A stretch of DNA of 63,982 nucleotides, counting the filler, from Asterionella formosa (lineage: Eukaryota), in the NCBI GenBank assembly GCA_002256025.1. It is 5 parts of 5 records of this genome, joined end to end, with 100 filler letters (N's around TTAATTAATTAA, not from the genome) between each part and the next. Parts side by side here need not be neighbours in the genome. Positions count along the whole stretch, not along the records: positions 38,467 to 51,181 come from NKIB01007254.1; 4 more parts are not named here. One strand, written 5' to 3'. Shown here piece after piece: positions 1-63,982 of the stretch. A program made the position numbers and the translations under genes. Below the pieces are notes generated by a model that saw nothing but the letters and a program-made list of their open reading frames with translations, had not been told where the DNA came from and searched no databases. The number at the start of each line of letters is the position of its first letter. Within the stretch, counting starts at the first letter, position 1.

Positions 1-14
1 AAGACGATGGCCGG

Positions 15-1160
15 ATGGTTGCACTTCCGCCGATGGGGCCTCCCCAGGCAATTCCACCCCTTCAAGCTGAAGGAGCGTATGGATCTGGTTCCTACCACCA
101 TGATCCAAGGCCATCAGTCCCATTGACTGCACTCAACGATGCTCACTCACTTGGAGGACTTAATTTACCTGGTGCATCTATTTTGAGTCAAGCAGATCCT
201 TTTGAAAGCCGCAGATCGATGACATGGAAGCCCATTTCAATGTCTTCCAGTACACTGATCATGACAACTGACGAACGAGGACAATACAGGTGCTGCCATC
301 TTTCGCTGAAACATGGTGCGATACAACCTTCAATCATGACCTCACATGGAGGCTTTGCATCAGGATCTAGTGCTCCATTAGACATTGTCAGTCCGGTTCA
401 GGGGAATTGCCAGGTATCATCAGGAATCCACCGTACTAAAATGATCAAATGCTGTACTGATTTATTTCTTCGTAAGGTTTCCGATGTCGATCCATTGACC
501 ATGATGCAGCTGCAGCTTCTTGGGAGCTCGGTCGCAAACGCGAGTGACAGTGATGCGCTGCATAGTTCATGGTCCGGTGAAGTGCCGGCTCCCCTCAATT
601 TGTTGAAATCCATTAACAGTCAACACGAAAATGAAAGTTTACTGTCAAGGCCAGATATGGTGAAACGAATGACTTCCAATCAAAACGAGGACGAAACAAG
701 TAAGCTTGGTTTTGCTTCGGGCTCAGTCAAGCGAGCAGCACTTAACCGCGATGCAAGTGCACGTTCAAATGCATTGAAAGCCCAATATAATAATGATGCG
801 CCACGTCCTGGTATTCTCGAGAAGGGACAGGTTTCTACTGAAGCAATTGATTTTCTTAGGGACTCTCTGCAGCAATCTAGGCTCAACATCGACGAACACA
901 CAAGGCCATTGACAATCGATGATAGGACTGACACAGATTCTGTGGCTCTTTCGGCTCTCACAGGTAAACCAGCCAGTTTAAGTTCAATCGATAGAAGAAC
1001 GACAATCGAAGCCATTGAGTATGATTTGGGTTTCGACATGGATTTTAATCACAATGATGATGACAACGCAGTATGGCCTTATCGACCATCAGCCTTATCA
1101 GGAGAGGACCGCATGAGCACGGCAGAATGTTTTCTTAAAGACTTTTGTTCGCTACATTGA
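15..1160 (+). CDS. 3' part of a low-complexity diatom-type protein of unknown function (5' end probably outside the window)
   Basis: Long ORF rich in Pro and Ser. The C-terminal block RPDMVKRMTSNQNE...SVKRAALNRDASARSNALK resembles a motif I recall from diatom regulatory-like proteins. Possible in-frame intron 414..476 (GTATCA...ACTGAT...TAAG). Confidence 0.6.
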   Translation: MVALPPMGPPQAIPPLQAEGAYGSGSYHHDPRPSVPLTALNDAHSLGGLNLPGASILSQADPFESRRSMTWKPISMSSSTLIMTTDERGQYRCCHLSLKHGAIQPSIMTSHGGFASGSSAPLDIVSPVQGNCQVSSGIHRTKMIKCCTDLFLRKVSDVDPLTMMQLQLLGSSVANASDSDALHSSWSGEVPAPLNLLKSINSQHENESLLSRPDMVKRMTSNQNEDETSKLGFASGSVKRAALNRDASARSNALKAQYNNDAPRPGILEKGQVSTEAIDFLRDSLQQSRLNIDEHTRPLTIDDRTDTDSVALSALTGKPASLSSIDRRTTIEAIEYDLGFDMDFNHNDDDNAVWPYRPSALSGEDRMSTAECFLKDFCSLH

Positions 1161-3244
1161 GAAGAACGCTTCCGAATTGGAACTGATGAAGTAGATTGCA
1201 TGTATGTTTACCCATGCATAATTTTCCCTTTCTTTCGGTAAAGAACAAGTTAAGAAGAAGCAAGTGAAAGAAATCACAAGTGTAGACCGGTTTTATAGTT
1301 GCCAATTATAATTAAATACATTTACAGACTTGCCTGCAAGGAATCCAAATTTTAGACATTTTGTAGGTGTGCACTAACATGAAATAAATAAAGCAATTAT
1401 CTTTGGAGTTGAAAATCGTCATGTCTCCAAAATTAGAGATTAAACCATAGCTGTCCCCCCGTTTGGGGGATCACGTCCATCGAACATGGCTCCCCAAGGC
1501 GGCAGTTGTAACATGTGATACACTAGGAAGGAAAAGTGAAGAGATAGTAGTACATCAGAGTAAGATCCAGAAGACGGTTTTCTATTGGAAATTTTTAGCT
1601 AATTTTCTTAGGTAGTACCCCTGGTACCGGACCTTCCACAATACCAAAAGTCAATCTGCACAGATGTTCATAGGAACCAAATAAACTTGATGATCTACCT
1701 GTCAGCAGCTATGCTTGTGCTCTGGATAAGTGTGGCATGTGGCAACATCGTTGTTCCACTATTCACATCCGCATGTCACATGGTCTGTCTTCAAATAGAT
1801 CAGCAATAGCTATGGCAATGTGGCAATGCATTATATTTCTCCACTTGTGTAACTTCGTACAACGGACTACCGGTATTATACTCCAAATTGTCAAGTACAT
1901 GGAACTTCAATCTCCTTTAAGTTGTGTAGGTATACATAGCAAGTATATACCGGTACAAGTCAAACGTTATACCGGTATAGCAGCGGCTTGTTTTGAGTAC
2001 ATAGCATTGATAAAATTGGCATTAAAAATTATAATATCTGGGTGGACAATACTCGCCTGGCAACTACACAGTACATGATAGCATGCTTGTTGTTGTCCGA
2101 TACATAGATGAACTCCTTTTTTGTCGGATGACATGTCACAGGATCTCAGAGATATCGAAGTGTGAAGGCACAACGGCTCGCAATGCAGGAATGGCAGAGG
2201 GAAATTCAATTTGAACTTCTTATTCCTTCATACAACAGGTTATAAAGGAGCCGTTGCTTCAATCCATTGAAAAACAATGTACTACGGCATTCTTGGAACA
2301 ACTGCGAATGACAATTTTAGCTATCAGTGTACTTTAATGTAAGTTGCGACATGATGCATGATGTGCATCAACACCCAAACTCCGCCCCGTCGGAACGGAG
2401 GCACTTTCATCGTATCACTTATGATCATCATGCCGCTACATACACACAAGTCTACCGGTACTCGGAGTATGATAGTATAGAGATATACCGTATCATGCTT
2501 GGTTTATATTATGAATCTGATATCCTGTAAATATAGGTATATGAAAAATTACATAATGATTTCTCATCTGCGTTGCAGACAGGACAGCGGCATGTTCCCA
2601 GTCCAAGCTATAGTAGGTACCAGGGTGGTACCCGGTACCATGGTATTGTCATCCATTACCTGTCTCGCCAATTTTCTCCCCATGATAATATATCCTTTGC
2701 TTATTCCGTATGAGCAGACTCGAAGGAAACGTTTCCTATGACATCCACGACAAAATGATTTATAGGTTCCAATCCTGCATAGAGGCCTATCACCAGACCA
2801 AGGTAGGTAGCACTGCCTGATGACTCAGCCTGTGGTACCAGTTAGGAGGGCCACGTCAGAAGTTGAACAAGGTTTGTCACGTCAGCGTCATTACGAATCA
2901 TGATTTGACTTCTTTTCAGTTTCCCGAGACGATGAACACATGAATTACGATGAAGCATGGTCGAACCCATGGCCTAAATCAAAGAAATAATTACGGAAAT
3001 GTAGCGGAGACAGATCAGCATAAGAGTGCATGGAAAGATGACTTTTCGACCAACACCGATCCTGGGGTTCTGATAAATATGAAATAAGAAAGGTACGCAC
3101 GGTTGTTCAAGAAGGCTGCATGCTTGTTGATTCTTCCTTTACATCTGAATACCTGAGACTGTTTATCAGATCCCCCCGCCTTCTTTCTCAAACGTTCCCT
3201 TTCAACTCACAAAAATTCTGGTGTGACCGGTACTAACGTTCACA

Positions 3245-4156
3245 ATGATGACTCCTAGAACTCCATCGCATGTCGTCAATCCGAAGCGAGCTGCTGTCGC
3301 TAAGAACAACCTTCCAATGGGAGAATTCGACGTGCATTGCGGTAAGGGCCGTTCCAATTTCGGCCACATGGGCAACAAACGCTTCCAGGCAATCATCGCT
3401 CTGAACGTCCCCAGGTACAGACGAGCGGGAAAGAAACGCGGCATCAAGTCCGATATTGTCAAGGCAGTCTTGAAGGACGTTCGAACCTTGGGCAGCCGCT
3501 TCTTCCAGAAGAAAGGGGAGGACTGGATTCAGGTCGTCGAAGACAGAATTATGTTCGACAAGATCGGCCATGCACTACGCGACAGTTGCTCCAATGATAC
3601 CTTTGTTCGAGCAGAAGGCTTCATGAACCTCAACGGTTTCGAGTACGACAACGAAGATGACATTGCTGTCACAATTGCCACTGTAGCTGTTGCTGTGGGC
3701 GACCACGGTGATGTTGACGAGGACGAAGTCTACATTCCGCTTTTGGTTCTTGATGACCCTGCCCTTTTGTTAAAAGTCCTCCCAGTAGTGCTAGACGATC
3801 CATCCGTTCTGATGGATGTGCTACCAGCGGTTCTGAGTGATCCGTCCATTTTGTTAGAAGTGCTCCCAGCGACGTCACGTGCAAGGCGCCAATCTTGGAG
3901 GGAAGCATCGCCTTCGGAACCGTATCCTTTTGCCGCGCTATATGTCCCTGCATTGCTTCATCCTGTGTTTCCTGTCGCTACAGTCCTGGCTGAACCTCTC
4001 AGGAGCCCAATGGTTCTGGTCTTTTGTGATGTCGATGAACAAGAACGGAAAGCATCTAGAATGCAAGCAGAGAATAGCTCATATGGCCATCTAGAGTACC
4101 TCTTTCAACCGGGCCATGAAGGAGAACTTGATGCTTTGCTCAACGATCTACGTTAG
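3245..4156 (+). CDS. DUF6824-domain protein (diatom-expanded family)
   Basis: N-terminal FDVHCGKGRSNFGHMGNKRF...RY...K..IV..V...GSRF....W......KIGHALRD matches the DUF6824 pattern (DVLxGRG..HxGNxxF...KVxxALRD). It is followed by an acidic region and three VL(D/S)DP repeats. Confidence 0.8.
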   Translation: MMTPRTPSHVVNPKRAAVAKNNLPMGEFDVHCGKGRSNFGHMGNKRFQAIIALNVPRYRRAGKKRGIKSDIVKAVLKDVRTLGSRFFQKKGEDWIQVVEDRIMFDKIGHALRDSCSNDTFVRAEGFMNLNGFEYDNEDDIAVTIATVAVAVGDHGDVDEDEVYIPLLVLDDPALLLKVLPVVLDDPSVLMDVLPAVLSDPSILLEVLPATSRARRQSWREASPSEPYPFAALYVPALLHPVFPVATVLAEPLRSPMVLVFCDVDEQERKASRMQAENSSYGHLEYLFQPGHEGELDALLNDLR

Positions 4157-5151
4157 GTCCAAGGAAACAATACTACNNNNNNNNNNNNNNNNNNNNNNNN
4201 NNNNNNNNNNNNNNNNNNNNNNNNNNNNNNNNNNNNNNNNNNNNNNNNNNNNNNNNNNNNNNNNNNNNNNNNNNNNNNNNNNNNNNNNNNNNNNNNNNNN
4301 NNNNNNNNNNNNNNNNNNNNNNNNNNNNNNNNNNNNNNNNNNNNNNNNNNNNNNNNNNNNNNNNNNNNNNNNNNNNNNNNNNNNNNNNNNNNNNNNNNNN
4401 NNNNNNNNNNNNNNNNNNNNNNNNNNNNNNNNNNNNNNNNNNNNNNNNNNNNNNNNNNNNNNNNNNNNNNNNNNNNNNNNNNNNNNNNNNNNNNNNNNNN
4501 NNNNNNNNNNNNNNNNNNNNNNNNNNNNNNNNNNNNNNNNNNNNNNNNNNNNNNNNNNNNNNNNNNNNNNNNNNNNNNNNNNNNNNNNNNNNNNNNNNNN
4601 NNNNNNNNNNNNNNNNNNNNNNNNNNNNNNNNNNNNNNNNNNNNNNNNNNNNNNNNNNNNNNNNNNNNNNNNNNNNNNNNNNNNNNNNNNNNNNNNNNNN
4701 NNNNNNNNNNNNNNNNNNNNNNNNNNNNNNNNNNNNNNNNNNNNNNNNNNNNNNNNNNNNNNNNNNNNNNNNNNNNNNNNNNNNNNNNNNNNNNNNNNNN
4801 NNNNNNNNNNNNNNNNNNNNNNNNNNNNNNNNNNNNNNNNNNNNNNNNNNNNNNNNNNNNNNNNNNNNNNNNNNNNNNNNNNNNNNNNNNNNNNNNNNNN
4901 NNNNNNNNNNNNNNNNNNNNNNNNNNNNNNNNNNNNNNNNNNNNNNNNNNNNNNNNNNNNNNNNNNNNNNNNNNNNNNNNNNNNNNNNNNNNNNNNNNNN
5001 NNNNNNNNNNNNNNNNNNNNNNNNNNNNNNNNNNNNNNNNNNNNNNNNNNNNNNNNNNNNNNNNNNNNNNNNNNNNNNNNNNNNNNNNNNNNNNNNNNNN
5101 NNNNNNNNNNNNNNNNNNNNNNNNNNNNNNNNNNNNNNNNNNNNNNNNNNN

Positions 5152-8100
5152 TCTTGAACTCCCAACTCTTCCAACAATTCCACCACCCATGTGCTCTTGC
5201 GAGGGCCTTGGGCAGTCTTGACACGGTAATCTCCTCGCCGGCTCAAAAACACCAATGATTGGTAGCGTCCAACTCGCTTGAACAAACCCTTGCCAGAATT
5301 GATATCCCCTTCCGGCCCTACCAACATACCCTTGAGAGCAATGGGTGGTGTCATATACAAGGTTACCAGTTCTCGTAAATTGTCCCAATGCTGATGGTTG
5401 CTTCCAGCCAACATGGACACGGATCGCAGGGCTTCCACGTCACGAGACAAAATGACGGCTCCCACAGTCGTAACATTGTAATGCTGAAGCAGGCGAGGCA
5501 CAAAGATATCGTAGAGTCGCATAGACAAAGCAGTCCAAAAGGCTGACAGTGACTGTGGCGTCAAGGCCGCTTGGATATTGACAAATTGTGATCTCAAGCA
5601 AAATGTTAGCGACTTGACCGCAGGACTATTGGGGGCTTCCAATGATGAGCCAGGGGCAATTGCATAAGGACCGTTGCCTTGAGTGGAAAAGAAGCGATTT
5701 CCTCCAGTGGCAAACATGGATTCTCCTCCAGCCACAAGGATCCAACGAATATGCTCACTCAACGTTCGGAGAGCTCGACCGATTGTCACTTCACCACGGG
5801 CTTCCAATTCAGCAAAAAAGTGAAAGCGGTTTTTTCGGGCTTGTGCCAAGGAAACATGATCCCCAGTTTCCGTCAACGTTTCCCAGACTCGAGCGCTTCC
5901 TGGACGGTTTTCTGCCCACAATTCACGGTCAAATGATTTGGCCGCCGTGTGAATGTATTCCAGTGCAACCCAGAAAAAGGTGCTGACACCCATGTCGGGT
6001 GCTTGGTCGTTTTCGTCGAACGGGAGTTGAGGAGGGGAGCTTAGAGCTTGTGGAGAAAGACGCTCGCCTAAGGCTTCAATGATGGGATACAAGTAAGCTT
6101 GACCGTAAAAGTTGCACATTTGACTATACAACGAAGAAATTACTCGAGCAGTGGTCTGACCACCCTTTTTCCCTGCCCCAAACATAAGTCGTGCACGGGC
6201 CAGCGAGTCGGTTGCGCAAATGAGAGGTTGACGAAGGACCGAAGACTTGAGCGGTCCACTCAAGAGATCGCATTGAGGACTCAACAAGTATTTCTTGTTG
6301 ATAGCCAACACTGGCGCCACGTAGTCATCAAGAATACCCTGTTCGGCACGAGAGAGATCAATGTAACGGGTGGCTGGCCTATCGAGGACACAACCAATAT
6401 TATCCAACGTCGTGCAGCAGTCATTGTGAAGCAATCGCAGTTCTAGATTGAGGTATGACTTGCGATGGCCACTAGACAGAGCAGTTTCTTGTGATGCGAG
6501 GAACTGCTTCAAGGCTGTCACAGCAGAAACAGTAGTCTCAGCAGGCCCTTCTTCATTCTTCTGCTCATCATGCGTCAACATCTTTTCGGCTGAGTCCTTC
6601 AACAGCATGAATAAGCCAGCGGCCTTTTCATGAATGACGACAAAAGTATCTAATTTCTTGGCCCCGGCTTCAAAATCCCCTCTGCGGTCAATCGAGTCCA
6701 ACAATTCAGAGATTCTCGCTTGCAAGCCGTTTTTCTGATCCGAAATGACACGCTGCAACAAGGCTCTCGCCACCGTCAGAGTCATTTCCTCGTTACTTCC
6801 CGTGGTGTTTTTCGCAGCCGACCCGAAAACGTGGGCAATCAACTCGAATTCGGCCGTGCAGACATCACTAACCCGATGAAACAAGGATGATAGTTCCGAC
6901 CGGGTCGCATCCATATCGAATTCCATGGCATCCCCATCTTCCTCGTCGATAATATTTTTTTTCGGTTGAAAAAGTTCTGGAAATCTTGAGGAAATGACCA
7001 TTTCTACATAGCGCTTGTGCAAATTACGTCCCGAGTCAAATAAAAGCAGGGCGTGGGCCAATTCACGCAATTGTATCCAATCAATCGATCCTCCTCGAGG
7101 ATTGTCAGAAAAGTCATAGATGCCGCCTCTGGAATAAATTTCCGAAAAGGCGTTCAATAATCGTTGTTCTAATGCCAGCGACGTCCGATGAATGAGATTT
7201 GCCGTCAAATCGAATCTTCGTTTGTTGTTTGGATCGGCCCCATACCCTTCACTGGCTGTCGCGGCGGCCGTGGCGGCGTTTCCTCTGGACTTGATGACGG
7301 CTCTCAGCTGCTTGAGAGCCTTGGATGCTTCCAACGACTGCGAAGGCAGTGTAAAGAGTGGATCCATCCGACAAGATGCAACCGGAATGAGCCCCCTGAC
7401 TTCTTCTTGGACTCGCAAGGGTCCTTGATTTTCTTCCTGTTCCGCCAAATTTTCCATCATCCACCATCGTCGAATCAATATGGATGCTGCCTCACAATGT
7501 CCACGCTTGGCTTCAGCAAATTCCAATTGATGTCCGATTTGCAATGCCGCACGTCCATTGGTCCTGAATTGGGATTGAATTTCTTCACAACTAGAAAATG
7601 CAGCTCGTGCAAACATGGCATGAGCTTCCAATCTAATTTGGTATGCATCTTCGGCTTCAGCGGCATCTTCCGTCGCGTCCCGCATAGATGCGTGTGTGGT
7701 TTCCACCAGGGTTTGACACATGTGAGATGCTTGCGACAAGATTTGTGACAATTCTTCTTCCTGTGCATTGTGAGTGAAATAGCAATGTAACATGCGTGTG
7801 AGTGAGTGCAATCGAAGGATAAAGCCGCGACACAATCGATATGCGATGTTGTTCGTAAACAAATAACTTACTTCACTTGTGCCTTCCAATAGCTTTTCCA
7901 GCAATCCAAGCAAGTCCAAATTCATCTGCCTTGGTGAGTACACAAACAATTCCAAGGCCCGTTGCCATCGCGCCAACTTGACTTGCACTCTCTCTCCTTG
8001 TGTCAGCAGCACTTTTTTGTCATCTTCAAGCTCTCTCAAAATAAGCGTTGCATCTCTTTGTAGTTTGTTCAGGTATGCCAACCGAGCCTCCCGCCGAGCG

Positions 8101-8633
8101 ACCCGCTCTTGGTATGCGTCGTCATAGGCAAATGAATATGTCTGCAGCCAGGTGGTGTCATTGAGTAAGCTTGCCTTGATCCTTGCTTGATGCAATCGAA
8201 TGTCTTGCAAGGCAGCCGTGATCAGCGTGGACAAGCTCTCCTCTTCATCAACTTGCTTGAGATAATGCATTTGCGGTTCGGCATCTTGATGGTGTTTCTT
8301 GTAGTCTTCTGGAATGACTTCGTAGACATTGACACTTTCGAGCGTCGCAGATGAGGACGGTACTTGTGTGCTGCTGTCGAGTTGTTGTGAAAGCTGTTGC
8401 TTCAGTGGTCCCTCCTCGCCCTCGTCCTCGTCTTCTGACTCGAAGTAACGTTCTTCTTCTAGTGTACTCACAATACGGCGTGGTCTGACAATGCTGGTAC
8501 TACTACTGTTGCTACCAGCAGCGACAGCAGGCATGTTCGATGGAAGCTGCTGCTGATTTCTCCCTGTGCCCTCTCCTACTGATGGCTTTCGCAAGACATC
8601 ACGCACTGCCGGTCGACCATTCAAGGCTTTCAT
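5152..8633 (-). CDS. SEC10: Exocyst complex component Sec10/EXOC5-like protein; C-terminus runs into the N gap
   Basis: About 1100-aa helical ORF with ALQIGHQLEFAEAKR..EAASILIR and C-terminal HYNVTTVGAVILSRDV...WDNLRELVTLY...FLSRRGDY, typical of Sec10. Probable in-frame intron 7761..7871 (GTAAGT...CAG). Confidence 0.8.
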
Positions 8634-11607
8634 AGCAACAATGTAATGATGGAGAAGGTCTTGTTCGACCGCCGCACTGATTCAATACCAAGAGAGTAGA
8701 TTGATTCTTAGCTGTTCAACAGAGGATAGAATTTTTTATTGAGCTAGTACGGTAGGTAGGAATGATACCTGGTAATAGAATACAGGTACGGTACTGGGAG
8801 TACCCGTAGATTATAGCTCCTAGTTACCGGATGTAATATACTCAGTAGCTTTTTTACTTTCATTTGTATGAGTGAGCAACATAAAATACATATGCACAAA
8901 AACAATGCTGATACCGGTAAAATGCTCGCTACATAATACGCACAAAAATGCTTGCTACTATGTTACTCCACTGTATCATATTGTCATTGGTATCACTTCA
9001 CTTGAATAAGTATCATGCAAAAGCTATGGTCCTCGATTTGAACTGAAAATACTCCATTCTCCACATGAACTTGTACCACTAAAATATATCACAGCCCAGT
9101 GTAACAGAGATTTTCAATGGTGACAGGTCAGCAACAAACATGTCCAGCAGCCAACAAAATGTAACCAGGATTGGCTGAGAGATGAAGTTGAAAATTGCAA
9201 AGTATCAATAAAATATTGTTTCAGACTTTGAGATCTTAGATTTTGTGATGTAGAAACATCAGGTACAAGTAGCTTCATCATGATGAAGTTACAAACAAAT
9301 ATACAAAGTATCATCACCATGATGAGATGACTGATGCTCTACTTTTCCACAGTGCTCTTGACCTTGACGTGAGTTAATGCATGTCATGCAACAAATGTGA
9401 CTATTTTAAAGAAAAAAATCAAAGGAGTTTGTCTAGTATGATTAAATGCAACTATTGTAAATTGACAAAAATCGCCAATCAACAGGTTGAAGGTGCCCAA
9501 CAATGCATCACATGCCATGATCATAAAACAAGCACCACCACAGCAACAACATCTAAGAAAACAAGGAAAAGAACTCCTTCACAAAGCGCCCACTACAGGC
9601 CAACAACCAAAAACCATGCAAGCACCATGATGGCAGTGGTACCTGGAACTGGAAGATCTTGTCACTGCCAACAAGAACCAACCACAGCTAGAATCACATC
9701 TCATAGAAAAATACAATGTTACTAGCATGATGTTACATTACATTAATACTTCAATGGCGATTTGATTGTGTAACATGCATGATAAATAAAAAATACACAA
9801 CCAAGCTAGTAGATTCTTGTCACACTATAATGTTCCTATTTTTGTATACTAGTACTAGGCGAACTTACCCAATGACTGTTGCAATTATTCATGATCTCCA
9901 ATGCATGCAAATAAAAGGTTTTTAAGATCCATACTGGTCTCAAAATTTACCACCATGCATGGTCTTTGAAGAGTCACTAGACAAGCTTTGTCATGTTACT
10001 TCATTTTAGGGGCATCAAGTCAATGTTGACCAAAGCTAGGTAGCAAAGTGGATAATAAAACCTCACCATAGTAGTAAACATTACATCGTCACACACCTCC
10101 GGAATCGTGATCCTTGTACTCCATTTGTCTTGATTGCTTGGTTTCTAACAGATGTAGCTACCCATGTAGTAGTGGCAAATGCAACTCTCAGATGGATTGT
10201 TTGGAGTTGTTATACTTTCTCTTCATTAATTGCATGCAAAGTATCTAGTGAATGGCCTAGTGATCCGTCAGATCGTCAATATGCCCCAAAACATAAAAAA
10301 GTATTTGATCAATATTTCTTATAGTTTGCTATCATTTACCCTGTTTACAAGGTCACCAACACCACCAAAAGCATCACCATTATCAATCAATTGTTTGATT
10401 TAGCATTACTGGTGGTGGTTTTGTCATCATTAATTGTGCTCTAGGGGTATTTCAATGGCCGATTTTTCCAACATAGGCAAGGAGCTAAATATAATACAAT
10501 AGGCATTTGTTGAGAGACTCCTATAAATGTTCGGTGAAACTCGAAGAAGAAGTCTCATTTACAGGATGAACAAACTAAAACAACCCGGAAAATACAAACG
10601 TTTGACATATACAGCGAAGGTTGCATGTGTATTCATCAGTACCGGTATGTATACTGGGTACCTGGTACCTGTTCCGGGTATATGATGGGATATTTGGTCG
10701 AATGATTTTCCGTCCAAATTTTTCTTTTAAATACAGACTGGTACGCACATGATTTTTGGGAACGACAAAGTGTTCCAGCATACTACGACGGGTACGGCAC
10801 TCAAATTTCGCAACCCTATGCTAGCTATGTTACACTACATACTACATAGGGAGAAGCCCTGCTATGGTAGCGTAACAACCAGATGAATCGAAATGGTTTG
10901 ATAACCTGATGTATGAAGGAATGCTGGGGGACAAAATAAGAAAACGTGTTGTCATTCCTGCACAGGCGATTGATTGCGTTCCTATCCTGTGAACCAACAT
11001 GCTGTTTCGTCACTAAGTGACATCTTCGTCGGACATGTGATAAAAATGAATACGGTACTCACAATGAGGTTGATAGCTGATTTGGTACTTGTATAATTTA
11101 AAGTATGGGGTGGTGTAAGCAATTATAGAGTATATCATAAGCAGTAAATGAAAGACCGGTTGTGTCGTTGGTATATACAAAAGCGAGGCAGGGAGCGGGT
11201 TGTTGTTTGTTTGGTCCTGAGAAAAATACTGAAAATAATTGACTTGGATGTTACTTTCACTCAAGTGCTATCTCGTTTGGGCAAAGAAAGTATTTTTGAA
11301 TTTTGTATATAGACCTATTACTTGAATACAGCTAGTCCCACCAGGACCAGCACCAGGCTAAGAATTAGTATAGCCATTCAATCAGTATTACCTATCGTGA
11401 CCGGAAGTAGCACAAGAATAACTGAGTATCAAAGCTGAAAAATATGAATGCTTTGTCCACCCCAACATCACATCAGATACATGTCTTGATAGATAGCTCC
11501 TGCATTGTAGCTATAGTTCCTGCAGCATCCAAATTGTAATGCTGATTCACACATTAACAACATCAATTGTCTTCGATCACGTGCTGCTCACTAGTACGCC
11601 CTTGAGT

Positions 11608-12111
11608 TTACTTTCGATTGTTCAACATCATATCAAGAACCAATTCTTGACCATGTTCGAGAAGGTATTCGTGATGCTGACCATGAAGAAACAGGTCATG
11701 CCTAGACTGAATCACACGATTGTGTTCCGAAAGTGGTTCATCGTTCCATGGTGATTGGCGCCTTAAAGGTGAAATCTCTGGGAGTATGAAATGACGAAGC
11801 ATATCAAATGGATTTTCTGATACTAACAGTGCATCGTAGCTTTCGATCGGAATAATGTCGTCATCATCGTCGTCAGCTGCAATGAAAGGAGCAATGGGTA
11901 CAGCGGAAATGAAGGCAGCATTGTCACTGTAATGATCAAAGTTGTCATACTCAAACCCGTTCAGTACTAAGTCTACGGACACCACTACATGCTGCTCTTG
12001 ATCCCTTTGCTGTTCACCATGCCCCTTTTGGGCTCCAAATCCTCTGCTTCCGCCTCCACTCTCCCACTTCCTCTCACCTCTCTTCAACAGCTTGCCCTTG
12101 CCGATATGTTC
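11608..12111 (-). pseudogene. Truncated paralogue of the DUF6824 gene at 3245..4156
   Basis: Shares LNGFEYDN, RRQS.W..(E/S)P.SE and the C-terminal HEYLLEHGQELVLDMMLNNRK vs HLEYLFQPGHEGELDALLNDLR. The 5' part is replaced by the TIR element starting at 12112. Confidence 0.65.
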
Positions 12112-13728
12112 GTCTGCAAATAAAAATCATCATATTCCCATGATGCATCATAGCATTGTGATCATCTGATCATAATTTTTCGTTGTTATATCATCTAAGG
12201 GCCGTTCTTATCATTCTGTTATTTGTTGTCATTGGTGTATCATCGCCGAAATATGATACAAAAATGGCGGTTTGGTTTTTTTTTGTGTATCACCAACGGT
12301 TTTTTTGGTCTGATCACCGGTGTATCATGGGTGTATCACTGATACAGTTTTTGGACCCCTGACCAATGCTGTATCACTGATCAAGCCGTTGATCACTGTG
12401 TATCACGTCCGTTGCCACTGATAAAATAACTGTAAATACGCAAGCACAACACTATTAAATATTGCGCCAACTATTTTTTGTTATATATATACTACGGTAC
12501 TCTGTATACATTACCTTTCAGCTTCGTGAGTCATACAAGAATCAGTAGTCCGCTCATCTCTATACCAATCTTCCGACATCGACTATATCTCGATTAATTG
12601 GCGCAATGAGCAGCAAAGTAGTGGGTACGGCTGAAACTTCTGATGCTGCCTCTATTCGCATTGATTCGGAAGAGAAGCAATGCGTTGTAGCTGATGAGGA
12701 CGTCGAAGATATTGTTGAGTTGTCTACTGCTGATCCAACNNNNNNNNNNNNNNNNNNNNNNNNNNNNNNNNNNNNNNNNNNNNTTAATTAATTAANNNNN
12801 NNNNNNNNNNNNNNNNNNNNNNNNNNNNNNNNNNNNNNNTCTATTGATGGTAACAAAGATGCGGACAAGTTCAACAGTGAATACAAGAACAACATACCAA
12901 TGAAAACAAGTCGACAGTGTGTGTACGCACACGCCAAGCAGGTTTGAGGCAACAGACAGTTCCAACAAGCATATGACGATACAGATATCAAATATTTCCT
13001 ACGAGAGAACAGCAATGAAGAGAGCCACTTGCTTTCGCTCTCTTGATGGTATCAAAGATACAGACAAGTTCAATAGTTAATACAAGTACAGCATGCCAAA
13101 TGCGGATACGAGCGATATGAAAAAGAAATTGTAATTAGAATCATTCTATAACTATATCTATGTGGATAGTAGCAGTCTGTTACATTTTCGTATCTCCTTC
13201 TATGCTGAATCTTAATAGTAGATGTAGTATCATGTGAGAATTGAAAATGTCAACGAGAACAAGTAGAATGTGTTTGTTTACGGGTTGATTGGCGAGATTG
13301 TAATGCTGGTGGTCGACGAAACGGATTTACAACGTGCGCTGTGTGCGGAACCATTACAAGTTCGAATGATTTCTTCTCTGTAAACTCTTAATTGAATGAT
13401 TATGAACAAAGGTTCACTGCACATGACAATTACTCAAAAATATAATGATCACATGACCAGCAATTGAAGACGTCGTTATCGCAAACAATCCTTCCATTCG
13501 TCATCGCTAGTTTCGAGCCAAATTACATTACTTCAGCTGGTACATTATCCTACCAAGAAATTCGAATACAGGAATCTAATAGAAACAATACATATAAAAA
13601 TTAAATATATGTAGTCTAAATTACAAGGGCATTTATCAAAATTATTAGATGATATAACGAAAAATTATGATCAGATGATAACAATCCAATGATGCATCTT
13701 GGAAATATGATAGTTTTTATTTGCAGAC
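12112..13728. mobile_element. Non-autonomous TIR (MITE-like) DNA element, spanning an assembly gap
   Basis: About 85-bp imperfect terminal inverted repeats: 12112 GTCTGCAAATAAAAATCATCATATTCCCATGATGCATCA... vs the reverse complement ending at 13728. Many subterminal (G)TGTATCA motifs at 12234..12405. No clear TSD. Confidence 0.7.
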
Positions 13729-13767
13729 CATGAACTGGAGTTACCTGATTTGTGGTCAACACAAACA

Positions 13768-14010
13768 CACATTTTTTGGGTTATGAATACAATGATTTGT
13801 GTTATCATCATACACATGATTTTGTATTTTTTTGTTATCAGAGTGCGCCCAATATCTGGGAACTGTTATGTCATATCTGATGAAATCCACATTTTTTGGG
13901 TTATGGATACAATGATTTGTGTTATCATCATACACATGATTTTGTATTTTTTTGTTATCAGAGTGCGCCCAATATTCTGGGATCTGTTATGTCATATCTG
14001 ATGAAATCCA
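13768..14010 (+). repeat. Tandem duplication, two ~120-bp units
   Basis: CACATTTTTTGGGTTATG...TCTGATGAAATC starts at 13768 and again at 13888, nearly identical. Confidence 0.9.
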
Positions 14011-14213
14011 AATCAGCAGAATATATTCGGAAAATCTGCTGAATCGGCGTTATTTATTTAGTTTTCCGGGTTCTTTCATTCATCAGATTTGAAGCGATAA
14101 GTTGCAGTATCTATATACGAGCGCTTGTTTTGTGAATACTCTCCACTATCATGACCATCTTTTGGAGTCGTGGATAAAAATTTCAAGGCGATTCGGAGGC
14201 AATTTAACTTTAA

Positions 14214-15410
14214 GGTTGCGGCCCTCGGCTTAACCCTAGTTTGGAGAAAATGTCGCTAGGGTTTGTAAAATCGGCATGGAACAGGGAGTTTGCTGCTATG
14301 AGTTCCCATGATTCGACTGTCCATTTGAATTTTTGAATTAAATAGGAGTCGGCGCCAGATAGATAGAGTTTCATTTTAAACAAACGAAAATGATATTTAA
14401 ACGTTTATAATATATCTACGTTGCTGAGTGTAGACATAATTTTGTTCCATGCCAAAACACATATATAAATCAGGAGTATGCCTAAATGTGTACTCATGAT
14501 ATCTTTGATCCGTTAACATTGAGTCTTAGTTGCTGTCTGTAGATTAAATATTACTGGTACCTGGTACACCCAAAAGGCATATTGCTTTACACTCAGAGGC
14601 ACATACCGGTATATAAACCAATACCGGAGTAACGGTGTACCAGGATACCTGATACCGGTAGTACATAATCCTGGTTAAGGATGAAACTACCGGCAGTACT
14701 TGTTTTACCTACCAGGTACCGGTACAAAGAGCATCTAATACATGTGGCTCAAGTATGGCAGGCGTAGTTTTACAAGACCGGGATACTCCAGCCGATCTGG
14801 AGCAGGTGAGTAAATTCAATTCAACCAATCAGAATATGTGTAATGACGCGGCAACTTACCCTGGAGTCTTTTCGGACAGAGAATTATTCTTCAAAACATA
14901 CCTACGCAAGACTCTAAGTCTACGAGAACTTTTTTGCACGTACTAGTTCCGATTCCAATATTTTGGCGACTGTTGAAAAAGCTGATTGGGTCGACTTTTT
15001 GGAAGAGGATTGCTCTACATCTACGGGGTTTCATGACGATTAAAATTGATAGCCGTGTACCCTATAACGTCAGGAGTTAACTTCTGGAGAGAAATGGCAG
15101 TAATGTATCATAGATTTTTAGAAAAGCTTCGTAGCCCCCTTTTTGACTATTCTTGCGGTAGTTACGAATCTATGATACATGACTGCCACTTCTCTCCAGA
15201 AATGGGGTCCTTACCATATCTGTATATAGATCTTACCCCTAAGTCGAGCAATGACAGTATCTAAACATATGCAAAGTGGTCGTAACGGTGAAAGCTAATT
15301 TTACCTTCAACTATTTTATTTACTTGTACTTGATGTGTGGATTGACGTACCTCATAAAAATATTTTGGGAAAAAATGGACCTCGCAATTTGTAATTGCGG
15401 GGCCGCAACC
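14214..15410. mobile_element. Candidate non-autonomous element with short TIRs, flanked by TTAA (or TA)
   Basis: TTAA|GGTTGCGGCCC at 14210..14224 and GGGCCGCAACC|TTAA at 15400..15414, a 15-bp perfect inverted match. Non-coding interior. Confidence 0.45.
15082..15201. repeat. 35-bp inverted repeat with 50-nt spacer (hairpin or mini-MITE)
   Basis: 15082..15116 vs the reverse complement of 15167..15201: 33/35 identical. Confidence 0.85.
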
Positions 15411-15414
15411 TTAA

Positions 15415-18400
15415 TTAAATGTTTTCTAAGCTAAGAAAATCACCATCCTGACCCCTGGCATAGGGGTGGTTTCTCCCTTTTCCAGAACATATAATGCCAT
15501 GATCAGTTACTGCGTGTATTCCTCGTCCAAGTTCATTTGTAGATAGGGCGAAGACAATGGCAGGAATTCCATGTGGGTTACTTACATCTCTGTAGTCCAT
15601 TTTAAGTGTAACTATAGACCCAATAGTTGCCTTTTGCCTTGACTGTATATGTCTGCCTTTCATGTATTTGATTTGATCCTTCTGTTGTTGTGCTCTAACA
15701 TACTGTGCATGTTTTTGTCTTGCATTTTTCTTTGATTTCATGGGAGTTTCTTTAACTGCTCTTTCCATAGCATGTCTTGCACATCTGTTCATTCCCACAA
15801 CGTAATTTTCTTGCTACCATTTCATTTAGCATCAGTTCAGCATCAAAATCCACTTGCTGTGTAATTGAAACAGTATCATGTAGGTCACTCTGTAAGATCA
15901 TTTCAGTATTGAATTGATTAACCATTTCCTTGAACCTTGTTACAACAAAGGGGCGATGGTTGTGTGGAGAAATAGCTGATATCTTTACAATTTCTGGTTC
16001 AAAAATCGAAACCAGGACAAGGCAAGCAATCGGGCCACAATTGTACCCATCTTTTTGATGTACAATGATTGACTTTGAAATGATCCAGCTATCCTCATCA
16101 GTAACCAGCTCAAGTTCTGTTTTACCATTGGAATGGAAAGTTGGCAAAGAGTTCCTTCCAATTAGCTTCGTCCGTTTCAGCACATTGGTGATATGGTGGA
16201 ACCAGTTGTTAAGACCTAGTAGATTGAGGCCATCTGAAATTGTTATGACATTGGTGTCAAGGTTGCTCTCCATCACTGCAAAGTGATCATTGCCATGAAG
16301 ACACTTACAACCCTCTTTACATTGACCTTCAATTTCTTGCACATTTTCGATTCTACTTTTTCCAACGGTAACAGACAATGAACAAATTGAATGGAACCAA
16401 CATGGTTCTTGTGATCAATCAGTGCTGCAAAACTTGATATAAAATCAGTTTCATACCAGGCATTGGTATTCTCACATTTAGAGTAGTATGCTTCATTGCA
16501 AACTGTGATTAAATGGTATCCTGAAAAGCAACATGAAATGCAATTGAGTGTGGGATATAAGCTTTTGAACCTTTGTCCTCCCCAAATATGAATTGACACT
16601 TCACCAAATTCCAATGCTTCTTGAACTGATAAGGCATTTCTTCTTCTTATTGTCATTTTTCTTTTCTTGTTTGTGGAGGAACTGCAATGATTTCATAACT
16701 TGCTTATACAATCCCCATCCGGCTTTTTTCTTCTGTGTTGCAATTGGCAGAAGATTGCAGCATGTTGTCTATGCCACNNNNNNNNNNNNNNNNNNNNNNN
16801 NNNNNNNNNNNNNNNNNNNNNNNNNNNNNNNNNNNNNNNNNNNNNNNNNNNNNNNNNNNNNNNNNNNNNNNNNNNNNNNNNNNNNNNNNNNNNNNNNNNN
16901 NNNNNNNNNNNNNNNNNNNNNNNNNNNNNNATGCCACAATCTAGCTTTAGCTGTTGAAACAAGTGGTTCTTCCTCAGATTTTCGTTGTGATGCAGAATTT
17001 CATCTTTACTGTGGCAGTAGACGTGGAAAGACTGCTCTTTGCTTTCTCTCGGGTTTTTCATCATCGCTGCTGCTGATATTATAGTCACTGGTTTCCTCAT
17101 AATGATTTGTTGATTGAGCTTGAACACTGTTGCTAACATCAGGTCCTTCCAAAATTTCAGCAAAACGTTGTGAAATGTCACAGCCACTGAAAGTGGTGTC
17201 ACAGACATTGCCAATCTGTGACAATATCAACTCCATGGAGACAGAGTCATTGGTGTAACTGGGATTAAGGGTCAGAGAATACATGGATTCCACAACAGCA
17301 CTACTGCTAGCTGCCACATCCATGCGCTCTTGGATAGTTGTGCATCCATGGATGATGTCTCTGGTATCTGGCATAATGGGATCAAAATCAATCCTGAAAA
17401 CAGTTTCATATGCAGAAACATCATTTTTGGCCCAACCACGACATTGTCGATTCAGATTTGAATTAACTTCTCCAAGGTATTTGGTCTCTTTTGAACTTCA
17501 CTTGCAAGTACACTGTTCATTACACGTTTCACAAGTCTGTTGATGATTTCGACTGAACCCTGATCACTGGGCTTTGGGGGTCTACCAGTGACTGTCAGTA
17601 TTGTTTGATTCCAACTTTTCAACATACCCACAACTTGTTCAGCTGTGAACTCAGAACCATTATCTATGTGAAAGATATGAGGATATCCAATCAATCCAAA
17701 GAGAGAGTTTAATTCAAAGCAGACATACTTTGCATTTTCGTTAGGAATAGATCTTAAATAGCATAAGCCAGTGAAGTGATCCTTCACAACCATGATCCAT
17801 CGCATTACCTGACCATAAACATTGCGTCGTTCATTGGTACAATAATCAATGAAGTCAATTGCTTTGCATGATGCGATCACGAAATTCACCAGGATGTATA
17901 GGACATCGGGCTCCCTTAGATTTCGGAATTTTAGGATGCACATGAATACACACAGGACACACACCGATAAATGCATTCACATGTTGTATTGTGATATTGT
18001 AAACATGACGATTAACCTCTCTCCATGTAACAGATGATTTCAAGTGACCAAGACTATAGTGAGCATCATATATGGCATCAAACATTTCCTTGCGTCAAAG
18101 AAGCTTTCTCCCCACATTATCTCCTTCTTTCACACTGACTCTCTTGAAAACATAGATGCTTTTTATTAGATTGCCTTCCACATCTTTCTTTGATCTCACT
18201 ATATACTTTTTTACAAGTGAATAACCAATGCGATGCTGTTGCCATATCTCTGGATTATCCCAGTTTTCAGTAATATACACAACTTCATTGTATTTCTCAT
18301 TGGTCATGTGACATGATCTAGTTTTTCCTGTTCCTGTTGTGTTATGTTATACGCAATTTCATTGTATTTCTCATCAGTCATGTCAAATGACCCTGATTTT

Positions 18401-19204
18401 CCTGTTCCTGATGTGTTCTTTCCCTTTGTTCTTGCTGTAATTCTTGCAGTCTTTTTCTTTGTTCTTGATTTAGCATTTTCGATTCCCTTTGCAGCCCATG
18501 TTGCAGTCGTTGTGCGTTCCGGCTTCCGCTTTTGGAGTTTTTTCTGCTACTGTTGCCTTTTCATTCCTTGTTGCAGCCGTTGCTCCAGTTTCCGCATCGA
18601 CTTGAGTTGTACCTGTGCCTGCCTTTTCATTCCTTGTTGCTCCAGTTGTTCCGGTTTCCGCATGATTGACTGGAGTTGTACCTGTGCACGCCTTTTCATT
18701 CTTTGTTGCTGTCGCTGTTCCGGTTTCCGCATTGACTGGAGGCATTGACTGGAGATGTACCATGTATGCCTTCTTTTCATTTCCCGCCTTTTCATTCTTT
18801 GTTGCTGTCGTTGTTCCGGTTTTGGCATCGACTGGAGATGTACCTATGTACGCCTTTTCATTCCTTGTTGCTCCAGATGTTCCGGTTTCCACATGATCAA
18901 CTGGAGTTGTACCTGTGCACGCATTTTCATTCTTTGTTGCTATTGTTGCTCCGGTTTCCGCATTGACTGGAGTTGTGCCTTATCCCGCATTTTCATTGAA
19001 AAAACCAAAAGCTACAGCATTGAAATGTGTGCGAAAGGATTCTCTCATTCCCTGTGCATCACCAATACTGACAGTGGGATTGCCATGATCATTGGATGAA
19101 GATGTAGAAACGGATGAGAATTCACTCACCACATACTCTTCATCACTACTGTCTTCATTGTGATTCTTCTTCTTGTTCTTTGAAGACTTCTTTGAAGAAT
19201 TCAT
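15415..19204 (-). mobile_element. Degraded Ginger-like (KRBA2/SCAND3-type) integrase DNA transposon carrying a Ulp1-like cysteine protease
   Basis: Fragmented ORFs in order: acidic N-terminus, 20-aa repeats, H2C2 zinc motif (DAHYSLGH...CPVC), rve core (DHFT...IFHIDNGSEF...GRPPKPSDQGSVEIIN), Ulp1 motifs (NDHFAV...D...QKDGYNCGP), then a C-terminal GSIVTLKMDYRD module. No RT or gag seen. Multiple frameshifts. Confidence 0.7.
18555..18995 (-). repeat. Coding minisatellite of ~60-63-nt units (ETGT..A(T)RNEKA.TGTTPVDA) within the Ginger-like element
   Basis: About 7 imperfect copies of CCTTTTCATTC(C/T)TTGTTGC...CCGGTTTCCGCAT.GACTGGAG on the + strand. Confidence 0.85.
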
Positions 19205-19823
19205 CTCAAATCAGAGGAGCTTTTCCGGTATTCATGTACAAGATGAAGGGCTGTGAGCAATTAATAGATTTAGTTGTGCATTGACTTCTATTGAAGATTC
19301 ACTGCAAGTAGGGGTAGGTACACGTGGCTACAGGTAACCATTTGACAGGAGGGATTGCTATCACTCGCTCGTCCTGCTGCTATCTAAATAAATCTAAGTT
19401 TTGATAGAGAAAAGAGGTTTTGGGTTAAATAAAAATTACCCAAAAATTAGATAGGAGGAATCATGAGGACTGCGTCAGAAATATATTTACTTAAAGCTAA
19501 TTTATTTTAAAGAACCAAATTACTCACTAGATTTTGAGTGCTCATATCATTTCAGCTGAATAAAAAAATTCAGCTGAAATGACGTAACAGATCATTGTCA
19601 AAATCTTTGGACAGACGAAGATTATTTATCTTCGTGTTTGACCGAATTTGCGAGTAATTTAGCCGAGTAAGGAAGGGAAATCCGAAGATTCTACGCCAGG
19701 TCTACCGATATTTCTGGTCTCCTACATCCAAAAAAGGAGGAGATACAAATTAGGAAGTAACAGTAAAAATGATTTAACAGATTATGGCAGTCCTATCATC
19801 TCACCCCTTCCAAGTAATCGCTG

Positions 19824-20966
19824 ATGTTTCGCCTCGACACGAGAGTAGAAGCCCCATCCTTAATTAAGGATAGCGATGACACATTTGTTGACCACAGAAT
19901 TGAAGGGCAGCTGTACCTTGATTACGAATGCAATTCCTTGGTGCCATTACGAACGGTCTTTGAAATTGAGAAGCACCAAAACCAAAAAACTCTGCATGGA
20001 AGTAAAATTTCTTTTGTGAGTGTTTCCCTTCTGGCTGTCGGCTTCTTCTGCATATACTTTTTCGTTCCTCGCTCCTTCACACCAGAACTCGATCTTTCTT
20101 ACTCAAAATACATTCCAGTGGCTTGTGCAAAATCTCTTGATGTGGATTTCAATTCTCTATACATGAATGTGCAAAAATCTCACAACTTTTGTGGTTCTGA
20201 AACTAAAGGAAAAAACTGCCAATGCCTGTCGCCCCTGATACCTCAAGCTAGGGTACCAAATTTTCCACAGTACTGGGAGCGATGGGATGCTACTTTTGCC
20301 AGAAATCAGGGGCTTGCTACCAATAGTTCTAATCCAGATGTTGTCATGATAGGAGATTCGATCACGGAACACTGGCTTGGGACAGATCTTGGTGAGCAAA
20401 ATCCTAACGATATGCAAGTTAAAAAAATCTTTGACAAGCTGTTTGTTAATGGCGATGTTCATGGTCTAGCGTTGGGGTTGGCAGGAGATCGGTGTCCTCA
20501 GCTACTCTATAGATTAAAATGGGGTGAAATGCCAGATTCTTTGCAGCCCAAGATATGGTGGCTCTTGATTGGAACAAATGACTTGGCAGATAATTGTTCC
20601 AAAGAAACCATTTTGGTTGGGACTATTGGAATTGTTATGGAGATAAGAAAAAAACGACCAGATTCTACTATCGTTGTGAATGGCATTTTGCCTCGTCCGG
20701 ATAACGCAATGGGAGTATTAGGTACCAGGGAACATTCATTTTGGAAGATAATATCTTGGATCAATGATCGAATAAGTTGCTTCACGGATGGGATGGACCG
20801 AGTGGTGTTTTTCAATGCGAGCGACATCTTTATAACTACTGAGGGCAATATTGATTTGACCTTAATGCCAGACTGCCTTCATCCCAATGGCAAAGGGGGC
20901 GATAAATGGGGGACGGCTATGGTGGAAAAGATCAAAGAGATTCTTGCTAAGGAGACAAACAAATGA
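19824..20966 (+). CDS. SGNH/GDSL hydrolase (PAF-acetylhydrolase IB-like) with an N-terminal membrane anchor
   Basis: Blocks GDSITE, GLAGD, LLIGTND and DCLHPN. Hydrophobic segment ISFVSVSLLAVGFFCIYFFV. Confidence 0.85.
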   Translation: MFRLDTRVEAPSLIKDSDDTFVDHRIEGQLYLDYECNSLVPLRTVFEIEKHQNQKTLHGSKISFVSVSLLAVGFFCIYFFVPRSFTPELDLSYSKYIPVACAKSLDVDFNSLYMNVQKSHNFCGSETKGKNCQCLSPLIPQARVPNFPQYWERWDATFARNQGLATNSSNPDVVMIGDSITEHWLGTDLGEQNPNDMQVKKIFDKLFVNGDVHGLALGLAGDRCPQLLYRLKWGEMPDSLQPKIWWLLIGTNDLADNCSKETILVGTIGIVMEIRKKRPDSTIVVNGILPRPDNAMGVLGTREHSFWKIISWINDRISCFTDGMDRVVFFNASDIFITTEGNIDLTLMPDCLHPNGKGGDKWGTAMVEKIKEILAKETNK

Positions 20967-21200
20967 TGATCTTACGATTAACTTCACCTTTGCTATGCAT
21001 TTTATGTCCGATTCTAATCCTGCCTGTACTGGTTATCCATAAGCGTCAGCAAGGTCGACCTAGTCTCCATTGATGATGCAATTGCCTCGACATGCCTGTA
21101 TGTCAAAGAACTAAAGTTACTATTCTAAGATGACTGATATTCACCTCACTCAAGAAATATGATATAGCTAGAATGTCAACTGAATAAATAAGGTGCGTAT

Positions 21201-22572
21201 TTAGTAGACTTCGACGTGCCACTGCTTCTTCTCCTTCAATCCTTTGAGCCACTCATCATAGTCAAGTCCCTTCGCAGCAGCAACATCTTTGAGCATATCC
21301 TGAATTCCAGGCATCATTCCCTTAAGCCCGCAGAAGTAGATGTGGGCACCATTACTGAGCTTGGTGAAGACCTCATCGGCATATTCCTCAACCTTGTCCT
21401 GGATGTACATCTTTCCACCCTTCTTGTTTTCCTGTTCACGGGAGAGAGCATAGTCAAGGCGGAAGTTTTCAGGGTACTTCTTAAGAACATCTTGCCACTC
21501 GTCATCATAAAGAAGGGCATCGGAGTTGGCAACACCAAGGAAGAGCCAGGCTTGCCCCTTGTATGCCTTGGCGGCAGGGGTATCTTCAACGAAAAGGCGA
21601 CGAACAAAACCACGGTAAGGAGCAATTCCCGTTCCGGTGGCAACCATGATATAGTCAGTGGTAGGGTCTTCTTCAGGCAAAAGCATGACCTTGCCAGCGG
21701 GACCGGTCATCTGAACAGCATCACCGGGCTGAGTGTCGCACAAAAAGTTGGAGCAGACTCCTTTCTTGGCAGGATCATCGGCCTTCATCTCCTCGTCCCA
21801 GTAAGTGGCACGACGGACACACAGAGATCCAGTCTTTCCAGTCATGTCATCGCCGTAACGGGATGAGGCGATTGAGTAAAGACGGACAGAATGAGGCTTT
21901 CCGTCCTTTTCACGGACACCTGGTGGGATAACACCCCAAGATTGTCCTTCCCAGTATGGGAAATCTCCCTTGTGATCAATGATGATGTGGCTAGTCTCAC
22001 CTGTGGCTTTTGGGCCAACAATTTTCTTCGTTGAAACAACATGTCCGGTGAAAGGGGCCTTGTTCTTGAAAATGTTGACAGGGACGGTGGATTGATCATA
22101 GTATGGCTCAGCCTCGAGAAAGTCTTGAGCGGCAATCAGAGTGCTACATTGGACGAAAGAGGAGCAAGTTCAGTAAGAAAAATTCAAACAGTGGCATTGA
22201 AGGCTGTCATCATTAGATCGTATGAGAGAACGTTTTCCGGAATGACCGGGCAAGGCTTTGAGTCCGCTTCCGAAACAACCGAGTGAGATAACATCTGAAT
22301 GATGGACTCGTTGCCAAACACGCGTTCCCGACATGCAGGAGCTGTTGACTTGAAATACACCGTGAAAGGCTTAAACATTGATGCTGGGTTGAGGAAACAT
22401 GAAATACGATTGCGGGGTTCTCGGAGCCTTCCTGTTTGCCGCTTTTTGTAAATTCACCTCAACCAACTAGCCGTAGATTGAAACTCTTGACTTACCTGAA
22501 AGCAGGCTTGGCCGAAGGGGCAAAGGCCGTAACAGAGGCCACAACGGTTGCGAAGCAGAAAGCAGTCTTCAT
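21201..22572 (-). CDS. petH: Plastid ferredoxin-NADP+ reductase; 2 exons (22572..22496, 22143..21201)
   Basis: Spliced N-terminus [19 protein letters not shown] (ASAFAP-like). Motifs [35 protein letters not shown] and terminal WHVEVY. GTAAGT...TAG intron at 22144..22495. Confidence 0.95.
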
Positions 22573-23759
22573 GATCACTACAATCGATTATGTTTGTCGC
22601 CGTTGCAAGAGCAAACCAAACGCAGCAACAATAAATACAAACGTAAGCGTATCCTCCGCCATGAAATCTTTGGGTGCCACCGACGTGAAGAAGAACACGT
22701 ACTTGTGTACGCTTGTCTGTACAAATTGAATAAAACGCACGATGGTGGTTGGCTGGCTGGCGAGAATGCTGACGTCTGTAATCCCCAGCTAGGTACCAGT
22801 ATATTGTTGCAAATGACGGTTGCGTTTGGACTATGAAGGGTACCAGGTACCAGGTAGTACCGGTTCGCACATAACGGTATATGTGGATGCTATTTATGTA
22901 CATAGTCTACCATGTTTATAGGCATTTTTGTAGTGCACAACAATAACTGGCCCTGCTAGAACTTTTTCGAACCCAGATTACTGTTTGATGACATTCCTTA
23001 TTACCAGCAAGTTGGAGTAAACTTGTTTCTTGCCAAAATGACGATATGGACATAGCAGATATTCACGCCTGCTGATCCAATGCTTAGAAAATATTCTGCA
23101 GGCTCAGACAATGATTATCTTTCATTTGTGGCAAGACGTTTAGAATACTGCCCATTATGCTGGGATGCGATTTGGCAGGCACTAATTTAGATTCGCTCTC
23201 GTCATTTTTCATTGGGTATCATTTCAATTGAAATTTTTTGAAAATGTATCAGCAATGGTAACTTGATTCGAACTGAATTTCCTCTATTCTCCACATAATG
23301 TTGTGCATATCACTAATTTGTATCAGAGTGTTTCATCATGGTGTAGCACAGATTTTCAATGGCAGCCAACAGGCCAGCAACTGTCATGTGTATAGTATCC
23401 CTCAACAAAATATTGATGGTCAAGCAGCCAAATATTATTAATAGACAACAAAAAATAAAAAGCCCATCACAAACCACCATAGCATCAATCATGTCATCGC
23501 CTCCTCTGGCTGGAGTTACTTGATGACAGTGATAATTTTGATGTTGGAACAGATGGTGACACCAGCGTTCTGGATTTACTCTTCCACTGTCATCTAGCTG
23601 AAGGAGCGAGCTGAACAAGAAGACTCATCCAAAAGATGAAGACAAAGGCGCAAATAGCATGACCACGAAAATGACTTATCCGAAAGACAACAACAAAAGC
23701 GCAAATGGCACCATGAAAGAATCTCCTGGCAATCACATACCGAAAAGCTCAATCACTAG

Positions 23760-24790
23760 AATGCTTTCGAAAAAAATGCAGAATATCACACAGAGCATTT
23801 AAAAAGCTGACATCCACACTGGAAATTCAGATTTCAGGTAATGAGCCCTTAATTCCCGAAATTGTGGTATTCATTGATTTGCAATGGGTGGCTGGTGGCA
23901 GTTACATTGACGTTCGACACACCCATGCTTCCAGTTTTACCATTGCTTCAATTTATCGATGCCCTGATCTTTTCATTGATGCTTTGGTACTCAATTGTGA
24001 AGGGTTAAAGATTATATTTCCAGAGGAAAAAGAAGATTTTTTTGATTGGCCTTTGACTTTTAGTGTAAAAGCTCCAAAGGCTTAATAAGAAAATTTGTTG
24101 GTGATATTGACGGCTTCCTTGCCACAACCAACTACCCAACTGTAGTTGAAATTGACCACCATCCCGGTCCCTTTTTCAGGTCACTACATGACTTATGGAA
24201 TCAATGTCCAGGCTTTTTGTGACGCTGACTCACGATTTAACTATTTTGGTGTGATTGCACCAGATAGATTTAGTGACCAAGTAGCTTGAACAAACTTCCA
24301 TCTTCGATCAAGTTGCTGCATTCGATACAGGTTTCTCGCTGTTCAGCGAAGCAGTATACACAAAGACTGATGTAGTCCTCGTTCCCTTTGTTGGTTCATA
24401 ACATGATGATCCAACACAGGATGCAAATAAATTTATTTATTTCACAAAGCCGAGGATAAGAATAGAAATGCCATTTGGTATACTTCAGAAAAAATGGTGG
24501 CTGGCTGTGTCTTGAAAAAGAGCCTATTAACAAGCTTGGAAACATCTGCACAAGCTCTTGAATCATGTGCTCGACTTCACAATTATGTTACTAATGAGAA
24601 GAAAATTAATAACGAGATTTAGGATGATAATCGAATTCTTGCTGAAATAATCCCAGTTGCCTCATCACCCCTTGGTTGGGGCTACTTACCAACTGTGGAA
24701 CCATTGTGTAGCTAAATTTCCTGGAAACTCGTCTGTTATGAGAGATGTTATTCTTACCAGACAGCGAATCTTGGGCTAGCAATGACCTCC
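23760..24790 (+). pseudogene. Degraded PIF/Harbinger (DDE_Tnp_4) transposase
   Basis: Fragments LQWVAGGSYIDVR, GDIDG, FFSGHY..YGINVQAFCD..SRF.YF, RIRIEMPFGIL..KW, CARLHNYV and SPLGWGYLPTVEP, with many stops and frameshifts. Confidence 0.8.
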
Positions 24791-25370
24791 TGTCAATATA
24801 GCGAGGAGAAAAGAGATAAATGAAATTAATTTAGCTAATATAGACTTATAATAAATAATTTAATCATTACTAATCATTACCTGGTGGATTTAGATAAGAA
24901 TCTGCCTGGCTGATGTTTCACCTTCTGGTGAGAGCAGATGAACATAGTAATGATCCCTCTTTCTATTGAATATCTTAATTTCTAGACAATGCCGCCCATC
25001 ATGGAGAATCCTGAAGGTAGTACTACATTATGGAGTAAAATGCATGTGAATTTTGTCACTTCATTTTTCCTATTCGAACCTTCATGAGCGTGAACATCCT
25101 GAAAACCAAATCAAAATTCAAGCGACGGGAAGAACTTTGTTCTTGAATCCCCAAGAAGGTTGTTCATATGCTGCGAAAACTTATACTAAAGTGATACATT
25201 TCAAAAAAGAAATTGATGAGTTAAATCCCTGGCGTTTTGGGATTTCCAAACAATACAAATCTCATTCAACTCATTGCACATGAACTCCATCCAAGAACTA
25301 ATGTGAGTGTTATTGTGGATGTTGATCATGACAATCCGGAATAGAATTGTGGTGGAGTCACTTATTAAAA

Positions 25371-25553
25371 ATTTGAAATTAAATTTTATAGTACATTAAA
25401 GTTATCCAATAAACGCACTAGTGCCCACATGTTCAATGGAAACAATTAATACCGGTTTCGTTCGTCTGTACAGTACAACGGGACCTGACTTTTCTTCAGC
25501 CACACACCCCGGAACCCTAGCGACTACATGAAAAAGATAGGTGGAGAATGCAG
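25371..25553 (-). mobile_element. Second copy of the tRNA-derived SINE (head lost in the N gap)
   Basis: Its reverse complement aligns with 48711..48905 (CTGCATTCTCCACC...GGTCCCGTTGTAC...GGGCAC.AGTGCG...GTACTATAA). Confidence 0.85.
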
Positions 25554-28500
25554 NNNNNNNNNNNNNNNNNNNNNNNNNNNNNNNNNNNNNNNNNNNNTTA
25601 ATTAATTAANNNNNNNNNNNNNNNNNNNNNNNNNNNNNNNNNNNNNNNNNNNNCAAAACAATTTTTTCTATTTCTCATTTGATGCTACTTATTACATCGC
25701 ATTTCATACTTTGGTTGCTCCAAACATCATGTTCAATTTGCATTGATGTTGCATGTTACAATCATTCTCGTGTGTTTTACGCTTGTTGTACCATCTCTAT
25801 GCATATTACCGATATTCTGGTTGTCATGCTAAAATCGGCAATTTTATTGCCGAAAAATTCGATGTGCCCCATATTGCCCTTAAATAAAAATTACTTAAGA
25901 AATTACTTAGAGACTAAAAATTACTTAGATATACCCGAATGGCAAGACGATAGCTGGAGCGGGAATTGCTTACAGAAACCTATGATGATAATACCGGGTT
26001 TTTAAAAAATACATAAATAGTCTACTCCCTGAATTCACTAGAATTCACATGCATAGTCTTCAATCCTCACGCTTGTACACGCGGGACAAAAGTATAGAGC
26101 CGTACGGTAATTTGTACTAGACTAGTAGAAATTGCCTAATAAGAGTAGACAAACCTATATCTGAGAATGGGAGAAAACGAAGCTTTAGCTTAGTACTAGC
26201 CAGTATCAAAGGAAGGCTAAAATTCTAGTCGCACTTTTGAGGCTCGAAAACTCGGACTTGTAGGGAGGGTGGGATGGAAAAGAAAGGAACAAGTTTGAGG
26301 AACCACAAAAAAACGTCAGGACCGCAATGGGATCATTGCGACCTGATAACCATAAATTCGCGAGCATGACAAGAAAGTGGGCACTGGATGTGCATAATTT
26401 TGACTGGCGTCTTCGGCTTAAGAAGCCGACCTGGTGAGTTATTTCTCCAGCAATGCTCGATCACCACTCCAGACATTCGGTCGACTTACAGGAGTATGTT
26501 CGTACACCTAAAGTACAGTTGGTTCAAATTGGTCATCTGGCAATCGACTGTTCAGTAGAGTACCAGTATGTATAGTTGCAACACGCTAAGCAACTACCCC
26601 GGCTCGATCCATGTCCTTTGAAGAAGTCATCTCTTGATATATTTCTATGCCAGAGGATGCAGGCAACAAGTTCTTTGGTTAGATCACCATAAAACCTGCA
26701 AGTTGCTGTAATTTTGCTTTTTTTCCCAAAACCGACAAATGTTTCCTGACATTGCAGCCTTTTAAGAGATCAAAGTATAAATACTTCCAATAGTTTGTGC
26801 CTGCTGGCCATATAAAGACAACTGGACAAAATTTGATAAATTCAGATCATTAGGGACAAAACAGGTTCTGACAAATTGTAATTTTGGGTTCAAGCACTTA
26901 GGGAACTATGTTAGTTTATGCAAATGGACTCTACTTCAAGCAAAATTTTACTTACATTTTTTTCTTAAACCAAAATTTTGCTTAATCTAGACAAACATAG
27001 TCCTTACTTCATTTGTATATGCTCCCTACTTCAGCCACTGCAGAAGGAAATTGAGTTACCAGTACACCACTCCTGTTGAAACATGGCTTGCCCAGTATAG
27101 ACCGGGTTTCATATGTACTAGTGGTATAGATGAATGGGCTGCTGCACATTACTATGACTTTATGAAGGCATTACCAGTAGTTTTGACGGCATGATACCGG
27201 AGAGCTTCACATTCGTTGGCTTCCACGAGGACTGTATAAAAATTGCAAATTCGCAATCAATCAATTTTTAGTAGATAATAACCTTATTTCACACCTTTTG
27301 CTTCGAGTATTCATGTTACTACTGTAGTCTTAGTCTTATTTGTTGTATATCCACTGTAAAAGTGTCGTATTTGCTGCTCATAGCATCGTCGTTTAAAAAT
27401 TGCTGGTCTAAATTACATGAAAAAATGTGCCATCGGCGACTTCAATTTTCGTTGTCAATAGTAGTAGTGTTTTAAGATTATTCTTTTACGATTTACTTTC
27501 AGCTATGTCGTGTTTAAAATACATATCAAATAGGAAAGCGTAGGTCTCATTTTTCGTCGAGATATTCGCTATTTTTCACATGGTCAACACTGCGACAACA
27601 TGATGATGAAGGATTCTGCAGCCGCTTGCAAGTACGACTACTTCTACCCTATAGCGTATTCTATATACAAAAGAATACCATTATTTTAGCTAAATAATTA
27701 TATTCCAGAGCAAATGCGTGCTATCTCAGGTACTAGCTACCTGTACATACCATGTCCATGAATCCAGCCATACGTATCATATATATATATGCATGGCTGC
27801 AATGTATATTGTCAGCTTCATCTTACATATATTTACCGGCATTCAGTACAATTAGCTACAGTATTACATAGGTTGTATGTGGGTGTGACGGCAGATGCAT
27901 TGAAATGATGACGTCAAAATAAGTCGTTAAGTTGCTATTTTAAGCAAAATCGCTAATTTAAGCAAACGCACTTTAAGATAAACGGTCCTACATTAGTAGC
28001 TAAGCAAAACCAACGGAGGCGTAAACGTCAAAAAAGCAAAACAGATTGGTCTCAATATTTTAGACTAAATCAGATTAAAGGAAAAAATATATTGGAACAA
28101 CAAGCCGGCCGGGTTGGTATATCAAGCGGATATCAAGAAGAAACACATGAGTCAATTTGGAATTGTAATCAGTATTGCCAGTAATTAGTCGTACGTGAAA
28201 CTAGATACCGGTATAGCAAAATCACCACAACTTGCTGGTGTCTTGTATTCCCCCATATATACCTGTACCTCCCTTCATATATCTGGTGCAACACTAACAC
28301 TCCCAAATATTTTAAGTCTACAGAAAAAAAGCATTATTATTGCATTCTAGCTATTTATTAATACATATATACTATAATTGCATCATTACAAGTCACTATG
28401 ATCATGAAACAACAATCAACAACAACACGAGCGATGCCAATGACATCTGCAATGGCAATATCCTTAGTTTACAATCTATTTCAACAGTTGAAGCTGCAAG

Positions 28501-29202
28501 TTGCAAGCCTGTTGTGGCGCGATTATCAAGCTGAATGCTACAGGCTCAAACAGCGCTGGCCTTGATGTTGTCGGCTTGCCAGAAGCGTTCATAGAATTAT
28601 TTCGTCTGCTGCTTGATGATACAGAAATATTTTGAGCATGTCATAATTCTGGTCCAATAATCATATACCGTTAAGTGATGTGGTTGGCTCATCTCAATTT
28701 CTATCATGATCCAACAAGTCTTAGAAGCTTCACAAATTATTACCACTGTAGGATCAAGTAAAAACGTGTACACAATCGAGGAATTATGAAAGATGCCATC
28801 ACGAAACTCGGGCGCTATTGATCATAGAAAGCGATTGAACCTACAACAACATATATTTTAATGTTGCTATTTATGTTTTTAGAATATGGAGAAAACGGTG
28901 GTGAAGTTGATTTTTCATCATGCTTGACGATCCAAAAAGGTCCAATAACTTGTATTCCCCTCTAAGTAAAATCAGTCATGTCTGTGTACATTGAGGGAGA
29001 AACCAGGTTTTACGGTAGTGTATTGATGCGAGTAGCTATAAGAATAAATAGTGATACATGTGGATCAATTAGGGCTATTAATTTTTGTTGGCCAGCGTAC
29101 TGACCAGTATTTGTGTGTGTAATATCGGCTATGTGTGCGTACCAAAGAGATATAGCTAATCAACCTAACAGCCAAGCATGCGTTTCTGGGCAAAAAATAT
29201 TT

Positions 29203-29380
29203 CTAAAGACGTCGAGCGAATAATGTACTTAACTTTTTGTAGATGCCCGGATTTATGACGAGCTGGCCTGACTGGCCATCCCTGTCGACGTTCTCATCGG
29301 CCTCCCTTTTGAGGTTGCGAAGCGAGCAATCAATGATGTATTGTTGTCGCTGTTCTGGTGTCAAATCCTTCTTCTTATGA
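29203..29380 (-). pseudogene. Possible N-terminal fragment of a mariner-type transposase
   Basis: KKDLTPEQRQQ...GIYKKLSTLF resembles the N-terminal HTH region of DD39D mariner proteins. Short and weak match. Confidence 0.3.
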
Positions 29381-32201
29381 TTATTGGTTAGCGAAGGGTC
29401 AGCGAAAGGGGGGTCCAGAGCAAACATTCCAATCAGGACGAGATCTACAAAAAAACGGGCCCAAAAAGTCGAGGTCAGAGTTCAACTATTTCTAGGCAGA
29501 ATACTAAGAACATGTATTAAATTCACCATTCGATTCGGAAAATTTTTTAAAAGTAGGGGCTATTAACCGGAGAATTATTGGAGCTTGCGCTTCATGAGAG
29601 GCAGCGACCAAAGTTTGGTTGCAACTACACTGGAACAGAGCAGGGAGTAGTTATATGCAGTGACTCCAGTGTCTTTATCGAAGATGCCTACCAGTGTACA
29701 GCCCGATAGTATGTACTCTGTTACCAGACAGAGATACCAGGAAAAGGCCCAGTAATCGATAAATTTAGCTTTCTTTCTAATATTACAACAAACCAGCTTT
29801 TACCAGACCTTCGATAGGTGCAGGGTACCTAGTACAGGTAGACAATATACTTGGTACATACCGGTCGTCCACTTCTATGTATGCAGAGAAGAATTTATTC
29901 TATGTACGTATGCATGACATAGTTAGGAAATATATTCTTATCCTAAATAGAAATGGTGAAATTGATTGTAATCAACATCATGATGGAAAGACGAAGAAAC
30001 AACAATTCACCATGACAGATACACGAACACAGGGCGACAATTTCTGAGCAGGACTGCGTAAATTCTACACTTCTACCATACCAGAGGCCTATGCGAAGTG
30101 CCATGGCAACTACTCTTTTGCTGAATGTGATAATTTTCGACTATATTTAGCTTCTAAAGCGGTTTCCAACATTGACAAGATGATTGTGGAAGGTGCGAGA
30201 TTTTGTCGCCATGGTACATGCAATTTGGATGCTAGTAGTGAGCGATGAAATCCAACAAGGCCCATCACTATCTATATTTCCTATTCATCTGACAAACCAA
30301 CAATAACAAATCATCATGGTGTGTTGTTGAGTTATATTCAAAAGTGAATAACAAAATTACACATGATCATTATTGGAACTACCATCAAAATATTCCTCAG
30401 TCTCTTCCTTGAACAAAAATGGTACTCAACAGTTGATTACCCATTGGTTGCTTGTTTTTTATGGACTTGGCTGTCTATCGCAAGTATATGTGCAAAGAAA
30501 ATCAGTTAGGGTGCAGCAGAAAGTTGATTGGGAAAAAGATTTCCAAACTCACCTGCAGTTGCAGCAAACAATCGACTGTGCAGTCATTGGCAGACTTATC
30601 TACAATGCTATTGACAAATTTTACTTCTTGGAGAAGTGTCCAAAACTGAGGTGTTGCATGCCTGGCTGGATCCACCTCAATAAAGCAAAAAGGCAAACGA
30701 GTTCTTAGTAGGAGAACATGTAATCTCAATAATTCCATGGACACATGAAATTATATGAAGGTTGACACGACCTTATGGACCAACTTACTAATGATGGTGC
30801 TTGGTGTTGCATCACCCATGAGGGGGGCATCAAAATTCAGGTCAAGACATACCAAGTAAATTCTAAAATAATTAGTCAGTTTACTATAGCGAAAGATTCA
30901 TAACAATATCCTCTAAGTATCCACTCTTACTAGTACTCATTTCTGTACCTGACATTCCAGATCAAAATTTTCATTTGTTCATGTCAAATGCTTAATGTGG
31001 AATAGCAAAAAAGTGAAATTGATCTGATTGATTCCATAAATGAGAGAATTTTGTTCTCACTATTATGATGTACTCCTTCCAGGTACCAGATAAGATTGAA
31101 AGTGTAAGATATAAAGTAAAATGTTTTAGAAAACTGGAAAAACTGAAATGATATCCATCAGCCATTCCATTTAAGGTTTCATGCAAACATTACTGATTCC
31201 GAACATATTCAGTACACACTACTATTAGGTACTAAGCTTTGATCAACATGGTATAGTCAATATAGTATGTGTTCATGAAACAATAATTTGCTGGATATTG
31301 TTCATGGTAACCTGGATCTTGTATTCCAATATAATCGATAATCCTCTAAATTATGGAACATCAAACCACAAGCAACCCTGGGGCATTGTTGTTGGGATTG
31401 AACAAGTGTTCTGCTTCTTGCTTTACAGTATTGGCAGTAGAGAAATACCGTATGATCACTGGAGAATGTAGACAGTACTTCATACTTAGTCACTTACCGG
31501 TAAACAGGTTCGTCACATCCTGTATTATTACGACATGCATACATCGCCACACGGGAGTTACTCGGAGTCGTACGCACGTTCAGGGATTCAGTATTTATTA
31601 GCTACCGGTTGTCCTGTACTGGCTGTATATGCTTACCGGTATGTGCTAATGAATGTATCCATCTATGAATGTATATATTTAAAATCAAGAATAGCCATGT
31701 ACATATGACCATCAGTGGACGACATACAAAAAAGAGGTATGGATTTAGTGCACATCCATTAGGAGTCCACGTACAAATGCACAGGTATCATACCTATAAA
31801 ATATAATTAAAATTTTTGTCATCAAACCGCAATCATCGTCATGACATGAAACACGATCATCATACGACCGGCACTCTACATAAGCGAATGGACATACATA
31901 GCCGTACCCAGGTACGAAGGTCTGCGGTATGTGCTTCACTGTATACTGTGAGTAGTATTTAAAAAAATGAGAAGCCGTGAAAGACACGGTCACGGTACTG
32001 GTACTGGGAAGACTGTGCGAGGAGTATCAGGGTTACCAAGCAAGGCTACGTACTGTAATGACGAAGTGCCAGTACCACCCCGGTACCAGGGGTACCTGGT
32101 ACCAGATACCCTGGAATCTGGTACCAGTACCGGTAGGACACAAACGGAGGAAGCAAATAAAAACAAACTTCGAATCTCCATCATTTGAACAGTTTTTCCG
32201 A

Positions 32202-33899
32202 ATGAAAAAGTCACAACGAGCCCTACCGTTCACCATGATGATGATACGCTCTTCACTGCGCATGCTCCTGCTTTTGTCCATCTCAACCAGCACAGCAAGC
32301 GCGGTAGCAGCCCACAGAGATTGCTCGGGCTCCATTCGACATGTTCACCTGGCGGTTGGAAAGGACCCATCAAATTCGATGACGGTGTCATTTAGCAGTA
32401 TTGATAGTGGAAAAGGAGAGCCCCTTATTGGAGGCATCTTGCTGGGGACTGATCCTCAACGACTGGACAGAGTTGTTCGAGAGGAAGAAGATCCCATGTC
32501 GTATGAAGCGTTGCAGCCTCGAAAGCATCCAAATTATACTTCACCGTTGCAACATCATGTCACGTTGACTGATTTGGAGCCATCTACAACATACTATTAT
32601 AAATGCGTTGTTAGACCTTTCGCGGCAGGCTTCAGTCATCTTGAACATTCTATTTCAAGACAATTTGACAAGTTAAAGGAAGGCGAATCGATAGCCGTGA
32701 AAGTCAACATTGCATTCCAAAACGAGAGCGACTCTCCTGAAGATGAAGGAAGCAGTCGGAACTTGCTACATGAGCGTGCACGCCAGCAAGAACGAGATTT
32801 ACTTACACGACGCCTCGCTCCACCTCCGTACGATAGCACACAATGCAAGTGTCCCGATCCCGATCAAATTAGATCTTTCAAGACAGCGCCACTCCCGGGA
32901 ATCATGCCAGATACCCCGCTAAAGTTTGCCATAATTGGGGACATCGGCCAATTTGCTCATTCCGAAGAGACATTAGCCCACCTTATTAAAGAAAATGGCG
33001 AAGGTATTAGCGCAATCATGCTAGCTGGTGATATTGCCTACCCAGAAGGTGACCACTTTCGATGGGATACCTTCATGGATTTTCTTGACGACTATCCGAT
33101 TGCAGCTCATGTTCCCATGATGATTACTCCGGGCAATCACGACATTGACAAGGCGACCGGTGGGTACGAGATTTTTCAAGCGTATGAAAGCAGATTCCGC
33201 ATGCCTCGTGTTCAAGCGGCCGTTAGGGATTTATACATGGTTGATGGCGATCTCAACATGGACAAGCCACCCTATCCACTCCCATATGACTATGGAAATG
33301 CCTATTACTCCTTCACATGGGGACCAGCGAGGTATATTGTGCTGAATTCTTACTCTGCGATGGAACCCGACTCGACGATGTACCAGTGGTTTGTTGATGA
33401 ACTCGATGCTGTCGACCGAACTGTAACTCCCTGGCTTTTCGTCATGTATCACTGTCCTATTTACAACAGTTTTAGCAATCATCAAAGCGATTTCCAAATC
33501 ATTGCTACTCGAGAACATCTCGAGCCTCTCTTCGTGCAATACAAGGTGAATATAATTTTTAATGGCCATGTGCATGCTTATCTCCGGACAGTCAACGTTG
33601 CCTTTAAAGTTCCCCAGCGAACAGGACCAATACATATCGTCATGGGTGCTGGCGGCCGTGATGCCCAAGCATCATTTTTATCCATTGAACCTGAAGAGTG
33701 GGTAGCTGTCCGAGATGCGTCCATTTATGGTTATGGACTTATGGAAATTTGCAATGCCACGCATTTGCGATGGGATTGGATCCATTCCGGAATAGCTGAT
33801 TCTCATCATTACAACTCAGTCTATCATAAGAATGTAACGTTGCCTGTGGGTGGGGTTGATGGGATTTTGGTGGAAAATCAGTATTTCATTGAGGAGTAA
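32202..33899 (+). CDS. Secreted purple acid phosphatase (FN3-like N-domain plus metallophosphoesterase)
   Basis: All five metal-ligand motifs present: GDIG, GDIAY, GNHD, MYH and GHVH. Signal peptide LRMLLLLSISTSTASA. True start is likely 32202 or slightly downstream, not 31977. Confidence 0.9.
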   Translation: MKKSQRALPFTMMMIRSSLRMLLLLSISTSTASAVAAHRDCSGSIRHVHLAVGKDPSNSMTVSFSSIDSGKGEPLIGGILLGTDPQRLDRVVREEEDPMSYEALQPRKHPNYTSPLQHHVTLTDLEPSTTYYYKCVVRPFAAGFSHLEHSISRQFDKLKEGESIAVKVNIAFQNESDSPEDEGSSRNLLHERARQQERDLLTRRLAPPPYDSTQCKCPDPDQIRSFKTAPLPGIMPDTPLKFAIIGDIGQFAHSEETLAHLIKENGEGISAIMLAGDIAYPEGDHFRWDTFMDFLDDYPIAAHVPMMITPGNHDIDKATGGYEIFQAYESRFRMPRVQAAVRDLYMVDGDLNMDKPPYPLPYDYGNAYYSFTWGPARYIVLNSYSAMEPDSTMYQWFVDELDAVDRTVTPWLFVMYHCPIYNSFSNHQSDFQIIATREHLEPLFVQYKVNIIFNGHVHAYLRTVNVAFKVPQRTGPIHIVMGAGGRDAQASFLSIEPEEWVAVRDASIYGYGLMEICNATHLRWDWIHSGIADSHHYNSVYHKNVTLPVGGVDGILVENQYFIEE

Positions 33900-34163
33900 T
33901 AAAGAAGGTGGTTTCACCCAAGCCTTTCTTGCATGGATATATTTGCGACCAATTAAATACTTCATCATTTCGTCGTCTCAGTATATATAAATACTCCCTG
34001 TAGCGACCGCTCGTGTAGCTCAAGCAGGCAACAATGTCATCGGATGAAAATACTAAGTTGCGATCCTTTTCCATCGTAAGCGAAATCGTTAGATTAGGAT
34101 GTGCAAAACTACTAGCGGCTCATTTCGTTGCTTCTCTTTGCACGTAGCTAACTGCTTTAATAG

Positions 34164-34936
34164 CTATTTTTCGTAGACCCACGCATCGACAGTTTTCCCA
34201 TAATCGTTGACTCCCTCAGGAAACCACATGGAAAGCTCGTGTGCGGCAGCTTCAGGTGAATCACTGCCGTGACAAATGTTGCGACCCAAATCGATGCTGT
34301 AGTCTCCACGAATGCTTCCTGGCTTGGATGCCAATGGTTGCGTCTCTCCAAGCATCTGCCGTCCCTGGTTGATGATATCCTTTCCTTCCCAGCACATGCA
34401 AACGATAGGCCCCGATGAAAAGAATTTGCAAAGGCCAGGGTAAAACGGCTTCTTCGACAAGTCAGCATAATGCTCCTTGGCCATTTCTTCTGTAGGCCAC
34501 ACCATTTTCAAACCAACGAGCTTATATCCACGTTTTTCGAATCGGGCGATAATATCTCCCACCAATCCGCGCTGAACACCGTCTGGCTTAACAGCCAGAA
34601 ACGTTCGCTCCTGGTTGGTTCCTGGAGCACCAAAGACAGGAAGAGCGTCACAGTTGGCGACGCTGTTCAGTGGTGAACCAGATGCGACTGCCACAGTTCC
34701 GACAAAGGCCAAACCAGTAACGGCCCAAGACATGTTTGGAGCTGCCACGCGAGCGCTGGTCGCAATCTGGTCGAAATGAATGTGCAAGCAATGTTATAGG
34801 CGACAGAAGCGAGGGACAAAGAAATCGCCCTTCATCATTTCTCTTCTCAATCTGCATTTAGCTTGCCTTGAAAACTTACCGACGATGCAGCCCGCGAGGC
34901 GAAGAGTCGGGAGCGGAAAGCAGCACGGAAAAGCAT
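34164..34936 (-). CDS. ndk: Mitochondrial nucleoside diphosphate kinase; 2 exons (34936..34880, 34766..34164)
   Basis: ERTFLAVKPDGVQRG, GSIRGD and RNICHGSDS motifs. Arg-rich presequence MLFRAAFRSRLFASRAASS plus a hydrophobic stretch. GTAAGT...CAG intron at 34767..34879. Confidence 0.93.
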
Positions 34937-35221
34937 GGTGAAGGAACGATGAGAAAGAAACAAAAGAAAATTGTGTAACTGTTACTGGTGTTGCGGTGGC
35001 TGATGAATCTTTCTGCAATGCACTCGTATCCTACCGGTATCCAAAATGAAGCCATCAGCCAGCCAATTGGCAATGTTGATGCATGATCCAATAAATTGTT
35101 TCGAGCACATAATTGTAGGCAGAGTATACACTTACCGGTATGTAATTTTTACTATTTTCCACATAAGTAAATATAATGTAGGTATATCGATCTGGTTATT
35201 AATCTGTCCAGCACCCAGCAG

Positions 35222-35248
35222 CAACAACAACAACAACAACAACAACAA
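35222..35248 (+). repeat. (CAA)9 microsatellite
   Basis: Seen directly in the sequence. Confidence 0.95.
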
Positions 35249-36115
35249 TAGCAGACCCTCAAGGAATCGATATAAACAGCAAATTTTTTCAAGGCAATGC
35301 GACCAGGTCGGATGTACAGAAATAAACCAATAACTACTCTTGGTTTTACTTTCAACCCAACTGGTACCAAATGGTATCAAAAAATGCCCTTTTGAAGTTG
35401 ATACCAAGTTGAGTTTCTGAGATATGAAATAAAATTGATATCAAAGAGTTGGTGTGATGATGCTGGCAGTTGCAAATTTCCGATCCCAATGACTTTGAAA
35501 CCATTAATTAAGATAGGTTTTTCTACTGTTGTATCCTCCTTTGTTTGAGAATATTTGGTTCGAAGAAAAATGGGTCCTCATGAATCTACATTTTGCTCAT
35601 AATGGCCACAAGTGAAAATCGAAAAAGCCCAAAAACCTTTTTTTGATGTAGTTGCAAACTTTAAATTAACTACTTGTACATATATAGTATACATGGATCT
35701 TTAGCAACGACCAAGGCACACAATAGGGAAATTAAGCCAGAGAAAAAATGGCCCCTGAGAAATTTTATGAATTGACGCAATTGTTTCACCCGGAGGGACA
35801 AGTACCAAGTATTACGAGGATGTGCATACTGGTACCAGGTATCCCTCTCTCCGAAAATAGTTGCATCAATTATCGGAACCCTCATTGCCAAGCAGCTTAT
35901 TTTAGCACGGATTATGTAGACTACATATCAATTTTTTACGTGAGGGTCGGCTTACTCGAAAATATGCGTTTTTTACGTGTTACATAGAAATGAAAATAAG
36001 TCTGTTTTTGTAATTAATTACTTAGCATCTAAATAAATTAATCGAAAGCAATTTGACATTATACATTGGGTACATGTATATATCCACTTCCATAATCATT
36101 ATTGGTATTGTCAAA

Positions 36116-36610
36116 ATGAATGTTGACAATGACAATGTGCCCATTCCTGATGGTCAGATCCTCGGCTTGATGGCAAGCAATAATGGGCGCAGCTGTTCCC
36201 ATCAGCGTTGTTGCGGATCAACTGTGAAAGTTAGATCAGTGGTCTTTTTAATTGGTGCACAGTGCTGGACGAGGTCCTACAAGAACTCGAGGATGCAATC
36301 CAGGGGACGATGGACTGTGACCTCCATCCGGAGAACAAGGTCAAAGGGCGATGCAGAGTTGGATATCTTTGCAGAAGAATTGCTCATGACATATTCGAGG
36401 CAAGTAATTATGTTCATCGCACTACAGTAGTTATTGAACAGCTCAAAGACTCTTAGGAGCAAAAGAAAAAAGAATGAATATGAGAGGATATAGAATTGCG
36501 GTACTTATGTTCCTTGATGAAAGCTTCAAGATTGAAGATGCTGTTAAGGAGGAGGAGGTCATCGAAATAGATGATCACCGGTTAGATAATAGCAATTCTA
36601 CTGCTGTGTA
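36116..36610 (+). pseudogene. Frameshifted Cys/His-rich, HIRAN-like transposon-associated gene
   Basis: GQILGLMASNNGRSCSHQRCCG followed, after a frameshift, by GRCRVGYLCRRIA. Convergent with the mariner transposase. Confidence 0.45.
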
Positions 36611-36793
36611 GATAAAATACTAGACTGACGCACCATTCAGTAGAATTTCAAAATTACACATAGATGTACTCGGTTTAACACTGTATTTATGTATACATAT
36701 AAAATTAAAAAAGGAGCAACAACATCTGTCAATCCAAGAATGCAGCCATAGTGGCGCCAGCGACGAAAACCTCCTTATCTGCACACCCTATTA

Positions 36794-38115
36794 TTAGAAC
36801 TCTTCGTCGAGAAATGTGCGGGCCAATTCAATTGCTCCTTCCCCTGCAGATATCCTATCCAGAAGCAATCCAACCCGATCTAAAGCTGCCTTCCCCATTT
36901 GCGGTAAATCATAGTTATTATCGCCATTCACCAAAATGATTTCCTGCATGCAACCTTTTAATGTTGAGAAAGAAAAATTTAATAAGTTGGGGTCAAACGA
37001 ATAAAATGATGCCTGCACTGCCTCTATCAAACTGTCAACATCATCGTTAGATTCTTCCACGGAGTCCCATTGACCTGACTGCAATGCCCTGAAAAACGAT
37101 AGATCATTGATATTTAAATCCGGACTGTTTGCTGTCAATTGAATATCCCGGCCTTCCGCTCTTGCTGCAGCTACAAAGGGAGCGTAATCAGAATCGAACC
37201 GAAATGTGTGGATGCATTGTCATACTGTAGATATATTCGTTTGTTATTATTGCGTCACTTCTCTTTGATCACAGGTAAAACATTGTTCACGATCATGTCA
37301 GCATATGTCTGCTTGGTAACTGGAAGGGATTTTGTTTCCATTTTCCGTTCTGGTCGATAAGTGGAAGTCCTTTGGGCTGCCACTTGGTGAACAAATGGCC
37401 AAATACCAACTTTACCATAAAACACACACACTTTGTTGTCGTCGAAATGCGGACGGGCTACAGCAGAAAGAAACATTACCTTTTCGATATGATCTTTATG
37501 TCTTGTTCGCCGTGTGGGAGCCTCCTCTCCATGAGCCAGATATATCTTCAACTTTTCCTCTGCAACAAAAAACCACTTTTGATCTATATGGACCTGGTTG
37601 TAGAAGCCATCGTAATATCCAAACAGTCCTGGGTCAAAGTCAATGTCAGGGGAAGGATGTTCTTGATCTGGATGGTTTAATTGTAAATAGTTAACACAAT
37701 ACATAAAACGACTAATCTTACTCTCCTCCAAAAGCACACTTGAGTGCAGTCATAATACATCCCCTTTATTATCAAAAACTGTTGACTTCAGAAGGGCAAG
37801 CACAGCTGCTAATTTACAATAAGCACTACGCTTGCAATATGGGATATCTGCAATTGCTGTAATTATTTCCTCACGATTATATTTGAGAGGATGCCTGAAC
37901 AAGAATTTGCGGGAAGGCGATGCAAACACGTCAATATCACCATTATAATAGGATTCAAGCATGCGGTTCCAAATAAATTGTATAGTTGTTTTATCAACTT
38001 TGAACTGGGCCACCAAATATTTTATGGTACCAGGTCCCATACTACCGGTAGATGGTTGCCCACACACCAATATTTACAGAATACCGGTACCAGGGTAGGT
38101 TGTAGTTTACCTTTG
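36794..38115 (-). mobile_element. Degraded mariner-like transposase of the DD39D (plant/oomycete-type) group
   Basis: VHIDQKWFF, KVMFLSAVARP, GKVGIWPF, METK, QYDNASTH and NSPDLNINDLSFFRALQS, with stops and frameshifts. Confidence 0.85.
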
Positions 38116-38142
38116 TACACAGTGCTAGTTGACTGCTGAAGG

Positions 38143-38322
38143 CAATACACGCCCGAGGTGGTCTCTTGCCTGCGAGTATACATGTGTACTCGGCTGGGTG
38201 GCGCGAGTAGGTTGACCGTACGAGTGGCGCCCCCGGCGCTGCGAGAAGGTCACCCTACGAGTGCCATCCCAGTCGAGTACACATGTATACGAGAAGGCAA
38301 GTAGCCGCCGAGAAGGGTATTG
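38143..38322 (+). other. Long rod-like foldback with four symmetric CGAG/CGAG internal loops
   Basis: Arms pair over ~85 nt each. CGAG at 38154/38309, 38173/38290, 38204/38258 and 38221/38242 face each other. Most other mismatches are G.T. Confidence 0.85.
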
Positions 38323-38466
38323 TTGAGGCAATTCCCGCTCTAGCTATCGTCGCGTCATTCGCTTACNNNNNNNNNNNNNNNNNNNNNNNNNNNNNNNNNN
38401 NNNNNNNNNNTTAATTAATTAANNNNNNNNNNNNNNNNNNNNNNNNNNNNNNNNNNNNNNNNNNNN

Positions 38467-39300
38467 TTTTTTCTTCCTTCTAACGTTAAGTTTAACATTG
38501 TCAGCAAAAACGGATGCTCGGAATGTTTCATTTGTTTATCAATAGGTGAACCATCACTGAAAACTGCTAGGGCAACAAATAAACACCCTGTCTTCAACAC
38601 TCCATTTTCTGATGCAGGAGAATTGTTGAATGCATTTTCAAACCAAGTCGCAGAAGTTACTTCGTCATATATGCGTTCTCCACAAGTTGTAAGTTTCACT
38701 TGTGGGTGACATACAAAATGTTGCATGATATCGGAATCACATAGCAATCCTGCCATGAGCTGTACTGGTTCGAAATAATGGAGTGTGCGTGGGATGATCA
38801 TATTTGAATTGTTATCAATCTTTATTTGTTTGGTCAACAGTTGAACACCAGCTTATGTTGGTGGAAATGAAATATCCATGCGTTTTTTCAAAGTCTGGTA
38901 GGATGGAGCTTGATACCTTCCATCAAAATATTTCATTGCTTTTGCCTTGAATAGCCATTTCATTAGATGATCAAAGTAAACTGGTGGTGGAAGATAATTC
39001 TCGTTGAGGAATAACATGAGTTCTAATTTGATTGGATGCATGTTCAGAGAATGTTTACTTGGAAGTTGAAATTGAGGAGGAAGGGGCATTTCCATTGCAT
39101 TTTCAGGGAGAAAGCCGGTGCGATCTTGAAAATCTGAATATTGCATGGTTTCTGAATTCAACCCTTGGAGAGGAGGTTTTAGTCTCAATTGTTCGTCCTG
39201 TTGTGACTGAATATTGTTATAAACTGAATCGTCGCTGTCGTCATGAAGTGGATGATTGTGGTCACTTGATTCAAGGATAGGACACATAATCTCTTCTTGT
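38467..39300 (-). pseudogene. Plavaka-like transposase remnant
   Basis: RIYDEVTSATWFENAF...ALAVFSDGSPIDK....EHPFLLTMLNL resembles the Plavaka Y.E..T..WW...I...D.T..D...P...T..N block. Confidence 0.55.
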
Positions 39301-39509
39301 CTAATCTCCCTAAATGCTGCAGCAGTTACAATGCCATCATTAACTTCTTTCCTTGAATGATTCGATGCACTACCGCAATACATAGTTTCACTATGTATTC
39401 CAGGAACTCGATGTTCTTGCATGCAATGTCGACAGTGACCATATGCATAAAAAACCCATCATAGTCATGCAATGTGCACATAGAGTAGAATACGGGAGTG
39501 CCTTGGTAT

Positions 39510-39900
39510 TGGTTGGCTAAATTATGAGCAGACAAGACCCGGGTAAAATGGACTCTGCCATGACGGACATTTTCTTGCAAAGCCTGCGTTTTTGTAGCAA
39601 TATGACGGATTAATTTACCCGCATGCGCAATGATTTGTGCAGCAGAATTGTCTTCTCCAATGGAAATAGCATCATGATAAGGAATTGACATTTCCTCCAT
39701 GTAAATGCGTAGCCACAAAACATGTTTAGATAAGGTGGTGGCTGCATCAAGTTCTGCTTCAGTAGTATTGTATGCTGTTGTACTTTGTTTGCGGCACAAT
39801 GTAATTACTGCAGTATCATTAATCATAATGACACCACCAGAATATGCCAACCGGTCAAATATGGCACCTCCAAAGTTAGCATCTGCATAGCCTTTGGTGG
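39510..39900 (-). pseudogene. Ty1/copia RNase H fragment
   Basis: GYADANFGG...SGGVI...RKQSTTAYNTTEAEL...EDNSAA...RHI...NLAN. Confidence 0.85.
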
Positions 39901-40019
39901 TAGGTGCTATTCCAAGAAGAGGTTTGCTGATATTAGAGAAATGTTTCTGTTCTTGAAGCGTGGATGATAATGAGGTAGATACTGATGGAGTGGTACCGTC
40001 CTTGCCTTGTTCCCAGTCT

Positions 40020-41044
40020 ACGACAGTGGCCACCTCCTACGCACCGCCAACGCCTCCCCCCCTTACCCCCCTTAACGCCTCTAAAGATGACCATTCCTGG
40101 CAGTTTAGTCACCGCCCAGCACATCACATCCGCTTTGCGGGCCTCTGCCACCACACTAGGACCCTCTCTGGGTTTCTTACCATCAGACGTCAGCGCCTGC
40201 TCCCTCTGGGATGGCGGCGCCATGGCCCTCCTCTGTGCCTTTGTCGACTCCGACCGCATTCGCCTTATTGGCCGATGGCGCTCCTACGAAATGCTCCGGT
40301 ACCTCCATCTTCAGGCCCAGCCCGTCATGCGCGGTCTGGCCCAAAAAATGCTTACTGGCAGCATGTACACCCTCCTCCCTGGGCAGGACGTGCCCGCCGC
40401 CTTTCCAAACCTCGTACCCAACCCATAGACCTCGCTCACTGTCCCAGTTTCATCCTTCTCCCACCCCATTTCCGCCGGTGGCTGTGTAGGGCTCAACATT
40501 TGCCCCTTGGCAAATTTAGAAGTAACGGTTCCCCGAGGGACCCCAGTAAATAGCCGTTACCACCACCACATGTAACAATGGTACCGGTATAGGAGTGAAT
40601 GACTAGTCTAGGCGGCTAGTGCCGCCGTAGACTGGGAAGGCAAGGACGGTACCAGCAGGTACGTAAAAACAACCTGTGGTACAAACCACCGGTGAACACA
40701 TCACCCCCAAAATTCTGCAATTCTGCTGGTTGTTGAATCGGAACCCTCATAATTCCTTGAATCGCAATCCTGCCATTCAACTGGTGAAACCAAAACGGAG
40801 ACCCCCATAGTCTCCCCCTCCTTGGATATAGCGATCAGGCCATCCCACTGGAGGCACTGATCAATCCTCACCCGAATTAGCTCGGAAACCCACCCAGGCC
40901 CACCCTGGCTCAACATTTGCCCCTTGGCAAATTTAGAAGTAACGGTTCCCCGAGGGACCCCAGTAAATAGCCGTTACCACCACCACATGTAACAATGGTA
41001 TAGGAGTGAATGACTACTGGTAGTCTAGGCAGCTAGTGCCGCCG
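40020..41044 (+). mobile_element. 3' end of a tyrosine-recombinase (Ngaro/DIRS-order) retrotransposon
   Basis: YR C-terminus ITSALR...SACSLWDGGAMAL...IRLIGRWRSYEMLRYLH, followed by direct repeats at 40490..40627 and 40907..41044. Confidence 0.75.
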
Positions 41045-41170
41045 ATAATACCAGTACGTAGTTGACTGCTCTATTTGTATTATGGCTGTGGTGAATACTG
41101 TATACAGTGTACCTGGTACCAGATGGTAAATTAATTAATACTCGGAGTATCATGATATAATTGTTCGCTC

Positions 41171-42664
41171 ATGGCTTATCTTCTGACTGATGAAAATCCG
41201 ACAAAACTCATACCGTCCTTATTTCCACACAAAACGAAATGGATCTTTGCTGAAATGGTCGACGAATCAACTCCTCTTTTCCCCTCTCTTTCGAAGGCGG
41301 GTACCATGATCATCGCAATTCCATCGTCCTGGCACGACTGGCTGATGATACTTAACCCCATGTATCTTCCTCGTCGCTTATCAGTGTTGAAATTCAGGCT
41401 CCGCATCACCGCGGAGCTTTATATTCTCGTGCCGCTCATGAAGCTCTATAATTCCATCATAGGCTCGCTGTTGCCAACTCCAGTTGTGCCCTGGTATTAC
41501 GACCCTGAAAACCACGTGGACGACGCCATTATTGAACCCAACCTCATGCTGCTCTCCAAGCGCCTGCAGGCAGACTTTTACACCAACAAGTACGGTGCCT
41601 ACCTTCGCCGCTCCCTTGGGTTCATGAGTCGGGTCATGCCGTCCTATATTCGAGGCATCACTGCCATGCCACACAACGAGTCGTCGCTCTATAACTACAT
41701 CGCCACCACGTCCCTCTCTTTCTCCTGTGCTCCGGATGGCCTGACTCTGGACCTTACCATCTTCAATCGCGTGCCAGAGAGTCCTGATCGCAAGAATCCG
41801 GTCTTGCCTGGATACATCTTCAAGTTGGACCACACCAATCGAAAGGCGTACGTCTTTGAAGGAGAGGATTCCGTACCGCCCAGCACTCCGAATGTCACGA
41901 CAGTGGTGAGCACTGCCCTTCTGGCCTACACACACTCGTTCATTCACTTCCATTTTCCCACCTCAATGGCATTGTTTGCCGATAAACTCATGCACGACCC
42001 CGTCAAACAAGGAAGCCGACTGGCGAAGCTGTTGGACACACACACGAGATTCACGTTGGTGATCAACTTTGCTGGACACAATTCGTTCTTCCCGGTCCAG
42101 AAACAGGATTCTTCCTTTCCTCATTGTTTCTCCATTACGCAGCACGACTTTGCGTTTTTGAACATTGCCCGTACTCAGCATTACTACTACCTGACTGGGG
42201 AAAATCAGTGTGGTAGCTTCGTGACTCCTTCTTGTCAGTACAAGGACATGTATGACTTTGATGATCGATTTGTCTTTCATCGGGTTGTCAAGATGTATTA
42301 CCCGTACATCGACAAATACGTTCGAGAATATGGTGTGGAATCTGATCTATTGGAAGAATTTGTTGCCTTCTTGAAAGAAGCTGTGCCCTCGATCGAAATC
42401 AAGGACCCCATGACAATGTTGGTGACATTGATTTGGCAAGTATCTGTGTTTCATTCTCTTGATCACTTTGCGATTTTCCAGCAGAGGGAGTACATGGCCT
42501 TTGGAAATCCCAAGGATCCCTGGAATGTGGCAGCTTCCCGTTACACCTTGGAAACATATGTCGACCCATTTGCGTCTCCAAACAAAGGTGAATACTTGCA
42601 CCATCATCTTGATATTGTCGGGTTGCCCAACTGGGACGGTATCGTTAGTTCCATTTCTTTCTAG
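41171..42664 (+). CDS. Divergent lipoxygenase-like protein (catalytic domain only), intronless
   Basis: Motifs occur in LOX order: THSFIHFH (metal His pair), LAKLLDTHTRFTLVIN (cf. KLL.PH.R.TL.IN), LIWQVSVFHSLDHF (cf. IF..S..HAAVNF) and C-terminus IVSSISF-stop (cf. IPNSISI). Confidence 0.7.
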   Translation: MAYLLTDENPTKLIPSLFPHKTKWIFAEMVDESTPLFPSLSKAGTMIIAIPSSWHDWLMILNPMYLPRRLSVLKFRLRITAELYILVPLMKLYNSIIGSLLPTPVVPWYYDPENHVDDAIIEPNLMLLSKRLQADFYTNKYGAYLRRSLGFMSRVMPSYIRGITAMPHNESSLYNYIATTSLSFSCAPDGLTLDLTIFNRVPESPDRKNPVLPGYIFKLDHTNRKAYVFEGEDSVPPSTPNVTTVVSTALLAYTHSFIHFHFPTSMALFADKLMHDPVKQGSRLAKLLDTHTRFTLVINFAGHNSFFPVQKQDSSFPHCFSITQHDFAFLNIARTQHYYYLTGENQCGSFVTPSCQYKDMYDFDDRFVFHRVVKMYYPYIDKYVREYGVESDLLEEFVAFLKEAVPSIEIKDPMTMLVTLIWQVSVFHSLDHFAIFQQREYMAFGNPKDPWNVAASRYTLETYVDPFASPNKGEYLHHHLDIVGLPNWDGIVSSISF

Positions 42665-42687
42665 TGTGCAATTTCTTGAACCAATTT

Positions 42688-45600
42688 TGTGAGATATCTG
42701 ATGGGTTTCCGGGTTATGATTTTGAATTCAATTTGTAACTTGCCACCGATTTACCTTCTTGGTGTTCGTGATGGACATTTGAGGTTCATCTGTGGGTCTC
42801 CTTCAGGGTATTCTGATGGCGATTGGACTATCATCTGTAATGGGCCTTTTGTGCGATGTATGCACTCATCATTCCTGAATATCTGAAGGCTCATGGGTCT
42901 TCGTTTTACGCCATTGTATTGGCGAGTATTTGCCTGGTTTGGGTTATTCTAGATAAGGCAAAATACTTGTTACGATCATATAATTAAAATTAGACTTATT
43001 TCCCTGTGTCTACTGTCTTACTGATTATAACAAACTAGGTTTATTTACGGATATTTGTCGGTTTCCCACACGCTTCCCCTGTGCAAAACGACAATCGTCG
43101 TAAGAAGACTTCCGTCCAACATTCTCCGTCAATCCAATCGACTTTGTGGACTTGATCCCAACATGGCTCAAGCAATCAATGCCCCCTCGGGTTTTTGTTT
43201 TCGCCCTTACACCTGCTATTGCAAACCCAGACCCTGTCGATTACAACACCAGTGAGGGAATGAAACTCTACAAGTCTGCCACGGAGAAACTTCATCACAC
43301 CTTCGACGGTGAGACAGGCAGTCTCCGCCTCTTCCTTCAAGCCTTGCAGCAGAGAGCGGATGCATTCGGATGGGAGTTCATCCTCACTGTTCCAGATGAG
43401 CAGAACATTGGACGCAACTTGATTACAGAGTATGGTCGTGTATCCATGGCAAATGTAATTGCTCACGCAACCACCCATGTGCATACTCAGACGCATGACG
43501 CACAGAACAGTGCCCAGCTTTTCACATGCATCTATGACTCTTTGTCCCTTGAGGCATTGCTCAAGGTGTCTACGGACTCATCTACATATCGACTTGCATC
43601 TCCCAACGCCCCTACATATGTCGTTGCCAGCAGAGCCGCCTTCCTCAAGCTACTTATTACAAGGTGTACAGTTGATACTCAATCTACTGTCGCAACTATT
43701 CGCCGCACTCTAAGTGCGCTTGACCAGTACATCCTGTCCGTAAATTGCGACGTTGAAAAATTCAACCTACATGTGCGCATTTACAGTGCGATGCCTTGTT
43801 GTCTCGTGGTGAAACATCGTCTGACCTCTTGACCAATCTATTTACGGCATACGAGGCCGTGGAAGACGAGGTTTTTCATGACTATATGGTTGGACAGCAG
43901 GACCAGTATCATGATGGGCGAGTGGATTTTGATGCTGACTCCCTAATGGACCTTGCCCTCAATAAATTTAAGATGCTTGTGGAGTCTAAGAGGTGGAATC
44001 TACCTTCTGCTCAGGATGTCAGATTGGAGGCTCAAATTGTTGCACTCACGGCCAAATTGGAATATTTCAAGGCCAACCGAAATGTCACTCCTATCGGCAA
44101 GAAAGAAAAGGAGAAAGCTAGAAAGGCTAAGCTCGCCAAGAAATGGGCCTGGAAATTGGTTCCCCTAAGGAAAATGACCCCAAAACGAAGACTGTGGACA
44201 CCAAGGAATATCATTGTTGTATCCACCATGCTTCATGGACAGTGCATACAGCAAAGGAGTGTAATCTAAATTCTAATGCAACACCTGTGACCAATAAGCC
44301 AGTGAAGAAACCCGTCAAGGACAAATCGGCTGATGCGATTACCCTCTCCAACGCTTTGGCCAGTATCATGGAGACGCAGGATGATGATGACGATTCGAAC
44401 CAGAGGGAGGACGATGTTTCAGTCACGGGCTAGAAAATGGGCCGGAGAATGATGACCATTTTAAGTAGCTTATTTAGCTATGGGTTATATCAATATATTC
44501 TCTGTGGGCCGGTTTTTGTGACTCTCGTGTCGGATTACCTTTCTATGTCATCGGAAGCATGCCTATGGTGCATATGGTTTCTTGTGATCTTTGTGAGCAC
44601 CCCCTTTATGCGCTCTGCATCATCTAGTCAGTACATACCAAAGCGAAAACGTTCCAAGATTCCACTATATGCTTACGCTGGGTTACAATATGGTATAGGC
44701 ATTTTCGAAGCCATGCTACGAAAGATGGAATTCTCTCTGGCCTGATCATCAAAACGGTGCCAATCTCGCCATGGACAATCATGGGTTTATGTGGGCGAAA
44801 AATGGAAGGTGCCTCATAAAATGCGCCCGACCATGATGCGGGCCTACATAGCAACGTCACACCCTCCTATGGGATACAGTATGTCTACCACCTATCAAGG
44901 TTGCTCAGTCACACCACGACCATTTGACTCTGACAGTTATCTACTAATGATTGACAATTGCTGTTCTAAATGCGTCACCAATTGTCGCACCGACTTTGTA
45001 GGTACCCCTACTCCGGTAAGAGCCCAAATAAGTGGCGTGGGAGGCCCCATAGCTACCGGTTCTACTGAAGGGAACGGTTAAGTGGAAAATAGAAGATGAT
45101 ACGGGACGTGTTCACATTTTTCGTATTCCTGGGACATTTTATGCGCCCAAGGCCCCATTTAGGATGTTATCACCCCAACACTGGAGCAAAGAAATTAATC
45201 GTGGTCGGATTGGAACTAAGGGAGCATGGTGCACTACCTAGCTATGAAGATAGGGTGACCTTGTGCTGGGACAATAATCTCTATGTTTGAAATGTCAAGC
45301 TGGATCCAGCTACAAATGTAGCTACGTTGCTAACTGCCCCAGGGACTAACTGATATCAAATATATGAGGCGATTCTCAAAACGCAAGTAGAGTTCAAAAC
45401 AGAGCTTAGGTGTTTTAAACTAAACACTGTTCCTGACAATAAGTGCATCTGGTCTGATGGTCAGGCAACGGAGCAAGATTCAACACTCCCTTATGACTTT
45501 GATGAAAATGCGGAACTCATGTGGAAAGAACAAAAGCCAACAACAGTTCCTAAGTTTCCGATGACCACGGCTGAGAAACAACAGAGAAGTCTCACGACTA

Positions 45601-48513
45601 CTACTGACCAGCCCGGATTCGATCTTTTCCATGATACCGATGCCCGACCCATCGAGATTGAAGAACAGGATGCCATGACTTCTACTGCCCAACTTTTGCG
45701 AGTCCATTACCAGCTGGGACATCTTCCTTTCAAGCAGATTCGCTGCATGGCGGGAACTGGTTTTCTGCCGAAGAGCCTCCTTCAGGGAAGAATCCCAAAA
45801 TGCGCTGCTTGCATGTATGGCAAGGCCACTTGCCGAGCGTGGCGATCCAAGGCCCCACCGGGCAAGGTGGGAGGAGACCTGCCTGCATTCCCCGGAAAAT
45901 GCGTGTCAGTCGATCAAATGCAGTCGCCCGCACCCGGCCTTATTGCGCAACTGAAGGGAGTTCCGACTACTCAAAGGTATACTGCGGCGACGATTTTTGT
46001 GGATCACTTCAGCAGGTTGTCATATGTCCACCTGCAGAGGTCCTTGACATCAGACAATACGGTCCGAGCGAAGAGGGCGTTCGAGCGCTATCGCGCATCG
46101 CATGGTGTGAGGGTATTGCACTATCATGCCGACAATGGCCGATTTGCGGATACCCTCTTCCTTCGCGACATTGATGAGCAACGACAGGAGATTTCGTATT
46201 GTGGGATGAATGCCCACTTCCAAAATGGAGTGGCGGAGAAGATAATCCTTGATCTACAAGATATGACTCGTACTGCCCTCCTGCATGCCTTGGCGAGGTG
46301 CCCAAGCGCCATATCAAATTGTCTGTGGCCATATGCGCTGCGTATGACCAATGACGCCCTGATCAGCTCCCCAAGGCGGTTGGATGGGCGATCAGCTGTG
46401 AGCGTCTTCTCACGTGCCGACGTGTCCCCAAAACTCAGTACATTTCGCCCATGATGGACGATCCTATCGCTTTTGCGGCCAAGACGTCCAATCCTGATAC
46501 GTTGCAAGCCGACCAGGCCCTGCGGGAACCCGACCGAAAACAGTTTATTGCGGCTATGGAGGCCGAGGTGATGGCTCACCACAACAATCATCACTGGAAG
46601 GTGTTGCCTAAGTCTGCGGTTCCCTATGGGACCAAAATACTACCATGTGCGTGGGCTATGAAGCGCAAACCTCGCATACTAGCCTCAAGGGAGGTTTATA
46701 AATGGAAGGCTAGACTAAATCTACATGGTGGCAAGCAGGAATATGGCGTGAACTATTGGGAAACTTATGCAGCAACCCTTTCATGGCCACCCATCCGCTT
46801 TATGCTGATCCTGTCCCTCATGCATGGGTGGAGTACATGCCAGATAGACTTTACACTTGCTTATCCACAAGCAGATGTGGAATGTGACATGGAAATTCCT
46901 CATGGTTTCAATATGCCTGAGGGGGGTAGGTCTGATCATTGTTTGAAGATATTGAAGAACATTTATGGACAAAAACAGGCTGGGCGAACATGGTCTAAGC
47001 ACTTGACAAAAGGCTTATTGTCTATTGGATTTGTTCAAAGTGAGGCTGATGAATGCATCTACTATAGGGGTACGACTGTATTTATGGTATATGTGGATGA
47101 CAGTATCTTCATAAGTCCGGATGCCTGCCTAATCGATGAGTGTATTGAACTCATGTGGGCTATTTTTAACTTGACGGATGAAGGGGACATTTCGGACTAC
47201 CTGGGGATCCAGGTATCCATATCTGAGGATGCTGCTACTATCACCTTGACTCAACCCCATCTCATTGCTTCTATAGCCGATGATATTGGCTTTACCAACA
47301 AGACCAAATCTAAGGGAGTTCCGGCATCACCCACCGTTATTCTGCAGCGGGATCTCACGGGTGAAGATTTTGCTGAACACTGGTCATATCGATCCATCAT
47401 TGGAAAGCTCAATTTTCTGGAGAAATCCACTCGTCCTGACATAGCATACGCTGTGCACCAATGTGCCCGTTTTTCGGCTAACCCAAAGGCATCCCATGCT
47501 GCGGCGGTCCGTAACATCGTTCGCTACTTGATAGGGACGCCTGCGCAAGGAATCGTGCTACAGCCTAATGAGCACTCTTTCGTGGTGTGGGCGGATGCTG
47601 ATTTTTGCGGAAATTAGAACAGAGACACGAGCGTGATTGATATGATGACAGCCAAGTCTCTATCCGGATATGCGATTACTTACGCATCCTGTCCGGTGTT
47701 GTGGGCATCAAAGTTGCAGACCGAGATGGCGCTGTCCACCACTGAGGCAGAATATGTGTGCCTCAGCCAATCTCTTCGGGACACCATTCCGCTTATGAAT
47801 TTGCTGGCTGAGGTCAGGGACAAGCTTGATAAGGATGTGATATCAGTTCCAGCTGTCCGCTGCACCTTGTTTGAGGATAATTCCGGGGCATTGGAGTTAG
47901 CCCGCACTCCCAAGATGCGCCCCCGCACCAAACACATCAACATTAAATACCATCACTTTCGTGATCATGTGCAGTGCAAGCTCATCAGCATTGAGCACGT
48001 TGCGACTGAAGACCAGGTGGCTGATATTTTTACCAAGCCACTCCCTGTGGTGGCATTCTTGCGTCATCGCAAGTCGTTGCAACGCTGGTGACCTGTGAAT
48101 CTGTGAAAGTTGTCTCCTCGAATAAGGGAGTGTGAGATATCTGATGGGTTTCCGGGTTATGATTTTGAATTCAATTTGTAACTTGCCACCGATTTACCTT
48201 CTTGGTGTTCGTGATGGACATTTGAGGTTCATCTGTGGGTCTCCTTCAGGGTGTTCTGATGGCGATTGGACTATCGTCTGTAATGGGCCTTTTGTGCGAT
48301 GTATGCACTCATCATTCCTGAATATCTGAAGGCTCATGGGTCTTCGTTTTACGCCATTGTATTGGCGAGTATTTGCCTGGCTTGGGTTATTCTAGATAAG
48401 GCAAAATACTTGTTACGATCATATAATTAAAATTAGACTTATTTCCCTGTGTCTACTGTCTTACTGATTATAACAAACTAGGTTAATTTACGGATATTCG
48501 TCGGTTTCCCTTA
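42688..48513 (+). mobile_element. Full-length but defective Ty1/copia (CoDi-like) LTR retrotransposon
   Basis: 383-bp LTRs at 42688..43070 and 48131..48513, with about 7 differences by eye. 5-bp TSD AATTT at 42683..42687 and 48514..48518. Polypurine tract AAGGGAG. Domain order gag, protease (IDNCCS), integrase (H..LGH..C..C, VSVD, HADNG, QNGVAE), RT (YVDD), RNase H (ADAD, TTEAEY, EDNSG). Frameshifts, stops and an apparent deletion near 46450. Confidence 0.95.
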
Positions 48514-48660
48514 AATTTGGTTTACATACTAACGTTTTCGTGTTCTGTACACCAGTTATAATGCCAGGCACTTTTATAATATATGCAGAGAATAATGCTG
48601 TAGGAGTGCAAATTTAAGTAACAGTGCTGGCTGGCACAAGCTTAATATATGTAGCAAGTA

Positions 48661-48905
48661 GGGGAGTGGCTTGGTGGTTAGCACACCTGATGCGGTGGCA
48701 GGTTCGATTCCTGCATTCTCCACCTGTCTTTTTCATGTACCGGTAGTCACTAGGGTTCCGGGCTGTGCGGCTGACGAAAAGACAGGTCCCGTTGTACCGT
48801 ACGGACGAATAAAACCGGTACTAATTGTGTCCATTTATTCATTTATTTGGGCACGAGTGCGATTATAGGATAGCTTTAGCGTACTATAAGATTTGATTGA
48901 TAATT
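48661..48905 (+). mobile_element. Complete tRNA-derived SINE with TSD
   Basis: tRNA-like head: GGGGAGT/ATTCTCC acceptor stem, A-box-like GTGGCTTGGTGG and T-arm GCAGG-TTCGATT-CCTGC (B box), with a shortened anticodon arm. Flanked by the direct repeat TTAATATATGTAGCAAGTA (48642..48660 and 48906..48924). Second copy at 25371..25553. Confidence 0.88.
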
Positions 48906-51281
48906 TTAATATATGTAGCAAGTAGCAAAGCGTCGTTCTCAATTTTTGAGGAGATGATTCGTATTTTCGTCATGGTCAAGGTTGCTTGTGACAACATGAT
49001 ACAGGATACTCCAGCTGCTTACCATCACTACCTGTCTACTCTAGTGTTAAATATGTACAAAGGAATTGCAACCTTATAGCTAAATAATTATATACCAGTA
49101 CATACAAGGACCAACATAATTATAGCACAATAAATTGTCTATGACTAGACAAAATTGGGTGCTTGATTCCACATCAGAAAAATATACAGGAAGGGGGGCC
49201 ACGAAGGTCCGGTAGCGCACGTTTAATGCGCAACTTTTCAGTTTTGACACACTCCCAATGGATCATATACTTGCCTGCCGGACGAGATTGGCCAGCTTTC
49301 GATGAAAAAAATTTCCTTAGGTAATTTAGGATACTCTACTCAAAAAATTATGACGATTTGAACACGACTTGGATTTGCTGCCTGATCAACCGATTCAGCA
49401 AACTATCTTCTTGCTTCGGAATACAAATAGGAATCATTCTACGTTCTGACTACATACAACTAGAACTTGAGGTTGAATACAAATAGATTTTCTGAATGAC
49501 CCTTCTGCAAATGAAGAACTATACCTTGTCGGTACATAGTAACTTTTTAGCATGTAACCCCTGAAGCACTTGTTGGTTGTTGGATGAAGTGGGAGCTGAT
49601 GAGGTGCTTGCTTCAACCTATTGATTGGCGATTATTGTTGTTTTCCAAGAATAGCTACATTCAATAGCAGACGACTCTTCACTCATGGCATGACGTTAAT
49701 GTATCTCAAGGTCAATAACAGCTCTGAGGAAAGAGGAGCAAAACATTCCAGTTATCAGAAGAGTAATTGTCATTGAATCAAGCTCATTTTTCCACAATAC
49801 TTTGTATACTATATGTATAGCTTTGTCTACTAGCTTTATCGTGATGAAACTACTTCTAGATGCTGTTTCTACGTCAAAACATACCAGATCTATAATTCCG
49901 AAAAAAAATTAATTGTTACTTCGCAATTTTCAACTTCTTCATCGCTCAGCCAATCTTGGTCACATTTTAGACTTAAGCTAGCCGTATACATTAGCTTACT
50001 CAGCTTGGAATGTGACCAGTATTGGCAGCAGGGAAATGAAGAAAATCGATTTCCAATCAACCCCTCATTTCCTTTCTCTCAATCACAGTGACAAACCGAT
50101 ATTAATTTTGCTGTAAACAATGAAAATAATTTAGAATTCTTTTTACAACCAAAATCAATTCCCCTTTAAGTCACGCATCTAATAAAATCACAACATGTGC
50201 ATTGCATGTATTGTGTGACTGTGGCAGCCAAGGGAATCCTGCATCATGTCATCTCCGCCTTGACCATGATAAAAATAACAAATGTCTCTGTGGAAAATGA
50301 AAACGACGCTATGCTTTTTGATAAAAATGTATGACACGACAATGATAAAACAATCATTAAAAAAACTGTAATAACACTAATATTGACAATGCAAATTGAA
50401 GTCACCAAGAATGGTGCATTTCTTCACATAGTTAAGATTATGTATAATTTTCAAAATGACGAAGCGGCGATAGCCAAGATTTAATATTTTCACATCATGC
50501 AATCTTGTGTAATCTGTAGGGTGAACCAAATTTTGTTTGATTCTCTATTTAACAATATCAATTATTAGTCCATTGATATTTTTAAAATGACTCTCACAAG
50601 TACTGATCCAGTTTTTGACTACATATGACAAGAAATTTGCTGACAATGACTAGATATTGAAGACTACCAATTGAACTTGATAACCATAAATAGAATTTGC
50701 TTACTAAGACTAGAAGTTACTGAGTGATTTGTGAACTTCTTTATAACCAAGCAAGCCACATTCCAGTTCCTGAATACGATTAGTACCTGTTGAAGTAGTT
50801 GAACACGATTTCGATAATCAGAAGACGACTTGCTTGGATTCACGAATAATAATTTGATGACATATAAAATCATTCAAGAGAGTTTGGAATGGAAAGCCAG
50901 CCTTACCAGTAGGCATGGAATGAATCATTCTTGGGAGTGAGTCGAATCCGAAAAAGTGCTCACAGAAGGTGCAGTACCTGGTGAAGTATCTAACTAGAAG
51001 TAGTAGTATTTGTTGAATATATGAGCTTATTTGTTAATCCTTGTGTGTTACTCGTTCTCCAAGTCGACATCAAAGTATACAATGAGGGTTAGTCGAGTTC
51101 TCTCATTATTGAGTTCTTATACATATATGATATAACACTAACCCTATATACATCTGTATTGATGCGCAAGATCGCTCACTCNNNNNNNNNNNNNNNNNNN
51201 NNNNNNNNNNNNNNNNNNNNNNNNNTTAATTAATTAANNNNNNNNNNNNNNNNNNNNNNNNNNNNNNNNNNNNNNNNNNNN

Positions 51282-51362
<81 letters not shown>
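51282..51362 (+). repeat. (GTT)n microsatellite adjoining a gap
   Basis: About 27 units seen directly. Confidence 0.95.
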
Positions 51363-51619
51363 CATTTGATTCCTCAGACAATGAAACTTATTCTGCAGCA
51401 AGGAAACTGGATGACCAGTGGGTTGCAAGCATCACTCCTGCTTATTTTTATCATCGACAACGAAGGGTCGTTGACAATGATAAAAGACATGTTCATTTAA
51501 CAGATATCCCTACAACGACTTCGAAGCATTTTTTTACTTTAAAGTTGCTGGATACAGAAACAAAACGAAGGTGATCACTATTATACTCATTAAGAATTGG
51601 TTAAAGACTATTGATCTTC

Positions 51620-51900
51620 AAGACAGGCCATGATGGCATCTACAAAATAGTTGCAGCTTGCTTTTTTCAAGAAATCCTTTCATCACTGTTTATTTCTCCT
51701 TGTTTGTTGCTGGAAATTTAATTGATAGTGCTGGGCAAGACTTCACAGCATCAAGGAATGTTTGAGTGATTGCATAAACAGATGGACACGAAATGCCATA
51801 GACATCATGATGAATGTCCATGAGTTTTCCACCTGCAAGCCAGTAAAGGCCAATGTCAGGATCAACGTGGGATAAATATGCCAATTTGTGCCATATGAAC
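51620..51900 (-). pseudogene. Second PIF/Harbinger transposase fragment
   Basis: IGLYWLAGGKLMDI...YGIS..SVY.....FLDAV..CPALSIKFP parallels LQWVAGGSYIDVR...FIDAL...GLKIIFP at ~23.9 kb. Confidence 0.7.
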
Positions 51901-52803
51901 TTGAACTTGCATTGGATTTGACAGCAGTAACTGTAATGGGAGATCAAAGTAGTTCCAGTAGGAGGTGATAGAAACCTTGAAGGCACCACAATCACATGGT
52001 ATCTGGTGTACCAGTACCTGTTACCAAGGTACCAGGGGTACCTCGTTCCAACAAGTTGCGTTAATTTTGCTTAAACTAAAAGCTTAGTTTTTTTTATCCC
52101 ATACTAAATTGTTTATTTAAGCAAAATGACGGCAATTTGCAGCTACCATGGATCATAACCATCCGGTACTTGGTACCTGGTACTGGTAGACGACAGCCAA
52201 GTGAAGGACGATACGATGTATTCTTTTCGTACTGGTAGCAGTCATATTTTCAATGATCATACGTACCGGTATGTAAAATAAGCCTCGGCCGGTCGTGTTG
52301 GAGAAGAGAGCGGGACCAAAGGAAGATGCATTCGCCTGCCGTTACGTATACGGTGGTGGGCAGTTAACCATTACACAAGACTCTTTTTAAATTTCGGAAC
52401 CGGTACCGGTACCGCCATTATGCCAGGTACTCCGATTACCGGTAACAGGTAATTACCGGGAGATTACTATCTTTTGAAAGCGTATGATCAGCCCTGCTGA
52501 TCGTACCTGGTATACGTGCTGGAGTACGAATCAGGTCCTACCGGTCCCACCAAGTACCTGGTACTCCGAGTACCAGGTACCTGTACTTGAAACTGATGCA
52601 GTGTAATTTAAAGCATCAAATCCAAACCCAAGCAACAGGCAGGACATCAGATTCTATCTGCAACTCATGTTACTGATAGTAGTAGAGCAAACTGCTTCTT
52701 ACCGACAGTTTGGTGGAGATATGGTATAATAACAGTTTAGTGTCTTAAGCTAGCACGATTAAAGACCTGCCTTCGATAAACATGTTCATTTAAGTTGTTC
52801 CCT

Positions 52804-53850
52804 CTATTGGGATCCTCCCAGAGAAGTAACAAGGCCACCGGTCAAAAACCTCGAGGACGCTGCTTCATGTAATCCATCTTGTTGCAAATTCAGCAACCAA
52901 TCCAACGCTAGTTGGTCCTTTTTCCGTTTCGGTAGTGGGTCTTCGTTGTTTTCTTCGTCCGGCAAATACAAGGAGGATCCCCGACTAGACCAACTGGCAT
53001 CATCCCCTAGAGTGTCTTCTTCGTCCGTCAGTGTTGTGGTACTTCCTCCTGTCAAATGATTAGCCAATCGAATGGATGGAATGCTCAATTGCCGTTCGTC
53101 CAAAGGGATGCTGCGAGGAATGAAGATATTTCCAGCAGCATCCGGAGTAACGCCCACGGTGTTCCCTTCTTTCTCTCGATCCGGTTGGTAGGGAGTAAGG
53201 TGGGAGCCCTGTTTTTGTTGACTATGATAGCAGTGTCGAGAGTTGAAGGAATAAAATTTGTGCAAGAGTGGGACAGGTTTCAAGTCTTCTTCGGCAATGG
53301 TCGCTGGAGTAGTAGTTGATGTATTTGTCATGAGCGAGTTTGGATGCATAATGGAGCTCAAGTTCCCAGCGCTTTTGGTGCGAATATGGTGATCCAAAGC
53401 CAAAGGTCGTCTCTGTAACGAACTAGTAGTGGCGGTAGCAAAGTCCGGCCCGGATGGTAGAGTCAAGTGCTCGCCCTGGAGTGTTCCATCGTCAGGACTA
53501 ACCACCACATGGTAGGGTTCTTCCTCACAAAATCCTGTATTTCGAGTCACAGGCGTCAGTTCCGAGTGGCAATGAATGGTGTTGCGGGTTGCTGCAGGAG
53601 GGGCTCGCGAATGTGTTGGTGACATGGTTCGCGGCGATTCCGCGCGAGGTGCCTCTTGCTTGGGTGACGCGTCCATCAAGGAGGGCGAGGACTTGTTTCG
53701 GGGTATGCTCGTCTTGCCCGACGGAATTGGAGGCGGCGTGTTGGCTCTCCAATTGGGGACCATGATAGGTCGAAAGTGCGGAGGACTGATGCTTCGTCTT
53801 TGATCGCCGCTCAGTCCCGCTTCGATCGTCTCCAGGAGTTCTGGTTCCAT
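52804..53850 (-). CDS. Hypothetical Ser/Pro/Thr-rich, probably disordered protein
   Basis: 348-aa ATG-initiated ORF with gene-like GC content and a short helical C-terminal motif ALDWLLNLQ...EAASSRFL. Confidence 0.7.
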   Translation of the reverse strand: MEPELLETIEAGLSGDQRRSISPPHFRPIMVPNWRANTPPPIPSGKTSIPRNKSSPSLMDASPKQEAPRAESPRTMSPTHSRAPPAATRNTIHCHSELTPVTRNTGFCEEEPYHVVVSPDDGTLQGEHLTLPSGPDFATATTSSLQRRPLALDHHIRTKSAGNLSSIMHPNSLMTNTSTTTPATIAEEDLKPVPLLHKFYSFNSRHCYHSQQKQGSHLTPYQPDREKEGNTVGVTPDAAGNIFIPRSIPLDERQLSIPSIRLANHLTGGSTTTLTDEEDTLGDDASWSSRGSSLYLPDEENNEDPLPKRKKDQLALDWLLNLQQDGLHEAASSRFLTGGLVTSLGGSQ

Positions 53851-54694
53851 TGCGCCTAAATTGTTTCAATGAAATTTAAATTATGCTGTCACTTCTGCGA
53901 TCCCCTACCGTTTCCCTGCGACCTGTTCTGCCGTCTGATAAGTGCACTTGTCGTCTTTGTGGTTGACAGTTGTTGCAATCACTTCATGCAGCGAAGGGAA
54001 GTCTCTGCTTTGAAAAATAGAGTATTTCCTTCGTGAAACACTCTGCTGCACTCGATGGACATTTTGTAACACGAAATTGGCCACTGAAATTTCTTTCCTT
54101 TTTTTGACTTGGACTCGGACACACATCCCTTGCACGACGTGGAAGGCTCGGAGCCCCAGCGAGTCCTGTAAGCAGAAAAAATAGCTACGTATATGGATAT
54201 CATATAAACTCTTTTGAACATTTTGATAAAGTTTCAGTACATACTGTATCATCCGTTGCGCAGTCCTGGCCAACGCTATAGGTCGCGGAATTTTCCAATG
54301 CGCATGAGCAGCGCGTGTGGGACCGAGTCAGTCACGAGTGGTGGAAAGACTTCGGGTGTCAATTTATTGTTCGTACAGTACGGTATGTGTGGCATGTATG
54401 ATATGATTGAGAGTTGATAGGATGGATTCGTACATGCGTAGCTAGCTACACGTAAGTAAAATAATCAAATGATACTACCGGTACCTGGTACTGGTACTGG
54501 TACTACCGGTATCCTTGATGATGTTTTTGTGGATGTGTTCCAAAAGATCTTCCGTTCTTGCCTTCATAATCGGCGTGATAGCAACACACTGCACATTGCT
54601 AACGCACAGCTACTTGTACACCGGTACTGCGGACTGCTGCAACGCAACTCCATTTGCTTACCGGAAGCTACTTGACAGCTCCATCGTTGAAAAC

Positions 54695-57600
54695 ATGATG
54701 CTGTCGTTCCGTGCCACGGCTCGTACTTTTGCTCGTCGCACATCGACGAGAGTCGTCGCCTTTTCCTCTGGTCAACCCTATGATACTCTCACAGTGGGCA
54801 TTCCAAAGGAAACGTTTGAACGGGAAAAGCGTGTGGCTGCCACTCCGGAATCGATTGCCAGACTCAAGGGCTTTCAACGCATCTTGGTAGAAGATGGAGC
54901 TGGTGTGGCTTCGCATTTTAATAATTCAGATTATGAAAGAGCTGGAGCTACCATTGTCCCTCACGACGAAGTATGGAAGAAGAGTGACATTGTATTAAAG
55001 GTGCGTGGCTATTTGTAGACTCAAACACGGCGATTGCACTCTCACGTGGAAGGTACAAGCCGCAGCAGCAGCAGCAGCAACATCAAACACACACTCACCA
55101 CATCCATGACCCTTTACATTCATAGCTTCGACCTCCCACCTTGGAAGAGGCAGCTCTCCTTGAAAATCGAACCCTCATTTCATTTCTATACCCCAAACAA
55201 AACACGGACTTGCTGCAACAACTTCAAAATCAAGGTGCAACCGCCTTTGCCATGGACTGCATCCCTCGTACACTCTCGCGAGGACAAACGTACGATGCCT
55301 TATCGAGCCAAGCAAATATTTCAGGATATCGGGCGGTTTTGGAAGCCGCCAATGAATTTGGAAGATTCTTTGCAGGGCAAATGACCGCTGCTGGAAAAGT
55401 GCCACCTGCCAAAGTACTGGTCATTGGAACAGGAGTGGCGGGATTGGCCGCCATTCAAACAGCCAAAAATATGGGGGCCATTGTCAGGGCATTCGATGTT
55501 AGGCCTGTCACCAAGGAACAAGTGGAAGCCATGGGAGGGCACTTTTTAGAAGTACCCTACCAAGAGGATGGTTCCGGCTCTGGAGGATATGCCAAGGAGA
55601 TGAGCAAGGAATGGCATGCCGCAGCGAGAGCCATGTTGACCAAGCAATGCGAAGAAGTAGATATTATTATCACAACAGCACTCATTCCTGGACGGACTGC
55701 ACCCATTATGGTGACCAACGAGATGGTGGCCAAAATGAAGTCAGGAAGCGTCACGGTTGACCTCGCTGCGGAAGCAGGTGGAAACATTGAGACGACAAAA
55801 CGGGACGAAAAATACATTACCGACAATGGAGTCACATGTATTGGGTACACAGATTTACCCAGTCGCCTTCCGACGACATCATCGTCCTTGTACAGTAACA
55901 ATATTTCCAAATTCTTGCTCAGTGCCGGACCTCAAACGACCAAGGAAGCTGGATACTTCCAAATTGATCATAATGACGAAGCCGTCCGTGGCATGTTGGT
56001 AGTCGAAAACGGCAAACTCATGTACCCCGCACCATTGCCTCCACCACATCCAGCCCAGGAAAAGAAGCAAGACACCCTCCTTGCTCCTATTGTCGTGAAC
56101 TACAAGGCACCATATATTTCGGGTGCCAAAAATGTTGGTTATGCTGCCACGGCGATTTTGGCGTTTGGTGCCATTGCACCAAATCCTGCCTTTTCAAGCA
56201 TGTTTACTACCTTTGCCCTCTCCAACATCATTGGAACCCAAGTGGTGCTGGGAGTTGCACATGCATTGCATTCACCGTTGATGGCAGTCACCAATGCCAT
56301 TTCGGGAACAACGGCCCTAGGTGGCATGCACTTGTTGGCGCATTCCAATAGTGCAGCTGTTTCACTCTTGGGAATCACTGCAACGACCTTATCGACGGTA
56401 AATATCGTTGGTAAGTAATCACATGAGACCCAGTTCCATTTTACTCTTTATGCAAAATATCGACAATCTCACATTCACTTTTTCAGGTGGTTTCATTGTC
56501 ACGACCAAAATGTTGGACATGTTCAAGCGACCCGATGATCCACCTGAGTACTACCACTACTACGGAATCCCTGCCGTAACTACGTTGGGACTATATACAA
56601 TTGGTACCTTGACTGGAAGATTTCCTGAAATTGACGCTGCTGCCGCCACCCTCAGTGGCTTGCTTTGTATTGGAGGTATTGGAGGACTTGCGTCGCAAAA
56701 GACTGCGCGTTTGGGTGCTGTTTCGGGACAGTCCGGTGTTGCTCTTGGTGTTGCTTCGACTCTTGGCTTACTGCATCCCTCTTGGGGAGCTACAGCTGCC
56801 ATTGCTGGGTGCATGGGACTTGGCGGTGCCGCTGGGCATTACATCGGAAATCGTGTCGAGCCCACATCGCTTCCACAGACTGTGGCTGCATTCCACTCAT
56901 TGGTGGGCATTGCCGCATTTACCGCTGCCATTGGTGACTACGTCAACGCGGAAGATGTCACTAAACTGGATGGTGTCCATCTGTCTGCCATCTATTTGGC
57001 ATCTATCATTGGTAGTGTGACTGCTACAGGGTCCTTAGTAGCCTTTGCGAAGCTCGACGGTCGCATGGGGTCCTCTCCGATGCAATTGAAGTATCGGGAT
57101 CAGATCAATGCTGGCCTAGGAGCAGCAACTCTCGGTGCTGGTGCTGTTGTCATGGGTGCCCCTGAACTCGGAGTCGGTGTTGCCGCATTGGGCAGTGCAC
57201 TGACCACGAGTGGGATCATGGGTTGGCACATGACTGCTTCCATTGGTGGTGCGGATATGCCAGTGGTCATAACTGTGTTGAACTCATATTCCGGCTGGGC
57301 GTTGTGCGCCGAAGGTTTCATGCTGGATATGCCACTCTTGACTACTGTTGGTGCATTGATTGGATGCTCTGGAGCGGCGCTCACAAAGATTATGTGTGAT
57401 GCCATGAACCGTAATATCCTTAGTGTCATTCTTGGAGGATTTGGTACCAAGGCATCTGCTGGAGGAGAGGCCATGGTGTTTGAGGGAGAAGCCACTATGA
57501 CCGATGTCGAATCAACAGTCCGATTGTTGGCCGACAGCGAATCGATCATTATTGTGCCAGGATATGGCTTAGCCGTTGCCAAAGGCCAATACCCTCTGAA

Positions 57601-58030
57601 AGACATGGTGGACACGTTGATCAGCCAAGGAAAAAAGGTTCGATTTGCTATTCACCCTGTGGCTGGACGCATGCCTGGCCAGTTGAATGTGTTACTTGCA
57701 GAAGCTGGTGTCCCGTACGATATTGTAGAGGAGATGGAGGAAATCAATGATGACTTTACCGAAACTGATGTCGTTTTGGTGATTGGGGCCAACGATACAG
57801 TGAATTCGGCTGCAGAGGACGACCCCAATTCACAAATTGCTGGCATGCCTGTTCTTCGAGTCTGGAAGGCGAAGCAGGTGATTGTAATGAAGCGAAGTAT
57901 GGCGGCTGGATACGCAGGTGTTGAGAACCCCGTCTTTATTAATGACAATACAGATATGTTATTGGGAGATGCCAAAGCAACTTGCGAGAAGCTTGCAAGT
58001 GGTGTAAGGGAATTATACAATGGAGTGTAA
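54695..58030 (+). CDS. NNT: Mitochondrial proton-translocating NAD(P) transhydrogenase, alpha-beta fused; exons 54695..55000, 55126..56410, 56487..58030
   Basis: GIPKE...[56 protein letters not shown] and VIGANDTVN. Two GT-AG introns restore the frame. Arg-rich presequence. Confidence 0.96.
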
Positions 58031-59062
58031 CCATGCAACGAGTGCATTTTTCTAATTATAGTTAATGCTACATTTGTCAAGATGTGATTTAACGAAATGT
58101 GTTCGTTCCCAGTACCTCCAACAATCAAATTGTATTCATTGCAAGCAATTCTCTTCACATGGCGAAGGATGGTCTAGAATTGTTGTTGAAGGAACTCTCG
58201 TTGGGTACCAGGCACCCTTTGGATTGCTCGAAACCTGTAAACACATCAAGCCTATATACGCCCAATTAGAATCATGCATCACAAATGTGCTGCATGGTTT
58301 ATTGACAATATTCATGCATGAAATATTCCTATCTTTCATATTGCTGCCATAGCTGTAAAGTAGAAAGTTAGCTTTGTTTTCCTCTTCGTAAAAACCGTCT
58401 TTTACCGCAACTCCGTCCCCTGGTCGTCTGCCACAAATTGCTTAGAGCTGCTCTTAGGACTGATCATAGATGCAAAAGTGTAGAAACTCAACATATCGTC
58501 TATTTATACCGGTATATCATTCATGTAACTAAAACCAAGAATGAAAGATAGCCCATGTTACATTTTTTACTTCTCATGTATCACATATGTACATCCGCGA
58601 TCAACACAATATATTAGACTTATGATCATATTTTCTTTTGCCTACTATGTACATACATATATGCACAATTCTTTTGTATGTCACAGTTGAGTGGTTTGTA
58701 CCTGGTACCAGGTACGGTATAGTGTCAGGTACCTTCCAACAGGTACTATAGCACTACTATGATTAGCTATGTAAACTGAATAAATCAAGGGAATATTGCC
58801 CCGTATATATTTAAATTTTCGTTCTTCCCTAGTTGGGCTTCTTGAAGAGTTAACACACAATATTGACTTTGATGAAGAAAAACTTGGAACAAACGGATAT
58901 TCGGGAATGCATTGTGATTTTGGTTTGTGAAAATCACAGATAAATGATGGCGAGGCAATCGAGTTCTCATTTATACCAACGACTTACTCAAATGTTGTTC
59001 GCATAGGCTTATTATTGTGATCCCTTCAATCTCCCTTTCTTCGCTGGTTTCCAACACGTAAC

Positions 59063-61726
59063 ATGATTTTCTCGAGTCTGCAGGTCGTCATTTCTGCCCT
59101 CGTTCTCCACAACGGTGCGACGTTGGCCCATGTGTCTACTCCCTCTGTTGCTGTTGAACCTACTCTAAGTGACGGCGAGCCTCCTCGTCATTATAGCAGT
59201 GCCGCTCTCACAGATCGCACCCTGCATGATGATAGTAGTACATGGGTCAAACCAGTGTGGTGGCGTAGCTACCGAAAGAAATTTGGTAAGCGGCATTTGA
59301 AGAAATGCCTCTTTCTTTCTAATAACGAAATTCCAGTGAACGGCTCCAACTGCCCTGCCCAATTGGACGGTGACTGGTACATGTGTATGTTTGGCAGCGA
59401 TCAGTCATGTGACGCTACCAGTGGACCACTTCCGGGTGCAACGACTGGCCGTGGATTGGGTAGTGTTCATCCTACATTCAGATGCACCTGTCAAACAGAT
59501 CTAGTCTGGAATTGTGGTGATTGGAAACCCTGTGCCACTTCTGTGTATCGATCAAAGTTTGGTGTGCTGGAGGTCGAACTGCCCCTGTTCGATGCGGCGA
59601 TTCTCAAGGGTTACGATTCCATTTCTGAGCTCGATCCAGCTCTCGTAGAGGCTGCAAAATTTGTTGCCATTCAGACCATGAAATCGCAGCAAGGAGTGTC
59701 AGGCGATCTACGTCCGGTGTCGCCAAATGTAGATGGGGGAATCAAAGCTGGTGCCACCTCTAATGTCCCCTCACTGTCGGCATCGGGAAAAACAGCATTT
59801 GAAACAAATAACCAAGAACAAGGAGTGGATGAAGCCGATGCCGTCAAGTCTGACGGAACCTATGTGTATGCTGCCTACGGTGATGTCCTTGTTGTATGGG
59901 ACGCACTTTCTGGAAAAGTCATCACAAATGTAACCATGCCTGTCATCACGGAAACTACCGTTAGTGTTCCCACCGGTGGAAATGCAAAAGTCGATATCCT
60001 CCCTCCTCATGCTGGAATATTGAGACCCATTTTTTATCAACCCAATCCAGCAATTCAATCCCTACTATTGGAATCGAACCGTCTTGTTGTCATTGTGGAC
60101 GGTTATGGTTACACCAAGCGAGCAACACTCAATCTTTCAAGTACTGTCCTCTATGAACTCCTTTCAACTCATGTACGTGTATATGACACTTCTACCCTAT
60201 CTTCGTCAGGAGAACTTACATTTGTCAAATACGTTGACATTAATGGTTCATTTCGGGATGCGAGATCTATTGGTGAAAATATTCACATCGTCACTAGCTC
60301 TACGGTCAACACGTGGGAGTGGTTGTCTGCGCCACTTCAGAAATGGAGTGGCAACTTTGCTCAAAATGTGACTGACGAAGAATACAAGTTACAAGCTGGG
60401 ACTTTGGCTAAGGAGAAATTAATTCCTACTTTTGTCAAGCAGCTCATGACTGATATTACCATGTTTGGTACACCTAAACTTTTTAGAATCAGTTTGTGGG
60501 AGTCCAATTTCAGTGGAACGGAAGACTTCATCTTTAGCGGTGGCGCATTTCAATCCTACACCCAGGTCACTTCATTCGCTGCCACTGACTCTCTACTAAA
60601 TCTTTCTCTCGCCGGTTGTTTTATGCCCACGTCGTGGGGTTACACCTACAGCACTAAAGATATGCTAATTTTTGCAGCTGAAGGGTGGGATTGGTTGCCT
60701 GCAAGGAACGCCACGGGTTCTACAACGTATCTAGTAGGTATGAAGCTAGTAGGAGCAACAGCAACTCCGGCGGTCATTGGTTCATTCCCAGGAAGACTCT
60801 TAAACCAGTACTCCTTGGATGTTTTCGAAGGCCACTTACGAGCAGCAACAAATATACCAACCCTCTGGCAGTGGCCTACATCGACTGCAGGTACCGAGAT
60901 TCTTGTTCCTATACAGGTGCCATCAAGTCAGAATCAAGTTATAATTCTGGAGATCCCTAGCATAGGAGTTGGCGGAACAGGCATGTTCTCTGAAGTTTCC
61001 CGTATCTCAAAGCTAGGAAAAGACGGCGAAACTTTCACCGCTGTCCGCTTTTTCGATAATGTTGCCTATGCAGTCACCTTTGAGAGAACCGATCCCTTTT
61101 ATGTACTCGATCTTGATGTTGTCAACCCTAGAGTTCTTGGTGAGCTGGAAATCACAGGTTTTTCGTCTTACTTGCACTCCATAAATGCCGACAACACCTT
61201 GATTCTCGCAATTGGTGAAGAGGCCGGAAGTGACGGTAGGGTGCTTGGTCTGAAGATATCGCTTTTTGATTCCACAGACCCAGCCAAACCGACACTTGTC
61301 CAGAACTACACGGTGGAACAAGACCAGCTTACATGGTCCTCTAGCGCAGTCACTTGGGACTTCAAGGCGTTTCGATATCTCCCCCTGACCACACCGGAAG
61401 TTGGCATTCTCATTATTCCTGTCCAGGTTTCTGCCCCATATCCCTCCACTGAGGGTAACTTTGATGGTTTCATTGCCTACGACATTAGTCGGCAGGGCAT
61501 CTCGGAGCGAGGCAAAATCGCACACATTGACTCTGGTCGATTCTACGGGTGCTATTCCTATGCCTCGTTGCCAATCCGTAGCCTAGTCTTTAATGGGAAA
61601 GTTACTACTCTTAAAGGGCATTCTGTTATCAGTACCGACTTGGACACTTTTGTGAAGGCCTGGGAGATTCAATTGGATGATGGTATGGCCGAAGGAGGTA
61701 ATGCGCCTTGTTTCTATTGGTTCTAA
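59063..61726 (+). CDS. Secreted beta-propeller-domain protein (PF09826-like) with an N-terminal Cys-rich module
   Basis: TNNQEQGVDEADAVKSDG, GRLLNQYSLD, AVRF..AYAVTFERTDPFYVLDL and LGELEITGFSSYLH. Signal peptide. Intronless. Confidence 0.8.
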   Translation: MIFSSLQVVISALVLHNGATLAHVSTPSVAVEPTLSDGEPPRHYSSAALTDRTLHDDSSTWVKPVWWRSYRKKFGKRHLKKCLFLSNNEIPVNGSNCPAQLDGDWYMCMFGSDQSCDATSGPLPGATTGRGLGSVHPTFRCTCQTDLVWNCGDWKPCATSVYRSKFGVLEVELPLFDAAILKGYDSISELDPALVEAAKFVAIQTMKSQQGVSGDLRPVSPNVDGGIKAGATSNVPSLSASGKTAFETNNQEQGVDEADAVKSDGTYVYAAYGDVLVVWDALSGKVITNVTMPVITETTVSVPTGGNAKVDILPPHAGILRPIFYQPNPAIQSLLLESNRLVVIVDGYGYTKRATLNLSSTVLYELLSTHVRVYDTSTLSSSGELTFVKYVDINGSFRDARSIGENIHIVTSSTVNTWEWLSAPLQKWSGNFAQNVTDEEYKLQAGTLAKEKLIPTFVKQLMTDITMFGTPKLFRISLWESNFSGTEDFIFSGGAFQSYTQVTSFAATDSLLNLSLAGCFMPTSWGYTYSTKDMLIFAAEGWDWLPARNATGSTTYLVGMKLVGATATPAVIGSFPGRLLNQYSLDVFEGHLRAATNIPTLWQWPTSTAGTEILVPIQVPSSQNQVIILEIPSIGVGGTGMFSEVSRISKLGKDGETFTAVRFFDNVAYAVTFERTDPFYVLDLDVVNPRVLGELEITGFSSYLHSINADNTLILAIGEEAGSDGRVLGLKISLFDSTDPAKPTLVQNYTVEQDQLTWSSSAVTWDFKAFRYLPLTTPEVGILIIPVQVSAPYPSTEGNFDGFIAYDISRQGISERGKIAHIDSGRFYGCYSYASLPIRSLVFNGKVTTLKGHSVISTDLDTFVKAWEIQLDDGMAEGGNAPCFYWF

Positions 61727-62186
61727 GCCTTAATAATATTATTATTTATCTATTAAATGTATGTTTACCCGTTTGTTTCAAGTTATAGAGGATGGTGTCA
61801 TCATCGAATCGGGTTGTATCCGATTCGAACATTTGGGGGTGATGTCGGGAATGCAACCCATATGGCATTTTCCAGGATGATAGACTCGCTATCTCTCGCT
61901 TCAGACCGGCAAATATTGGCCAGGTATCACTAAGAAGACTTAACCCTGAATGTGCAAAATGTATAGACAATCTTTCTGACGAGCCAAGGGAGGGCTAGAA
62001 ATCAAGAGCAACAGCGAACAATCGGAACTATTAAGAATTGTCGGCTATTTCAAATACAACGATGTTTTTGCCAACAGTACGTTGAACGAATTCTTGTCAA
62101 TGGACGCATTCGCAACATCGCGTTTGCTCTTTATTTCAAACCAGTCCTTCTGAATCTATTAGCGAGGGGCTTGTTAGGATCACTCG

Positions 62187-63246
62187 TCATTGCTCCGGGT
62201 AAGTAATTTTAAAATCTAGCCCTTTGTGACCAATGGCAGGTCTTCCGCCTTGCCGTTCCCAGAGCTCTTGTTGATTATGTTCTAACCAATCCGCCCATTT
62301 TCGAACGGCCTTGCCTCGGTGACTTAATTCATTCTTTTGGTCCGTCGTCATGGCCGAAAATGTCAACGATTGGCCGTCTGGCACAAAGATAGTGTCCCAT
62401 CCAAAGCCCTGTGACAAGCATGAAAGCAGTTGAGAAAAGAAGAGGGGAAAAAGATCAAGAATCAGAAAAATTTAACGATTGATTGTATTACTCACTCTTC
62501 CTTCCACTGGTTCAATAATCGTCCCTGTTGTAGTTCCCGTGAACAAGACCGGATCGGCGTGAGGAGCAGGACAAAATGCTAACGTGCAAACCGCTGTTGC
62601 TGATTTATCTTCGTATGCGTTGAGAATTTTGTAGAGGCCTTCACTTTTTAAACGATCTTGAAACCATTTGATGTAAGGTCCCGGCATGCCTCCTAGAGCT
62701 GTAAATTGCAGAGACGTGTCTTCGACAAGACATGGTCCTCCAGCTAGTTGAGCCCCTAACATGGCCTTTTCCTTGGCAATAGCTTCTGTACTTTCCTCTG
62801 AGTACGGTTAAATTATCGTATCGCGCATGAGGTGGGTGTTGAGAGCAGTGCCGTGAACATTGAAACTCAAGGATCGAAATGACGAACGTACCTTGAATTT
62901 CAGGTAAATCTACTTTGAGAACTCGTAAATCGACGAGACCTTCTTCTCCATTTGATCCCCTAGTAGCTCCATGTTCAGAAAGAATCATTTGAGCCTCTTT
63001 TGCCTGAAATAATGAGGTTGTGTACGTATGACAACAGTGAAGGGGTGAGTTTGTTGAAGTCCTAAATGTTGTGCAACAACATTCAGAAATTTGGCCCTAG
63101 CCTTGGTTGGCACAGCTTTCCATCCTTTCAAACAGTACCTTCATTTCATTTCCAGTCACAAAACAAATCTTGAGTTGATGAGAAAGCCCATAGTCACATG
63201 GACATGAACACAAGATGAGGAATAGGCAGTGAAAGAGCGCCTTCAT
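62187..63246 (-). CDS. ITPA: Inosine triphosphate pyrophosphatase (HAM1 family); exons 63246..63139, 63003..62892, 62797..62496, 62408..62187
   Basis: FVTGN..K, DLPEIQ, VEDTSL, GGMPGPYIKWF, GFGWD and KN.LSHR. Three GT-AG introns keep the frame. Confidence 0.9.
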
Positions 63247-63982
63247 GATGGTCAACTAAGAATAATAGGAATATTCGAAAATGATTTGGTTCCAACATTC
63301 AACAAGTTGGTAAGAATACTTTGTACCGGTACCCTGGTACCTGGTACCCCTGGAACCTGGTACTGGTACCTGGTCCAAGTACCTCACGATGGAGCGATAC
63401 CGGCCGGTAATTGAGTACCGGTACTGGTACTAGGGTGGCTGTACGCTGGTATAACATGTACCAAAAGCATTTATGGATGATCATGCCACCAGAAGTAGGA
63501 GGAGTGTTTCAAGAACTACATACTAACATACTACCCCGAGGTGCCAGGGACTCCGCCTGGTACCTGCCTGGGTGTACTTACTACCGGTAAGTATGGTACC
63601 AGTTTGTCATCAGGCAGCCACCGAATCAAAGAGTGCCACTTACCCAGTATGGATGTTCCCGGACATGGGAAGGACCAAGGATGAGAGTGCGACGACATCA
63701 ACAACAACTAATATGTACGAGATAGGTATTAAATGTGCGTAGACCTTTATTTATGTATTTACGATCAGTACAGTAAGTTGAAACACATAGAGATTCCTGA
63801 TTCCTGATCAGGTTATGAGTGTCAATATATTTTCGCCTCTAGTGACCTGATTAGAAACATGTACCACAATCCACTAGATGATTGATTCAAGATTACATGG
63901 TTAAATATCGCGTGTAAAATGCCACAGTTGAGAGAGGAACTTTCAGGAGAAGTTCCCTCTAACCTGTTAAATGGACTCTAGA

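Follow-up and report, generated by a model that had tools for sequence, protein, structure and literature searches.

Short motifs of the form TA-CC..GG-TA recur throughout a stretch of diatom DNA, and the question they raise is whether they were inserted at TA dinucleotides, and by what. Excision scars of transposons are textbook knowledge, normally rare, untidy and recognised only by comparison with filled sites, and cut-and-paste elements are thought to be minor in diatoms. The window, by which we mean the whole stretch of DNA analysed, comprises 63,982 nucleotides from Asterionella formosa (GCA_002256025.1), filler included. It consists of five chunks of ~12.7 kb joined by spacers of the form N44-TTAATTAATTAA-N44, so that distances between chunks are meaningless, and it holds 62.5 kb of searchable sequence. 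A sequence-only reading of this DNA had proposed a process that duplicates a TA and leaves CCGG, CTGG or GC between the two copies, and had named six events; all six motifs were present where it had placed them. Three of these rested on paired copies of the same sequence, for which the following features are relevant:

39994..40651, plus strand: element between TA flanks whose ends read CCG..CGG, with terminal inverted repeats of 13+13 bases, in a TGG-TA-CCA target
40490..40627, plus strand: copy A of a duplicated 138-base segment, the right subterminal part of the element at 39994-40651
40907..41044, plus strand: copy B of the duplicated 138-base segment, without the terminal repeat
40582..40589, no strand: TACCGGTA unit; against its twin copy 40907-41044 it is a 6-base insertion, TA[CCGGTA]
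41015..41022, no strand: TACTGGTA unit; against its twin copy 40490-40627 it is a 6-base insertion, TA[CTGGTA]
48661..48911, plus strand: SINE-like repeat with a tRNA-related head at 48661-48722 (21.2 bits, under Rfam's threshold)
48738..48745, no strand: TACCGGTA unit within the SINE-like repeat, missing in the copy 25363-25553
25363..25553, minus strand: second SINE-like copy, tail only, cut by a chunk border

The three claimed differences (at 40582, 41015 and 48738) were recovered exactly by copy alignment. The 138-base segments (40490-40627 and 40907-41044) differed by two reciprocal 6-base indels and one substitution, while the SINE-like copies (25363-25553 on the plus strand against 48911-48711 on the minus strand) were 80.7% identical and differed by TA[CCGGTA] at 48738 and two unrelated indels. 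The copy near 25.5 kb does lack the unit at the counterpart of 48738, as had been said, and itself ends at the chunk border. A further copy of CCGGTA lies within ~100 bases of the SINE event, and tRNA and Rfam scans of the window returned nothing at threshold. Across all alignable pairs 6 of 28 indels were TA-duplicating, and four of the six indels of at least 5 bases had the form TA[core+TA]. At the scale of the window these scars are a main source of longer indels, and it is at this scale that the suggestion of footprinting as a major indel source was borne out.

A census of the window counted 71 motif units at 55 sites, distributed over all five chunks at ~1.1 units per kb. The commonest motif, TACCGGTA, was observed 28 times against 0.40 in shuffled sequence, with 17 against 0.29 for TACC(A/T)GGTA (TACCWGGTA) and 31 against 8.99 for TAGCTA; none of 100 dinucleotide-preserving shuffles reached the observed counts of these three motifs. 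An unbiased 8-mer scan also returned TACCGGTA as the most over-represented 8-mer of the window. Base-permuted cores were present in 0-3 copies each, and around CCGG only the TA flanks were enriched, with 28 copies against 0-3 for each of 15 other palindromic flanks, so the micro-insertions do form the sharply defined class that had been proposed. As a negative control, for which alone they served, 80 bacterial loci retrieved with a transhydrogenase query contained 16 units in 835 kb, compared with 71 in 62.5 kb here. No larger repeat was found around the units, the flank signal being limited to a G at position -1 in 48 of 110 flanks (44%, versus 27% for all TAs).

All enriched cores in the window consist of a prefix of CCA joined to a suffix of TGG, in keeping with the earlier view that they combine CCA...TGG termini. 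The middle base of the 5-base cores was A or T in 17 cases, with CCCGG and CCGGG together contributing 1 unit, and the cores were either palindromic or found in both orientations (CCAGG 6 and CCTGG 11; CCAG 9 and CTGG 10), which is the symmetry expected of inverted ends. Rarer, longer cores such as CCAGGG and CCAGGGG extended the range of lengths to 4, 5, 6 and 7 bases. The scheme fared less well for the short cores that it also predicts (CCA/TGG, CC/GG, CG, C/G), which were not enriched in the window (1.2-1.6x; CCA/TGG alone, 9 observed vs 7.4 expected), so the process yields mainly 4- and 5-base cores. Among one-mismatch variants of CCGG strong enrichment was confined to CTGG and CCAG, exactly its two CpG-transition neighbours; separate junction types are therefore not required, and CTGG and CCAG may, at least in part, be deamination products of CCGG.

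The units were distributed unevenly, and the following chains and clusters were observed:

54476..54511, no strand: chain CCGG-CCTGG-CTGG-CTGG with shared TAs, plus another TACCGGTA one base further
52160..52590, no strand: densest cluster, with 11 units in the kilobase bin 52001-53000
63310..63600, no strand: cluster of 7 units, including one 3-unit and one 2-unit chain
14530..14740, no strand: 6 clustered units, among them two chains of 2 units
31980..32150, no strand: 5 clustered units; a purple acid phosphatase gene has its inferred start 67-206 bases downstream

Head-to-tail chains sharing a TA were found at 13 sites, reached up to four units in length and accounted for 29 of the 71 units, while the remaining 42 of the 55 sites carried single units in unrelated contexts. 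Between-site gaps shorter than 150 bases made up 52% of the total against 12% expected. Neighbours within a chain usually differed in length and sequence (e.g. CCGG-CCTGG-CTGG), and the chain at 54476..54511, which precedes the inferred transhydrogenase gene start by 184-219 bases, includes a perfect tandem copy, CTGG-CTGG, at 54489-54502. Three inferred start codons had clusters 53-219 bases upstream, and the confident coding sequence, 10.8 kb in all, contained none of the 71 units against an expectation of 12.2; the promoter bias of the units is real. As the scars are far commoner than chance and pile up before genes, they look like a main source of small insertions in this diatom DNA.

The remaining three of the six events were frameshifts said to be mended by removing GCTA from TAGCTA, two of them within a retrotransposon:

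42688..48510, plus strand: Ty1/copia LTR retrotransposon, with no CC..GG unit and four TAGCTA
45050..45055, plus strand: TAGCTA where the copia polyprotein frame shifts 1->2; a 4-base insertion at TA fits best
45239..45244, plus strand: TAGCTA where the copia polyprotein frame shifts 2->3; a 4-base insertion fits 12/12 homologues
24709..24714, plus strand: TAGCTA in a degenerate transposase-like pseudogene

The copia LTRs (42688-43067 and 48131-48510) aligned gap-free, 375 of 380 bases being identical. Alignment by tblastn with five copia polyproteins placed the frame changes at 45042-45071 (1->2) and 45238-45240 (2->3), each on one of the two TAGCTA sites. For the frame test we took 12 of 120 listed homologues, the best full-length ones being 63-64% identical in the RT region and usable for frame mapping only. 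Deleting 4 bases at 45239 gave a gapless alignment in all 12, and deleting 1 base required an extra residue, so the proposed repair holds at this site. At 45050 it is less exclusive: deleting 4 bases reproduced the length of the two closest homologues, the other 10 were one residue longer, and a 1-base change may fit as well. Judged by the copia reading frame, which supplies the polarity, the GC-type events are insertions and not deletions. The frameshift at 24709 fared differently; the DNA does give the peptide that had been stated, but the sole informative homologue (P0149) keeps its frame through the site. A HMMER search there returned three weak hits, and tblastn with two of them showed no frameshift.

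An independent comparison came from a related metagenome contig (L001), 96% identical to the window and the sole locus from the metagenome scan with the 497-residue protein, of which prokaryote genome scans found 0 relatives. This contig carries the same motifs, with 6 units in 2.5 kb, and one of them is at the same site:

41110..41118, no strand: TACCTGGTA unit common to the window and L001

Only one indel separated L001 from the window in 1,636 aligned bases, an extra L001 unit, TA[CCAGGGTA], at the TA downstream of 41110..41118. Judging by this alignment, units differ between strains or species, although the extra unit lies between two TACCAG repeats and the difference could be a slippage deletion between them. 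Together with the paired copies, this brings to four the sites at which a scar could be compared with its absence.

What has to be explained is a large excess of TA-specific micro-insertions that form chains and are absent from coding sequence. We favour, at a probability of roughly 60%, the reading that the units were left by excision of Tc1/mariner-type transposons that target TA and have CC(A)..(T)GG as their ends. A Tc1/mariner-type (ITm) element would enter a TA, duplicating it, and would be excised by staggered cuts that leave a few terminal element bases on each flank, after which end joining would close the break to give TA, ~2-3 bases per end, and TA. The element would start with CC(A) and finish with (T)GG, two bases retained per side being the commonest outcome, and TA-GC-TA would be a weaker class of its own, due to a different type of element. 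Each scar would create two G-TA-C sites, a mildly preferred target, and later visits could in this way build chains. We infer that a transposase makes the breaks, what the ends of its element are, and that a feedback builds the chains. The TA duplication and defined cores agree with the excision footprints that had been proposed earlier; the matching donor ends and the Tc1/mariner-type transposase were not found in the window.

The donor search looked within 6-9 kb for inverted repeats that have TA flanks and begin with TAC or TACC, and also took in all sequences after TACCNGG. Intact TA-flanked elements with CCA..TGG or G..C ends, which the sequence-only reading had suggested looking for, were absent from both the window (62.5 kb) and L001 (2.5 kb); the yield was confined to scar-on-scar matches, the CCG..CGG element at 39994-40651, and one small element:

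38179-38287: TA-flanked inverted-repeat element (MITE) of 109 bases

The sequence TACCTGGTG at 166 was considered as an element end and dropped, as it sits in a long open reading frame without family match. The window has 95 ORFs of at least 100 residues; a Pfam scan of 82 of them showed no transposase of the Tc1/mariner type, the other 13 being frames that overlap within the copia element and the 502-residue gene. The element at 39994-40651 is the only candidate relative of a donor; its CCG..CGG ends would give CCGG, but not CC(A/T)GG. It contains a tyrosine-recombinase-like ORF fragment (ORF 39979-40425) and no DDE transposase. This ORF had no Pfam match, one homologue gave a weak Phage_integrase hit (E 0.058), and an Atlas language model provided a lead; the 120 listed longer homologues showed no Pfam domain, DDE included. 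The terminal repeat had 0 hits in IMG/VR. The element resembles MarCry-1_FO of Fusarium oxysporum, described as a fusion of a mariner-type element and a Crypton tyrosine recombinase (Kojima and Jurka 2011, PMC3212892), in its terminal inverted repeats, TA flanks and putative recombinase-like fragment, and differs in having no DDE transposase; the recombinase likeness of the fragment is a lead, from the language model and the weak Phage_integrase hit. A density of ~1 scar per kb with no donor in 62.5 kb is uncomfortable for the scar reading.

Excision footprints of this general kind are well described. Sleeping Beauty and mariner transposases are reported to place their nicks three bases within the element, the overhang bases then staying between the duplicated TAs after end joining (PMC7827188). 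The diatom units resemble such footprints in their duplicated TA, the few bases between TAs, the palindromic or orientation-paired cores and what is described as repair-dependent length (PMC7827188; Hsmar2, PMC3770610). They differ in their main product, with about two bases kept from each side in place of a single three-base overhang, in having no donor known here, in their density of ~1.1 units per kb and in chains of up to four units; overhangs of the mariner type would also predict single-end CCA/TGG cores, which numbered 9 against 7.4. They are far more uniform than the outcomes described for Hsmar2 (PMC3770610), or for Sleeping Beauty in some cell types. Stowaway/mariner excision is likewise reported usually to leave a small duplication and short end sequences (Gilbert et al. 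2015, PMC4561436), although the plant elements and their ends are known, unlike here. The account for rice describes transposon excision as a genome-wide source of small indels, near genes and rare in coding sequence, at sites identified by comparison with filled sites and mostly untidy, 8 of 94 being perfect and most having deletions or filler (Roffler and Wicker 2015, PMC4423477). The diatom scars share this location, and differ in being uniform enough to give the top 8-mer and in that filled sites are missing. In other diatoms, mariner elements are reported to be expressed (PMC5963040). We found no report of scars of this kind in diatoms in the literature searched (papers outside subscription, without supplements); the mechanism is known, and the density, uniformity and chaining of the scars look new.

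That neither donor nor transposase was seen would also suit an explanation that we consider unlikely, in which TA-directed breaks are sealed without excision of a resident transposon, the breaks being made by an abortive transposase, a domesticated one or some other nuclease specific for TA, while units spread by templated repair or slippage and chains arise by local duplication. The proportion of chained units, the surplus of short gaps, the position of the extra L001 unit between repeats, the perfect tandem at 54489-54502 and the CCGGTA copy close to the SINE event all agree with such local copying. However, chain neighbours are usually unlike in length or sequence, which simple slippage does not give, 42 of the 55 sites are single and in unrelated contexts, and the first unit at each site would still need a source for its CC..GG bases. 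The concentration in promoters would fit a selected regulatory motif, and on this explanation, which we think quite unlikely, TACCGGTA and TACCWGGTA, with a GTAC core at their joints, would be putative transcription-factor sites multiplied in promoters, the indels being incidental. The palindromic motifs, the clusters before three inferred start codons, the 41110 unit conserved between the window and L001 and the avoidance of coding sequence are all consistent with it. Binding sites, though, arise via substitution and have a fixed length, whereas here we observed four clean TA[core+TA] indels, cores of 4, 5, 6 and 7 bases between fixed TAs, units in a SINE-like repeat and a transposon remnant, and TAGCTA insertions that break a retrotransposon reading frame. 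Selection may have acted as a later co-option of scars. It is very improbable that the differences are deletions from unit-bearing ancestors or assembly or sequencing artefacts: for the CC..GG class each paired comparison has two copies, between which parsimony alone cannot separate gain and loss, but deletion leaves the excess of up to ~80-fold for the commonest motif unexplained and the copia frame indicates gain for the GC type, and the same motifs in the independently assembled L001, one at the same site, argue against artefact. Deletion and artefact had both been named earlier as possible refutations.

The top 8-mer is here a single scar type, present at about one unit per kb, chained, avoiding coding sequence and lying just upstream of start codons. 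If the excision-scar reading extends to the whole genome, cut-and-paste elements wrote a large share of its small-insertion record and promoter sequence, and the scars would record past transposon traffic in a form that can be counted and dated. It would also become possible to test directly, in a tractable alga, whether regulatory sequence is seeded by transposon scars, an idea long under discussion. For annotators, such motifs in diatom promoters are not necessarily binding sites. A doubtful but further-reaching version is that the host lineage has a TA-specific cut-and-paste system which revisits its own scars, producing GTAC-rich arrays at nucleosome-free promoters as raw material for regulation. 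On this version insertions of at least 4 bases would arise in the genome chiefly by footprinting and not by polymerase slippage, and scar chains would be a molecular tally of transposon visits. In its bolder form the cutting enzyme would now be a domesticated host gene outside mobile elements, which would explain many scars without donors.

A scan of IMG/VR for two-unit chains gave 52 loci, about chance level by a rough estimate. The six richest proved to be 100% identical copies of a compact phage-like genome, with no match in the phage collection and the motif in coding sequence, and were set aside as unrelated. No filled site, with an element still in place, was seen at any locus compared; the homology of L001 to the window stops at 50975-50982 on TACCTGGT, a break that is suggestive only, as a candidate trace of a filled site.

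We found short cores bounded by two TAs (hereafter units) in the window far above chance. Counts were compared with 100 dinucleotide-preserving shuffles, none of which reached those observed: TACCGGTA occurred 28 times with 0.40 expected, TACCWGGTA 17 times with 0.29 expected and TAGCTA 31 times with 8.99 expected. A scan of all 8-mers placed TACCGGTA first, above a CAA microsatellite. Between TAs, the four other ways of ordering two Cs and two Gs were observed in 0-3 copies and the 29 other orders of CCAGG in 0-2; CCGG inside the 15 other palindromic flanks was observed in 0-3. With a wider core set the window held 71 units at 55 sites (11, 9, 18, 7 and 26 per chunk), while L001, the metagenome contig that was our one sample of a related genome, held 6 in 2.5 kb and a comparison set of 80 bacterial loci, fetched for another purpose, held 16 in 835 kb. 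The DNA is eukaryotic, and its source was taken to be a diatom in view of protein matches in Attheya and Fragilaria. The window is composed of five chunks of about 12.7 kb that need not be neighbors in the genome. Neither order nor distance is informative between chunks, and a feature that reaches the edge of its chunk, as the SINE-like copy at 25553 does, is truncated. The joins are as follows.

12740-12839, 25554-25653, 38367-38466 and 51182-51281: spacers, each 44 N, TTAATTAATTAA and 44 N

A sequence-only reading had derived the CC..GG cores from element ends of the form CCA...TGG. The enriched cores fit that scheme, but they are mainly of four or five bases (order-1 enrichment: CCGG 84-fold, CC(A/T)GG 59-fold, CTGG/CCAG 15-fold, CGG/CCG 3.6-fold), and the shorter cores CCA/TGG, CC/GG, CG and C/G were not enriched in the window on the same model (1.2-1.6-fold). 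The core CCATGG occurred once. Outside the TAs the sole signal was a G at -1, observed in 48 of 110 flanks (44%) compared with 27% at all TAs, and the target looks like G-TA-C; as the flanks are otherwise without conservation, the units are not part of a larger repeat.

All six motifs named in the sequence-only reading were confirmed at the positions it gave. Two 138-base segments, 40490-40627 and 40907-41044, differ by one substitution, and each carries six bases that the other lacks, TA[CCGGTA] in the first and TA[CTGGTA] in the second. A SINE-like pair (80.7% identity), whose copy at 48.7 kb has a tRNA-like head scoring below threshold, differs by TA[CCGGTA] plus two unrelated indels. A census of all alignable pairs (seven inside the window and two with L001, leaving out microsatellite matches and the tandem array at 18274-18997) gave 28 indels. 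Six of these duplicated a TA, and of the six that were 5 bases or longer, four were CC..GG units.

The GC class was examined in a Ty1/copia retrotransposon (42688-48510) whose LTRs agree at 375 of 380 bases and whose type has homologues in Fragilaria, among others. Using tblastn with five related polyproteins, frame 1 was followed until 45042-45051 and frame 2 from 45053-45071 to 45190-45238, with frame 3 starting at 45240 in four of the five; both shifts thus fall on TAGCTA sites, as proposed for 45050 and 45239. Four bases or one base were then deleted by script, and the local translation was aligned to 12 of at least 120 homologues. At 45239 the removal of GCTA gave a version without a gap against all 12, while the 1-base version needs an additional residue. 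At 45050 the outcome was mixed, the 4-base version equaling the two closest homologues in length but falling one residue short of the other ten. Since a working copia element once needed an open frame, the TAGCTA events are gains, from TA to TA-GC-TA. Not every TAGCTA is a scar, as a third (45319) is native coding sequence with N-V-A-T conserved in homologues. No CC..GG units were found in this young element. Compared with five homologues, about 200 residues are missing between integrase and reverse transcriptase at 46442-46454, where the frame changes, and in-frame stops are present (e.g. 44431, 44743, 45351) although the LTRs are 98.7% identical; the copy is probably non-autonomous, or was already defective when inserted. 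A further proposed GCTA frameshift, at 24709, lies in the following feature.

23717-24800, plus strand: degenerate transposase-like pseudogene with multiple frameshifts

This frameshift was not borne out, as the sole informative homologue (P0149, one of two short protein-library homologues with P0150) keeps the same frame across the site. The pseudogene, presumably PIF/Harbinger-like by its motifs, had no Pfam match in the one ORF scanned.

A duplicated TA enclosing a few bases that are palindromic or paired by orientation matches excision scars of the Tc1/mariner type. These elements insert at TA; on excision the transposase cuts slightly inside their ends, and the few bases outside the cuts are retained by end joining, flanked by the duplicated TAs (PMC7827188). 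The ends of the elements responsible here would start with CC(A) and finish with (T)GG. Some Tc1/mariner relatives cut two bases inside, not three. We consider transposon scars the best available explanation, with a probability of roughly 0.6, no donor having been found: searches of the window and L001 turned up no element with CCA..TGG or GC ends, and no Tc1/mariner-type transposase was matched among the 82 scanned of 95 window ORFs of at least 100 residues. The window does contain two TA-flanked inverted-repeat elements, as well as a transposase fragment of another family.

38179-38287: TA-flanked hairpin element, 109 bases, with 16-base terminal inverted repeats differing at one position
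38467-38852, minus strand: Plavaka transposase match (PF18759, E 1.2e-6) in an ORF truncated at the chunk border
39994-40651: TA-flanked element, 658 bases, with 13+13-base terminal inverted repeats and CCG..CGG ends, lying in TGG-TA-CCA

The two-plus-two scar predicted for the hairpin element, TACATGTA, occurs once in the window. For the 658-base element, two bases retained per end would result in CCGG; the segment 40490-40627 is its subterminal part, and 40907-41044 represents another copy, which is truncated. The ORF fragment inside the 658-base element resembles a tyrosine recombinase, judging from a language-model lead and a weak Pfam hit of one homologue (E 0.058). Longer homologues of this ORF number 309, mostly of 270-400 residues and some from marine eukaryote transcriptomes, and none of the 120 listed among these carried a Pfam domain. 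The element may represent a recombinase-bearing mobile family of diatoms without a name. A mariner-Crypton composite with TA duplications occurs in Fusarium (PMC3212892), and the element is at most a candidate for that group. The Plavaka match is a CACTA/EnSpm-related transposase fragment adjoining a copia-like fragment (39326-40036).

Confident coding sequence, 10.8 kb in all, contained no units, compared with 12.2 expected, and 52% of inter-site gaps were shorter than 150 bases, compared with 12% expected. Three clusters lie upstream of start codons that were inferred rather than mapped.

67-206 bases upstream: phosphatase gene
184-219 bases upstream: transhydrogenase gene
53-156 bases upstream: 497-residue gene (41171-42661; one relative 96% identical, best named match 66%, from the diatom Attheya)

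A regulatory motif under selection would account for this promoter bias, but not for insertions that are clean, cores that vary in length or units lying within repeats; scars may have been co-opted for regulation afterwards. Successive units sharing a TA formed chains at 13 sites, with 29 of 71 units chained (e.g. CCGG-CCTGG-CTGG-CTGG, 54476-54502), while random reuse of the 3,714 TAs in the window would by our arithmetic chain about one. Templated repair or slippage may also lengthen chains by copying units locally, but such copying requires a first unit. L001 is 96% identical to the window across 1,636 bases covering the 497-residue gene and its upstream region, with a single indel, an additional TA[CCAGGGTA] immediately after the common TACCTGGTA at 41110. 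Chains therefore differ between close relatives, and as the additional unit sits between two TACCAG repeats, either gain or loss could have produced it. Deletion or artefact is very unlikely, being contradicted by the motif excess, the copia frame argument and the independent contig.

A second stretch of L001 matched 50575-50982 at 91.5% identity with five indels, TA[GTA] among them. The homology stops exactly on TACCTGGT (50975-50982; L001 445-460), past which L001 continues with more scar units and the window with unrelated sequence until the chunk end. In L001 the matched segment is found upstream of the 497-residue gene, in the window about 8 kb downstream of it. The break may be due to a rearrangement or a duplication, or it may mark where an inserted element ends, perhaps one that runs off the chunk.

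Of the 24 variants that differ from TACCGGTA at a single position, strong enrichment was observed only for TACTGGTA (10 copies) and TACCAGTA (9 copies), exactly its two CpG-transition products. The window is depleted in CpG (observed/expected 0.76; TG/CA 1.23-1.27), and together these suggest that part of the CTGG/CCAG class may be decayed CCGG, not a junction type of its own. The remaining variants totaled 28, with about 10 expected, suggesting that many scars are old. Cytosine methylation appears to have shaped this DNA, including sites within promoter-proximal units. Among substitutions between close copies, 10 of 77 were CpG transitions.

Excision scars themselves are textbook knowledge. 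A genome-wide catalogue exists for rice, in which 8 of 94 were perfect and the majority carried deletions or filler (PMC4423477). In the open-access literature searched, we came across no account of scars this uniform, chained and dense in any genome, nor of diatom scars. The mechanism is known; what looks new is its scale and uniformity here, together with the chaining and the promoter bias.

Other TA-bounded motifs, with sites at 2459, 41139, 52562 and elsewhere, were also over-represented and may be scars of other element families: TA-CTC(C/G)GAG-TA (3 observed, 0.02 expected), TA-AGTC-TA (8 observed, 0.74 expected, two of the 8 in an LTR pair) and TA-CA-TA (69 observed, about 34 expected). 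The motif at 41139 has equal length in L001 with two substitutions, and is therefore old. Six IMG/VR contigs (L009, L012, L018, L041, L047, L048), from different samples and sharing stretches of up to 6 kb at 100% identity, carry a compact one-strand gene array with no phage-collection match; TACCGGTA is repeated within their coding sequence, which has no connection with the diatom units. The tandem array at 18274-18997 is degenerate, with sub-repeats 74 and 231 bases apart and a longest self-alignment of 68% identity, and a tandem duplication of 120 bases at 13763-14013 is 97% identical.

Follow-up and report, generated by a model that had tools for sequence, protein, structure and literature searches.

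The window analysed here is a stretch of 63,982 nucleotides of Asterionella formosa DNA, filler included (assembly GCA_002256025.1); positions 38467-51181 derive from one contig (NKIB01007254.1, or G000:C7254) and are the only linked neighbourhood of the gene discussed below. At 41171-42664 on the + strand lies an open reading frame (ORF) of 497 codons, interrupted by neither a stop nor an intron. The preliminary description had presented it as an atypical short lipoxygenase (LOX), and its reading of the sequence was confirmed in detail: the HSFIH motif occupies residues 255-259 (41933-41947) and HSLDH residues 428-432 (42452-42466), 65 residues follow H432 and the last of them is Phe497, a gap of 126 bp separates the end of the upstream repeat, at 41044, from the ATG, and another of 23 bp lies between the stop codon and the downstream LTR, which begins at 42688.

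As for the translation start, it is probably Met46 rather than Met1; the probable true coding sequence, Met46-Phe497, spans 41306-42664 (+) and encodes 452 amino acids (52 kDa) with a predicted LOX catalytic fold and no PLAT domain, and it is preceded by an in-frame extension of 45 codons (41171-41305, +) that is probably untranslated. Five homologues (57-77% identity) start within a few residues of Met46, and the extension is missing from every homologue below 90% identity; the second genomic copy of the gene has no Met1 and carries a 1-bp gap within the extension, and RNA depth is 0 across 41057-41263 in three of four runs. Because homologue starts, the gap in copy 2 and RNA depth agree, the first 45 codons are probably not protein. 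RNA contigs begin just before the ATG at 41306 (X1 at 41289, X3 at 41290 and X8 at 41303), shared ends of this kind being a weak hint, and the X5 contig extends to 41210, where it has a loose end. Contrary to a start at Met46, L005 keeps the extension open, as do 9 of the 14 other listed sequences of the near-identical cluster. The GC3 of the LOX-like ORF is 0.61, against 0.42-0.56 in seven other ORFs of the window, a value compatible both with high expression and with a foreign origin.

The gene is flanked by repeated elements on both sides. Upstream, a remnant with split direct repeats (40039-41044, no strand assigned) matches another genomic copy at 91%; the repeat has 46 matches in the genome, and the three other copies that reach this same end continue into unrelated DNA or run to a contig end, never into the gene. 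The repeat end at 41044 is thus as first described; its name of YR element has no Pfam match, and we take the label to stand on a motif together with the split-repeat layout. Homology of the upstream region to L005 and to the second copy begins at 41059, and what lay beyond has been replaced by the repeat, 247 bp before Met46. Downstream, a Copia-type LTR retrotransposon (42688-48513, +), recognised from an RVT_2 match and from its junctions, sits in the 3′ UTR; its two LTRs (42688-43070 and 48131-48513) differ at 7 of 383 bases, and it is bordered by a 5-bp target duplication, AATTT, at 42683-42687 and 48514-48518. The displaced native 3′ flank of the gene follows at 48519-48544 (+), where it matches the post-stop sequence of L002 and L005; the loose ends of the X3 and X8 RNA contigs at 42687 also match this flank. 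Remnants on the contig include a Plavaka transposase (E 3.7e-6) and RVT_2 (E 1e-33). The earlier picture of decayed elements from 36 to 49 kb holds within 38467-51181, and its 36.0-38.4 kb portion belongs to another contig, across the N spacer at 38367-38466. As for the suggestion that the gene is carried by an element, it is contradicted by the position of the gene outside both LTRs, with the Copia target duplication in its 3′ UTR; the gene is regarded as resident and not as cargo because the elements inserted beside or into it, and both copy 2 and L005 have neither.

Two copies of the gene occur in the genome, and these were also all that came out of insensitive genome searches with two motif patterns, with PF00305 and with five proteins that are LOX or LOX-like; the two are not taken to be the only LOX genes of the organism. 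The second copy (on G000:C14934) is identical to the window copy at 94% of DNA and 93.6% of protein positions, has kept its upstream region complete, and is paired tail to tail with a putative glutaredoxin-like ORF, so labelled from a motif. The window contig also carries, at 50575-51179 (+), the upstream region of a second gene copy (50575-50980) followed by a 199-bp LTR (50981-51179); the former is 91.5% identical to positions 51-452 of L005, which lie upstream of the gene there, and the latter recurs at 98-99% in at least 39 further copies. G000:C14934 has the same LTR, then a CCTGG flank, the promoter and copy 2, and CCTGG is found on the window side too. The simplest reading would be that the two genes stand in tandem, parted by a single LTR element, with the duplicate just past the end of the window contig, although the next contig of the scaffold is a different one.

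Regarding expression, window-type sequence is present in lake RNA libraries as assembled contigs, which carry neither strand nor level; 20 runs from 17 studies are listed with the gene, under the labels lake, freshwater, estuary and algae. Run X1 has contigs that match the window without a single difference over 41289-41401 and 41617-41772; their depths are 650 and 309, versus 705 and 353 for the other allele, and zero depth at 41057-41263 marks an internal silent stretch. Window-identical contigs with the private residues I50/H55 and the gene-LTR junction occur in runs X1, X3 and X5; an X1 contig crosses from gene into LTR with 2 differences and a similar X5 contig with 23. The window copy is apparently expressed, as judged from these RNA contigs, to which DNA carry-over might contribute, and its mRNA probably ends inside the LTR. 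From Met46 onward, 18 nonsynonymous and 11 synonymous changes are private to the window branch (dN/dS ∼0.47), which is below neutrality (p = 0.04); the nonsynonymous to synonymous counts are 10:7 for copy 2 and 2:4 for L005. Compared with the rest of 18 near-identical rows, the window copy has nine residues of its own; none is a ligand, and two (D109Y and F298I) fall at otherwise conserved sites. The pattern may be read as relaxed yet present constraint on the window copy.

The assignment to the lipoxygenases is invisible to routine searches. No Pfam family, PF00305 included, matched any of the eight close members searched, and no PDB chain was matched in sequence searches with the protein or the close alignment; among 20 more distant relatives, four gave PF00305 matches below the curated cut-off of 23.6 bits, the best at 22.2 bits. 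The AlphaFold model of the window protein, built from a 32-row alignment, has a pLDDT of 88.7 and a pTM of 0.89. When it was compared with 48,161 chains by VIA-align, the top 12 were all lipoxygenases (Z 15.1-21.2, rmsd 3.2-4.1 Å, 288-376 residues aligned) and the next chain scored Z 5.0; sequence identity to the solved LOX is only 8-12%. Foldseek against the PDB agreed, all 34 rows shown being lipoxygenases with modest E-values (6e-5 to 1e-3), and the modelled 386-aa relative from Thalassotalea reached Z 16.2-23.1 with the same 12 chains. At the profile level, A4 reaches human ALOX15B (E 3.6e-4), and hhalign of the window family against two canonical bacterial LOX gave a probability of 95.7. 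The ESM Atlas points to LOX-annotated clusters at 0.90, with a recognition score under the bar and hence as a lead only, and does so more strongly for the relative P0009 (0.96). The window protein is thus predicted to have the lipoxygenase catalytic fold, and the earlier view of a short, PLAT-less, non-canonical LOX-fold protein agrees with the model and with the structural and profile alignments. The N-terminus of the model is helical, without the barrel of a PLAT domain; it forms a 35-residue helix with a peak hydropathy of 1.5, which may possibly serve as a membrane contact.

As for the metal site, the hhalign alignment places HSFIH (predicted ligands H255 and H259; 41933-41947, +) on HLGACH with a one-residue gap, the spacing between the two His being one residue tighter than in the canonical HxxxxH, and it places HSLDH (predicted third ligand H428 and fourth ligand H432, with His for Asn; 42452-42466, +) on HASVN. 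H428 and H432 are conserved in 28 of the 28 aligned rows, and H255 and H259 in all 27 rows with a residue there. In the structural alignments, model residue 452, i.e., the C-terminal Phe497 (42659-42661, +) whose carboxylate is a predicted ligand, pairs with the last residue of the chain in 11 of the 12 LOX, and the last residue is Phe or Tyr in 26 of the 28 aligned relatives. Judged by this conservation, the two motifs are not chance, and three His, a fourth residue of the His/Asn/Ser type and a C-terminal carboxylate are predicted as metal ligands at LOX-equivalent positions. The fourth LOX metal site tolerates His, Asn or Ser (PMC13059375, as far as its accessible text goes), and the LOX norm is a HxxxxH spacing with a C-terminal Ile, occasionally Val (PMC13059375, PMC10968607); the window protein departs from it with HxxxH and Phe.

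Two further positions are informative. Anchoring without gaps on H291-x7-N299, equivalent to the canonical HTRYTLHIN, predicts Gly302 at the Coffa Ala/Gly position and Phe306 at the position of the otherwise invariant Leu clamp (42074-42088, +), with the register at plus or minus one because of a one-column hhalign gap near the clamp, giving Phe either way or Ser/Met305. Gly and Phe recur at these sites in nine of nine close-clade proteins checked, and S, A, V, Q or N occupies the clamp position in relatives. By the Coffa rule, Gly at this site leads to R stereochemistry (PMC13059375, accessible text), and R products would be expected if the rule holds for the window protein. Fungal LOX-fold proteins whose clamp residue is Cys bind Mn and have only nominal activity (PMC12383934, in its available portion); ordinary LOX activity of the window protein is questioned because the Leu clamp, described as completely conserved in active LOX, would be Phe306.

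Which metal would occupy the site is a separate matter. The preliminary description had tied the HxxxH pentamer to manganese. Such a pentamer is a feature of the Gaeumannomyces Mn-LOX. The first two His of the Magnaporthe Mn-LOX are His284/His289, i.e., HxxxxH (PMC10997076, in the part available), and on this ground manganese as deduced from the pentamer was rejected; an alignment legend also places the His five apart (PMC8464941, same limit), and Fe- and Mn-LOX use similar ligand sets (PMC13059375). Given the Magnaporthe spacing, the alike ligand sets and a model that comes no closer to Mn-LOX, HxxxH is not a predictor of the metal; iron is considered somewhat more likely than manganese in the predicted site, and another or a mixed metal comes last.

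Regarding the family, seven close homologues were found at 55-96% identity, and an exhaustive search returned 25 relatives at E ≤ 0.001. The nearest named homologue is from Attheya sp. (66%), and the other named relatives are from Paulinella (2 species), Thalassotalea loyana, Shewanella maritima, a Kiritimatiellia MAG and a gammaproteobacterial MAG; those of Thalassotalea, Shewanella and the Kiritimatiellia MAG are short (385-418 aa). Among 400 gammaproteobacterial genomes, the profile matched five, including the query's own and one canonical LOX. Counted from the fourth ligand, the tail of the window protein, of five close relatives, of P0011 and of the three short proteins from bacteria has 62-66 residues; two rows on long branches have 78 and 83, the remaining HxxxH proteins 105-136 and three canonical LOX 116-137. 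The short tail is without the last long helix, which the long-tailed members share with residues 640-670 of human ALOX15B. Being common to close relatives and bacterial proteins, the short tail is a trait of the clade and not damage to the window copy; a C-terminal deletion private to this copy and coupled with silence, which would have marked a pseudogene, is therefore not what was found, given the shared tail and the RNA contigs.

The tree comprised 32 rows, 15 of them without a taxon and two on long branches, and was rooted on three canonical LOX. The six close rows form one clade (100/100), and the short-tailed group that includes the three named bacteria is supported at 99/96, with an internal order at 84/79 and 87/76; the Paulinella sequences fall outside it. 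On these alignments, the short-tailed proteins are placed as a branch of a wider clade defined by HxxxH, HxxxH and an aromatic terminus. As for the earlier idea of horizontal acquisition, the nearest named relatives beyond the diatom clade are indeed bacterial; the branching is weak (84/79, 87/76) and shows no direction of transfer. The patchy distribution suggests horizontal transfer, and a transfer from bacteria to diatoms is possible. Reading the ORFs around the bacterial copies (L006, L007) revealed housekeeping genes and no evident operon partners, two scans of viral contigs gave 0/85 and 0/2 related candidates, and a plasmid search with the Thalassotalea protein gave no match.

Taken together, these data are best explained, with a probability of roughly 0.57, by a resident, transcribed host gene whose 452-aa product is a LOX-fold enzyme with ordinary LOX chemistry on a minimal scaffold. 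In this enzyme, one metal ion would be held by H255, H259, H428, perhaps H432, and the carboxylate of Phe497; the oxidised metal-hydroxide would most likely take a bis-allylic hydrogen from a PUFA (EPA or C16 acids), addition of O2 would yield a fatty-acid hydroperoxide, and the latter may feed wound-activated oxylipin production, defence or signalling. A long, moderately hydrophobic N-terminal helix would replace PLAT as the membrane contact, and the window copy would be one of two duplicates, probably tandem, later hit by the upstream repeat and by Copia in its 3′ UTR. 9- and 12-LOX pathways exist in freshwater diatoms (PMC4483651, accessible sections). The same fold could instead serve another chemistry, that of a hydroperoxide isomerase or lyase, or of a dioxygenase acting on a non-standard substrate, in which case ordinary LOX activity would be slight. 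This is unlikely on balance, and it is nonetheless taken seriously because the Leu clamp is replaced by Phe306, and by S, A, V, Q or N in relatives: the predicted ligands are invariant while the clamp is lost clade-wide, the tail is shorter by ∼50 residues and has no last long helix, fungal LOX with a substituted clamp bind Mn but show almost no activity (PMC12383934), and EPA could not be docked into the group III model of Phaeodactylum (PMC10968607), both as reported in the available parts of these papers. However, Phe at the clamp is still bulky and hydrophobic, there is no positive sign of another substrate, and no pathway partner is evident among the housekeeping genes around the bacterial copies (L006, L007). 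A more doubtful proposal is that the whole short-tailed clade (385-457 aa, diatoms and marine bacteria) would be a separate minimal class, with four His and an aromatic carboxylate and missed by Pfam, which cleaves or rearranges fatty-acid hydroperoxides or performs both steps. If so, these proteins, which diatoms may have acquired from bacteria, would be candidates for the hydroperoxide lyase with which freshwater diatoms produce their volatile hydrocarbons and oxo-acids, an enzyme for which no gene is known in these organisms.

Two other explanations concern the window copy rather than the chemistry. The family might be active and the window copy a decaying duplicate, with the copy on G000:C14934 doing the work; its frame and all its predicted ligands are intact, its branch is below neutrality (p = 0.04) with a ratio similar to that of copy 2 (10:7), and window-identical contigs occur in RNA runs X1, X3 and X5, which makes decay rather improbable despite an upstream region replaced 247 bp before Met46, the Copia element in the 3′ UTR, nine private residues, and a dN/dS of ∼0.47 on this branch versus counts of 2:4 on that of L005. 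Far less credible, and largely refuted, is a gene carried by a mobile element or by a giant virus. The gene is intronless with elements on both flanks, its GC3 (0.61) stands above the 0.42-0.56 of the seven other window ORFs, and the LOX-like models of giant viruses had the best Foldseek E-values (Megaviridae sample, E 4.6e-7 and TMq 0.56; Yasminevirus); yet the gene lies outside both LTRs with the target duplication within its own 3′ UTR, the upstream repeat is found elsewhere without it, only two gene copies exist in the genome, copy 2 and L005 have neither element, and the viral models are only 11-14% identical, with 0/85 and 0/2 related candidates in the viral scans.

The novelty lies in the family, i.e., proteins of 45-52 kDa with a predicted LOX fold, hidden from Pfam and found in diatoms and marine bacteria, and not in the transposon setting. 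All full-length chains among the 12 matched LOX structures have at least 568 aa; at 45-52 kDa, smaller than any of the 12 matched solved chains, these proteins would represent a minimal LOX scaffold. With four textbook features altered (His spacing, fourth ligand, terminal residue and Leu clamp), they offer a natural test of Fe/Mn selection and of the role of the clamp. Diatom LOX products arise at many carbons (5, 6, 9, 12, 14, 15, 18 and more; PMC4483651), few diatom LOX genes are annotated (PMC10968607), in the accessible text of both, and a branch missed by Pfam and by BLAST from known LOX supplies small, intronless candidates for expression. Should their activity prove ordinary, they would still be of use as small biocatalysts and would fill a gap in the picture of oxylipin biology in diatoms and marine bacteria.

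Among known systems, a close parallel is the diatom 'group III' of putative LOX, known from modelling, with HswvH and HstdH motifs (Giordano et al. 2024, PMC10968607, of which the available part is used here) and exemplified by Phaeodactylum tricornutum XP_002180840 and Synedropsis cf. recta HBME01023157. Like group III, the window protein has HxxxH followed by HxxxH, Ser after the first His, His for Asn and an aromatic site residue (Trp418 of the modelled domain in group III), and the group III Coffa/clamp pair, Ala147/Gln151, recurs in the wider relatives P0009 and P0018. The non-canonical motifs that the preliminary description had noted are real and less unique than it implied, the pattern being already listed for group III. 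Unlike group III, the window protein has 452 aa versus 569-596, Gly/Phe at the Coffa/clamp positions and a 65-residue tail; group III members were found by BLAST from canonical diatom LOX, and HSF[IV]H/HSLDH is absent from the 45 patterns listed in the accessible text of the same paper. The wider HxxxH clade very likely includes group III, as compared by motifs and not by full sequences. No literature on the short-tailed clade was found in a search covering few subscription journals, and the clade is unmentioned in the available portions of PMC13319228, PMC3669278 and bioRxiv 10.1101/2022.06.21.497025; nine bacterial clusters are reportedly distinguished in Chrisnasari 2022.

The catalytic fold is shared with the PLAT-less or 'mini' bacterial Fe-LOX (CspLOX2 5med and CspLOX1 5ek8, both Cyanothece enzymes, Pseudomonas aeruginosa 4g32 and Enhygromyxa 8x8f), which align with the model at Z 18.4-21.2 over 350-376 residues through the C-terminal ligand; unlike them, the window protein, 10-12% identical and at least 120 residues shorter, has HxxxH where they have HxxxxH, His in place of Asn, Phe in place of both the terminal Ile and the Leu clamp, and no last long helix. 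It resembles the fungal Mn-LOX (Magnaporthe 5fno and Gaeumannomyces 5fx8) in fold (Z 18.7), in having no PLAT and in its non-Ile terminus, although these are no closer than Fe-LOX (5fno, Z 18.7 and 10% identity, versus Z 21.2 for 5ek8), and their C-terminal Val is Phe here; the Magnaporthe enzyme differs in its His284/His289, Asn473 and Val605 (PMC10997076) and retains the Leu clamp (PMC12383934), according to the accessible text of each. Giant-virus LOX-domain models (BFVD A0A5J6VJ47, A0A5K0U892 and A0A3G4ZNF4) are likewise short (479-529 aa) and gave the best Foldseek E-values, at 11-12% identity and with no sequence-level relative in the viral contigs scanned. In conclusion, because four canonical features fail, the window protein is filed as lipoxygenase-like by its predicted fold and ligands, and neither as a PF00305 member nor as a Mn-LOX.

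Regarding the relatives of the window gene, an additional bacterial branch, with HPxxH and HxADH motifs and an aromatic terminus, is placed in the tree between the main HxxxH clade and the canonical lipoxygenases (LOX); its members are found at L010:1501-2991 and L011:1747-3003, both on the minus strand, and at L012:1324-2838 on the plus strand. ORFs that resemble adenylate/guanylate cyclases, a label given by sequence reading, adjoin two of these three genes, and the L011 ORF has a stop immediately after the third His. Three PF00305-positive gammaproteobacterial proteins (L031:1124-3265, L032:1082-3208, and L033:1972-3294) have HLSTH or HLSMH, then HALEA, and end in SPWN; they represent a further non-canonical ligand set, with Asn as the C-terminal residue. 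L034:1835-4983 (minus strand) encodes a canonical bacterial LOX with a terminal Val; the ORF that immediately precedes it is 500 aa long and contains a heme-c-type CxxCH motif.

As for the N-terminal extensions, P0024 (861 aa) joins an HxxxH LOX-like domain to a hydrophobic region, apparently multi-pass, and that of P0011 is also hydrophobic; P0032 comes from Paulinella. Two giant-virus models in BFVD, both "uncharacterized", matched that of the window protein, A0A5J6VJ47 with an E value of 4.6e-7 and A0A3G5ACP3 with 5.5e-5, and are probably LOX-fold proteins that lack annotation.

In the window, a 190-codon antisense ORF (41381-41953, minus strand; 2209-2781, plus strand, at L002, the second genomic copy) is uninterrupted in both copies and in the homologue at L005; it is probably a shadow of the sense gene's codon use. 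A Plavaka-type transposase fragment (PF18759, E 3.7e-6) lies at 38415-38801 on the minus strand. The 199-bp LTR at 50981-51179 has at least 39 other copies with 98-99% identity, many at contig ends; this family was active very recently and causes assembly breaks. The 100-base N spacers with TTAATTAATTAA at their centre (12740-12839, 25554-25653, 38367-38466, and 51182-51281) are contig joins, so that adjacency across them is uncertain; position 51181 seems to run on into G000:C14934, the contig with the second copy, rather than across spacer 51182-51281.

Finally, the members from Thalassotalea loyana (L006:6001-7161, 386 aa) and Shewanella maritima (L007:6001-7158, 385 aa), both of 45 kDa and annotated as hypothetical, are encoded by solitary genes in a housekeeping-gene neighbourhood; they are predicted to have the full LOX fold, at a size below that of every solved LOX matched.
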